Shown: piece by piece, positions 1 to 64,000 of the stretch
How the letters are laid out: every line of letters begins with the position of its first letter
How positions within the stretch are numbered: the stretch's first letter is position 1
Origin: Podarcis vaucheri
Lineage: Eukaryota
Assembly (NCBI GenBank): GCA_965113315.1
Contig: OZ220366.1
Length of the DNA stretch: 64,000 nt
Direction: 5' to 3' (one strand)
Position numbers and translations under genes: made by a program
The notes under the pieces: generated by a model
The model's input: the letters and a program-made list of their open reading frames with translations, nothing else
Told to the model about the DNA's origin: nothing
Databases searched by the model: none

Positions 1-1844
1 GCCAAGAACTGGACGTCGGGTTCAGGAAACAATGCAAGTCAACGGACTTTTGTAGCAACATTTCAGTTGATTTCTTATATCTTTTATGTCAAAAAATCCA
101 ACCGTTTTGTGGTCACAGGAAGCTGCTGTTTCCATGTGTTGCATTTCCCTATCTTGAGCAACAGGTAAATGAGACTCAGGGCATTCTAACTGGCAACATC
201 CTTTATCTGGCAATGTTTCTTTTCTTTTTTACCTGCAACTTTCTCATGCAAGGAGGAACACAACTTTAGCAAATTCATTGGCCTAGGTATCCCCCTCATA
301 TATGCTCATTTTTAAAGGCAATGATTCCACAAAATTCCACACTCACTGTGAAATGGATGGGAAAACCCCCTTTGTGATTCGTTCAAAGATGATGTATTGA
401 TATGTCACTGAATATTTATTCCTGTCATTGTTTCACGGTTCATATTGCTTTTGTGGTAATGACTTGTTTTGATAGGAGGTATGGTCCATATACAGGAAGG
501 AGAGGGATGAGGAAGCAGTATCAGTGGATTCTATTTCAGACCTGTTCAAAACTTCTTAAAATCTGAAATGCAGATGTGCTCCTTCTGGTCCTCAGGACAA
601 TGGGAAGATGTCCTTTTCTCAGACTATGACCAAGTGTGTATGCTAACTTCATTATCTCCTCCCAAATGAGAAAAAGCAGCTTCTACCTACTTAGTGCATT
701 AATATCCAATTTCTGAGCAATTGAGTTGCACATATGCCAAGTGCATAACAAACTTCCCTGTTGTATTCTGAACGTGAGCATCTCAGTCAGAGAGAATGGA
801 ACCAACTGATATGTCAAGAAGGAGGTTTCATTTTTGAGCTCCATTTCTGCTCTTTTCCTTTTTGTGATGGTGTCAGGAGGGTAACTGATATCCATTGAGT
901 CTCCATCAACTCTCATGATTTATTTATCTATTTCATTAATTTGTATACCGCCCATCATCCGAAGTTTGCAGGCCGGTTCACTGCATAAAAATACAAAATG
1001 GGAACACAAAATACAGCACGAAACAAAAACAAACCATTAGCACACACACCCCCTTACTGGGATGTAGAAGGATGTAGAATTTTCTTCAGGAAAGGCCTGG
1101 TTATGGAGAAAGCTTTTTGCCTGGCCCCTAAAGATATATAAGGAAGGCACCAGGTGAGCCTCCATGGGGAGAGCATTGCACAGACAGGGAGCCACAGCAG
1201 AAAAGGCTTATTGTCATATTGCCGCTCTCCAGACCTCTTGTGGAGGGGACACACGAAGAAGGGCCTCCCATGATTATCATAAGTACCAGTGACAGCACTC
1301 GGCTCCCACTCCTCTTGTCCTGGAGCCTCAAAGCAGTTCTGGGCCAGAAACATAGTAGGTCATGCCATGGATCATGACACATGGTCTTCTCAGTTGTGCT
1401 GCCCCAACTCCAGGGCCGGATTAATACCTTCGAGACCTGAAGCACTTAAAAGATTTTGGTTTGCCCCTATATATCTCATTCAAAAGATAACCAATAATAA
1501 ACCGTAAAATAAAACTTTATTTTTCAAAACGAAAGAGAATCTACAGCAAGATGGAAAACAATGTTTATTTTTCTATACTTGTTTAAATAATGTTGGGGGC
1601 TTTTTTTGTTCAGCTGCACCATATTGTCCATGGTAAATCTGGCAATGGAAAATTTCTGTGGTGCACCCCTTCCCTTATTCCATAAGCACATGCTTATTTT
1701 GCTTATTGGATATTCCCCTAATGCTGAGAGTGATGTATCTCCAGGCCTCCCTATTCACCATCCCATGGGCTCAGAGAAGGATTTCTGCAAATGCTGGAAC
1801 ACTTTTGTTAAATACTGGCTTTCTGTTTTTATATTACTACTACT

Positions 1845-1873
1845 ACTACTACATACATACAAACATACATACA

Positions 1874-1907
<34 letters not shown>

Positions 1908-2313
1908 CATACCCCGCCCATCTGGCTGAGTTCCCCCTGCCAATCTGGGCAGCTCCCAACAGAATATTAGAACAGAATAAAATATCAAACTTCCCTAAAC
2001 AGGGCTGCCTTCAGATGTCTTCTAAAAGTCAGGTAGTTGTTTATTTCCTTGACATCTGATGGGATTCCACAGGGCGGGCGCCACCACTGAGAATGCTTTC
2101 CGCCTGGTTCCCTGTAACCTCACATTTCATAGTGAGGGAACCGCCAGAAGGCGCTGGACCTCAGTGTCCAGGCTAAACCATGGGGGTGGAGACGCTCCTT
2201 CAGTTATACTGGGCCCAGGCCATTTAGGACTTTAAAGAGCAGCACCAGCACTTTGAATTGCGCTCAGAAGCATGCTGGGAGCCAATGTAGGTCTTTCAGG
2301 ACTGGTGTTATAT
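1845..2313 (-). mobile_element. L2 LINE 3' fragment with (TACA)n tail
   Basis: Similar to 61120-61610 and to the reverse complement of 39290-39858. Confidence 0.7.
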
Positions 2314-3317
2314 CAGGGGTGTCAAACTCAAATTCATCGGGGGGCCGCATCATCAGTTTGGTCACCCTCAAAGGGCCGGTTCGAGTTCGAGTGTCTTCAA
2401 AGCCCATGACACCTTTAACAGCTGGATTAAGTAATGCAGAGCTTCTGGCTCATGGAACACTACACCTTGATTTCATTTGAATACATATATGAATATAAAA
2501 ATTGTTTCCTGTTTGGCTTGGTGTTTAAGTTACACAAAATGTGCAGGTTTTAATTTTTCTCATTCCCCAAATTTTAATCGAGCATTTGTTTGGATTTTCC
2601 CCCCTTTGCTACCTACCCTAAACCTTTGAGGAGGGCGGGAACTGATGGCCGGACCCTGTAATAACATTGAGGGGAAAATTGCATGATGTGTAAATACCCT
2701 AAAAAATAAACCAATTCCTTATCAGCTTTTTTCCATATATAAATTTTTGCAATGCGCACCCTGCGGAAGCCGCGCCTGACGTTATTTACAAAATATGCAC
2801 TTGCGTATCGAATTTGCTTTTGAATCGCGAATCCCCAGAGGCAGAGGATGCTGTTCATTGGGCAGCGCGGAAATGCACCTAAAGAAATAAAGAAAAGCAA
2901 AGCAAAAGCACGCCGCCCCGAGTATTCACAGGGCACGCTCCCGAAACACAAGCGCGCTCTCGGTCTCCCTCTCTCCAACGCGCGCGAAGCCGGCTCTGCC
3001 CTTCTCTGCGTTCCACCTCGCGCAGGCGCGCTGGGCTCCCGCCGGGACTTATTTCACCCAGGCGAGCCCGAAAAGAAGTTGAGAGCAGCAGCAGCGGCCT
3101 CCCATATCCAACCCCGCCCTCGCCGTGTCAAATAAGTTTCGGCTACGTAGCTGGAGGAGGGGGAGGCCTGTGCAGAAGGGACCCGAGGCGCCCTGTGCGC
3201 GCGCCGTAGCCCAAGCTTCCCTCACAGATATACGGTATATAGACCAGACTACACGGGCCACAAGATGAGGTCTGGCGGGCCGGATTTGGCCCGCGGGCCT
3301 TGTGTTTGACACCCGTG
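2314..3317. mobile_element. Non-autonomous hAT element nested in an L2 fragment
   Basis: TIRs CAGGGGTGTCAAAC / GTTTGACACCCGTG; 8-bp TSD TGTTATAT at 2306-2313 and 3318-3325. Confidence 0.85.
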
Positions 3318-3532
3318 TGTTATATGGTCTTGGCTGAAGCATTCTTCTTCCTGTGTTCTTTGCTCTCCTCATGGAATCCTCCAACTTCTTACACTTTCCT
3401 CCTCATATTTCTGTGCTACACTCTTAGATCACTAGTCAATTTAAGCTGGGGAATACCAAGTATGGTTTCTCTCCCTTTCTACCTGTTTAGCTTATTGCAT
3501 TGAAATGACCATACAGGGAGCTAGTTCTGGAA

Positions 3533-3861
3533 TTATAGAATCATAGAGTTGGAAGGGACCCTGAGGTTCATCTAGTCCAATCCCCGGCAATGCTGGAATC
3601 TAAAGCATCCATGACAGATGGCCATTCAATCTCTGCTTAAAAACCTCCAAGGAAGGAGAGTTCACAATCTTCCAAGAAGTCTTCTTCACTGTCAACAACT
3701 CTTTCCATCAGAAAGTTATTCCAGATGTTGAGTTGGAATCTCCTTTCTTGCAACTTGGATCCATTGGTTCGGTTTCTACCCTCTGGAGCAGGAGAAACAA
3801 ACTTGCTCCATCTTCCATGTGACAGCCCTTGAGATATTTGAAGATGGCTATCATATCTCCT
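3533..3861 (-). mobile_element. CR1 LINE 3' fragment
   Basis: ATCATAGA tail motif; similar to 30647-31000; [16 protein letters not shown] remnant. Confidence 0.8.
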
Positions 3862-6633
3862 GGGATCCTGCAAGTTTAAGCCTTTTTAACCTGTGTGTGA
3901 ATATGTGTAGCTCCTGAAATATAGAAACATATCCATGTGCTGGAACATGCTGTGCTGGAACATGCTGTGGAATATGTTCCCTGTGGAATAATATGTGAAC
4001 CACTCGCCAAGAGCTATGCATTCTGCCGGCATCTGGCCCGCTGTTCTCTCTTTCTGGCCCACTGAAATCTCCACTGTGCAGAACCATCTAGATGGGATCA
4101 TATTGAGGAAGGACCTCACAGTTAAGCCAGATAGGTCTATCAGTTCTCTTCCATTGCAATATGCAAGCTGAAAAACAACAGTCCTTTGGAATTCACACTT
4201 CTCTGAATTTCGCAGTGCAATTCTTCAGATAAGTAATGCATACAAAAGTACATATACTAGTGTATAGTGTACATAATAAAGAGTGCTTATATTGATGAAA
4301 ATAATATTAAAAATGTATTTCATTGGGTGAAATGGTCTTGCAAAAATGTGTACATCAGGCAAAATTACATTAAAATGTGTATATTGGCAGCACTAATCAG
4401 TCACACTAAAATGCTGATTCAAAAGGACTTTTTAAAATAAATGCACAGTGATGTGGAAAGATAATCTGAATTTGAGAGATTTGGTCATCCCTAGCAATCT
4501 GCCACCTTCGTGAGGATGTGTGTGGAAGTGACTCTTCTGCATGCTCAGGGTGTCGTATTACCAAAGTTCACCTTGCCCTCATTAAGAGAGTGCAGGCCAG
4601 GAGATGAGATTTACAGGTTCCCAAGATGCACATGCAATAGAAGCAAAGAAAGTAAAAATATACTGATATGCATTTCTGGTTTCCTTCCTGCTGTAATATA
4701 GATATCAGTTCTCTGTGCATTAGTTTAGGCTGTTGTGGGGGGGGGATTAATGGTGTGATCACTTAAAGTATATTTCCCCCCCACTAGGGAGTGCACACCG
4801 TATATTTGTGAGTGATCCTTTGCTAAACTCTAATAGCAAATGCAAGTTGAGAATACCAGCAAATGGTTACTAAAACAGGGTAATAGGGAAATGTGAAGGA
4901 GTCATTAGCATGTTCAGAGATCACTAGAATTACAGATTGTTTTCTAAAAACCTGTTGGGGATTATTCATAACAGTAGGAGAATGTGCAATATTTAGTTGA
5001 TATATACACATTACCCAAGTCTTGTGGGAGATTAGGTATATTGACCTCTTCCTGAAAGGATTATGTGCATGTTTTCCACGAGGCCTGCTTAATGTGCACA
5101 GCTGTGAGTCGTGATGCACAGTAACCTCTCAACGTCCATTTTTCGTATGATAGATAGCCCAAACAGCCCCAGAATGTTCCCTATAGCCATGGTACATACA
5201 GTTCAGTTTCAGTCGGGAAATAAAAACAGAAAACTGGGGGGGGGGGCAGTGGTACGTCCTGGTTGGAGAGGATAGCTGGCTGGAACCCTGAACAACAGTG
5301 CTTCTGTTAGAAGGTGAGGATATGCTGTAGCATCTTGTTGTAGGTCCTATTGTCCTATCTTGGGGAGTGGGCTCTTAAGTTAAAATATTTCTGAAATTGT
5401 TTGACAGCCCTGCCCAATGGTATGAGAGGTCCATTCAAACGTTTGCATGTGGCGGCATTGCGGGACAGAGGATGCTTCAGTGGGGCCCCAATGGGGGAAT
5501 TCAAACTGTCTGGGCCCTTCCTGGTGGGCAGAGAGGGCATAAGCCTGCTCCCTGCTCCAGCAATAGGGGATGCAAGCTGGGACTTGGGCTGTGTGGAGGG
5601 CAAAGCCAATGGAGCCGATGGTGGGTTTTCCTCAGATTGCCCATTTAAACAGCCAGCCCCCTGCCCCCTGGTATGAGAATAGGGTAGTGAATGGATGATG
5701 CTTTGTGTCTGAAATCATCCCTGCAAAGCTGCATTAGCCACAGGGAGAGATGAGCAGGTACCATACTGGATAAAGGACTGGATCTGTAGCTGATGCAAAC
5801 CATTTCAATCTCACACTGACACGTCTTGATGGACACTCTCACACTCGAGAAAGAATGGTGGAATTGTGTCTCTTTGCATTTCACAGTGAATGGATTAGAT
5901 GATGCTCTGAGTCTGAATGATTGTCATAACTTGGAATGGACTGATTTCCCATAGTTCCACCACAGCTCCCCCTGCCTCCTTTGCCTCTCCACATCATGTG
6001 GTGTGGCCCAACAGCTTTAAGTCACCTGAAGCCATTTGTCGCACAGGCACCTTTCTGCAGTGCACCTCTCCTTTGAGTTAAAGGTTGATGGATGGATGTC
6101 CACTGTTGGATAGAGAGCTATTAAACACCAGCTGATTCTACGAGTGTGGCCATAAATAATCTCAAGCTCTAGACTGTATTCTTGTAAAATATAGCACTAG
6201 ATAACTAGCCTGCTTGGAAAATAGACTTGTGTCACTTTGCACGGCTGTGAGATAAGAGCTTAAAGGTGAAAAAAAGAGAAACACATCATTTTTTTTTGCA
6301 ATGCTTTAATATGCTGAATGCGCAAGTATGTTTCATAAAGATAATGCAAATGGGGAAATAAAATGCATTTCAACATTCTCAAGAGTAATAGCCAAGGTTG
6401 GCAAAAAAAATACTATGGATCTGAGACTAATTAGCTACATTTATAGCTTTGGGAGGAGATGATTTGCAGTTGTTGTTTGCAGACTGACCTCCCTGGCAAG
6501 GAAAGAAGCAGGAAATCGGGGTAGAGAGCAGGAAATGTGGAAAGCTACAGCTAAGCTAGCATTTTTCTTATTCTGTTTTTGTCTTGGAGGGATGCCGTTG
6601 TTGGAGGTTCCTGGTCTGTGACTTCATTTCGTT

Positions 6634-8814
6634 CTAATTTGCTGAAATGAAAAGAAGAGAAATCTGCTTTATAGGTTGAACATTCCTGTTTCAACTGCCT
6701 GGAAGCTGAATAGGGCTTGGGAGGAATTTCATTGGTTATGGATAAGTTGGGGGTTATCCTTGGTCTTGTCTGGATGGCTTCCTACTTGGGTTGTCAACTA
6801 AGGGATGTAGACACAAACAATGACATTGCATCCTTTTTTGTCACCTGGGGCGCATCTGCGTGTGCACCAGGGAGGACCAGGGGTTGGGCGTGGAGGGTGA
6901 ACATCATCATTCCACAGCATTGAGGGGAGGAGTGAGAAAGATACTGGTGTGTTTACATAGTAGTGGTTTCCACAAAGAATGGTTAAGAATATTCTAAGAA
7001 AATTATGCAAGACTGACTTTTTATAGTGGAGGGGATGAAAAAGGAAGAACCTCAGAAAAATATTTACTGTGAATTTTCTGCTTAGCTTTACATTATTCAC
7101 ACACACTGGTACCTCCTGGCATTTTCTTTTTCTACTGCAACATCACTGAATGGAAGGGAGTAAAAAAATTATGTTTCAAAGTGGGGGAGGGGCCACACAT
7201 GAGAATATTTTACTCAAATGTGCTACTCACCGTGGAAACACCATATCGTGTTCCTGATAGAATTGTTGAAACAGCACCCTCTTCTTAAACATTTAAATCT
7301 AGGTATTCCAGAGTATCCACATTCTCTTCTCCGGTTAGGCGGTACATTGCAGTTGCCTATTCAATAAGTAAAGTTGAGAGTTCTTTATTCATTGAAGAAT
7401 AGTTTGATTTAGCTTCAAGTCAACATTAGCCATGAAGATTTCCAAGCAAAAGAGAAATTGGATGCAGCCTGATCACCAAAGTCCTTCAAAATTCCAAATG
7501 TAAAACTATGTTCTGTTTGTAGGTACACATGGAAAATAAGTATGCTCAGTGGTAACCTTTAGATTCAAAGAGTGAAGTCAATGACACACAGAGAGAAACC
7601 TCAGCTCTGCCATTAGCTTTAGTCTATTGGTTGCCCAAGAGCCATAGGGGAGATACTCCCAAGGGTGATTTTTCAAGACAGCAGGAAGCTGGAGGTCCTC
7701 AGATCTTAAGAACTTGGAGCTGTGTGATGCCTGAACTGTTCTGAGCAGAGACAGAGAACCTCTCATATTCTTTCAGGCCTTCCTATTCACCTGAGACTTT
7801 CAATTTCTGAGGTCTTATGCATTGTTTCTGGCACAACGAAATCTCCAGAATGCAGAACAATCTACACTGGGTCATATAGGGAAAGAAGAGCCCACTTATA
7901 GGGATGTGATTGTATTCTATGACTGACAACTTCCAAAAGAGGAGCCAATGCTTAGTTTGTCACCAGAAAAGCAACAAATAGATCTGTGACATGTAAAGAC
8001 TAATACATTTACTGCAGCATCAGCTTTTCTGAATTACAAAAGCTGATGTTACAATAAATACCTTCAGGGGCAAAGTTCTCTTCTGATCACTTGGCTTATC
8101 AGCCATGACTCTTATAACCTTTTGTATGGGGGCAAATGAGTAGCTATACAGAGGTGGGGAACCCCCGGTCCATGGGCCAATGAGTCCCACCAGGTGTTCC
8201 CATTTGACCCATGAGGCTATGTGGGTGAAGCTACACCCACCTGCACTTCTCCTTATCATTATCACATCACCTGATGAGGAGGGGGGAGATAACAATCTGA
8301 CTTGCTGATCTAGAAGGGTCTGTAGCCCAAAGGAACTTGCAGAGTATGACCCATTGACATCAGCTAATTGTACTTTTAAGTAGACATGCATCGGATTGTG
8401 CTGGAAGACGGTAATGGAATGGATCCCCTAGGAATCATCCACCAACACAATTCAGGCCACCTCCCTTTTGGCCACCTGCCTTTGGAGGCTGTTGAAATCA
8501 GTGGTCAGTAACTAGGTTGTCCAGGGAGCCAAACACTGGTAACTTCCCACTGCTGCTACCCTGCTTTTTATGCACTGTAAAAAAATATGCCATCCAATCA
8601 TGTTTTTCCAAATTTATGGCATTGTTCTCCCTCCACATCTGTAGAATAGACTAGTATTAGCTATTAAATAGTTTTCAAAAAAAGTGAAAGTAATTTAAAT
8701 TGCTGGCTTACGTCTTTGTCCTTTGCCACCTTCGCCACCTCCCTGGCCATTTGCGAAACTGGCGAATCCTAAAACCAGGACAATGGCCAGGAGCCAGAGC
8801 AACTTGAAGTTCAT
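6634..8814 (-). CDS. Cationic single-domain trefoil peptide, copy 1 (78 aa precursor, 3 exons)
   Basis: Exons 8814-8712, 7356-7231 and 6641-6634, all GT-AG phase 1, 237 nt. Protein MNFKLLWLLAIVLVLGFASFANG|QGGGEGGKGQRRNCNVPPNRRRECGYSGIPRFKCLRRGCCFNNSIRNTIWCFHAN*. Signal peptide plus six-Cys trefoil motif. The 8-nt last coding exon is inferred from a strong acceptor shared by both copies and ATTAAA at 6305-6310. Confidence 0.88.
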
Positions 8815-8984
8815 TTTTTTCTGAAATGTTCTCCAAATCTTCAAACCTGTTGAAAGGTTCCGTATCAAAATTGTGATCTAGTAGAGGTTTAATCTACTTC
8901 CTTTTCAATGAAAAAATACATAACAAATGGAGGTTTTCAGACTGGGTTGGCAAATCATGAGTTCAGAATAGGTGACACTTAACA

Positions 8985-8990
8985 TTTATA
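8985..8990 (-). promoter_or_regulatory. Candidate TATA box of trefoil copy 1
   Basis: TATAAA ~170 nt upstream of the ATG, conserved in copy 2 at 24172-24177. Confidence 0.5.
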
Positions 8991-10343
8991 TTATAACACT
9001 TTCTAGCGTCCAAAGCGCTTCGCATGCATTCTGTAGCTGTTATCATGGCATCAATCCTCTAAAGCAAACTATTATCTCTGACATTGCAGGGAAAACAGGT
9101 GGAAGGAGAAGGAAACAGGTAGAAATCCAAGATAAATGTTTCTGAAAGGGAAGATCAACCGCAATATTAAAATTTATCAATAGGCACAAAAATTAAGTGG
9201 TTGTATCTTATCTGCACAGATAAGTGTGACATATTTAGGAAGCTCCTTGCTTGATTCAAGACAGTTGAGATCTGAGGAAACCTGGTTGTACCAGGCTCTT
9301 TCTGCAGACCAAAGTTCAACTTAAAACTGGCTCATGGAAATCAAAATATTTCAACAACATTCATGTGCATATGTGTACACACAGACACCACTTAGAGATG
9401 GATGAATGTGGACTTCCGGTTCGGCGCCAGCGCTAATGGCTGCTCTCTCTCCGAGCTCCGGAGAGAGGACGGCTCTGCGAGTTCGGGTCTGACCCGCTTC
9501 GGCAAGCGGGGGACCCCTAAAATCACAGGAACGGATCCTGTGAACAAGGAGATTCGGTGGGCACCCGAAGCGCCCCCTCTTTACCGCAGAAAGAGCCTTT
9601 TTAAAGGCTCCGGAACGACAACGGGGGAGCGCGGTGCTGAGAATCGCTACCCAGCCCGCAGAGTGAAGCCGCGTCGCCATTAGTGGAGAGCGCCGATTCC
9701 CTTCCTGAAAAATCTGGACAAAAAAGACCCGTGAGTAAGACTGAACCTCTATTCGAATTAAAACTACCTGAAATTAGGCTGAAAACGGGAAAGGCAAAAA
9801 TTAAGGAAGTCTGCCTTCCCCCGACTGCATGATAATTAAAGCAACGAAAGTTACTAAGCTGCATCCGTAAGGGAAAATCGTTTTTAAATGCTTGAATCCG
9901 ACATTTGGACTTTGACTATCCCCTCCAGCTTGCAGGGCAGAGGGGAGGAAAAAGTGACTTTACAAGCTGCATGACTAATTTAAAGGAAAAGGAAACCTTC
10001 TGCAGCCTCCAACCTGGTACGAACTGCTCATAAAACAAAAGGAACACTGAACTGACTTCAGATTCCTGTGAAAGCAACAAAGTGGAAGCTTTACTGTTTA
10101 TTTGTTACAAAGTTTTGGGACTTTGTGGATACATTATATCAGGGAAGGCTGGGACTCTATTTACTAGGAAAGTGTTGCATTATACTTATAGAAGCCTCCT
10201 GATAAATTTGCTTTTTAACACTCTTTATTTCGGTTTGCGGACATTCTGATTTGCTCCCTCTAGAGGGTAAACTAAAAGTTGCTACGCTTTGGGACAGTGG
10301 AATTTTCTTAGGAGAAGGCTCTTGTGGGAAACGACCTTGGGAT

Positions 10344-11384
10344 ATGAGTGGCCCAGCAGACGAGATAAGCACGAGAGCCAAGACAAGGCAATATCAACAA
10401 CAGCTGCAGCAACACAAGAAAAGAGGCTCGATCTCAGGAATAACTTCTACAGTGACAACAGGACAAGAAAGAGGCACAGCAGTCTCCATGGATGCAGTAT
10501 CGCAAGCCCTTCTTAAGATAAATCAATCCCTGGAGAATTTAACAAAGCAAACGGCAGAGAACACTAAGAAATTGACAGAGAACTCACAGAAATTGACAGA
10601 TTTGACAGCAAGACTTGATTTGAATACAGAATCTATAAATAAGCTTACGCAAGAGAACTCTGCCACACGTCAAATTGCGGAGGAAGCCAGAACTATTGCT
10701 GGAGAGACTCAGGAAAAATTAGAACCGATTGCCAGGAAGGTCTATGACCACGATGCAACTCTGGCACTGTGGGAACTACAAAGAAAAGAAAAGAATCTGA
10801 AATTACGATCAATTCCAGAGGACGAAGGAGACAACCTCACGGACTTTTTAACGAACGAGTTTGCTGATGCTTGGGAAGACTTAGAGGAAGACGAAATCAA
10901 AATCACAACGGCATTCAGACTGGGCAGAAGACAGAATAGAAAGGTACCGAGAGACTGCTTGATCACCTTGAGATCGAAGGAGGAAAGAGACAAAATATTA
11001 AGACTGCATTTTGAAAAGGCCTTACAAATTGGGAATTCACCGATACAGATCTTTAAAGATATCCCTAAACATATTCTGGACTTGAGAGCTTCTTATAAGG
11101 ACCTGGTTTACCTGCTCAAGAAGAACAACATTCGTTTTAGGTGGGAATTTCCACAGGGACTGTCCTTTGACTATAGAGGGAAGAAGGTGAAAATAAAGAC
11201 GACACAGGATAAAGACAGCTTCCTGCATAAAAATCAAGAAGATCTACAGAAAGGAACTGTAGACCCAATTGCTGAGCAAAGGAGTGTATTAGATATCTTG
11301 AACCTCTCATTTGGACAGAACCTTCCACCACCAACAGAGGAGGAACAACAATTGGGAGCAGTGGGAGGAATACCAGAAAAATAA
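10344..11384 (+). CDS. L1 ORF1p (coiled coil plus RRM/CTD nucleic-acid chaperone)
   Basis: First in-frame ATG at 10344 within the 10251-11384 ORF; heptad-rich segment followed by KNLKLRSIPE, IFKDIP and FRWEFP motifs resembling L1 ORF1. Confidence 0.88.
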   Translation: MSGPADEISTRAKTRQYQQQLQQHKKRGSISGITSTVTTGQERGTAVSMDAVSQALLKINQSLENLTKQTAENTKKLTENSQKLTDLTARLDLNTESINKLTQENSATRQIAEEARTIAGETQEKLEPIARKVYDHDATLALWELQRKEKNLKLRSIPEDEGDNLTDFLTNEFADAWEDLEEDEIKITTAFRLGRRQNRKVPRDCLITLRSKEERDKILRLHFEKALQIGNSPIQIFKDIPKHILDLRASYKDLVYLLKKNNIRFRWEFPQGLSFDYRGKKVKIKTTQDKDSFLHKNQEDLQKGTVDPIAEQRSVLDILNLSFGQNLPPPTEEEQQLGAVGGIPEK

Positions 11385-11388
11385 CAAG

Positions 11389-14300
11389 ATGGCCCTGCAA
11401 TTCCTTAGCTGGAATTGTAATGGGATGAACATGCCTTTGAAGAGACGACAAGTATTCCACATTTTGTACAGAGAACAACTGGACGTGATTTGTTTACAGG
11501 AAACTCACATAACCAGAGCCCACAGGAGACTGCTTATGAATAAAAAATTGGGACAAGAATTTATCTCGTCAGACAAAGTGAAAAAAAGAGGAGTTGTGAT
11601 TTATGTAAAAGAGAAGTGGGCCCCAAAAATGATTTTTAAAGATGAAGAAGGAAGATATTTAGCGGTGGAGATTCAAGCACAAGGAGAAAAATTTTTGATA
11701 ATTGGGATTTATGCACCAAATGAAGGTAAAGCAGAATTCTTCAAAAAACTTCATGAAACCCTGATGGACTATTTGGAATATAATATGATAATTATGGGAG
11801 ATATGAATGGTGTAGTTTCTACAAACATGGACAAGACACAAAGGCTGATACTCACTAAAGAAGGGAGACTCCCGAAGACTTTTTTTGAAATGACTGAAAA
11901 TATGGACTTAATAGACATTTGGAGAACAAGGAACCCTCTTGAAAGAGAGGGAACCTTTTTCTCCCAAGCAAAGATGACCTGGACCAGAATCGACCAAATC
12001 TGGATTACTAGTGGAATGGCTCCGAGGATTAAGAAGGTAGAAATCTGCCCAAAAACCTGCTCCGACCATAACGCCGTGAAGATGGAAATGAAACTTACAA
12101 CAACTGGGCAGTTTAGATGGAGAATGAATGACACCCTGTTTCGAGATAGAGAGTTCCACTTGAAGGCCCAAAAAACTTTAAAGGACTATTTTGAAATCAA
12201 TCTAAGGGGCGATGTGGAAAGAAGAGTGATCTGGGACGCAAGTAAAGCTGTGATGCGAGGGTTTTTGATTCAACAAAACTCAATAAAGAAGAGAAAGCAG
12301 AAGGAGAAAAGAGAAAAAATTTTGGAAAAGATAAAAGAAGGAGAGAAAAAATTAAGGTCAAAACCAAAGTCCCAGGAGATTTTGAGGGAGATTAAATTGT
12401 ATCAAACACAATATATGGAATTGATGAACCAAGAGATAGAGTGGAAAATAAAGCAAATGAGACAAAAGACATTTGAGTCGGCAGATAAATGTGGCAAACT
12501 TTTGGCATGGCAACTCAAAAAAAGACAGAAATTAAATACAGTTTCAAGTTTGGAAGTGGATGGAAGGACCATATCTAAACCAAATGAGATAAGAAACTGT
12601 TTTGTGAGTTATTTCAAAAAACTTTATTCCCAAGGATTACAAAATGAAGAAGACATAGATAAATTCCTTAATAAACATGGATTACAAAAAATCTCTCCTC
12701 AAAGTAGGGTGGATCTAAACCAGAGAATAACAGAACAAGAGATAGAGGGTGCCATTCAGGACATGCAATTGGGCAAATCTCCAGGGCCAGATGGACTGAC
12801 TTCCAGATATTACAAATCGTTAAAGGAATGGTTGATACAACCGCTAAAGGATGTCTGTAATGAGATCTTAGAGGGGAAAAAGGCACCTGAATCGTGGAAA
12901 GAAGCATATATTTCACTCATACCAAAGACAGAGACTGAAAAGACTCAATTGAAGAACTACCGCCCAATCTCGTTACTCAATGTGGATTACAAAATTTTTG
13001 CAGACATTTTAGCAAAAAGATTCAAAAGAGTATTGATGGAAAGGATTCATAGAGACCAAGCAGGCTTTCTCCCAAAGAGACACCTCTCAGACAATGTTAG
13101 GAATATAATAGACATTCTGGAAAAGTTAGAGGTGAATATAAATACTAGAGCAGTTTTGATATTTGTGGATGCGGAGAAAGCCTTTGACAACATTTCTTGG
13201 AGTTTTATGAAAAAGAACCTTCATGGGATGGGGGTAGGACAAGGTTTTGAGAATGGTATAGGTGCAATATATTCCGAACAAAAAGCTAAGTTGATTGTAA
13301 ACAATGTAATAACTGAGGAACTTAAGATAGAAAAAGGAACACGACAGGGGTGCCCAATTTCCCCATTGCTTTTTATTTCGGTCCTGGAGGTGTTGCTGAA
13401 TATGATTAGAGAGGACCAGCAAGTTAAAGGTGTACAGGTCGGAGCAAAACATTACAAGTTAAGGGCTTTCGCAGATGACTTAGTTCTGACTTTACAAGAG
13501 CCATACACTAGCACGAAAAAGGTGTTGGAGATAATTCAACAATTTGGCCAGGTAGCTGGATTTAAACTGAATAAACAAAAAACTAAAGTCTTAGGGAAAA
13601 ACCTGACAGATATGGAGAAGAATAAGTTTCAAGAAGAGACGGGTTTGATGGTGGTTAAGAAGGTGAAATACCTAGGGGTTAATTTAACATCTAAAAATTT
13701 GAATTTATATAAGGACAATTATGAAAAATGTTGGTTAGAAATTAAAAAAGACTTAGAAATATGGTCAAATTTGAGATTATCAATGTTAGGCCGAATTGCA
13801 GTAATTAAGATGAATGTATTGCCTAGAATGTTATTTTTGTTTCAAACTTTGCAGATTATTGACAAGATGGACTGTTTCAAGAGGTGGCAGAAAGATATTG
13901 CGAAATTTGTCTGGCAGGGCAAAAAGCCCAGAATAAAATATAAAATACTAACAGATGCAAGAGAAAGAGGGGGATTTGCCCTGCCGGACTTAAAATTGTA
14001 CTATGAGGCAGCAGCATTCTGCTGGCTGAAAGAGTGGATGCTCCTCGAGAATACAGATATCTTGGACTTAGAAGGTTTCAATAACGCATTCGGTTGGCAT
14101 GCATATTTATGGTATGACAAAATCAAAGTGCATAGTGCCTTTAAAAATCACATTGTAAGGAAAGCGTTGTTCAATGTTTGGATGAGATATAAAGACCTGT
14201 TGGAAAACAAAACCCCTAGATGGTTGTCACCCTTAGAGGCGAAGGCCCATAAGAAAGTTAATATGGAGGTCGGATGGCCAAAGTATTGTGAGATTTTAGA

Positions 14301-15126
14301 ACAGGATGGAGAGAAACTGAAATTAAAGAGCCATGAAAAACTAAAACCCAAAGTACAAGATTGGCTCCACTATTATCAAATAATGGAGGTTTTTAAACAA
14401 GACAGGAAAATTGGCTTCCAGGTGGAAAAATCAAAACTTGAGACAGAACTGCTAGAACCCAATATTAAGAATTTGTCAAGAATGTATAACTTGCTGTTGA
14501 AATGGAACACACAAGATGAAATAGTTAAATCAGCTATGATTAAGTGGGCACAGGACATTGGTCATAATATTATGTCTGCTGACTGGGAAAGGTTGTGGAA
14601 CACCGGAATTAAATTTACGGCATGTAGTGCCTTAAAGGAAAATGTGATGAAAATGGTATACAGGTGGTACATGACCCCAGTTAAGCTAGCAAAAATTTAC
14701 CATTTGCCTGACAATAAATGCTGGAAATGTAAGGAAACTGAAGGTACTTTTTATCATCTTTGGTGGACATGCCCGAAGATTAAGGTCTTCTGGGAGATGA
14801 TATATAATGAAATGAAAAAGGTATTTAAATATACCTTTCTTAAGAAACCAGAGGCCTTTCTCTTGGGCATTGTCGGCCAATTGGTGCAAAAAAAGGATAG
14901 AACATTCTTTATGTACGCAACAACAGCAGCAAGAATATTGATCGCAAAGTATTGGAAGACACAAGATCTACCCACCGTGGAAGAATGGCAGATGAAAGTG
15001 ATTGACTATATGACATTGGCGGAAATGACGAGCAGAATTCGAGACCAGGGAAAGGAGACTGCGGAAGAAGATTGGAAGAAATTCAAGATTTATCTTAAGG
15101 ACTATTATAAACTTGATGAAGCTTAG
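11389..15126 (+). CDS. L1 ORF2p (APE endonuclease, reverse transcriptase, CCHC), 1245 aa
   Basis: SWNCNG, LQETH, GDMN and SDH (APE); PGPDG, YRPISL, DAEKAFD, RQGCPISP and FADD (RT); CWKC..HLWWTC. ATG 4 nt after the ORF1 stop. Confidence 0.95.
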   Translation: MALQFLSWNCNGMNMPLKRRQVFHILYREQLDVICLQETHITRAHRRLLMNKKLGQEFISSDKVKKRGVVIYVKEKWAPKMIFKDEEGRYLAVEIQAQGEKFLIIGIYAPNEGKAEFFKKLHETLMDYLEYNMIIMGDMNGVVSTNMDKTQRLILTKEGRLPKTFFEMTENMDLIDIWRTRNPLEREGTFFSQAKMTWTRIDQIWITSGMAPRIKKVEICPKTCSDHNAVKMEMKLTTTGQFRWRMNDTLFRDREFHLKAQKTLKDYFEINLRGDVERRVIWDASKAVMRGFLIQQNSIKKRKQKEKREKILEKIKEGEKKLRSKPKSQEILREIKLYQTQYMELMNQEIEWKIKQMRQKTFESADKCGKLLAWQLKKRQKLNTVSSLEVDGRTISKPNEIRNCFVSYFKKLYSQGLQNEEDIDKFLNKHGLQKISPQSRVDLNQRITEQEIEGAIQDMQLGKSPGPDGLTSRYYKSLKEWLIQPLKDVCNEILEGKKAPESWKEAYISLIPKTETEKTQLKNYRPISLLNVDYKIFADILAKRFKRVLMERIHRDQAGFLPKRHLSDNVRNIIDILEKLEVNINTRAVLIFVDAEKAFDNISWSFMKKNLHGMGVGQGFENGIGAIYSEQKAKLIVNNVITEELKIEKGTRQGCPISPLLFISVLEVLLNMIREDQQVKGVQVGAKHYKLRAFADDLVLTLQEPYTSTKKVLEIIQQFGQVAGFKLNKQKTKVLGKNLTDMEKNKFQEETGLMVVKKVKYLGVNLTSKNLNLYKDNYEKCWLEIKKDLEIWSNLRLSMLGRIAVIKMNVLPRMLFLFQTLQIIDKMDCFKRWQKDIAKFVWQGKKPRIKYKILTDARERGGFALPDLKLYYEAAAFCWLKEWMLLENTDILDLEGFNNAFGWHAYLWYDKIKVHSAFKNHIVRKALFNVWMRYKDLLENKTPRWLSPLEAKAHKKVNMEVGWPKYCEILEQDGEKLKLKSHEKLKPKVQDWLHYYQIMEVFKQDRKIGFQVEKSKLETELLEPNIKNLSRMYNLLLKWNTQDEIVKSAMIKWAQDIGHNIMSADWERLWNTGIKFTACSALKENVMKMVYRWYMTPVKLAKIYHLPDNKCWKCKETEGTFYHLWWTCPKIKVFWEMIYNEMKKVFKYTFLKKPEAFLLGIVGQLVQKKDRTFFMYATTAARILIAKYWKTQDLPTVEEWQMKVIDYMTLAEMTSRIRDQGKETAEEDWKKFKIYLKDYYKLDEA

Positions 15127-16334
15127 AATGTTGAGATTCTATAGAGAGAAAGGGCTGCAGTAATATAAGATTAGAATAAGAAAGGACTATGATGAATTAG
15201 AGTTGGAAAAAACATTTATAAGTTGCTATAAAATTTGGACATGAGGATGCAGAAAGGGGAGGTATGGGGAAGTCCGAGGAAAGAAGTTTATGAAATGACA
15301 TTATGAAATTATACTTGTTTGTTTGTCTGTTTTCTTTTTTGTGTTTGTCTGTTATAAAAACTTTTGTAAAACTAATAAAAAATATTATAAAAAAAAAGAG
15401 ATGGATGAATGTGTCAACTTCAGTGTCTCTCAATTTCTCATGTTTACAATCTCAGATTCAGTTTGCTGTATTTTGGCATCAGCTATGAATTTTCTTATAA
15501 ATTTGCATGAAGATTCATCAGAATTTCTCCTAACATCCCCCCTTTTTTTGTATGCAACTTTGCCTCACATACACATTTTTGCAGGCAATATTCCCTAAGA
15601 ATGCATTTTGGTCTGCTATTTTCACCTTTATCTGCCTTTCTAAGCCCCTTATGTGCACTTTCCGTACATCTTCTTTTGGTTGGAGAGGGTAGCATAAAAT
15701 TCGCAGAAGTCTGAATTTAGAACAAAAGCCTCATTTAAGTTTGTGTATTGCGAAGTGGGTAGAGTTGCATTAAAATGAAAATCAAACCAAATCCCTTGCC
15801 TCCCAGTCGCTAGAACCACTTGACTTACCCCACCTGAATGAGTTGCTGAACAGCTAGATGAGAAACAGCAGGATATCAAAACTCAGAAGGGCAAGGCTAA
15901 CTTATATGGTTCAAGAAGACCTCCTCCTTCCTGTTGCAGCCCCTTGAGGTGAAAATGCTATCAATAATTGGGCCAATAAAATACCCGTTAGTAAACCCAA
16001 AAGCCAAGAACTGGACGTCAGGTTCAGGAAACAATGCAAGTCAACGGACTTTTGTAGCAACATTTCAGTTGATTTCTTATATCTTTTATGTCAAAAAATC
16101 CAACCGTTTTGTGGTCACAAGAAGCTGCTGTTTCCATGTGTTGCATTTTCCTATCTTGAGCAACAGGTAAATGAGACTTAGGACATTTTAATTGACAACC
16201 TCTTTTATCTGGCAATCTTGCTTCTTTTTTTTTTAGCCTGCAACTTTCTCATGCAAGGAGGAACACAACTTTAGCAGATTTACTGGTCTCATATATGCTA
16301 ATTTTTGAAGGCAATAATTTCACAAATTCAATAT

Positions 16335-18965
16335 TTTTTAATTTTTTATTTTGCTTTTAAATTACTTTATTGAACTTAAAACAAATAACACAAAATCAAA
16401 ATTATCCATAACAAATAAACCTCAAAGAGTTGTCGATATTATTACAGTTCATCACAGTCTTCTTCCAGTTTCATTGACTTCCCACCAACTCCATCCTGCT
16501 TTAAATGTATATTTATCTAGTGCTCTGTTTGTGTCTATTTTAGATAATTGCTTAGCCAAAATATTGTACTTTCTTAAACCTGTTCGGTGTATAACAGAAG
16601 CTATTCAAAGGCTGCCACAGATTTTATATTGTTCCAATCTTTTATGTAACTTTTAAATAAACCCCATTTATTGAAAAATGCTTAATCTGCATGGTCTCTT
16701 ATTCTTCCTGTTAGCTTAGCTAGTTCTGTGTACTCCATTAATTTTTGTTGCCACTCCAATTTTGATGGTACTTTTTCTCCTTTCCAATTTGATGCTATTA
16801 AAATTCTCACGGCCAGTGTCGCATATAAGAATCATTCCCTTACACTTTTTGGAATATCGGAACCCAGTATCCCAAGAAGGAAGGCCTCTTGTGTTTTTTT
16901 TGTAAACACAATCTTAAGCATTTTTTTAAAGTTCCATATATATTTCATCCCCAAATTCCTTAATTTTTCTGCAACTTCACCACATGTGCAGCATCAATCC
17001 CACTGCTTCTTTGCATCTCCAACATTTGTTTGATACATTCTTATACATTTTGAATAGTTTTAAGGGAGTAATGTACCAACGGTACTGCATTTTCAGAAAG
17101 TTTTCTCTCAATGTGTAACAAGCAGTAAATTTCATATTTGTCCTCCAGAGGTTTTCCCAATCCTTCATTAAGATATTATAGCCAAAGTCCTGTGCCCATT
17201 TTATCATGATGGATTTTACCTCTTTTCCAGGTTTACCTGACTTCCCAGTGAAGGAGGAGTCAGTACATTTTGGAAAGCATTTTAGTTTTTGAATTAATCA
17301 GATCACTCTCTAATCTAGATGGTTCTGTTGCAAATCCTTTTCTTATGTCTATTTTAAATGTCTCATTCAACTGATGGTGTAGGAGCCAATCTGACAAGTG
17401 TTTTCTTATTTCCTCGAAATTTTTAAGTTTCAATTGATTATCTTAACTAATATTTTGTATGCCATCCAGTTTTCTTTCATATTTTTCTTTTTTAAGAAAA
17501 GTGCTTCTAGGAGGAAATCCACCACAGTGCTTTGGGTTCCAAGAGCTCTTTATATTTTGCCCAGACCATGTAAAGGGGCCTTCTTATGATGTGGGTTAGG
17601 AAGTTTGTATGGACCTTTACTTTGTCGTACCCTAGGTACACATGCCAACCATACTGGTTGTCATAGCCTTCCAGATCTAGTAGGTTTGAGTCCTGTAAAG
17701 TACACCACTCCTTAATCCAGGTTAGGCAGGCAGCCTCGTAATATAATGTTAGATCCGGCAACGAGACCTTCCCTCTTTCTTTTATGTCAATTAAAAACTG
17801 GTGTTTGATTCAGGGTCTTTTCCCTTGCCAGATGAACCTGGAAATATCTCTTTACCATTTTTTGAGGCTGTCTTTCCCTCCCATCACAGGTATTGTTTGG
17901 AATAAAAAGAGCATTTTCAGTAACACATTCATTTTTATGGTTGAAATCCTTCCCAAAAAATGTAAGTTTAAACTACTCCATATATCCAAATTCCTCTTAA
18001 TTTCACTCCAAATTTTGACGTAATTGTCTTGAAAAAGATTAATATTTTTTTTGGGGGGTGATCCATATACCAAGGTATTTTACTTTTTGGCAGATCTTCA
18101 GGTTTGAGGGGTTTTTTTCCAGATCTTTTCTGTCTTGTATTGTGAGGTTTTTAATTAGAAGCTTTGTTTTGGAACTGTTAAGTCTAAATTCCACTACTTG
18201 TCCGAAGTTATTGATTATTTCTAGTGTCCTTAATTGTCAGGGAACTGCTATCGGCTCAGAGGTGAGAAATAGAAGGGCAGTTGTGTTACGGGGAGCCTCC
18301 GAAAATCTTGCGAAGCAGTTCCTCTTCCGGGGAGGAGGAAAGCCCCACCTCCAGTGGGGAAGAGGTGCAAGGACCAGAGGATGCTGGTGGGAGCCTTAAC
18401 ACCGCTCCTGAGCAAGTCGGACAGGAGGGAAACACACCCTTGCCATTGCCCATCCTGTGCGGTAGTCTAAGGCGCAAAGAGGGAAGGAGAAGGTTGGGGG
18501 TAACAAAACTCTTATGTTGGGGAAGTCCAAAGAAAGACCACTCCCGGATCCTCCTAGTGATTGAGCCAGACATGAGCTTTGGGGCTCTTCACTGTAAATA
18601 GTTTGCACCAAAATAAAGCCTGTAAAACACAGGTTAGAGTCTAAAGCCTGTAAAACACAGGTTGGAGTCCTGCCTGGTTACTCTCGAGCAACCGCAACAG
18701 CCATCTGACATTAATAGACTTTCTTCAGGGTTTTCAGTCATTATAATAAGGGCATCTGCGAAGGCTTTCAGTTTGTACGCTTTCTCACCTAATGTAATTC
18801 CTTTTATCTCTTGGTCTTCTCTTATTTGACTGTTCAGCACTTCCGTGACGAAATGAATATCAATGGGGATAGTGGACACCCTTGTCTTAATCCTTTTCTT
18901 ATTATAAAATCCTCTGTGATGTTACTGTTGATAATTATTCTTGCTTGTTGATCTGAGTAGATCAT
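16335..18965 (-). mobile_element. Decayed 5'-truncated L1 (ORF2 remnant), interrupted by a solo LTR
   Basis: Frameshifted fragments resembling the intact ORF2 (KLKAFAD, MPDLTLYYEAA, MIKWAQD, CWRCKE); T-rich tail near 16335. Ends approximate. Confidence 0.88.
18235..18710 (+). mobile_element. Solo LTR (Gypsy-like) nested in the decayed L1
   Basis: TGTCAG...CTGACA termini, 5-bp TSD TTAAT at 18230-18234 and 18711-18715, internal AATAAA near 18612. Confidence 0.85.
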
Positions 18966-20735
18966 CTTAGTTTGCCTACCCATGCTCTAGGGCCTGCCAG
19001 AGCCATCATGACTCCTTCTCAAAGCCCAGGTCTTACTATGTTTTTGGGAAGGAGGCAGGAAGTCTCCCCCTCAGCTAGCCGCCTAGTGTGAGGGAACCAG
19101 TTGCACCACTCCAAATCTGCCTTTGGTGTAGTATTCTTTAACATGTAACACAACTCTTTTGTTGTATATTTTTGTGATAATATCCAGAGCTACAAATGGC
19201 TATTCCTCATCTTAATTCCCCCCCCCCATTGTAATAGGAAATGCAAGGTGAGAATCCCAGCAAATGGTTACTAAAACAGGGACCACTGGGAAACAATGAA
19301 GGAGTCATTAGCATGTTCAGAGATCACTAGAATTACAAAGATTGTTTTTTTAAAGCCTGTTGCGGATTATTCATAACAGTAGGAGAATGGGGAAAATTAA
19401 GTTGATATATGCACATTACCTTGTGGGAGATTAGGTATATTGACCTCTTCCTGAAAGGATTATGTGCATGTTTTCCATGAGGCCTGCTTAATGTGCACAG
19501 CAGTCAGTTGTTATGCACAGTAACCACTCAATGTACATTTCTTTTAAGACAGATAGCCCTAACAGCCCCAGAATGTTCTCTATAGCCATAGTGCAGACAG
19601 TTCAGTGTCAGTCAACAGTTCGGTGTCAGTCAGGAAAGAAAAACAGAAAACTGAAGGGGGTGGGGGGTGGCAGTGGTACGTCCTGGTTTGAGAGGATAGC
19701 TGGCTAGAACCCTGAACAACAGTGCTTCTGTTAGAAGGTGAGGATATCCTGCAACTTTTTGTTGTAGATCCTATGGTCCTATCTTGGGGAATGGGCTCTT
19801 AAGTTAAATCATCCCCACAAAGCTGCATTAGCCACAGGGAGAGATGAGCAGGTGCCATACTGGATAAAGGACTGGATCTGTAGCTGATGCAAACCATTTC
19901 AATCTCACACTGACAAAGGGGTGACACCCTCACACGCGAAAAAGCATGATGGAATTGTGTCCCATATGATGATCTCTTTGGATTTCACAGTGAATGGATT
20001 GGATGATGCTATGAGTCTGAATGATTGTCATAACTTGAAATGGACCGATTTCCCATAGGTCCACCACCACTCCCCCTGCCCCCTTTGCCTCTCCACATCA
20101 TGTGGTGTGGCCCAACAGATTTAAGTCACCTGAAGCCATTTGTCCCACAGGCACCTTTCTGCAGTGCACCTCTCCTTTGAGTTAAAGGTTGATAGATGGA
20201 TGTCGACTGTTGGATAGAGAGCTATTAAACACCATGTGTGTGGCCATAAATAATCTCAAGCGCTAGACTGTATTCTTGTTGTAAAAAAAATAGCTAGATA
20301 TCTAGCCTGTTTGGAAAATAGACTTGTATCACTTTGAATGGCTGTGAGATAAGAGCTTAAAGGTGAAAATATGTCAAGAGCATTAAAAAGAGAAACACAT
20401 CATTTTAACAATGCTTTAATATGCACAAAATGGTTTCATAAAGATAATGCAAACGGGGAAATAAAATGCATTTCTACATTCTCAAGAGTAATAACCAAAG
20501 TAGGCAAAATGGAGCTGAGACTAATTAACTACGTTTATACATTTTGGGGGAGAGGATTTGCAGTTGTTGTGCGCAGACAGATATGAACTGACCTCCCTGG
20601 CAAGGAAAGAAGCAGGAAATTGGGGTAGAGAGGAGGAAATGTTGAAAGCTACAGCTATGCCAGTATTTTGTTTTCTGTTTTTGTCTTGGAGGGATGCCGT
20701 TGTTGGAGGTTCCTGGTCTGTGACTTCATTTCGTT

Positions 20736-22958
20736 CTAATTTGCTGAAATGAAAAGAAGAGAAATCTGCTTTATAGGTTGAACATTCCTGTTTCAACTGC
20801 CTGGAAGCTGAATAGGGCTTGGGAGGAATTTCATTGGTTATGGATAAGTTGGGGGTTATCCTTGGTCTTGTCTGGATGGCTTCCTACTTGGGTTGTCAAC
20901 TAAGGGATGTAGACACAAACAATGACATTGCATCCTTTTTGTCACCTGGGGAGCATCTGCGTGTGCACCAGGGAGGACCAGGGGTTGGGCGTGGAGGGTG
21001 AACATCATCATTAAAGGGAAGTCTTATTTCTGCACATAGCTGTTGGTTCTCTTTCTGCACAAAACTGCTCCATTATGGGGAAGCCTTGCTCCTCTTTTCT
21101 CTTGCTTTAGAAATCTTGCTTGTAGGCTTTTCCCTGCTTTTGCACACACTGTACGAACCTGCTCTTCATGCCTAGCTGACCACATCTACAGAACTTGATT
21201 GTTACATTGTTTCATGTTATGATCAATCATTAGTAACAGACATCCTAAGCTCATGGAAAACAAACTGAACCTGCTCTTCATGCCTAGCTGACCACATCTA
21301 CAGAACTTGATTGTTACATTGTTTCATGTTATGATCAATCATTAGTAATTGTTTGTGCCATATTAATCTCTAGTTACAATTTAATTAGGAGGCTTCATGC
21401 CTGTCTAGTTCCAGCTTCGATTCCCAGCCTTTACTCCATCAATGATAAATGATCACATGTAATCCCCACCTCTCACATGTAATTCCCGCCTTAGTACTTA
21501 TGTTAACCAATCACAAGTTTCTTTGTGTATGTATCAACCAATCAGCCACAGGCCCACCTGTGGCAATGCTTGTAATATTCAATAAAAGAGGCTCTCAGGG
21601 TCCGCCCAGACAGACGCCTCATGTTACACCTGCCTCTCTCGTCTCCCGTGATTTTTCATTCCTACACATCATTCCACAGCATTGAGGGGAGGAGTGAGAA
21701 GGATACTGGTGTGTTTACATAGTAGTGGTTTCCACAAAAAATGGAGGAGAATATTCTAAGAAAACTATGCAAGATGGCCTTTTTATAGTGGATGGGATGA
21801 GAAAGGGAAAACCTCAGAAAAGTATCTACTGTGAAATTTCTGTTTAGCTTTACATTATTCACACACACTGGTCTCCTCCTGGCATCCCCCCCCCCTCTGG
21901 TTGCAACTGAATGGGAGGGGGTAAAAGTTTGATGTTTCATAGTGGGGGAGGGGCCACACATGATAATATTTTACTCAAATGTGCTACTCACGGTAGAAAC
22001 ACCATTTTGAATTCTTGATAGCATTGCTGAAACAGCAGTTTCTTTTTAAACATGTACTTCTAGGTATTCCAGGGTATCCACAGTCTCTTCTCCGACTAGG
22101 AGGTACGTTACAGTTGCCTATTCAATAAGAAAAGTTGAGAAATCAAAATTCATAGAGGAATAGTTTAATTTATATTCAGGTCAACAATAGCCATGAAGAT
22201 TTCCAAGCAAAAGAGAAATAGGATACAGCCTGATCACCAAAGTCCTTCAAAATTCCAAATGTAACTCAGTATTCTGTTTTACTGAAAGCTGTTTGTAGGT
22301 ACACATGGAAAATAAGTATATGCTCAATGGTAACCTTTACCTTCAAAGAGTGAAGTCAATGACACACACAGTGAAACCTCAGCTGTGCCATTAGCTTTAC
22401 TGGTTGCCCAAGAGCTATGGGAGAGGAACTCCCAAGGGTGATTTTTCAAGACTGCAGGAAGCTGGATGTCTTCAGATCTTAAGAACTTGAAGTTGTGTGG
22501 TGCCTCTGAGTAGAGACAGAGAACCTCCCTGAACCAAATGAGCCTCTTTATATATGTTCTGGAAGCTTTCTCTGGCCTTATCTCTAGTTTTTTGGTCACT
22601 GTTGTTATGTTAGGAAGTTGTCACATATCTAAAAGGTCTCACTGAGCTAAGCAAATAAATGGGCAGAAAATACAAAGGCTTATTTCTCTCTTTGAAAGTT
22701 GTGACCCATCAAGATGAATGGAGTGCACCAGGCATTGTATTGTGGCCTGCTAGGTGTTCATCATCTGCAAGTATATAGCACAAGCAGGAAGTTTACCACA
22801 TCTCTGATGGCTCACCATATGTGGTTGGTATTTGGCTTGGTGACCAACAAGATGCTCAGGCATGGCCTTAACTTTTTCCCACAGCACACCATTACATTTT
22901 GCTTCCTGAAGCAGACCTCAGGTGCTCCACCATGAACCTGGCTAGGGTCAGCAAGTTG

Positions 22959-23001
<43 letters not shown>

Positions 23002-24001
23002 GTCTTGTTGAACATTCATATATCAGTTCATGCCTTCATCTATTTCCTACATGAAGCCAGTCACTCCATCTTTCTGTATAGCAAAGCCAACCCTGACTGT
23101 TTGAAAGTCCCCCTCTGGTCATTTGGCTTATCAGCCATGACTCTTGTAACCTTTTGTACAGGGGCAAATGAGTAGCCATACAGAGGTGGGGAACCCCTGG
23201 TCCATGGGCCAATGAGTCCCACCAGGTGTTCCCATTTGAGCCTTGAGCCCATGTGGGTGAAGCTACACCCACCTGCACTCCTCCTGATGTCATCAGCTGA
23301 TTGTCAGATCTTCAGAAGCCCCGTTCAATGGGTTGAGAAAAATTGGGCAAAAAAAGGTCATCTGAATTCTTAATGGTGTCAGATGATATCATTATCACCT
23401 GATGAGGAGGGGGGAGATAACAATCTGACTTGCTGATCTAGAAGGGTTTGTAGCCCAAAGGAACTTGCAGAATTTGACCCATTAATATCAACAGATTTTA
23501 CTTTTAAGTAGACATGTATTGGATTGTGCTGAAAGACGGTAATGGAATGGATCCCCTAGGAATCATCCACCAGCACAATTCAGGCCACCTGCCTTTTGGC
23601 CACCTGCCTTTGGAAGCAGTTGAAATCAGTGGTCAGTAACTAGGTTGTCCAGGGAGCCAAACACTGGTCCCTTCCCACTGCTGCTACCCTGCTTTTTGTG
23701 CACTGTAAAAAAATATGCCATCCAATTGTGTTTTTCCAAATTTATGGCATGGTTCCCCCTCCACCCCTTCTAGGAACAGGGTCACAGCTGTAGAATAAAC
23801 TAGTATCAGCTATTAAATAGTTTTATAAAAAATGAAAGTAATTTAAATTGGTGACTTACGTTTTTGTCCTTTGCCCCCACGGCCTCCTCGGCCACCTCTA
23901 CCACCACGGCCACCTCCACCACGGCCACCCCTGGCATCTGCGAAACTGGCGAATCCTAAGACCAGGACAATGGCCAGGAGCCAGAACCACTTGAAGTTCA
24001 T
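20736..24001 (-). CDS. Cationic RGG-repeat single-domain trefoil peptide, copy 2 (91 aa precursor, 3 exons)
   Basis: Exons 24001-23860, 22117-21992 and 20743-20736, GT-AG phase 1, 276 nt. Protein MNFKWFWLLAIVLVLGFASFADA|RGGRGGGGRGGRGGRGGRGGKGQKRNCNVPPSRRRDCGYPGIPRSTCLKRNCCFSNAIKNSKWCFYPN*. ATTAAA at 20415-20420. Confidence 0.88.
21012..21666 (+). mobile_element. Probable ERV solo LTR in intron 2 of trefoil copy 2
   Basis: Absent from the paralogous site (~6911); CATCAT TSD at 21006-21011 and 21667-21672; ends CCTACA; two CCAAT boxes, AATAAA near 21581 and an internal ~80-bp direct repeat. The 5' end reads TA rather than TG. Confidence 0.7.
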
Positions 24002-24585
24002 TTTTATCTGAAATGTTCACCAAATCTTCAAACCTGTTGAAAGATTCCAGATGAAAGTTGTGACCCAGTAGAGTTTTAATATACTTCCTTTTCAATGAAG
24101 AAAGGTATAACAAATGGAGGCTTTCAGGCTGCGATGGTAAATCATGAGTTCAGAATAGGTGACACTTAACATTTATATTATAACACTTTCTAGCGTCCAA
24201 AGCACTTCGCATGCATTCTGTAGCTGTTATCATGGCATCAATCCTCTAAAACAAACTATTATCTCTGACATTGCAGGGAAAACAGGTAGAAGGAGAAGGA
24301 AACAGGTAGAAATCCAAGATAAATGTTTCTGAAAAGGAAGATCAACTGTGATATTAAAATTTATCAACAGGCACAAAAATGTAAGTACCTGAATCTTATC
24401 TGCACAGATATCAAAGCAAGTGTGACATATTTAGAAAGCTCCCTGCTTGATTCAAGACAGTTGAGATCTGAATAACCTGGCTCTAGGAGGCTCTTTCTGC
24501 AGACCAAAGTTCACTGCAAAACTGGCTCACGGAAATCAAAATATTGCAACAACATTCATGTGCATATGTATACACACACACACCA

Positions 24586-26230
24586 TACTATACTAGCTAC
24601 TATGGATGTGGAATCTCTGTATACCAACATCCCACACAACGATGGTTTACAAGCTATAAGGAACACCATTTCAGATAAAACCACAGCGGACCTTGCCACC
24701 AAACTCTGCCAATTTGTCCTTACCCACAACAACTTCAAATTTGGTGATGACCTGTTCCTTCAGATCAGCGGCACAGCAATGGGCACCCGCATGGCCCCAC
24801 AGTATGACAACATCTTCATGGCAGATTTAGAACAACATTTCCTGAACTCCTACCTACTCAAACCTCTCTTGTACCTGCGATACATTGATGATATTTTTAT
24901 CATCTGGACACATGGTCAACAGACCCTGGACACCTTTCACCAGAAATTTAATGATTTTCACCCCACAATCAACCTTACAATGAATCAATCTATGCAAGAA
25001 ATACATTTTTTGGACACTACTATAAAAATACAGGATGGGCGCATAGACACCACCTTATACCACAAACCAACTGACCGACAAACATATCTACATGCCTCTA
25101 GCTACCATCCCAAACATACCAAACAGTCCATTGTATATAGCCAGGCACTACGTTACAGCCGCATCTGTTCCAATTCTACAGACAGAGACTCTCACCTAAG
25201 AGATCTACAGCAAACCTTCTCAGAACTAAAATACCCAGCAGATGAAGTTAGACAACAGATCAACAGAGCCAGACTGATACCCAGAGAGAACTTGCTGCAA
25301 GACAGACCCAAAAAAGAAAATAACAGAACACCTCTAGTCATCACATACAGCTCCCAAGTTAAAACAGTACAACGCATCATCAGAGATCTACAACCTCTCC
25401 TGGACAATGACAGTTCTCTTTCTCAAGCTCTGGGAGGAAGACCTTTCATTGCCTACAGACAGCCACCCAATCTTAAACAACTCCTAACCCACAATAATAC
25501 TACAACCAGACTTAACACAGACACTGGCACCAGAACCTGCAATAAACCCAGATGCCAACTTTGCTGCCACATACACCCGGACAACACCATTACTGGCCCC
25601 AACAACATCACACATACCATCTCGGGACTATTTAATTGCTCATCGTCTAACATTGTGTATGCCATCAAATGCCAACAGTGTCCTTCAGCTCTCTATATTG
25701 GACAAACAGGCCAAACCTTACGCCAAAGAATAAACGGACATAAATCTGACATCAAGAATCACAAAACAGAGAAACCAGTAGGAGAACACTTCAATCTCCC
25801 AGGACATTCTATACAAGATCTCAAAGTAGCTGTTTTACTACAAAGGAATTTCAGAAATAGACTGGAAAGAGAAGCTGCTGAATTACAACTCATTACCAAA
25901 CTTAAAACCATGGAAAGACCTGGGCTGAACAAAGACATTGGATTCTTATCTCACTATACATGACTAAACCATTTCTCACCTTTTCATCCCTTGCCTTTTC
26001 CTGTAAGACCTATTACAGTCGTTAAGAGTCGTCAACAGGCTCTCTCAGCTATCTGCCTATCTCCCATTCCCACCACCCTTCTGAGTAACACCCCTCCCCA
26101 CCTTCTCACAATATAGAAGGATCTGGCAACTTCTGTTTCTGTGTATCTGAAGAAGTGTGCATGCACACGAAAGCTCATACCAAGAACTAACTTAGTTGGT
26201 CTTTAAGGTGCTACTGGAAGGAATTTTTTT
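24586..26230 (+). mobile_element. 5'-truncated Penelope-like element (Neptune-type)
   Basis: Open frame to 25963 with RT motifs (DVESLYTNIP, GTAMG, YIDD), a Cys-rich linker (CNKPRCQLC) and a GIY-YIG endonuclease (IVY...YIG...GLN); ~12-bp TSD ACACACACACCA at 24574-24585 and 26231-26242. Confidence 0.92.
26143..26180 (+). ncRNA. Minimal hammerhead ribozyme in the Penelope 3' repeat
   Basis: GTAT-CTGAAGA-a-GTGTGCATGCACAC-GAAA-GCTC-ATAC: CUGANGA and GAAA cores, palindromic stem II, GTAT/ATAC stem I, vestigial palindromic stem III. Confidence 0.75.
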
Positions 26231-28213
26231 ACACACACACCAGTTAAAGATGGATGAATGTGTCAATTTCAGTGTCTCTCAATTTCTCATGTTTACAATC
26301 TCAGATTCAGTTTGCTCTACTGCAGTATCAGCTTTGAATATTTTATTTCAGTTTGTGTGAAAATTCATTAGCATTTCTCCTAACAGACTTTTTTTTTGGT
26401 ATGCCTCGCATACACATTTTTGCAGACAATATTCCCTAACACTGCATTTTAGTTTGCTATTTTTACCAATATTTGCATCTTTATGCCCCTTTTGTGTATA
26501 TTCTGTACACCTTCTTTTGGTAGAGGAACCATTCCACAATATTCATAGTAATTTAAAAGGAAAGGCACATTTCAGTTTCTGTATTGTTTTGAGGGGTGGT
26601 AAATTGATAAAACTTGCATTAAAATGAAAATCAAACCAAATCCCTTGCCCCCGCAATCCCTAGATCCACTTGACTTACCGTACCTGAATGAGTTGTTGAA
26701 CAGCTCAATGACAAGCAGCAGTTGAACCAGCTATAAATAGTTGGACCAATCCCAACTGCTTCCAGTCCCAAGAGGCAAGAACCGGATGTTGAACTGGGGA
26801 AGGAATGCAAGTAAAAAGACTTCTGTGGCAACCTTTCCATTGATTTCGTAACCTTCTGTGTCAAAAATCCACCTGTTCTGTGGTTACAAGGACATTTCTT
26901 ACCTAAATGAGACTTAGGACATTTTAACTGACCACTGCTTTCTTTACCTGCAACTTCCTCATGCAAGGAAGAACACGACTTTAGCAGATGCATTGGCCTA
27001 GCTATTCTCCACATTTGAGCTAGTTTTAAAAGGAAGTAGCTCTACAACATCAGTGTTTTAATACCTACTTGAGAAGGCTTTTGATGCTGTTGGGCCAAGG
27101 TTTATATTTTAGACTGGGAATTTCTTTAAAGTCTAGAATATTTTCTCTAGTTGCTACAAGTAACAGAATGCATGTATGTATTTATTATATTTATTAGTTG
27201 CTTTGCATGTCAAAGTGCCTCAGGGTGATCTACATAACATAAATAAGAAATAACAGTGAACATTAAACCCAAATATAGAAACAGCCATAACACAAACCTC
27301 AAGACCTCATCCATATGGAACAAATCCTACCCACCTCACTTAGAAAAAGGGCCACAGACATAACTAATCAAGAACCCAATATGGTACTTGACAGTCTATA
27401 ATTCATCCATCTACTTTGATATGTCACTGAAGATTTTTTTTCCCCCTATTACTGTTTCGTGGTTCACTCTGTTTTTGTGGTAATGGTTTGGTTTCATAGA
27501 AGGTATAGTTCATGTAAAGTAAGGAGGGGGTTGAGGAAGCAATATCAGTGGATTCTATTTCAGACAAGTTTGAAACTCTGTAATGGAGATGTGCTCCTTC
27601 TGGGCCTCAGGACAATGGGAATAGGAACATGTCCTCTTGTCTGATTATAACTGTTTCTTATTTAATTTTTTTCCTCCCAAATGAGAAAAAGCAGCTTCTA
27701 TCGCAAGGGGAGTACTTAACCAATTAATACCCAACATAGAGCAACTGACTCACACATATGCCGAAGACCAGTAAGTAGCAAACTTCCCTGTTGTATGCAG
27801 AACCTTTGTATTCCAGCTACAGAGGGGGGTGGGCTAGATGACTGTCAGAGTCCCCTTCAACTCTGCAATGCTATGATTCCAGAAATAAAGTGATGCTTCA
27901 AGCAGCCTAATGCTTTAAAAAGAGGCAGATGTTGGCTGCATTAATATATACAGAAAAAAGTCCCACAAAATCAATAATTAAAGTTTATTATAACCTTTTA
28001 TTGCTTTGAAAAGATGCCAAGCACTAATATTGTGAGCAGTGGGAGACAAAATATGTGATTAATTGTGTTATTGTGGGAATGCAAAGGCAAAGCAAAGTGT
28101 CGTGGAAGTCAGAATTACAAGAGCACAATGTGCATGATGACATGTTGTCCTTTTTGAATTGTTCCATTAGCAGAGATGCTCCTTGTGCAAATGTCCATTT
28201 CTGAAGCTTTGTT

Positions 28214-29299
28214 TTAACATTCTGAAAAGGCAATAAAAACAAAAAGTATAAGAACTGGGGTAGTTTAGCTCTCCCTTGTCCACCTCCATCAAATCAAGTG
28301 ACAGCAGGAGTAATGTCCCTAGTAGCTGTCTTTAATATTCTGCCCCGCCAAAAAATATGTTGTGCTCAGTTACACATGCTTATACGGACCATGGGCCTAA
28401 TCATTTGCTCCCCTCATGCAAGAGAGGAAGCAGGGGCACTCTGCCTGACCACACTTGTCACATTCCTGCTGGTCTATTGCTGCACCCCTCCATGTGTTTG
28501 GGCTGACCCTTTGCAGCAGACAGCCTGCTTGACTTGTGTGGGCTTCCTGTGTGGTGTAGAATCTTAGAGGATCAGGGTTCTAGATCATTTAAAATTGCTG
28601 TACAAGTACAAAGCCTCCCTGCTGAAGACGTCCAGCTCAAATGCACGGAAGGCTGCAGGGATAAGCCATCCGTAAGCAACAATGGGTGGGACCAACAAGA
28701 CTGTCCCTCTCCTCACCCCAGGATTAGAATTACTGCCCTCCCTGCTCATACTAATGGACTTGCATGAGGGATAGTAACCAAATTTGGGGAAGGGTGTATG
28801 CAGTTATTCTAAAGCTTTTCGCATCAGATTTCTTTCCATTTGCACTTGACCTGTGCTACAGATTGCTTGCATGCTCACGCTGAAAGGCATTTACTATTGA
28901 CTGGTAGTATAGTCTCTTGAAGATATAATGTGCAACAAAATACAAGGAGTAGCATGTGCCTCAGTACAAAATTTTGTTCCATTTGTGCAAAGGGGGAAAA
29001 TATGTTTGTTACTTTACCTTCTGCTACCTCAACATGGAAGAAACACCATGGAACTGCGGGAGGACGGGACTCAAAACAGCATCCTCTCTCTTCACATGCA
29101 GCAGCAGAGATTCCTGGGTATCCACAATTCTTCCTGACTTTCACCTCTGAAGGACATACCTTTTTATCTGTTTTGAATAGTTACCTGAAGATTAGCGGAT
29201 CAAAGTCACAGTGTTGCTCGTAGTCTTTGTCTAGCTGGTGCTGCTTTTGCCCTTGCTTTTCTGTTTTATTTGAGCTCAAGATACATGAACTATTTTGTG

Positions 29300-29335
<36 letters not shown>

Positions 29336-29936
29336 GTCCAGTGGCACCTTAGAGACCAACTAAGTTTGTTCTTGGTATAAGCTTTCGTGTACATGCACAT
29401 GAAAGCTTATACCAAGAACAAACTTAGTTGGTCTCTAAGGTTTTTTTATTTTTTTATATATTTCAACTGCGTCAGACCAACATGGCTACCTACCTGTATT
29501 TTGTGATTATTTCCTCTATGTGGGCTGTCATTAGTTTCATCTTACATGCCTGAACCAATTCGTGCACAAACTGGGATGAGCTTAGATACTAATCAACTAA
29601 TCAACTCACATTTCTAGCAAAGCATAACAAAGGCTGAGGAAAGAAATATAATCCCTGTGGACAAATTGAATAGCACTGGATTGTATCTGATTAAATCATA
29701 CTCAGAGTAAAACCATTGATTCCAAAAAGGTCTTCTCTTAGTATGACTTGGTTGGGAACAGCCCAACATCTGCTTGTACTTATATAACCACATTATCCTT
29801 AAGCAGCTGTGGGAATAGGCTATCTGGTGTACTGTACACAGCTTAGGTATTTTATTAATCCTTCATACCTAAAGGTTCATCATAAACAAAAATGGTGTGC
29901 TTGCTATCTAGCTACCTACCTACCTACCTATATATC

Positions 29937-29975
<39 letters not shown>

Positions 29976-32775
29976 ATCTATCTACTTTCTCTCAGGTTCT
30001 GGCATGAAGTCTAACATCAGGTAGGGTTCCAGTGACTGAGAAACAGTGGTTTTTCATATTTCCTCGGACAGTTTCTATGTTTGCCTATAAGACAAGACTA
30101 ACTGAATGCCTGATAGAAGAATTCCATCCCTCTGACCTGTGTATCATTTTTAGTATCTCAGAAAAGCCAGGTATGCTTCAGAAAAATACATTACATTTGG
30201 GGGGGCTTGGAGCAAAGCACCAGGGCACTCCTGCAACTTCAGAACTGAAGCAGCACCCAGCATCCCGGCATTGCTGGGGAGTGATTCCAGGAGGTCCACA
30301 GTTAACTCTTGCTTTGGGATCAACGTGACATCGGCATTCCGCTGTTGAGAACAGAAATCATGGTTAGCTCTTTTCTTGTAAGAACATGGTAGCCTCTGGC
30401 AGGTCTCATTGACCTTTCAATGGGAGCTTCCTTCTGTTCAGATATTTGCCTAAATGTAGCCCTCAGTTGAACACCCAATGGCTAAAAGAGGGGAGGGGCA
30501 CAGGTATGCATGCAAACCCCAGCCCTCTGAGCGCTGGATTGAGCAGGAAAGTCTCTGGAGCTGAGCTGGCCTTTGTGAGGACAAGACTCCCCCCCCCCGC
30601 CCCAATTTTCAGTCCATGCAGGTTCAGGCTCAGTGGCTAAGAGGGCTCATAGAATCATAGAATCATAGAATCATAGAGTTGGAAGAGACCACAAGGGCCA
30701 TCGAGTCCAACCCCCTGCCAAGCAGGAAACACCATCAGAGCACTCCTGACATATGGTTGTCAAGCCTCTGCTTAAAGACCTCCAAAATAGGAGACTCCAC
30801 CACACTCCTTGGCAGCAAATTCCACTGTCGAACAGCTCTTACTGTCAGGAAGTTCTTCCTAATGTTTAGGTGGAATCTTCTTTCTTGTAGTTTGGATCCA
30901 TTGCTCTGTGTCCGCTTCTCTGGAGCAGCAGAAAACAACCTTTCTCCCTCCTCTATGTGACATCCTTTTATATATTTGAACATGGCTATCATATCACCCC
31001 TTAACCTCCTCTTCTCCAGGCTAAACATGCCCAGCTCCCTTAGCCGTTCCTCATAAGGCATCGTTTCCAGGCCTTTGACCATTTTGGTTGCCCTCCTCTG
31101 GACACGTTCCAGTTTGTCAGTGTCCTTCTTGAATTGTGGTGCCCAGAACTGGACACAGTACTCCAGGTGTGGTCTGACCAGAGCAGAATACAGTGGCACT
31201 ATTACTTCCCTTGATCTAGATGCTATACTCCTATTGATGCAGCCCAGAATTGCATTGGCTTTTTTAGCTGCCGTGTCACACTGTTGGCTCATGTCAAGTT
31301 TGTGGTCAACCAAGACTCCTAGATCCTTTTCACATGTACTGCTCTCAAGCAAGGTGTCCCCCATCTTGTATTTGTGCCTCTCATTTTTTTTGCCCAAGTG
31401 CAATACTTTACATTTCTCCCTGTTAAAATTCATCTTGCTCATGAATTTCCTATCTAATAAAAATGCAAATCCTTTGTTTAGATCCCTCTGATAGTAAAGA
31501 TGCCAGGGGTTAAGCCTGTTGAAATCATACAACATGTTTCCAGTAATATTAGAACACGTTATTATTTTTATTTTTATTATTTATTATATTTCTATATTGC
31601 CATATACACACAGGTCTCAGGGTGGTTCACAACATAAAATCACAATCTGAAACAGCAAAATACATTTTTTGCTGCATTCCCAGCAGCCCTGTAAGTAAAG
31701 TTTTTAAAAACAAAAACAACCCAATAATCACCCCCTCCCCAACACATTTTAAAAGGGCACCTTTGTGAACTTGTTTGTGATAGGTAATTTCCCTGCAGGT
31801 AATTCCTGTGGGATTTGGGGTTATATTTTATCCCTCTCCCTTAGGTACCAAATCATTAGCAGCACCTGTACGGGACAGCTCTTGTACCTTTGGCAATACC
31901 CCTCTAAGGAGGCAAATTGCTAGGTATTTAAAAGATTCTGAATGCAGGTTCATGATGTACATTTGCATTATGTACATATCCTAATGTATATGTAGAGATG
32001 CAATTTTAGATCTATGAGAAAATGAAGGTGCTAGATGACTTAGGTCTCACTGGCAATATGCTTTTGTTGCATTCCCAGCAGCCCTGTAAATAAAGTTTTT
32101 AAAAAGTTTTTTAAAAAAGGCACAGGAGATCTAAGACAGTGAAAACAGCTCAGGGCCTAGTTCCCCCTGGGCCACCCCTAAGAACACCACTGCCCTTAAC
32201 CCCTGCTTTTGGAACGCTGTTGTAAGTGGGCATCATTTTGTTACCCTTAGGGGAGCTAAGGCTTGTGGATTTCACTAATGGTCTGCAACCTTTCCGTCCT
32301 GCAATTTGAGCTCTCGGACGTGGCTGGTTCGACTTTCCAAGTGACTTGGCTTAGCTTCAATTGTAAAGGTCATCGCTGATATCACTGAAATGAATTGAAA
32401 TTTTTCTATTGCCCACGCAGCGGAATGTAACCCTTTACTTCCTTATGGGACAGGGGGAGAAACCTTCCATATTTTATAGCTGTTACCCAGTTTGATGTGC
32501 ACTCTTACAAAATATATCTAATTGATTAAGGGACTTTGTTGTGCTTCTCTTAATGTTGGTAAGAAGTTGGCCTTAAAGTTTCTCAACAGCAGGGGCAAGT
32601 TCATCCAATTCCGAATATTGGCAACATATGCCTTCATTCCATTAATGCACTATAAGGAAGGATAATCTAAACAGCTCTTAAGGTACTTACGTGGAGCTTT
32701 CTTATCATCGGCCAATGCACCAAGTCCTAACATTAAAATGAGTGAAAGTATCCAGACCCCCTTCTGCTCCATCAT
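28214..32775 (-). CDS. TFF2: Trefoil factor 2 (two trefoil domains, 129 aa, 4 exons)
   Basis: Exons 32775-32691, 30341-30195, 29167-29018 and 28221-28214, GT-AG phase 1, 390 nt. [129 protein letters not shown]. Has the N-terminal CxC and C-terminal Cys typical of TFF2; AATAAA at 27997-28002; synteny with TMPRSS3. Confidence 0.9.
29303..29496. mobile_element. Short non-autonomous Penelope-derived palindromic insertion in TFF2 intron 2
   Basis: 12-bp TSD TATTTTGTGATT at 29291-29302 and 29497-29508; perfect 41-bp inverted arms 29346-29386 and 29401-29441, homologous to 26169-26209. Confidence 0.8.
30647..31440 (-). mobile_element. CR1 LINE 3' fragment in TFF2 intron 1
   Basis: (ATTCTATG)n tail; ORF2 C-terminus [12 protein letters not shown]...[15 protein letters not shown]...RRLRGD. 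Confidence 0.92.
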
Positions 32776-32843
32776 AGCTTCCAGCTCTTGGTAAGCAAGC
32801 TTTAAAATCAAGGCAAGTACCTCACAGTCCCTATGGGCCTTAT

Positions 32844-32866
32844 TTTATACCGCAATTAATGTTTGT
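32844..32866 (-). promoter_or_regulatory. TFF2 TATA box with adjacent forkhead (FOXA-type) motif
   Basis: TATAAA at 32844-32849; TGTTTGT at 32860-32866. Confidence 0.6.
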
Positions 32867-33824
32867 GTTCAACAGTCAGATAACAAGTTTCTAGCCATGC
32901 TCCACCTCAAGTATCTCTCTTCATTTGATTAGAAAATGTATCTAAGGGGTTTTGCATATGTGTGTGTGTGCATGTGAGTGTGTGTTTGGCAACATATGAG
33001 GTGGTGCTACCTGGGTGGTAAGAATCAAATGAAAGTAGATAAACGATATTGGTCAGGCACTGTTGATTACCTCAGAGGAGACATTAGTCAGCATTCCAAA
33101 CATCTGAGCAGCTTCACATGGCAACCATTTTAGAAAGCTAAATAGACATGCATAAAAGGAAGTGTTGCTTTTTAGCCATACCTGTAGTTTGTATTTCTGC
33201 ACCAGATTTAGACCAGTACAAATAGCAATATTCAGCCCTAAATCAAAATTCATATGATTTTTTTGTGATCAAGGCAATTCTTTGGGACTTGCCCATGAAA
33301 TTATCCAGGTTTTCATATTATTATTTTTAAAAAATAATAAAGATGCTAGAATAATGTTTAACATTATGAAAAAATCAGAATATGATTTTAAGTTTCAGAA
33401 TTTTGACCCTCGTCAAACTTTTTTCTTTCTTTACTCAAGTTCTATCTTTTGTTGATTCATTTTAAGGCAATAGGGTAAAGTGCCAACTTGCTAAACATTT
33501 CTCTTCATTCGCTTCTTTGTTTGCTCCTGAATGTTCACTCTGCTGTGTAGTTCCATTGCTCCTGAATTCCAGTTTAATTAGAGAATTTCTGAAATTGGTT
33601 CTAGAACTGGAACACAAACAGTTTGCTGCGGCTATCTATTCCTTCAATTTGTTTACATTCTTACTGATGCACATGTATGCTTTGGTTATGTGCTGCAAAA
33701 AAACTGCAGTCTGGATGTGATCATGCGCAGAACTGCACAAGAATTCTTTTTATCCCAATTGTGGGGTTTTTTTTGCAGATGCCCAAATGCACTCTGTCTC
33801 CTACACATTAAAGGTAGAAACAGA

Positions 33825-33880
<56 letters not shown>
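33825..33880. repeat. (AAT)n microsatellite
   Basis: Seen directly. Others: (TAT)n ~22960-23000, (CTAT)n ~29940-29980, (GGAA)n ~37362-37427, (ATTT)n(GCTT)n ~53794-53885, (GAT)n ~54747-54770. Confidence 0.95.
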
Positions 33881-33882
<2 letters not shown>

Positions 33883-35559
33883 TTTATTTATATCCCTCCG
33901 TCCCCAGCTGAAGCCGGGCTCAGGGTGGCTAACAACAATAAAACAGTACAAAAGTACAGCATAAACAACATTCTAAAATCATTCATTATAAAATTAATTA
34001 ATTTTAAATTAATTAATTAAAATTAATTAATTTTAGAAAGAAGGAAGGAATGAAGGTTGTGGTTGTGGGGGTGAATCAAAGGGACTAAAGGGCACAGCAG
34101 AAGCCCCAGGCACTTCCCTTGTTCCTTCTCCCAGTCTGTCTGTCCTTTCTCCTTCCCATTCTTTCACTTCCTTCTCTCATACTGGCACAACCACTCTGTC
34201 TGTCTGTCTGTCTGCCTCGGGAGTCGAACAGAATCCGTTCCAGAAATCCGTTCAACTTCCAAAACGTTTGGAACCCAAGGCATGGCTTCCTATTGGCTGC
34301 AGGAAGCTCCTGCAGCCAATCGGAAGATATGGGACCCGCGTTGGACATTCGGGTTCCAAAAGAACATTCACAAACCGGAACACTCACTTCCGGGTTTGCA
34401 GTGTTTGGGAGCCAAATGTTTGAGAACTAAGCTGTTCGAAAACCAAGGTACAACTGTATTTCATCTCTTTCCATTTCCTTTCTCCCCCTCTGACCCTGGC
34501 TATTGCCTCACTCTCTAACCAACCTCTGCTCCCATGTTCTGCATACATTGGGATTTTCCAGGCTCAGTCCATCCAAAAAGCTATATGACTGCAGCTGGGG
34601 ATAGGCTGTACCACCAATGCCCCCCCCCCAGTCAGACTGAAACCCCCATGTGACTTCTGGGACTGCAGCCCGTAGTTTGAGAAACACTGCAGTATAAAAT
34701 ATATTTCAATGGAAAAAATGAAGATCTTTGCTCCTCGACTGGCAACAGGGCAGAAAATATCTGTGATTTGTGTCATAGCTCTGATACACTATCAGTGGAG
34801 GTCACTGCTGTAGTCAATTGTTAACTATTCCTCTTATCTTTGAGTTGGCACTTTGTATGCCTACACACCCCTTAGCATGTGAGGACTGCACAACGGAGGT
34901 CACTGGATTTTGTAACTGTATATGTAAATACAAGTCTGGTGCCTCCAACAAACAGTTTAATCTGATATGGGCTTTGATACGTTGTTTGAAACAGCAGCAA
35001 CATAGAGTTGGTAACTCCTTACAAAAGTGATTATCTTTGTTACAACAGCTCCATTACCTTTTTTTTCAACACTGTTTCAGTTAGAAAACAAGAGTTTGGG
35101 GAGGATATCCTCCTTAGAGCTGGTTTTCAGGCATAACGAGAAAGCTCAGTGTGCCATCTCTTTCCCTTTATGATTCCCTCTCCTTTCTTTTTTTTATGGG
35201 GGACATATGTAGAAGGTGCTCTGTCCTCTAACTTTCAGGCTTCCTTTCAATGTAGTAATGATATCTATGACCAATATCTTGCTATCTGAGTGGCTTTGGA
35301 CATCGGAGAAGAAGTGTTGTTAGCTAGATGTGCCTTTCAGCTGACAGCATGCAGCACTTCTTGAAACAGTTGAAGGGGAACTTGCACAGGGAAAGTTGTG
35401 CAAGAATTAGCTTCATCTGTCTACAGCCCATGACATTTCCCCTGGACAACTTCTCCTTCAGATGTATGCGAGGATCATTGAGAGTTGGATGTCAAAATGT
35501 CTTCATTGGTGGCACTGCTGAAGGTTACCTTCAGAAGGAATAGCTATTTCAGATGGCAA

Positions 35560-35692
35560 NNNNNNNNNNNNNNNNNNNNNNNNNNNNNNNNNNNNNNNNN
35601 NNNNNNNNNNNNNNNNNNNNNNNNNNNNNNNNNNNNNNNNNNNNNNNNNNNNNNNNNNNNNNNNNNNNNNNNNNNNNNNNNNNNNNNNNNNN
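35560..35692. other. Assembly gap (133 N)
   Basis: Run of N between TFF2 and the four-domain gene. Confidence 1.
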
Positions 35693-35915
35693 ATATCCCT
35701 CTTTATCACTACCCGAAGGAGTCTCAAAGCGGCTAATATTCTCCTTTCCCTTCCTCCCCCACAACAAACACTCTGTGAGGTGAGTGGGGCTGAGAGACTT
35801 CAGAGAAGTGTGACTAGCCCAAGGTCACCCAGCAGCTGCATGTGGAGGAGGGAAGACGCGAACCCGGTTCACCAGATTACAAGTCTACCACTCTTAACCA
35901 CTACACCACACTCTC
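35693..35915 (-). mobile_element. tRNA-derived squamate SINE (Squam3-like)
   Basis: Reverse complement begins GTGTGGTGTAGTGGTTAAGAG (A box) with a GGTTCG B box; the tail runs into the assembly gap. Confidence 0.7.
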
Positions 35916-36935
35916 AGCTTTCAAGCGAGCAGATTCCAGTGGCAGACAGTGTCCGAGAGAACAGTGGGTGGAGTAACAGATGTGAATGCCTCTTACCTTT
36001 GTAGGCTACATTCCAACCCCCCAAATGTCAGAGGGTTCTGTTACTATTTGCATATCTAATGAGGGTAAATTCAAGTTGCCATTCCAATCACCACCAAACC
36101 CAGCACCAAACATGTGTTTGGAAGAAGAGCGTGTAGGAATTTACATGCTCAGTCGCATGTGTACAGCTCACTGCTACATGTGAGGTTGTGTGGATTGATA
36201 TATTAATCCAATGCTAGTGCTAGACAGAATGTCAGTTTTCTGAGAGTTAGAATCCCACTTTCTCTAAGAATACTTTTGTGCCTCTGAACCACCTTATCCT
36301 TGGCTGTTAGCAACACTGGGAGATGTGTGTGGGATCTGCTATCTGACTAAAAATTGGCTCCTGGTCATATAACCCCATGAGAGTTTGCTGGAAGATGATG
36401 CCTAACCTTCGCAGCCCACCATAGGTTGTTGAGGACTCAGCCCACAGATATTTGTATCCTTCCACCACTCCACCACCCCCAGCTTATATTTTTGACAATT
36501 CCATGGTTTCATCTATTTTTTAGCAGTTGTGGAAACAGGGTGTCTGGGGAAGCGATTGCACAACAAACTCCATATATGTCTATTTGATCCTCATTCCAAA
36601 TGTATTAATTTAGTTGCATGAACTGGCTGATGCTGGGCTAATCTTAGTCTCTCGAGCCTCCCACCGATCTGTTATTTATTATTATTATTTCTAGTACATA
36701 TGCTCACATTCTTCCTACTGGAGAAATTAGAACTAGTGTCAGACAACCCAACAAAGATGGACACTGGATATTTTGATAGTTTAATATATTTTAGCATAGC
36801 ATATGAGGACTCCTTCTTGCTATTTATACATATGGGAATGGAAAAGGTGAGACAAAAATGTAGTGCAAGGGAAATCCTGTGGTCCCTTATTCTGCAGAGC
36901 ATCCTCTTCAGCCACCCCAAACAACTTCCAGTTCT

Positions 36936-39807
36936 TCATAGGGAAAAATTCCCTTCCCTCGCCAAAGGTTCAAAGCACCAGGGAACATTTTGGGCATACT
37001 GGTAATGTTCAAAGCAGCATCCTTTCTTCAAGCATTCATCAGCAGAGATGCCAGGGAATCCACAACCCACCCTTTTGTTTGGTGCCATTCCACACATCTT
37101 GGGAGGTCCTTAAAATGAAAAAGAATGAGAAAGAAGAACTTTTGACTCAGAGTTTTTTATTTTTGTGTTGTTTGTTGTTTTTTTTTAAAAAAGTTAATTG
37201 GATTGTGAAGCTGCCCCATAATTCCTCTATGAATGTGTATCAATTTCTGTCTATATTATACTATAGTATTCTCACACAAGCTGATGAGGTTCTGGACCAT
37301 ACAGCTTTACACTGCAGGGGGGGGATTTACTTTATGCTGTGAAAGGCTGAAGACTCCAAAGGGAAGGAAGGAAGGAAGGAAGGAAGGAAGGAAGGAAGGA
37401 AGGAAGGAAGGAAGGAAGGAAGGAAGGATCCCTCTATACATGGATGGGAGAAGCTTTCCTAACTATTAAAGTAGATGCTGATCTACTTTAATAGCCAGGA
37501 AAGCTTCTGCACCCTGCAATGTAAATTTGTTCTTCTGCCTATTTCCTCCCAGTATTATTGGATATGTCTGAGTTCTAGAATGCATAAGATCCTGATACGT
37601 TTTGAAGTAAAGGAAGAAGATACATTCAAATGAAAAATAAATGGGAAAGGCTTTTGATATAAAATACTCTGCAAACCTATTGGATCTTTAGTTTACTTCA
37701 ATGTATTTCTACAATCATAAGTTGTTGTTTTTACAAGATGTGCTATCAGGGCCAGCACTAGGATTTATTTATTTTTTTTGGGGGGGGGGACAGAGCTTTG
37801 GCCAGGTGCCCTTCAGTTAGCTCCTCTTACCATCACTCTGATACTCTCCCAAGCTTACCAGGAAACCGATGACAGTGGGTGTGGGTGGTTGGCAATAGCG
37901 GTGGGCCATGATGCTGAAAGCAGGGCAGCTCTACCTTTCTGGCTCCTCCTCAGACCAGAGTTGTTAAGACAAGTACTAGATGAGAGAGTGGCAGCTGCTG
38001 TCGTCTTCATCATTCCCAATGCCTCTGGGACTCACCCCGCTGTTTCTGTGATGGGGTGGGGCCCAGAGGCATTAAGGTGAATGAAGATGGCACCTGACCA
38101 GCACATCTCTTCACAGTGCTTGTCCAAAAATATATATATATTTTACAAATAAAAGAATTGAAGCTGGAGTCAGCTGACACTGGGGCTGGAGACATGCTGT
38201 CATATCCTATACACACAGAATTGAAGTGGTGGGGAGAAAAATGGGCAACTAAAAAAAATTAAAATGGCACAAGACTATAGTTGCAGTCCAGTATCCTTGG
38301 AAACAGTTCCAGTAGCAACCAGACAATGCCTGTGCTAACACTGACTTGCCAAATACAATCAGAATATTCAAAATACAGAGGGCAAAATCCTCATAATTCC
38401 ATTACTTTTATTTCTGGAAAATATGGATTTTGCAATAAAAATGTGATATCTCAACAATAAGTAAATGCAATATTATAGTCCATCCAATATTTTTGTATTC
38501 TCATTCCAGGACAGAATCTCTATGGACATGGATCAAGATGCTATCCCTACACTGCTCTCTGTAGGCATACTTCATCCCTCTCTATTTCAGACACATCTGT
38601 TGTCACAAGCAAGTTGCTGCTCTGTTACCTGTTACGGATGTTGGGTAAAAACACCATCGAGTACTAACAACATATGAATTGAAACAGCATCCTCTTCCCT
38701 GGCATTCCTCGGCTGTGATGCCTGGGTATCCACAGTCTTCCCTTGCGCTCATGTCCATTACACAATGCTGGGAAACTGTTCAGAAGAATGAATCATGTTA
38801 CTGCCAGCCTTCTGTTACTTCTATAGATGTGCCTTTCATGTATTTATCTGTTTGGTTATTTTAACCATAGAATACACAACCCATTAAAAGACTTGTTATG
38901 GACCATGACTTAGGCAGAAACAATTAACTGGTCAAAGGGTTGGGCCCAATCCTATTTTCTCACTATCATGTGGATAGGAGTCCTCTTCTACATTGGGCTG
39001 GAATTTGGAGGAGGCAGAAAAAACACTTCTGTCCACCAGTGTTCGGAACAGAGATAAAACTGTAGAGTTGGAAGACACCACAAAGGTCATCTAGTCCAAA
39101 CCCTTGCAATGCAGGAATCCTTTCCCCAACATGGGGCTTGAACGGATGATCCTGAGATTAAGAGTCTCATGCTCTACTGACGGAGCTATCCTCAGCCAGT
39201 GAGGCTTACTGTTGCCTGCCTTGTGCTCTTTGGGGAAGAAACAGACTGTGGAACAGGAACTCTCCTTTTCCATTAACCAGTCCTCAATAGGTGCATGCCC
39301 TGGTTATCTCTTGCTTGGATACATGTGACTACTTTTGAAGGTGACTTGGAAACTACAACTAATCCAGAATGTGACAGCTAGACTGGTGACTGTGAGTGGC
39401 CACCAGGACCATATAACACTGGTCCTAAAGGATCTTCACTGGCTTCCAGTACGTTTCCAAGCACAATTCAAAATGTTGGTGCTGATCTTTAAAACCCAAA
39501 ACGGCCTTGGCCCAGTATACCTGAAGGAGCCTCTCCATCCCCATTATTCAGCCCAGACACTGAGGTCCTCCATCAAGGGTCTTCTGGTGGCTCCCTCACT
39601 GTGAGAAGTGAAATTACAGGGAACCAGGCAGAGGGCCTTTTTAGTAGTGGTGCCCTCCCTGTGGAACGCCCTCCCTTCATATGTCAAGGAAATAAAGAAC
39701 TACATAACTTTTAGAAGACATCTGAAGACAGCCCTGTATCAGGAAGGGTTTTTTATGTTTGATATTTTACTATGTTTTACATGTGCTGTAAGCCACCCAG
39801 GGTAGGG

Positions 39808-39858
<51 letters not shown>

Positions 39859-41669
39859 TTTGTAACAAAACTATTGATTGTTTACATGACATCAGGTTAC
39901 ATAAGAACCTAAAGGAACATGATTGTGAATGGGCTTATATTTCCCCTCTTGAATTTGGAGAACATTAACACAAAGTCATTACCCTCATTCACTGGGGGAT
40001 AGAAGCACATTGATGTGTCAGAAGCCTTTCGGTCAAAACAGCATCCAATCCTTTTGCACCTCTTGCGCGTGATCCCTTGATAGCCACAGTCCACTCTTGC
40101 TTGCGGTTCAATCATACTCTTTGCATATCGGAGTGAAGCTATTGGAAACCATATGCCATGTTTTAGGCAGCTTGTAATGTTGCTTTCAGCCTAGGTTGAG
40201 AAATAACTCCTTGTTGGCTTAAATGAAGCTCATCAAAACCAAAATCCAAGGACCTAAATCAAGGTCCTGGAGCTTAGACCCCACCCCCTGGCACAGAGTC
40301 CAAACAGCCGAAGGACTGCCTCTTCCCACTGCAGCCTGTCCCATGTGTTAAGATGCAAAGCCCTGCTCCAAGTGCATTCTTTATTTGAAGTGTGCTGTAA
40401 AATGGCACAGGAGACCAGGTGCTCTGTGGTGGCAACCAGGCTCTGAAATGCCTCCCCCAGGGAGCATGATGAGCACATCTTTAGTTATTTTAGCTATTCC
40501 ATTTCTTGCCTGCCCTTCACTAAATTCATGAATCCAGAGTGAGTAACTGGAGGAATTGTTTACAAAATTTGGACGGCTGCATGTTGGTTCTCATATCATT
40601 TCAGAAAGTGTGGATTAGGTCATGTGAAACGAATCTAATTTCTACCCTGTCCCTAGCTACTTCCCATTCCTCCCCCAAACCTTTCGTGTATCATTTACCT
40701 CTTTCTCCAGAAGGTTTGAAGCACCATGGGACTTCAGGCACAGTTGCATCAAAGCAGCAGCCCTTTTCTGTGCATTGCTCTGCAGTGATGCCTGCAGAAG
40801 TGGAATCACACCTCTTTCTAGCCTGGACATCCATCAGACATTGGCATGCATCTGTTTGGAAGGAATTGCTATATTTGGAGCAACCATATTCACCACTCCA
40901 TTGTAAAGTAACCAAATGTGGGGTGGACAGTTGGTGTGTCACGTTGTGAGCTGGGTTTACAGAAAATAAATCACGTGGTCCCTTAATACTTTGCATTTCT
41001 TCATGGATTCAAAATATCTCAACCAATTCACAAGGCTCCTATCTCCTATTGTGAAGAGTCCATCTGGCTGTAACTGGATGAGCTTTAATGTGAGAGTTTG
41101 GGATAAGCAAACGCAGCCTATAAGTAACAGGAGCTTAACATTACAACAAGCAAGAAGTCTGCTGCACATCCATCAGATACCTGCCTCACAGGGGCTGGTA
41201 CAGTCTCCTTGTCTTTGGTGCCAACATTATCATTTTATACAAACCAATGTTTGGTCAGCAAGTGTGGGTTGTCTTCTGTTCTCTTTGTCAACAGTGATGG
41301 CGACAGTGGTTGGGTGGGTGTCTATAGGACATGGCACTGTAACATGGGTTTATGAAGCTATAATAAGAATGCCTAAAGCAATTTATGGGCTACAACAGCA
41401 GCACTAAAGGTTATCCTCAGTTGACCTCACATAGAGAAAATAATAATTTCTTCTATGGGGATTATTTTTAGTAACAATTTATAGATGACTGCGTTTGCCT
41501 GTTGTTTCTGAATAGATTTGCTGTTCGGCATTAACTCGGCTTCTTTTGTTTATTAAGAAACAAATATTATATGCAATATATACTTACATGGTGGATGTCT
41601 TCTATTTTGGGAACATACAGATCCTAAGCACAGGACAGCAACCAATAATAACCATTGCTTGCATTCCAT
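36936..41669 (-). CDS. Four-trefoil-domain secreted protein, TFF2-like (236 aa, 5 exons)
   Basis: Exons 41669-41588 (signal MECKQWLLLVAVLCLGSVCS-QNRRHPP), 40851-40699 (YACQCLMDVQARKRC...WCFKPSGER), 40138-39983 (ASLRYAKSMIEPQARVDC...MCFYPPVNE), 38775-38629 (VSQHCVMDMSAREDC...WCFYPTSVT) and 37108-36936 (GPPKMCGMAPNKRVGC...WCFEPLAREGNFSL*). All phase 1 GT-AG, 711 nt open; AATAAA at 36675-36680; TATAAA at 41742-41747. Confidence 0.85.
39290..39858 (+). mobile_element. L2 LINE 3' fragment with (AAT)n tail
   Basis: LQLIQNVTARL...HITLVLKDLHWLPV remnant typical of the L2 ORF2 C-terminus. Confidence 0.8.
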
Positions 41670-43139
41670 TGCTATATCCACCTTGTTCACTTTAATACTT
41701 TCCAAGAAAACTGATCTGAAATAACATATGTTTACATTACATTTATATCCCTAAATTAAAATAATACAAATACTTAAGCTGGTTCATTTCTTCCCAAAAT
41801 TTATCGGTGAAAAAATGCTGTTCAATGGCAGATTCACGGTCCACAGGGTCCTGTGCTCAGTCCTTTTGGGAGGATCCTGTTTGTTCACTTAAATAAACAA
41901 GACTATGTCCAAAGTTATGATGGAGCTAAATGCATAATAATTGTCAATTAATCTGTCATAACCTACATTTTGTAATGCAGACCTTTCGATCGCTAAAATG
42001 GCTGAGCTCATTCAGTGATCTTGAGTTATAGTCGAACGTTAGTAATGGACTCTTTTAAGGGTGTTGAACAATCTTTCACCAGTCACACTTGATATGGGTG
42101 AGGTTTAAAAATATTAATCGTCTCTACATTTGGGAATGTGGTACTCAAACCAACAACAGGCTTGTAAAGTGCAGTGGGAGACTCTGATGATATGAAGTCC
42201 TCACTGTGACAAAATGCAGGAAGAATTGCAATTTAATTTATCTTTTATTTTTATTTATAAAACAAAACAGGATTAGTTTCTTGAAAAGTGTGGATTAGGT
42301 CATATTCTACCCGATCAAAGCATGACACAGCCTACAGAGCTCAAACAAAGCAGGGGCAGATGTGATTTAGAATTATGAGCCTCAGAAATAAATGGTATGA
42401 GCATACACAGAGTGAACCTGTCTAGCCAATGAGGAATCTCTGTTTGCATTCATTAAATTCCACAACCCTAACAAAGGCCTGAAATAAAAACTCTTTGGGT
42501 TGTATTCAGTGCTAATCCTACTCTGAGTAGACCTGTTGAAATTAGTGAGCCTGACTAACTTAGGTCCATTAGTTTTAATGGGTTTACTCAGAGAAGAACT
42601 GGCATTTGATTACATCCCTTCATTACCAGTCAGCCACATGATACATGGAATCATTGCTTCTCCTTTACCAAAGTGGCAAGAAAAACAAGAAGCAAGTAAC
42701 CCCAGCACCAAAAGATAGTAAGGATCGGGCAGGATTCGATCAATGAGTCACACCAATGGAAGCTTGCATAGGGACTTCTGCCAGTGCCTTAAGGTTTTCC
42801 TCCTCTCTCCACTCCATGGGCGTCCTCCACACATCACAAATTGGCTCTGGGGGGGTCAAGAGAAACCTTGGAACAGCAGGCAGGAGAAGGCAAATGATTG
42901 TGTTGTTGGACTGATCTGCTCAGTGCTACACTGAATTCCTCCCACTGTGACATAAAGGAAATCAAGGCCGTGCTCTGCGTGTTCCACTTCACCAGAGCTT
43001 AGAGCAATTCCAGTCCAGGTTGTGCAAAAAGATTACAAGCCACACAACATCCATTGCTGGCCAGGCCTCGTACTGTGGGGCACTTAGTCTAAATGCTAAT
43101 GCTAATCCTTTTTTCTTCTCTTTTCTGTTCCTCTAGGAT

Positions 43140-43582
43140 CAGGGACGGATTTAGGTTTGATGAGACCCTAAGCTACTGAAGGTAATGGGGCCCTTTATAT
43201 GTCCAGCTGTCCTTTGTCAACAACAAATTGTCTCTGTTTTGTGTGTGGAATATATGCTCTATGGTAATTTATGGACCTAATAGGTATCTAAAGCCATTTG
43301 CACATAACAAAATATGTATTTTATAAAAGCAATTGATATAGAAATGAGCAAACCAGTGATATTTTAGGGAGCAGGCTAGCAGGCGGGGCCCATTACTTAC
43401 ATCACAGGAGCCTACACAACACACAACACTGTTGCTGTATGTAGGTTTTATTTTATTTGTTTTTTATCTTATATTTTGGAAATGTACATCCAGGTTTTTT
43501 TTCTTTAGTTTTTTGGGGGGGCTCCTAAGAGAGTGGGGCCCAAAGCTATAGCTTGTTTAGTATATACATAAATCCGGCACTG
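43140..43582. mobile_element. hAT-like MITE
   Basis: Imperfect TIRs CAGGGACGGATTTA / TAAATCCGGCACTG; degenerate 8-bp TSD TCTAGGAT / ACTAGGAC. Confidence 0.6.
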
Positions 43583-44357
43583 ACTAGGACAACAATCTTC
43601 TAAAATATCTGTTTTAGGGGATAAGCTCCCCATGCTTTAAGTAAACTATATAAAATGATAAGACTGCTGAGTTATATAGTTGCAGTCAATAATTGTTTAA
43701 CACTTGCCACAAATGTTTCTGCCAGAAATTAGAACAGTATTGACTACAACAATATAGCGCAGTGTTTTTTTAAACACAGCCAACATGATAAAAGAAAAAT
43801 TTCCTGATCCAGAGTATTCTGAGTAATTCATGCTGGATTGGGTCCCTGTGACATCCCTTTGAATCATAGAATCACATGTGGAAATTGAAAAGAAAAAAAA
43901 GTTGCTGTATAAAGTGCTTCAAAAAGCCAGTCATGGCCTTTTCCATTCCATCCCCCCAACTTCTATGTCCCTGCCAACAGACACTTTGCATTCTGTGGCC
44001 ACTGAACATGTTGAGTCCACATCGGTCCAAGACTTTTTGTACTTTCTTGCTTTTTTGTACTTCTGCTGATGCCTCCTCCTTGTGTGTGGAATAATGTCAT
44101 ATTGTCTACCTAAGGATCACCACCTGGAGGATGAGTTTGCTGTAGTGTTGCCATCTATTTGGTGAATATATGTGTACATGCCTCACATCTAAGTGCACAG
44201 ATCTGTGGAATGGGACTATGAACAATGATAACACTCCAGATCTTGCTCTTGAGAGTCAAAAAAAATTAACCTAAAGATATTATTTCCAAAATAGTATAAA
44301 AAGTTTTTTGAGGCATACATTTTAAGCATCCTTTGAAAAAATATGGCAATGATTTAC

Positions 44358-44804
44358 TGTTAGGGTTCCAAGGAGTTGCTCAAGAGCACGCAGGCAAATG
44401 CCTCCCTGCTTGGCTGTGAAGCCTTGCTTTTGATGCCAAAATTAACTTTATCTGTCCAGAGCGCCACTCTCCCGTGGCTGGCTCATTCACTGGCAGAATC
44501 TGTGAGTGGGCGGTCCTTAAACCTTCCCCAGCAAAGCAGTTTCTTGACGCCCAGTCTGCGCCGGCGCGAAAGCTTACTGCGCAAGGAGGGCGTGGGTAAC
44601 GGAGGACCTCTCTCCTTCCCGCTTTGCCCAGGCAAGGTGTCCTGGCACCGCCTCGCCTCCTCCGAGCCCTGAAGCTCCTCTCCGCTGGAGGCGTGGTTAC
44701 TCTCCTCCGCTGAAGAGGAGCTGCTTCCCACAATCTTTGGGGGCTCTCTGTAATCCATCCGGCTTTTCCCCTCTCCCCCCTGAGCCGATGGCAGTTCCCT
44801 GACA
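44358..44804 (-). mobile_element. Solo LTR of the same family as 18235-18710
   Basis: Reverse complement begins TGTCAGGGAACTGCCATCGGCTCAG, like the first copy; TG...CA ends; 5-bp TSD TTTAC at 44353-44357 and 44805-44809. Confidence 0.85.
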
Positions 44805-45485
44805 TTTACATAAAGTAATGTACAAAGTAAAAGAAATACGTAGAAATTTTGGCTTACTTGAAATGGTGAGAAGCTAGACATAAGTGGCTTGATTCTGGTG
44901 CTGCTAGACCTAGATGTTAGATAACAGAAAATTTCCTGTCTTCTTCAGTCCCAAGGATTATTCTTTGAATAATCGCTTTTAGTTTGCAGATCAGCATCTA
45001 ATAGCCGTGATGTCACACCATGTCTGAACTGAGCATATAAGCTTCATTTTTTAAAAGGACAAAGGACAAAGGGCTTTTTTATATGTGATAGTTCAGGCTT
45101 TGGGCAGAAGGCCAAGCTTCCCAAATATTTATCTGCTGTTCAGCTAGTTTACTGTCCAAGACCAGATCCTATGAGGAATCCGATCCAGAGGAACAATCAG
45201 TACCCAGATATGTCATGACCTCTGGAGCTGTACTGGCATCCAGAGTCCGCCCAGGAGGAAGGGCTCTGTTTGGGAGGCAATAAACAGTTGTTGCCAGGCA
45301 GATAATCATTTGGGCAGAGAACATAAGGCAAGGCACGTATCAAATTCACTGCTTCCCAGAAGATACTTCATGCAGTGTTACAGGCAACTTAATTGTTTTC
45401 AGTGCCGCATTTATGTATAGGTTAAGTAGGCTGAAGCCTAGGGCCTCTATATCTAGGGGGGCTCGCCAGCCAGCCCGCTCCACAG

Positions 45486-45680
45486 TGGGCAGTCTCCCCT
45501 CTCCCAAAATTGCAAACTGAAGACTTCATGCAAGGGCAGTCTGCCCTCTCCAAAAATTGCAAACTGAAGACTTCATGCAAGGGCAGGACAACTTGGCCTC
45601 TAAATCTAGGGGGCTTGCCCGCTCCATAGTCTCTCCTTTCCCAAAATTGCAAACCCAAGACTTCTGGCATGGGCAGAGCA
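45486..45680. repeat. Short minisatellite (~47-bp unit, 2-3 copies)
   Basis: Repeated GGGCAGTCT...CAAAATTGCAAACTGAAGACTTCATGCAA. Confidence 0.7.
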
Positions 45681-47146
45681 ACTCAGGCCCTTTTGGGTTT
45701 TTTTAAGAATAACGTTACAAATTCATTTTCCTAAAAAAAAATAATGCTTATTCCACATAAGGTTTACAAAGTTCAGTTATTGCGTCTCTTCATCTAAATC
45801 CAGCCCTCATTGTTTTTGTTGGGAACCTTTGAAAATGGAACTGCAGCCGACATCCATTGCAGCAAGATTGACTTGTCCTGCTGCTTCTGCATGGTCTGTT
45901 ATGGTATGGCAGCACAAGCCACTCTACACTTCCATCACAAGATTAGGATGCATTTTTCTGTAGGTGATAATTTTGTATGGAGATACCAGACCAGATGCAA
46001 CAAAACAACATATAGCATTACCTTTGGGCTAATGCTCCCTTACACTAGTATAGCCTACAAACCAGAGATGAGAAATCTGTGGTCTTTCATATATTGATGG
46101 TCTACAACTCACATAATCCCCGATTGTTGGGAATTAGAGTCCAGCAACATTGGGGAAAGCCACAAATTGCCCATCTGTGCTATAAATGGTGGCTGAGCTC
46201 AATAAAATGTGCAAAGATGGGGATGAATGCACAACAGAGATACAGTTCATCCCTTATACAGCCAAGACTCCCTGGAATAAACCTTACTCTCCAGCCATTG
46301 TCACATGGAATGATCGTAAACTCAGGGAAAACATAAAAGTAATTGGTGTGCATTTCTTTTTCTCTGGCCCACTGCCCCATTTGACTGCATTCTTTTTGAA
46401 AGTTGAGGCAATCGCCGTCTCGTGTCCTTAACAACATCACTTCACACACCCCTCCCCTCCTTCCCTCCCATCTCTGGGATAGCCTTCATGGTTAAAGAGT
46501 AATTTACTGATTTGTTTTCTTTTTCTGAGAAAGCTTTGGTGCTTTCTCTGTTTCCCCATGTGGTATATTATGATGGCATTCTGCCCTTCAGACTCGCACC
46601 CAAAGTTGTTCATGCTGTGCACCTGATTATTTTGGTAAACACTGAGTAGCCAGTTTTCTGAGCCAGTGCTATCAAACAGCAGCCTATCCTCTGGCAGAAC
46701 AGAGCAAGGGCCACAGCAGGAAATGATTTCCCTACCCTAGAAAAACAGCTCTTCTAGCACATTTGATCTAAATTCTCCACAACTGTGCATTGGAAAGGCT
46801 TATTTCTTCAATATAGAGAAGTACTTGGCAGGCATGTATAGATATGAGGGTGGGTGCCTCTTACTAAATCTCTGAATTTGAAAGAAAGAGAAGGAAAGCA
46901 GAAATTAAGGACGCAACACACTTTTGCTTTGATTTATTGCTTCAGGAAGGAGCAAAGGGCTGAACAGTAGGGGGGAAGAATCAGAAGAAGTAATCTACAG
47001 CATGGTTTAAGTGGTTCAATTAGTCTCAGAATTCTGCAGGATCTCAGTTGCCAACATTGTCAAGAAACGGGTCCATGATGATGAAGTGCCTTGTGCACAG
47101 CTTCTTCATGTAGAGAAGTGGTTCCTACTATCACTGAATCCATTCC

Positions 47147-49947
47147 TTATAACACACACTCTGGATGGAGAAAGTGAAAGAATAGCATCAGCCACACAAT
47201 CCACTTCATCAGAGCATTTCTTGCCTCAAGCATTAAAAAAAATTCTCATTTAAACATATTGATGCACGTTCCAAACATTTCCCAAATGATCAACATAAAA
47301 TAAATATAATTTGTAGTGATGAGAACAACTCACTTAGCTGCCATTCAATAGAGCAGTCCATTCATCTTTTTTAACCTCTTCCCTGTACTAATATCTGCTA
47401 ATACAAAATCTGCATTGTGATGTGTGATGCCATTGCAATGTCCACCTCCCAGTCTCCTGCTTTTAAGTGTGTGGGGAATTTTGCAACATGATTGATGTCA
47501 TGTTATTCATTTGATTTACATATTACTCAGATACCTTTATTGGGGACGGGATGGCCAGTTACAAAAGAAGACAGAGCTCCCACACCTTGAGCAGCTGTCG
47601 TACCAACTTCACCTCCTGAAATTCCTTCTTCTACTCTACTTTGAAAGGTTTGGCGGCCTCTGCATCTGGCTAGCCTAGCCCAGCCCTGTGCCCTGTCCAT
47701 CTCTGCCCCAGTTACACAAATCCCCAGCTACCTGTTTTCTCCATCCTTCCCTTTCAGCCTGATCTAGTGCAGCCTTTCCCCAGAGCAGTGCTATCCAGAT
47801 GTTTTGGACCACAATCCTCAGCAGCCCCAGTCAGCATTGCTGTGCTGGCTGGGATGTTGATGAATATATCTGAAGGGCATCTGTTTGGGAAAGGGCTGGT
47901 TTAGCACATGTGTGTGAGAGAGTGGCTGGAGAGATGGGGAATGTGATATATGCATCTCTGAGGCCGCATCAGTTTACAGAGCTGAGCTTTTCAGATGCAG
48001 CTCTCTTCCCCAGGTTGTGACTTGGCAACCCTAGATTCTATGCATCTGTTAGAGGATCAAGCCCTCAGGTGCGATTTCTGCTTTATTAGAGAACCACCGT
48101 ACAAATTAGAAAATAACAAATTAGAAAAATTAGAAACGTATTTGGCATCACAAGACCACTGCACAACACCAATACTTGTAATTTCAGAAGGAGACTAGCA
48201 GAACTGATTTTGGGATTCAGTCCTGCCTTGTGCCAAGGTTACGTTAATGAATATGTTTAGAATAATTTAAGCTCTTATAACAAGACATTTATATTGTACT
48301 TTTATGTACCAAAAATCACACACATTAAATGTATTTGACACTGGAATCCAAAAACGAATTAGAGTTGTGGATACTAACCTTCTATTGAAATGGGTTTGAA
48401 GCACCAGGGGGCATCAATCACGTTTGAATCAAAGCAACATTGCCTTGCACTGCATTCAATTTCACCAATGCCTGGGTAGCCACAATTTTCTCTTGATCTT
48501 GCTGGAACATTGCATTGTCCTGAAGCTATTTAAAGCAAAGTTTGATATCAGCAAGTTGTTTTCTGTGAGGAAGATGACCACGAATGCTCTTTATATAGGC
48601 ACCAAGCACCCTCATAAATTCATGTACTCCTTTGCTTTTTAAATAAAACAGTTACATCTATTTGATCTTCTTGTAATCATCACACTAATTACAATTCTAG
48701 TCACATTAACGCTGATAGTTTTAGTGCAAAAGTAACCCTGGTATTTTCATCATTCATTGCTTTAATGTCAGTCAACGTTTATTATGGCAAACAGCCATCA
48801 TATTAAACCAGAAGAAGGGAGAGTTCCCTGTTTGCCACACACACAGCCCCCACTTCAGAATGAAGAATGAAAGCACAACTTCTTAAAGAAGCACCTGCCC
48901 TAGCATTGCTCTAGAAAAGAAGAAAACTTCTCTTCATTCATGAGAATAACACAATGGCCTCTTATGGCAGCAATGTAAGTTTAATGATCAGAACCTTGTT
49001 GCTAGATTATTATGAGCGCACTAATAAGGTCAAAACCAGTTCAAAAGCCTGATATATAGATAAACCAAAATTATTATTTTCAGACACATATTCAGCTTAG
49101 CACATGGTTTTATTTGAGCTATTACATATCCAACATTGGACATGGGTATATTTGTTTGTAAACCTGGAAAAAATGCCATAATATGCCATATAACAAAAGA
49201 TTCAGTAGCTGCCACAAATTCATTCTTTTTAATTCTATTTTTAATGAGCTAATTTGGTTAGTGTGGGCTGTATATCTGTTAAAGGAGCTTTAGAATATAT
49301 GGACATTTAGAAGCCAGAAGATACTGTCTATGGTTAGAAGACACAGCATCCATCCACTGCCTCATGAATTGTCTTGGCACCAATTCCAGTTCTTTTGCAT
49401 GTCCCTGATTTCCGCCTGTCTGAGCAAACTTACCAACATCCTAAATGCCCTCTATGACAAATCTCCCCCCACCTCTTGCCCCCTTTAGAAATAACCAGAG
49501 AGTAAATGTGGGTGAGCTATTTTTTATATTCATATAATAAAATAAAACCAACTTCATAATATTAAACACTCCTACTTCAGGTTTTCTTGGTTTCAAAATA
49601 CAGGGTTTGGGGCTTAGAACATAAACAGGAATGAAGCCTTCTTTATTAGAATTGCACAGAAATGCATTCCTAGATAGCTCTCCAATACTGCCCCATCAAG
49701 ACAGCCAGATCTAGCAATATATAATAGAAAGTTCACCCGCCTTTTAGAACTGATATTTTGGCTGCAGTGCTACAAGCAGAACTGCAGAGGCTTGCACCGC
49801 TAGTGTAGCTTCGTTGTATGCCACTTGATTTTTCATATAATAGAAATGATAAAAGAAATACTGAAAATGCGTGCACTTACGCAGCAAGGCATTGCTGAGC
49901 CCTACAATGGTCAAAATGGCCAGAACCCAGATCATTTTGTTTCCCAT
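47147..49947 (-). CDS. TFF1: Single-domain trefoil factor with free C-terminal Cys, TFF1-like by position (75 aa, 3 exons)
   Basis: Exons 49947-49881, 48525-48379 and 47160-47147, 228 nt. MGNKMIWVLAILTIVGLSNALLPSGQCNVPARSRENCGYPGIGEIECSARQCCFDSNVIDAPWCFKPISIEECVL*. The EECxx C-terminus is shared by TFF1 and TFF3; the symbol rests on adjacency to TMPRSS3 as in human, so TFF1 versus TFF3 is tentative. AATAAA at 46933-46938. Confidence 0.8.
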
Positions 49948-50024
49948 TGCAGCGTCTGTGATCGGCCTCAAGGAAAGGAAGATGGAGAATCTGTAAATGA
50001 GAACCACACCAGAGAGAGTTTTGT

Positions 50025-50047
50025 TTTATATATTGGCTGTGTTTGTT
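50025..50047 (-). promoter_or_regulatory. TFF1-like gene TATA box with adjacent forkhead motif
   Basis: TATATAAA at 50025-50032; TGTTTGTT at 50040-50047. Confidence 0.6.
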
Positions 50048-51023
50048 GGCTTGGTTTCATAGAATATTTGCCTAAGGTGGTGCTTTTTGGAATCCTGTTC
50101 CTGATATCTCTTTTTGATTAAAATTAGACCATTAACACATTTACCAGCATTCACTGTGACGGGTTTTCCCTGATAGCTGTTCTAAAAGAAAAGAAAACTG
50201 GTTCAGATATTAAACTTTGCTAAAGGCTGTTTACACATAGGCAGGTTCCACCCAAGGCTCCAGCATTTACTCTTTAAATCCAGTATGTCATGGGAGTGAG
50301 CTTTGGGATCAGACATACACCCTGTTTATTGGGATCAGACATGCACCCTGTTTATACACCATTCATTGATGAGCCAGGGTAGGTAGAACACATGCAGTTG
50401 AAAAGAGATCCCCAGTATTATACAAACCCATGTCTGCCATGTGGATTGCTTTTGCCATTTTGATTTCCCCCTAACTCTGTGAACATTGGTGGTATGAAAA
50501 GAGGCTGCTAGACTGGGTCAGGTAGTTCAGACAAGTGTCACCTGACAGATTCCCTTTGGTTGGCAGGATTAAGATAGATGGCCCTGAATGGCAGGTCTTT
50601 GCATAGCTAAGGAAGTAGCTAGACTCTATGTGGAAGCAGTGTGCGTCTTTTTTCCTCCCACCTTTTCCCTACCTGTGGGGATGATGACTAAGATGCTCTC
50701 CATAAGAAATGTGGTAGGTCTGGTGGCTGCCCTAGAAATTGGATGCAGAGCAGTGAATTTGGGTCATCTATTGGAATTAAGCTGCCCCTTCATTCAGTAT
50801 GTGTGTGTAAATAAAACCATACATGGCAATAAAAATCACATATCGCAAAAAACCCCCACCCACTTTCAGTGAAATTAAAACAGGGTACGCACTTAGTCAA
50901 AGGAATTCCGACCCTAAAGGCTTTAGGCAACATGTGGAGACATGTTACAGCAGAGAGAAGTAGTTCTGAGAGAAATATTTCACCAGGTCTTTGGCATTGA
51001 CTATATATATAGATAGAGATATA

Positions 51024-51282
51024 CCGTATTTTTTGTTCTATAAGACTCACTTTTTCCCTCCTAAAAAGTAAGGGGAAATGTGTGCGCATCTTATGGAGCG
51101 AATGCAGGCTGCGCAGCTATCCCAGAAGCCAGAACAGCAAGAGGGATTGCTGCTTTCACTGCGCAGCGATCTCTCTTGCTGTTCTGGCTTCTGGGATTCA
51201 GAATATTTTTTTTCTTGTTTTCCTCCTCCAAAAACTAGGTGCGTCTTATGGTCTGGTGTGTCTTATAGAGCGAAAAATACGG
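51024..51282. mobile_element. Tc1/mariner-superfamily MITE
   Basis: TIRs CCGTATTTTT / AAAAATACGG flanked by TA. Confidence 0.7.
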
Positions 51283-51914
51283 TATATTCCTTGGTTCTCT
51301 GTTGTATTTATCTGGTCAGAGGTGGTCATGCTGATACTTGCATTTGTCATTTTTAGCCATTTGTTTTTAATTTTTAAGCCATTTTGAAGCCATTGGGACA
51401 GAAAAGCAGTCTAGAAATATTAACATAATGTAACTACTAGATTACATTAAGGTAGAATTACATACACTCTACAGGGTTGTTTCTCCCCTTCCCCTCATAA
51501 AGTCAAGAGTTGCTCATCACAGGACTGCAATGTGTAATATTGCCAATTCTTAAACTCAATTCTGGTTGCATTTTTGCAGTCCAAAGCTGTGTACTCGCAG
51601 TGGGTCTGGCTATAGCTACCGCCTATAACCTTCCCTAAAGTTAAACAGCATATTTGACTTGCATACAGTGAAATAAATCTCTTAGATTTAATTCTAGACT
51701 AGAGAGACAAGTAGTTAGGTGCTGTTTGCTCACTGTTTCTTAGGGGGGGAAACACTGCAAAGATTTACCAGCAGAACTGACCATCCTAGTTTAGCAAAAA
51801 AAAGCTATTAGTACCAGAACTGTACCTGAATGTGGGGGGGGGAGCAGGATCAGACCAGCATTATAAAGTCTTATTTTAAACATTTATGTGGATGTGCACT
51901 GCAACTTCACCATA

Positions 51915-52140
51915 CAGTGGTACCTCAGATTACAGATGCTTCAGGTTACAGACTCCACTAACCAAGAAATAGTCCCTCAGGTTAAGAACTTTACTTCAGG
52001 ATGAGAACAGAAATTGTGTGGCGGTGGCACAGCAGCAGCATGAGGCCCCATTAGCTAAAGTGGTGCTTCAGGTTAAGAACAGTTTCAGGTTAAGAACGGA
52101 CTTCCAGAATGAATTAAGTTCTTAACCCGAGGTACCACTG
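51915..52140. mobile_element. Tc1/mariner-superfamily MITE
   Basis: TIRs CAGTGGTACCTC / GAGGTACCACTG flanked by TA. Confidence 0.8.
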
Positions 52141-53520
52141 TAGTTGTACCATATTGAATGTATAAGATCACTTTTAGTTCCCTGTGGATTGTTAAAGTGT
52201 TCAAGACTCCTGCATTTACTTCTGGGACAAAGAGTGAGCAATTGCATTTCTTACGTTTTATGAATTACTGTACAGTTCTTGCAATTTCTTTCTCAGCCTC
52301 CCAATTTCTTTCTTTTCTTTTCCTGATGGACTGCAACTCCCACCATTGCTCACTAATAGCCATGCTGTCTGGGGCTGGGGAGAGCAGGAGTTCAACAATA
52401 TTTGGATGGCTGCTGGTTCCCCCTTCCAGTACTATCGTTAATGTGTTTCCCATTGGCTTGCCCTGCTTTTATTTTAAACAGCAGTTTTCATGAACTGTAC
52501 GGCAACTCACTAACAATGAGAAACACTCTCCTTCATTTGTTGTCCCAGGAGTAAGGGCAAGAATTTGCAGGCATTTGTGTGCTATGTTTTCATCTACTTT
52601 TCTGCATCCACTGTTGCATGAGATTTTCTAGGGTGTGAAATAGTTAACAAGCCCAACGGCTTCTTCCAGAAGCCTTTAATGTGTTACTGCTTGTGAAATT
52701 TATGCCTAGCTTAAGTGGTTTCTTCCCTTTCTAAATGCTTCCTGTGGCCGCTGTCACAGTGTTCCATTGCGCCAGAAGCGGTTTAGTCATGCTAGCTGCA
52801 TGACCCGGAAAACTGTCTGTGGACTAATTCTCCCTTGGCCAGAAAGCGAGATGAACACCGCAACCCCAGAGTCACCTTTGACTGGACTTAACCGTCCTGT
52901 GGCTATAATGCAATCATGTGGCAATGTATGTGCTTTACATGGTGGTTTTGGCTGGTAGCTCTGAAGCTGTTAATCTACTTGTATATTTCCTCCAAGAACA
53001 TCAAGGTAACATGGTTCTCTCCTGTATGGTAGGTTAGGCTGAGACACAGTGGCCCAGTCTGCGTTTATATATTTAAAGAAACATCATATGACTTTGAATA
53101 GCCATGGCTTCTCCAAAGAATGATGGGAAGTGTAGTTCATTAAGGGTGCTGAGAAGTGTTGGGAGACCCCTATTTCCTTCACAGAACTACAATTCCCACA
53201 AAACTGGGAAGAGGGATTCTTAAACCACATTGAAAATTGTACCTCTGTGACAATGCTGTCTAGTCTCCCTGCAACAAGAAAGTTATCTGGGTATAGTCAT
53301 AAAGAAGGACACCGGTATTATTCACTTGGGATATAGGTGTGGAAATCACTCCACCATTTCGCACACCACTTAACAAAGAGAAATATGCTAGTTTATTTAT
53401 AATTTGTTATAAATACTGAGACGATACGTTGGGGCTGGATGAACATTGATCGTAAAAATGTTATTAACTAATGTTATATAACTCTCAGTGCAGTTTTCCA
53501 TTGTCGAAAGCTCCCTGCTC

Positions 53521-53540
53521 TACAGCGCCCTCTGGTGTCA
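53521..53540 (-). promoter_or_regulatory. Candidate CTCF site
   Basis: TGACACCAGAGGGCGCTGTA is close to the CTCF core consensus. Confidence 0.5.
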
Positions 53541-53806
53541 CATTTCTATAACACATTTACAACCAACCAGTGTAGATTCGCTTTACAATCTAACTATACA
53601 TACCGTAAGTTAAGGAATAGTGCATACATTCTGGGGCATATCACACTCATTTCTCTCATGTGCTGCTTCTGTAAGGATTCTCCCATAAATGTGCAATTCT
53701 CCCACTATTAAAAAATGTGCCATCTGTAAGCTATATTTTTAGAATGAATTTTCATATTCCAGGCTTAAACGTATCACAGCCTGCCTTGATGCTTCAGAAT
53801 GGGTAT

Positions 53807-53845
<39 letters not shown>

Positions 53846-53847
53846 TT

Positions 53848-53885
<38 letters not shown>

Positions 53886-55229
53886 CATTGCCTAAAGACT
53901 TTCTGTGGTAACTGTGTAATGTGGCTCCTCTCCTCGGTATACTCTGTGAACCTAGATCACTACTTGTTCGATAATTTTTGGGTTGCACAGAATGCCCAGT
54001 TAAAAGGAAGATGTTCATTCATAATGGAATGCCCAGAAACAAATGACAGAGCTCCTGTAGTTGTTGTTTTTTAAAATTTACCTCCAAGATTATAAATCAA
54101 GCTCCATCAGACTGATATGTTTGCATTTATTTATTTATTCATTTATTTACAACATGCCTTAAGTCTAGTATTTTGCCATCTAAGGCTATAAATCAAGCAC
54201 CATCAGATGATTACACATCTGCTTATTTACAATGTGCCTTTGCATCGACAAGGCACCATATGTAATTTAGAAATCTCAGAATAACTGTGTTAAAGATCAA
54301 GAGCATTGATTCACAGAATTTCTTAGGCTGGATTCAAAGAAAAGTGGGGAGGGCTTTTCAAAGTAAATCACGTTCCTTGTTCCTTTCCACCCACCTAGTT
54401 TTACAGTGAACCAATCTGCTGAGCAGTATGTGGAAAGGAAAGACTTGAGCCTGGCGTTCTTAAACATATTTAGGAGGGAAATAGCAGTGCAGTTGTAATT
54501 TTTGAGACAGGAAAGGCAACAAAATTTAAGGAGCAAGCACTAGCTGACAATGTGATTTTGTTTGTGTTCTTGTTGGTGGCAAACACTGCCCCACTCTAGT
54601 TGCATTCAGCTATTGCTTAGGGGCCAAAAATCAGAACTCTTTAGCTGCTCAAAAAAGGATGGGTAAAACAGCCAGTTTTGTTTTTTCTATGTTTCTCTTC
54701 TTCTTTCTTTCTTAAATTCAGTTCTTCACATTTCCACATCAGTTTGTGATGATGATGATGATGATGATGATTTAAAAAGGTCAAAAGAAAATCCATCAGT
54801 ATTTTAGTGCCAATGCACCCAACCAACATCGTACACTATTTCTACCATCAATTGAGAGATGGGCACCTCCTTCCTGCCCTGGTTGTATCTTCTTTTTCAG
54901 GCAGGCAGCAAACCCAGTAAACCTGTCCATACCTTTCACTTCGCTGGCCTAATGATCTGGAATCTTCCTTTTCCATCTCAGTTCACCAGGAACAGGTGGG
55001 TTAGGAGAGAAGGATTATTGGCATGCAGGCATGCTTACACCTGAAAACCGGGTGACAGCATCAAAATACATGAATATTCTTCATTGTGACATAGTGCATT
55101 TTAAAGGGATGAGTACAAAAGATAGTTGTAGCAGCTCTTCTGTTAGGAAGTGCAAAAACTGTGCAGGATGAAAGTTGATTGTCCTCTCTGTCCCAAACAA
55201 ACAGTTTGAAGAGTTTATGTGGTAATGAT

Positions 55230-62840
<7,611 letters not shown>

Positions 62841-64000
62841 CTGAAATGAAAAGAAGACAAAGTGATAGACCTGAATGCTTGCTACCTCTTTCCACTTCAT
62901 CCATCAAATTAAATTGAGGTTCAATGTGTTACGTCTAAAAGAAAGAAAAAAGGAGCCCCTTCTTAAAAGTAGTCTTCCAGCTTCTGTTGCCTTTTCATTT
63001 TCATTTTTATTTAAACTGTTCTAATTGTTTTCATTTATGACATAGTATCATTGGTGGTATTTTTTGCTGCTTTGTAAAGATATGAAATTGCTTTGATTTA
63101 TTTTATAAGAAGCGATTTGTAAACAGAATTAAATAAATAAATAAAGCACCCTTCCTTTGTATTATTATGAGGCAATGGGTTTCTTTGGGGGGGGGGCTCC
63201 AGAGGTCCTGTGCACTTTTCTTTCCCTTCCCACCCTCCCCCATTGCTGCACTGGTTGTTCACTCTTACACACACACCAGATGGTGGTGGGAAGGGGTAAA
63301 ATCTGTCCCCATTTCTTTCTTTTGCTTTGGGGAGGGAGAGAAAGAAATAAAAGGACCTGTCTATTTACTACCTGCCACCTGGGAACAAGGGTGCCAACTC
63401 CTAGGGGCTGAACCCCTTTCGCCCCCTCCCCCCAATATTTGTTAGTGGAGAACTGAGGCCCCTCCGTGTTCGTTCGGGCATCACATGTGACATCACAACA
63501 TCATACACAATGCTCAGAGACGGCGCTGTCACACAAGCCGATAACATGGGAGCTCCTCCTCCTGCTGCAGAGGGAAAGCAGCCCCTGGCCTATGGGGGTG
63601 GCAGGAAGCCAAGAAGCCCCTGGCCATGGAAACCAGGCTGCTGCGTGACACCTAGACATGATGTCAGGGGGCCCCCCCATCACTTTCCCAAGTCAGTGTG
63701 CCTGCCTGGTAAGCTGGGGTGGGGAGGAACAAACAGACCCCCTTTTCCTTTCCCCCACCTCCAAACAAAAGAAAGAAAAAGGGAACCCTCCTATTGGCGA
63801 GGTGGTAAGATTGGAACAGTATTCTTCAGCCACCAAATGCCTGGGTAAACACAGATGTTTTCCAGTACTTCCTGAATAATTACGGAGACAGGTGCACCTC
63901 AAAAGGGAGGGCATTTCACCACTGGGGAATCACCACTGAAAAGGCTCTGCCATGGGTCTAAGGGTATAAGATGGTGTGTACTGCAGTCCAGCCCTACCAG

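Follow-up and report, generated by a model that had tools for sequence, protein, structure and literature searches.

Two tandemly duplicated genes of Podarcis vaucheri, here called copy 1 and copy 2, encode cationic single-domain trefoil peptides and are real, transcribed paralogues. They belong to a squamate-specific branch of the trefoil factor (TFF) family that is located between TFF2 and TFF3. The candidate function that we tentatively propose, at a likelihood somewhat short of even, is that of mucus-resident (mucus-anchored) host-defence peptides. All coordinates below refer to the window, the stretch of 64,000 nucleotides of contig OZ220366.1 that we analysed.

Results

Gene structure and transcripts

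The two genes have three exons each and are on the minus strand. The splice sites and reading frames, as read from the sequence, bear out the two three-exon genes of the preliminary description, with copy 2 running from 24001 to 20736 and copy 1 from 8814 to 6634. In both genes, both introns are phase 1.

Exon 1 of copy 2 (5' UTR and coding sequence, 23860..24057, minus strand) was defined from the sequence and the spliced contigs of runs X1 and X3. Its coding part (24001..23860) encodes a putative 23-aa signal (MNFKWFW..ADA), then RGGRGGGGRGGRGGRGGRGGKGQK, then the first base of an Arg codon, and is followed by the donor GTAAGT. Within it, the RGG tract (23873..23929, minus strand) is a 9-bp tandem repeat (TRF period 9, 4-6.7 copies). 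The transcript of 'organism A' has one Gly codon more in this tract than the window does, due to 'CCA' inserted behind 23915 (X1 and X3 contigs). The 5' ends of the contigs are at 24034 (X1) and 24057 (X5), and a TATA-like box (TATATTAAAA, 24074..24083, minus strand), a putative promoter element, is ~20-30 nt upstream of 24057, the furthest 5' end among the RNA contigs. Exon 2 (21992..22117, minus strand), between the acceptor ...TTGAATAG and the donor GTGAGT, encodes the complete trefoil domain (NCNVPPSRRRDCGYPGIPRSTCLKRNCCFSNAIKNSKWCFY; Pfam PF00088), and both of its junctions are confirmed by RNA contigs. Exon 3 (20415..20743, minus strand), read from the sequence, starts at 20743 after the acceptor TTTCATTTCAG; the X1 contig spans 20743-20495 after the joint from 21992 to 20743. 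Two nucleotides finish a Pro codon, followed by Asn, a TAG stop at 20738-20736, and a 3' UTR with ATTAAA at 20420-20415, a probable poly(A) signal.

The coding sequence in exon 1 of copy 1 (8712..8814, minus strand) specifies a putative 23-aa signal (MNFKLLW..ANG) followed by QGGGEGGKGQR, and ends with the first base of an Arg codon. Exon 2 (7231..7356, minus strand) encodes the trefoil domain (NCNVPPNRRRECGYSGIPRFKCLRRGCCFNNSIRNTIWCFH; Pfam PF00088). Exon 3 (6305..6641, minus strand) starts at 6641, finishes an Ala codon, and adds Asn before a TAG at 6636-6634; the 3' UTR is followed by ATTAAA at 6310-6305.

The exons of copy 2 are joined in RNA at the predicted positions. A 553-nt contig from a public run links all three exons at the exact predicted GT..AG junctions, with both joints reading CT..AC on the plus strand and GT..AG on the gene strand. 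This contig and a second one of 308 nt (runs X1 and X3, one sample) map to 24034-23859, 22116-21992, and 20743-20495, and RNA depth in the introns is zero except at an interspersed repeat. Spliced transcripts had been named as one test of the proposal, and the one found for copy 2 has the predicted junctions and the predicted last exon. For copy 1, a loose end of high-depth contigs from X6, the run of a second organism, matches only 6541-6570, a part of the 3' UTR that is specific to copy 1.

Trefoil domain, charge, and C-terminus

Both genes encode a canonical trefoil domain. A six-frame regular-expression scan of the window found six canonical trefoil cysteine patterns, all on the minus strand, two of which are those of copy 2 (21999-22112) and copy 1 (7238-7351), and both copies have the spacing C-x9-10-C-x9-C-x4-CC-x10-C. 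Matches to Pfam PF00088 had E-values of 1.7e-14 (copy 2) and 5.8e-14 (copy 1) with a cutoff of 21 bits, and a phmmer search against PDB sequences matched the copy 2 domain to pig TFF2, TFF1, and TFF3. The structure model is that of RefSeq protein P0085, the P. muralis orthologue of copy 1; the two differ by 2 aa across the whole 78 aa. In this AF2 model, the trefoil has a pLDDT of 86-88 and the tail a pLDDT of <50; Foldseek placed it on TFF1 (6v1d) and TFF3 (6v1c) at an RMSD of 1.1-1.4 A, with a probability of 1.00 and a TM (target) of 0.73-0.75.

The predicted mature peptides are strongly basic. A helix is predicted for the N-terminal hydrophobic stretch with its A-x-A or A-x-G site, and cleavage is predicted between ADA and R in copy 2 and between ANG and Q in copy 1, with the -3/-1 rule satisfied by eye in each. 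We counted composition and charge exon by exon, translating split codons separately. The 68 residues of mature copy 2 (with 12 R, 5 K, 1 D, 0 E, 17 G, and 6 C) give a net charge of +16, and the 55 residues of mature copy 1 (with 9 R, 2 K, 2 E, and 6 C) one of +9, matching exactly the figures first given (68 aa/+16 and 55 aa/+9). The core from Cys I to Cys VI of copy 2 is +7, as is the trefoil core of copy 1, which has one NNS sequon. Four of the window's other trefoil domains are between -2 and +1, and a core charge of +7 is in the top ~4% of the 328 domains that the 150 best database hits contain. Both mature peptides are thus small, disulphide-locked (six Cys), net-cationic, and predicted to be secreted, like members of the defensin-like host-defence class.

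The C-termini are WCFY-PN in copy 2 and WCFH-AN in copy 1, so each peptide does end, as initially described, two residues after WCFx. A seventh Cys is absent from both predicted peptides, and the copy 2 transcript uses the same last exon. In TFF1 and TFF3, the seventh Cys is in an acidic C-terminal tail and serves homo- and heterodimers (PMC7350206). Because the copies have no seventh Cys, disulphide-linked homo- or heterodimers of the TFF1/TFF3 type are not possible.

Position in the cluster and divergence of the copies

The window contains, on one strand, a TFF1-like gene, a four-domain gene, TFF2, and the two cationic copies. The proposed tandem duplication is evident from blastn of two halves, which gave collinear blocks at 86-92% identity; the duplicated units are 19232..24585 (with copy 2) and 4831..9390 (with copy 1), both on the minus strand. 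The copies had been placed at the TFF3 side of the cluster. They are on the TFF3 side of TFF2 but are not TFF3 itself, as a separate TFF3-like gene lies off the window. Gene models in which neighbouring genes are merged, from Varanus, Ahaetulla, Pseudonaja, Naja, and Podarcis muralis, continue after the cationic domain with a separate one of the TFF3-like kind (QC.VQP.AR.NCGYPYISAQ.C...), whose tail is acidic or contains Cys; this TFF3-like domain was not found in window positions 1-6600. A domain tree split the cationic from the squamate TFF3-like groups with support of 88/95. A TFF3 orthologue would group with the squamate TFF3-like domains and come last in the cluster; we rejected TFF3 orthology of the copies on the basis of this branch separation and the separate downstream domain in the merged models. 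With TFF2 on one side and a TFF3-like gene of its own on the other, the copies represent an extra paralogue. The likeness of the signal peptides suggests that the branch may have arisen by duplication of TFF3.

Exon 2 of the two copies (82% nucleotide identity, 13/41 aa, dN 0.18) is more diverged than the flanking non-coding DNA (86-92%), yet every Cys is retained in both copies, together with the Trp and the GY.GI motif. Such a pattern is that of an effector that evolves fast under constraint. With a dN/dS of 0.54 over 41 codons between copy 1 and copy 2, the comparison does not demonstrate positive selection.

Relatives in other squamates

The class is not confined to lacertids and, judging from database models, is present across lizards and snakes. 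The P. muralis RefSeq model of the copy 1 type (P0085) is named 'trefoil factor 1-like', and the snake relatives from Notechis (P0171) and Ahaetulla (P0190) are named 'trefoil factor 3-like'; further relatives are the third and fourth domains of the Varanus 'xP4' model (P0002) and a model from Salvator (P0093). The relatives are like the copies in the type of signal (MNFKW../MNCKW..), the position after TFF2, and the core NCNVPP.RR.(D/E)CGYPGI..TCL.R.CCF....K/IWCF, with a charge of +6 to +8. They differ in the tail, which in snakes and Varanus is Pro/Arg-rich and not RGG (Notechis RIPFRPRPPPRRPPRKGG, mature net +16; Ahaetulla RIPIRPRPPPRKPPRKGG; Varanus RIIPRPPRTRPRPGRS). A cationic tail is kept across squamates despite its differing chemistry. 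The model from Salvator (tegu), an Ensembl model that may be incomplete, is without any tail.

The snake models disagree at the C-terminus, where one Ensembl model ends in ..PSFSCRR with a seventh Cys, and several of the relatives' models are fused with neighbouring TFF genes. Given the conflicting snake C-termini and the models that fuse the cationic domain with a TFF3-like one, not all members of the class may be monomeric.

The supposition that no such TFF class is known needs correction: the class is already in the databases, where its members go by generic names assigned automatically. The one type that the searched protein collections did not yield is the RGG-expanded one of copy 2. We found no paper describing a cationic-tailed trefoil class.

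Glycan-contact residues

In human TFF3 and TFF1, two side chains contact GlcNAc-alpha-1,4-Gal: Asp20/Asn14, which precedes Cys II, and Trp47/Trp41, which precedes Cys VI (PMC7221086). Copy 2 keeps both positions, with Asp before Cys II and Trp before Cys VI. Copy 1 has Glu before Cys II, a conservative change, and keeps the Trp before Cys VI. The suggestion that the trefoil fold had been repurposed is weakened by this retention (D and W in copy 2, E and W in copy 1), which argues that the peptides are putative lectins to which a tail has been added.

Discussion

Comparison with known systems

The copies share with mammalian TFF3 and TFF1 and with Xenopus xP1 a single six-Cys trefoil domain, location in the TFF cluster, a fold match at 1.1-1.4 A, three exons (the first with the signal, the second with the domain, and the third very short), and the two positions that contact glycan, Asp/Asn (Glu in copy 1) and Trp. 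They differ from these proteins in having neither a seventh Cys nor an acidic C-terminal tail, in forming no FCGBP/GKN2 heterodimers, in being +9 to +16 rather than acidic, and in carrying a long, low-complexity, cationic N-terminal extension.

A similar two-module layout is found in proven antimicrobial peptides of crustaceans. Type II crustins combine a Gly-rich repeat with a Cys-rich/WAP region, and type III crustins combine a single WAP domain with a short Pro/Arg-rich N-terminal region that accompanies antibacterial activity (PMC9680087); hyastatin has a Pro-rich and a Cys-rich domain (PMC4954822). Crustins and penaeidin/hyastatin peptides resemble the copies in having a signal, a variable Gly-rich or Pro/Arg-rich N-terminus, and a small disulphide-locked domain (PMC9680087, PMC4954822), and also in being cationic and encoded by multicopy genes, with an N-terminal region that varies strongly between species. 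However, there is no homology between crustins and the copies, as the folds are WAP or other Cys-rich folds in the one case and trefoil in the other, and the Gly-rich regions of crustins are hydrophobic (GGLG, GVPG), in contrast to the RGG of copy 2. The crustin resemblance is purely an analogy of architecture.

Hauser et al. in 1992 are said to have described xP2/APEG of Xenopus with an N-terminal repetitive region. The repeat is of the acidic APEG type and not polycationic. xP2/APEG has two trefoil domains, whereas each copy has one. It is a TFF-domain protein from the skin granular glands, which are defensive (PMC7177656).

Possible functions

The peptides have two modules. One is the exon 1 tail, a disordered, polycationic, low-complexity N-terminus, which in lacertids is of the RGG type (copy 2) or short and rich in Gly (copy 1), whereas that of snakes and Varanus is rich in Pro and Arg. 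The other is a compact three-disulphide trefoil, unusually basic (+7), with glycan-contacting Asp/Glu and Trp. If the copies are host-defence peptides, the peptide would be secreted into mucus, where the protease-resistant trefoil domain may dock on mucin O-glycans. The tail and the basic surface would then bind polyanions such as bacterial envelopes, LPS/LTA, sulphated or sialylated glycans, and nucleic acids, and the outcome could be direct killing or the trapping of microbes. The cationic tail and core, the crustin-like layout, and the fast but constrained divergence fit host defence. Points against it are that the RGG tails are without amphipathic or hydrophobic character, that a function has not been assigned to many Gly-rich tails (type II crustins), that the tail of copy 1 is only +2, that copy 1 has Glu for Asp/Asn and, in loop 3, a site that may be N-glycosylated, that the Salvator model is tail-less, and that the snake C-termini conflict.

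The kept lectin residues would be just as much in line with a role in mucus structure alone. Such a structural lectin, which we consider rather unlikely, would bind mucin GlcNAc-alpha-1,4-Gal in its cleft and sulphated or sialylated chains through its positive tail or surface. The monomer would in this way gain the second valency that TFF1 and TFF3 get through Cys VII dimers, and would tune mucus viscosity with no direct antimicrobial role. Retention of the glycan-contacting Asp/Glu and Trp and the location of the genes next to TFF2 and TFF3 within the TFF cluster agree with such a lectin, but the Pro/Arg-rich tails of snakes and Varanus are closer to antibacterial Pro/Arg regions than to known mucin-binding motifs, and the paralogues diverge faster than would be expected of a housekeeping mucus component. 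The products might also be secretion proteins of reproductive or exocrine glands (oral, cloacal, hemipenial, oviductal, or femoral) shaped by sexual or ecological selection and not by immunity. The tandem duplication, the turnover of the low-complexity tail, the difference in RGG tract length between window and transcript, and the faster divergence of exon 2 than of introns are in keeping with this; conservation of the same core from lacertids to snakes and the mucosal character of the cluster members make it improbable.

It is highly improbable that the products are precursors cut at the dibasic end of the tail (after KGQKR and before N in copy 2, after KGQRR and before N in copy 1), so that the Gly/Arg tail and the basic trefoil peptide, now without it, are set free and act separately. 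Although both lacertid copies have KR or RR exactly where exon 1 meets exon 2, this site is not conserved (..PRKGG before N in Notechis, ..RPGRS before C in Varanus), and it is not a furin consensus because P4 is Gly. The least probable explanation is that the copies are recent duplicates drifting without a specific function, their high charge being a by-product of repeat slippage. The RGG tract is indeed a slippage-prone 9-bp repeat, and a dN/dS of 0.54 is compatible with relaxed constraint. However, the frames of both copies are open, all six Cys and the poly(A) signals are retained, the splice sites fit the consensus, both are transcribed, and the basic core and cationic tail recur in distant squamates.

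The two copies are members of an unstudied trefoil subclass, for which mucus-resident host defence is the function that we tentatively propose.

Results

Organization of the TFF cluster. The window covers a cluster of squamate TFF genes, and every canonical trefoil Cys pattern found by scanning it was on the minus strand: one at 48401-48514, one at 38651-38764 within a four-domain gene, the two trefoil domains of TFF2 (30217-30336 and 29043-29156), and one each in copy 2 (21999-22112; Pfam E-value 1.7e-14) and copy 1 (7238-7351; Pfam E-value 5.8e-14), which are neighboring genes for cationic proteins with a single trefoil domain. The four-domain gene (36966-40855, minus strand) has trefoil-like domains at approximately 40855-40703, 40112-39996, 38764-38645, and 37094-36966; domain 1 is without the usual Cys II context and domain 2 is without the Trp. 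A run of N is present at 35560-35692. Within the window there was no TFF3-like domain (QC.VQP.AR.NCGYPYISAQ.C, a separate squamate domain) to the left of copy 1; the true orthologue of TFF3 is thus expected past the start of the window.

Gene models for copy 1 and copy 2. We read the models off the sequence and then checked them with a script. Both genes are on the minus strand. The exon 1 coding sequence is at 24001..23860 in copy 2 and 8814..8712 in copy 1, exon 2 is at 22117..21992 and 7356..7231, exon 3 starts at 20743 and 6641, the stop codon TAG is at 20738-20736 and 6636-6634, and an ATTAAA follows at 20420-20415 and 6310-6305, respectively. In both genes the splice donors are GTAAGT/GTAAGC and GTGAGT, the acceptors are pyrimidine-rich AG, and the two introns are in phase 1. 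The split codons (two per gene) were assembled in the script solely to name the junction residues, and the cut after the 23-aa signal was placed by eye in both copies. The 91-aa precursor of copy 2 gives a mature peptide of 68 aa with 12 R, 5 K, 1 D, 0 E, 17 G, and 6 C (net charge +16), and its RGG tract is built from a 9-bp tandem repeat. The 78-aa precursor of copy 1 gives a mature peptide of 55 aa with 9 R, 2 K, and 2 E (net charge +9). Both proteins end two residues past WCFx (PN in copy 2, AN in copy 1), with no seventh Cys. The mature lengths, the counts of basic and acidic residues, the charges, and the end two residues past WCFx are equal to those in the preliminary description.

Transcripts of copy 2 are spliced at the predicted junctions. 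We used a sequence-run search to find candidate RNA runs, which contained about a tenth of the query words, and aligned four of them to 20400-24060. A single 553-nt contig from the public run X1 spans 24034-23859, 22116-21992, and 20743-20495. In X3, a run from the same sample, a 308-nt contig crosses the first junction and the second joint was also seen. Both joints read CT..AC on the plus strand, that is, GT..AG on the gene strand, and they match exactly the junctions and last exon that had been predicted from sequence. Read depth in the copy 2 introns was zero except over a 650-bp interspersed repeat (21012-21664), indicating that the runs behave as RNA and ruling out a genomic origin of the spliced contigs. 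Relative to the window, the transcript contig shows five base differences and one additional Gly codon in the RGG tract.

A run from another organism, X6, gave high-depth contigs on the 3' UTR whose loose end had its sole match at 6541-6570, a stretch found in the UTR of copy 1 but not of copy 2, indicating that a copy 1-type mRNA is expressed there. A TATA-like box is present in copy 2 at 24074-24083 (minus strand; TATATTAAAA), and the paralogous site in copy 1 is at 8870-8880 (minus strand; TAGATTAAAC); copy 1-type mRNA was abundant in X6 despite the altered site in copy 1.

Related proteins are present in other squamates. We searched for relatives exhaustively with HMMER using exon 2, and with two word-indexed protein searches, exon by exon; the Podarcis muralis RefSeq 'trefoil factor 1-like' protein (P0085, 78 aa) served as a proxy for full-length copy 1. 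P0085 and copy 1 are 2 aa apart and both end in ..WCFHAN, which indicates that the window is from a close lacertid relative. The protein collections searched yielded no RGG-expanded protein like that of copy 2. The core NCNVPP.RR.(D/E)CGYPGI..TCL.R.CCF...WCF is common to both copies and to proteins of Salvator merianae, Varanus komodoensis, and snakes (Laticauda, Naja, Ophiophagus, Pseudonaja, Notechis, Ahaetulla, and Crotalus). In the Notechis and Ahaetulla RefSeq models, the signal MNCKWLW..TDA is followed by a Pro/Arg-rich tail, RIPFRPRPPPRRPPRKGG or RIPIRPRPPPRKPPRKGG, and in Varanus the signal MNFKWFW..ADA is followed by RIIPRPPRTRPRPGRS. The net charge of the mature Notechis peptide is likewise +16. 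Judging from these predicted proteins, a polycationic tail (the N-terminal low-complexity stretch from exon 1) joined to a basic trefoil core is a class property in lacertids, snakes, and Varanus. Among the relatives compared, RGG tail chemistry occurred only in the lacertid sequence of this window, and the Salvator (tegu) model was the sole one with no tail. We also considered a same-strand frameshift between the RGG and Pro/Arg tails and rejected it: the other frames read VVA.. and WWP.., and PPR comes from the antisense strand only. No description of a squamate or cationic TFF class was found in the literature covered, which mostly excluded subscription journals.

Several public squamate models fuse adjacent TFF genes: P0002 (Varanus, 'xP4'), P0190 (Ahaetulla), P0031, P0044, P0046, P0052, and P0151. 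In P0002 the intron after the second cationic domain is read through. These fused annotations look wrong and appear to mask single-domain cationic genes.

The two copies arose by a duplication in the lacertid lineage. The Varanus model reads through the cluster, joining TFF2 (two domains), a cationic domain, a second cationic domain, and a TFF3-like domain ending in ..QGQECLF. In models from Ahaetulla, Pseudonaja, Naja, and P. muralis (Ensembl), a cationic domain is followed by the TFF3-like domain. A tree of 45 domains, read cautiously because it has few columns, split the squamate cationic domains from the TFF3-like domains (support 88/95) and grouped copy 1, P. muralis, and copy 2 (99/92). 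The downstream TFF3-like domain in these five models and the tree contradict the possibility that copy 1 and copy 2 are themselves TFF3 orthologues. Identity between the duplicated units (4831-9390 and 19232-24585) is 86-92%, which together with the lacertid clade indicates a lineage-specific duplication and rules out an older one in which the lacertid pair would correspond one-to-one to the Varanus cationic domains. Copy 1 and Varanus domain 4 do share WCFH and a Glu preceding Cys II. The signal of the lacertid genes and that of the snake TFF3-like model are 70% identical, which suggests that the cationic genes descend from a TFF3 duplicate.

Mobile elements and other repeats lie near or within the copies. 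Between them is an apparently intact L1-like LINE (10251-15126, plus strand) with ORF1 at 10251-11384 (377 aa) and an endonuclease/RT-like ORF2 at 11311-15126 (1271 aa), followed by older inverted LINE fragments at approximately 16.7-19 kb. The duplicated units stop at 24585 and 9390, and at this shared paralogous position upstream of the promoter a different element begins in each copy: one with a 467-aa RT/GIY-YIG (Penelope-like) ORF for copy 2 (24560-25963, plus strand), and a GC-rich one for copy 1 (9390-9680). Copy 2 has the 650-bp repeat inserted in its intron 2, and copy 1 lacks it; many contigs from all four runs matched it at 90-95% identity, indicating that members of this family are widely transcribed or form part of transcripts. 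An (AAT)n microsatellite (22949-23012) lies in intron 1 of copy 2.

The trefoil core is basic and its predicted glycan contacts look preserved. Exon 2 is 82% identical between the copies at the nucleotide level and 13 of its 41 residues differ (dN 0.18, dS 0.33, NG86). The dN exceeds non-coding divergence, yet the Trp, the GY.GI motif, and all Cys are retained; over 41 codons, this pattern is no more than suggestive. The charge of the core (Cys I to Cys VI) is +7 in both copies, compared to -2 to +1 in four other domains of the window, and just ~4% of 328 domains taken from the best database hits reach +7. Basic trefoil domains also occur in sturgeon, bichir, frog, and tunicate proteins, so basicity by itself is not unique.

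In the AF2 model of P0085, the copy 1 orthologue, the trefoil has a pLDDT of 86-88 and the tail is disordered (residues 24-31 below 50). Superposed on the TFF3-ligand complex (6v1c) and on human TFF1 (6v1d), the model deviates by 1.1-1.4 Å. Only two side chains contact the sugar in the TFF3 complex: Asp20, which precedes Cys II and is replaced by Asn in TFF1 and TFF2, and Trp47, which precedes Cys VI. Mutation of either abolishes mucin binding (PMC7221086). The corresponding residues are D and W in copy 2 and E and W in copy 1, and thus the predicted lectin site looks preserved. The changes lie instead in a missing Cys VII and an increased charge.

Discussion

We tentatively favor, at somewhat less than an even chance, a secreted monomer in which the trefoil domain would dock onto mucin glycans while the cationic tail and basic surface would bind polyanions or microbes. 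We prefer this reading because the cationic tail is conserved despite the change in its chemistry, and because the architecture closely parallels that of crustins and hyastatin. Type II crustins have a Gly-rich repeat, and in type III crustins a Pro/Arg-rich N-terminus accompanies antibacterial activity (PMC9680087); hyastatin is a further parallel (PMC4954822). A stronger version, which we consider rather doubtful, is that these are chimeric host-defense peptides of squamates, whose trefoil domain binds mucin glycans and so holds a polycationic effector tail within mucus, and that the tail has been swapped in evolution between Pro/Arg (snakes and monitors) and RGG (lacertids). They would then be an independent vertebrate counterpart of the two-module AMPs of the crustin/penaeidin type, and the first TFFs to have a mechanism that is directly antimicrobial.

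Cross-linking requires divalency (PMC7221086). The main rival reading is that the peptides are non-killing mucus cross-linkers that use electrostatics in place of covalent dimerization, which we judge about as unlikely as the host-defense chimera. We give little weight to the other explanations: that the peptides have a role in the secretions of a reproductive organ or gland, that they are processed at the dibasic sites KR/RR, or that the changes reflect neutral drift. In practical terms, several fused squamate TFF models in the databases need correcting, and the RGG copy is absent from the collections searched.

To our knowledge, research on TFF peptides has been nearly confined to mammals and Xenopus. 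The TFFs of those animals are acidic or near-neutral lectins that obtain valency from a second domain or a Cys VII disulfide. The conserved squamate branch departs from this pattern, with Cys VII dropped, a basic core, and a polycationic tail whose chemistry varies by lineage, and it is a natural experiment on how a second binding function can be coupled to a trefoil domain. Should these peptides prove to kill or trap microbes, the vertebrate antimicrobial repertoire would gain a new protease-resistant, mucus-targeting scaffold, and TFF biology would be tied directly to innate immunity.

Follow-up and report, generated by a model that had tools for sequence, protein, structure and literature searches.

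In the 64,000-nt window (the whole stretch of Podarcis vaucheri DNA that was analysed), exon 1 of a minus-strand trefoil-factor (TFF) gene with three exons ends in an RGG repeat. This gene, which we call copy 2, is one of two tandem TFF paralogs inside a Podarcis-like TFF cluster; the other, copy 1, occupies 8814-6305 on the minus strand. The features of the two genes are as follows.

24001-23860, minus strand: copy 2 exon 1, coding length 142 nt
23933..24001, minus strand: copy 2 predicted signal peptide, codons 1-23, with a hydrophobic core (mean hydropathy 3.1) and an Ala-Asp-Ala end
23860..23932, minus strand: copy 2 Arg/Gly tail, six RGG units followed by KGQK and the first base of a split Arg codon
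21992..22117, minus strand: copy 2 exon 2, trefoil domain with six Cys, net charge +7, sugar-binding Asp and Trp retained (Pfam PF00088; alignment to TFF1/TFF2 chains)
20415..20743, minus strand: copy 2 exon 3, which finishes a Pro codon and adds Asn and the stop, without Cys; 3' UTR with ATTAAA at 20420
8712..8814, minus strand: copy 1 exon 1, 103 nt coding, predicted signal peptide, then a short Gly-rich tail of net charge +2 that lacks the Arg repeat; matches P0086
7231..7356, minus strand: copy 1 exon 2, cationic trefoil domain (PF00088) with Glu at the sugar-binding Asp/Asn position
6305..6641, minus strand: copy 1 exon 3 and 3' UTR, with ATTAAA at 6310

The copy 2 codons from 23932 to 23861 (minus strand) read RGGRGGGGRGGRGGRGGRGGKGQK, and 23860 is base 1 of a codon that is interrupted by intron 1 and encodes Arg in both copies. 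The initial annotation had set this tail against QGGGEGGKGQR in copy 1, and the gene models bear it out: copy 2 exon 1 is longer by 39 nt, in frame (142 versus 103 nt), the six RGG units use mixed Arg codons (AGG, CGT, CGT, AGA, CGA, CGT), and a dibasic site, KR and RR in the two copies, spans the exon 1/2 junction. The tail contains a tri-RGG pattern in the usual definition of that pattern, and a six-frame translation of the window gives no di-RGG match outside its two RGG clusters. The intron 1 donor of copy 2, GTAAGT at 23859, fits the consensus at 8 of 9 positions; other donors inside the tail were considered and set aside as weak, with phase-1 GT sites that fit at just 3-5 of 9. The signal peptide was judged by inspection, from its hydrophobic core and Ala-x-Ala end, and the junction at its end is the same in the Notechis, Ahaetulla and Varanus relatives. 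The gene model and these orthologs support the view that copy 2 encodes a secreted peptide (as predicted) with a cationic, variable N-terminal tail.

The exon model is confirmed for copy 1, which differs from the RefSeq Podarcis muralis protein XP_028581468.1 at just 2 of 78 residues and has an exon 3 that gives the same C-terminus; its predicted mature peptide has 55 residues and a net charge of +9. Protein database searches, which have limited sensitivity, returned no protein more than 71% identical to copy 2 exon 2, so copy 2 lacks independent annotation support. Its frame, splice sites, six Cys, TATA-like signal and poly(A) signal are all intact.

Trefoil factors are mucin-binding lectins, and the window gene is a member of this family that is neither of the TFF1/TFF3 type nor a classical RGG box. 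Pfam assigns PF00088 at 53.8 bits (copy 2) and 52.1 bits (copy 1) against a cut-off of 21; exon 2 gives Trefoil alone, and exon 1 gives no match and no WAP domain. The predicted structure of the copy-1-type Podarcis protein (P0086; mean pLDDT 68, built on 6 sequences) superimposes on TFF3 and TFF1 structures with an rmsd of 1.0-2.7 Å, and its copy-1-type tail has a pLDDT below 50. ESM Atlas matches are to generic trefoil clusters only, at 0.89. In common with TFF1 and TFF3, the gene has a signal peptide (a predicted one here), one six-Cys trefoil domain, three exons and the same fold, lies in the TFF cluster and, in copy 2, keeps the sugar-binding Asp/Asn and Trp. Unlike them, it has a strongly basic domain and a long Arg-rich N-terminal tail, and it is without the acidic C-terminal tail with a seventh Cys that defines TFF1 and TFF3, as described in PMC7350206. 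Both copies reach a stop two codons past exon 2, which leaves no acidic C-terminal tail and no seventh Cys, and both have six Cys in total, as do P0086 and P0154.

For copy 2, the mature peptide is predicted to be 68 residues long (7.3 kDa when intact), including 17 Lys and Arg, one acidic residue and six Cys, with a net charge of +16 (equal to that of the mature Notechis protein) and a pI of 11.4. Trefoil domains this basic are scarce in our data: a net charge of at least +7 is found in 12 of 451 trefoil-domain alignments, several of them the squamate orthologs, where the 451 are alignments of at least 35 residues from 180 fetched proteins, a set gathered with a cationic query and including those orthologs. 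The sugar-binding side chains of human TFFs are Asp/Asn and Trp according to PMC7221086; copy 2 has Asp and Trp at these positions, as do the tailed orthologs, and copy 1 has Glu and Trp.

Between the paralogs, ten segments outside exon 2 are 87-99.6% identical, compared with 81.7% for exon 2. For exon 2, pS is 0.27 and pN 0.16, and the dN/dS of 0.54 shows no sign of positive selection between the two. The end of intron 2 (20744..20993 versus 6642-6891, both minus strand) is identical at 248 of 249 aligned bases, a tract that probably reflects recent gene conversion between the paralogs; the pattern suggests that conversion acted in the flanks and spared the mature peptide. A copy-2-specific insertion in intron 2 holds an exact 82-bp direct duplication (21155-21348). 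In copy 1, a perfect 10-bp inverted repeat (8742-8751 / 8782-8791) pairs the signal/tail junction with signal-coding DNA, and copy-1-specific junction changes would make this repeat perfect. Template switching via the repeat was considered and rejected as not significant (P=0.055 and 0.068; folding z-scores -1.44 and 0.24).

The initial annotation proposed that the RGG box was built by 9-bp repeat expansion, which the DNA does not show. At free codon positions the similarity of the 9-bp units is 0.38, compared with 0.33 for random synonymous RGG codons (P=0.24), the 39-nt length difference is no multiple of 9, and TRF matches a 9-bp period at just 68-75%; since the units are no more alike than random ones, and given the length difference and the TRF rows, 9-bp expansion is not established at the DNA level. 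Recent 9-bp microsatellite slippage is likewise unsupported (P=0.24). TRF reports just one perfect row within the tail, for a 15-bp unit in 1.9 copies (23901-23929). The RGG units differ from each other at synonymous positions only.

Cationic domains that are 58-71% identical to that of copy 2 are found in Salvator, Varanus, Notechis, Ahaetulla, Laticauda, Naja, Ophiophagus, Pseudonaja and Crotalus. The following squamate entries belong to the same cationic trefoil group and have a similar signal peptide.

XP_028581468.1: Podarcis
XP_026529752.1: Notechis
XP_058042205.1: Ahaetulla
XP_044297673.1: Varanus
A0A8D0KNY4: Salvator

Three of these entries carry a tail at the same position; the tails are Arg/Pro-rich or absent, the entries bear generic names, and several are fused across adjacent genes. 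No RGG-tailed copy is among the squamate database matches. Copy 2 belongs to a cationic squamate TFF group placed between TFF2 and the neutral single-domain TFF of squamates, from which the cationic group is separated as a clade in a 17-row tree (100/100). In a 43-row tree the cationic group has a support of 82/92, and a long-branch sturgeon domain falls inside it, so the limits of the group are unsure. This domain (P0072, Huso, KAK6494504.1) has a net charge of +7 and points to either an older origin or convergence. A fused Varanus model contains, in order, TFF2, an Asp-type cationic domain, a Glu-type cationic domain and a neutral domain ending near a Cys; this order fits that of the window, in which case the neutral gene would lie beyond position 1. 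Whether copy 1 is orthologous to the Glu-type domain of Varanus is left open by the 17-row tree, and the alternative is not rejected by an AU test (p=0.44); the 43-row tree unites both window copies (95/88).

In public models P0002, P0004, P0053, P0152, P0153 and P0181 the cationic exon is often fused with adjacent TFF genes, and such fused models may be the reason that the cationic group stayed unnamed. A search of an open-licence literature library found no paper on squamate TFFs that are cationic or tailed. In a recent catalogue of Podarcis antimicrobial peptides, 'trefoil' and 'TFF' have 0 matches in the main text (PMC12278569), and the accessible text of two evolution papers mentions reptiles only briefly (PMC3146476, PMC12372087).

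A credible N-terminus is available in four non-lacertid records (Notechis, Ahaetulla, Varanus and Salvator); those of the remaining relatives are mis-spliced or partial models and are uninformative on the tail. Two snakes and the Komodo dragon have an Arg/Pro-rich tail of 15-18 residues at the same place as the copy 2 tail. The Notechis tail, RIPFRPRPPPRRPPRKGG, directly follows the same Asp-Ala signal end as in copy 2, that of Ahaetulla departs from the Notechis one at 2 of 18 residues, and that of Varanus is RIIPRPPRTRPRPGR; the tegu (Salvator) model has no tail. The net charge of the tail is +9 in copy 2, +7 in Notechis and in Ahaetulla, +6 in Varanus and +2 in copy 1. We infer that the Arg content is conserved and that the spacer differs, being Gly in this lacertid and Pro in the snakes and Varanus. 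On these alignments the Arg-rich tail would be older than the RGG repeat or would have arisen twice, and Gly would have taken the place of Pro as the spacer. Short copy 1, with its Arg-poor tail and its Asp changed to Glu, is probably the derived form, because the outgroups have the signal junction and Arg-rich tail of copy 2. This weakens expansion of copy 2 as a complete account of the difference between the paralogs.

One possible route to the change of spacer is a single in-frame micro-inversion of the tail-coding DNA, which would have turned an Arg/Pro tail into an Arg/Gly tail in lacertids. The relevant frame is the following, which we do not claim as a gene.

23862..23933, plus strand: antisense frame over the tail, with Pro/Arg repeats

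This Pro/Arg reading follows from the code, because GG pairs with CC and CG is self-complementary, and an inversion would keep Arg because CG reads alike on both strands. In an order-level test the snake tails matched the antisense frame better than their own shuffles did, with P=0.048 and 0.105 for copy 2 and P=0.026 and 0.033 for copy 1, among 12 comparisons and with two snake tails that differ at just 2 of 18 residues; the Varanus tail did not (P=0.27 and 0.83). Over 8 scoring schemes the snake P values range from 0.01 to 0.51, and a wrong-direction control (copy 1 versus Varanus) gave P=0.03-0.10, showing that such values arise by chance. No inverted repeat flanking the tail was found, and a sense-strand alignment is also seen for the Lys-Gly close to the end of the tail. 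Inversion of a spacer by template switching has been reported in yeast coding DNA (PMC8604942). Taken together, we regard a micro-inversion as unlikely.

Tandem RGG units are shared with intracellular RGG boxes; however, the copy 2 tail stands behind a predicted signal peptide, has no aromatic residues and is accompanied by no RNA-binding domain. Arg methyltransferases act in compartments other than that of a secreted tail. A classical intracellular RGG box, with a predicted signal peptide before the tail and a disulfide domain after it, is rejected as unlikely from this context. Closer likenesses are found among secreted peptides. Drosophila Nemuri is processed at RXXR and RR sites into secreted, disordered RG/RGG peptides, which are described as inhibiting E. 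coli at 5-7 uM without lysis, via RNA and ribosome binding, with an MIC that rises to 30 uM when four RGG motifs are mutated (PMC13720017). According to the discussion of the same paper, ribosomes are inhibited by PR as well as by GR dipeptide repeats (PMC13720017). Like Nemuri, the copy 2 peptide is secreted (as predicted), contains RGG, has few hydrophobic residues and has a dibasic site close by; a Nemuri-like disorder is suggested by composition for the copy 2 tail, the low pLDDT coming from the copy-1-type tail only. The resemblance implies no homology: the R/G region of Nemuri is C-terminal, with no disulfide domain, and Nemuri has an acidic inhibitory prodomain, whereas mature copy 2 has one acidic residue. 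Nemuri C42 has 16 Arg and the copy 2 tail 6 (7 with the junction), which we count against an antimicrobial action of the tail.

Crustins share the architecture of a signal, a variable low-complexity tail and a small disulfide domain, and both Gly-rich and Pro/Arg-rich tail types occur among them. Type II crustins are described as Gly-rich plus WAP and type III as Pro/Arg-rich plus WAP, the latter having no antibacterial action without the Pro/Arg N-terminal region; as far as the text of PMC9680087 goes, no function is assigned to the Gly-rich domain. Crustins differ from copy 2 in having WAP in place of trefoil, and type II Gly-rich tails are hydrophobic, not Arg-rich.

By analogy with these systems, we propose that copy 2 may be a monovalent trefoil lectin carrying an Arg-rich antimicrobial tail, in the manner of Nemuri or the tailed crustins, a reading to which we give an even chance. 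Signal peptidase would cleave after Ala23 to yield a 68-residue peptide of net charge +16. With the seventh Cys missing, the disulfide dimer needed for mucin cross-linking would be impossible and the lectin monovalent, and the Asp/Trp site would keep the peptide on mucus glycans. The disordered Arg-rich tail and basic domain surface would bind anionic microbial envelopes, and the tail, either still attached or clipped at KR, would inhibit bacteria without lysis, by binding their RNA and ribosomes. We count the similar tail charge in Notechis, Ahaetulla and Varanus, despite another spacer residue, for a function of the Arg-rich tail; the snake and Varanus tails presumably resemble proline-rich antimicrobial peptides. 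Against it, the tail-less tegu model and a copy 1 tail without its Arg indicate that the tail is dispensable in some members. The strongly positive Arg/Gly tail of this lizard, set where the snake and monitor-lizard counterparts have an Arg/Pro tail, suggests that lizards and snakes made one trefoil factor into an antimicrobial-type peptide.

Alternatively, the peptide could be a mucus anchor or two-way cross-linker that does no killing, with the lectin site on GlcNAc-alpha-1,4-Gal, the tail on sulfated or sialylated mucin or extracellular DNA, and the tail replacing the lost Cys-mediated dimer. Human TFF1 is described as aggregating H. pylori and as not bactericidal for it (PMC7918695), which fits such an anchor and counts against the antimicrobial reading. 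The retention of Asp and Trp in copy 2 and the tailed orthologs points the same way, as does the absence of the seventh Cys given that monomeric TFFs do not cross-link mucin and divalency is needed, as described in PMC7221086. We nevertheless consider the anchor doubtful: it leaves unexplained that the Gly and the Pro spacer alike are of a type known from antimicrobial peptides that act inside cells, and the basic domain persists in the tail-less tegu model and in copy 1. It is improbable, in our estimate, that the tail is a propeptide or separate peptide freed by a proprotein convertase at KR/RR while the trefoil domain works alone. The KR and RR junctions of the two lacertid copies, an R-x-x-R at the end of the Varanus tail, an RK two residues before the junction in the snakes and the processing of Nemuri at RXXR and RR sites all speak for this release, which the initial annotation had raised. 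However, the junction has no KR/RR in any of the 4 non-lacertid orthologs whose N-terminus is credible, Arg-rich tails are expected to contain basic pairs by chance, and copy 2 has no Arg at P4. Additionally, a disulfide-bonded Cys stands two residues away from the bond, and a scissile bond so placed is disfavoured for cleavage. The proposal of convertase cleavage thus keeps the presence of KR/RR in both copies and the precedent of Nemuri being cut at plain RR, and it is weakened by the non-lacertid junctions.

Neutral low-complexity turnover, with a functionless tail whose length and composition drift or with copy 2 as a silent duplicate, we judge to be quite improbable. It would account for the missing tail of the tegu model, the degenerate tail of copy 1 and the failure to find the copy 2 protein in protein database searches, but not for the intact frame, splice sites, six Cys and TATA-like and poly(A) signals, for repeat units that vary only synonymously, or for three lineages having Arg-rich tails of like charge.

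If the lectin with an antimicrobial tail is the correct reading, the cationic, tailed, monomeric TFFs found across lizards and snakes would be an added class of host-defence peptide. They offer a natural series on nearly the same domain, with an RGG tail, an Arg/Pro tail, a short Arg-poor tail and no tail, all synthesisable by length, and hence a direct way to find out if tails of the GR and PR types are interchangeable. A joint reading, in which a squamate TFF became a lectin-anchored, ribosome-directed antimicrobial peptide and its tail was also inverted in frame in lacertids, is in our view very improbable; if true, it would provide a vertebrate counterpart of Nemuri and a natural sense/antisense PR-GR interchange.

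The rest of the TFF cluster lies upstream of copy 2, where the same strand has seven further trefoil exons, and a TMPRSS-type protease exon at 56.2-56.4 kb is, from synteny, taken to be TMPRSS3. A minus-strand TFF gene has a signal exon at 49947 and a domain at 48395-48520; this domain and the first one of gecko P0065 share 79% identity and group together in the 43-row tree (100/99), and the gene is probably the TFF1-position gene. A signal exon at 41669 and divergent trefoil exons at 40721-40846, 39990-40110, 38651-38764 and 36975-37094 (all minus strand) possibly form one multi-domain TFF. At the Asp/Asn position, Arg is found in the 40.7 kb exon and Gly in the 37.0 kb exon; loop 2 of the 40.7 kb exon is longer by two residues, and the 40.0 kb exon is without Cys1 and Trp. 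An assembly gap of 133 N (35560-35692) falls within the cluster. A two-domain TFF2 on the minus strand (30217-30336 and 29043-29156) groups with reptile TFF2 domains in the 43-row tree. A 495-codon open frame at 24476-25963 (plus strand) has reverse-transcriptase and GIY-YIG-like motifs; this presumably Penelope-type element has its insertion site roughly 0.6 kb upstream of where copy 2 starts, and the duplicated segment has its edge there. A LINE element at 10206-15126 (plus strand), which lies upstream of copy 1, has two long open frames of 392 and 1274 codons, and a decayed antisense relative of it lies near 17-18.9 kb.
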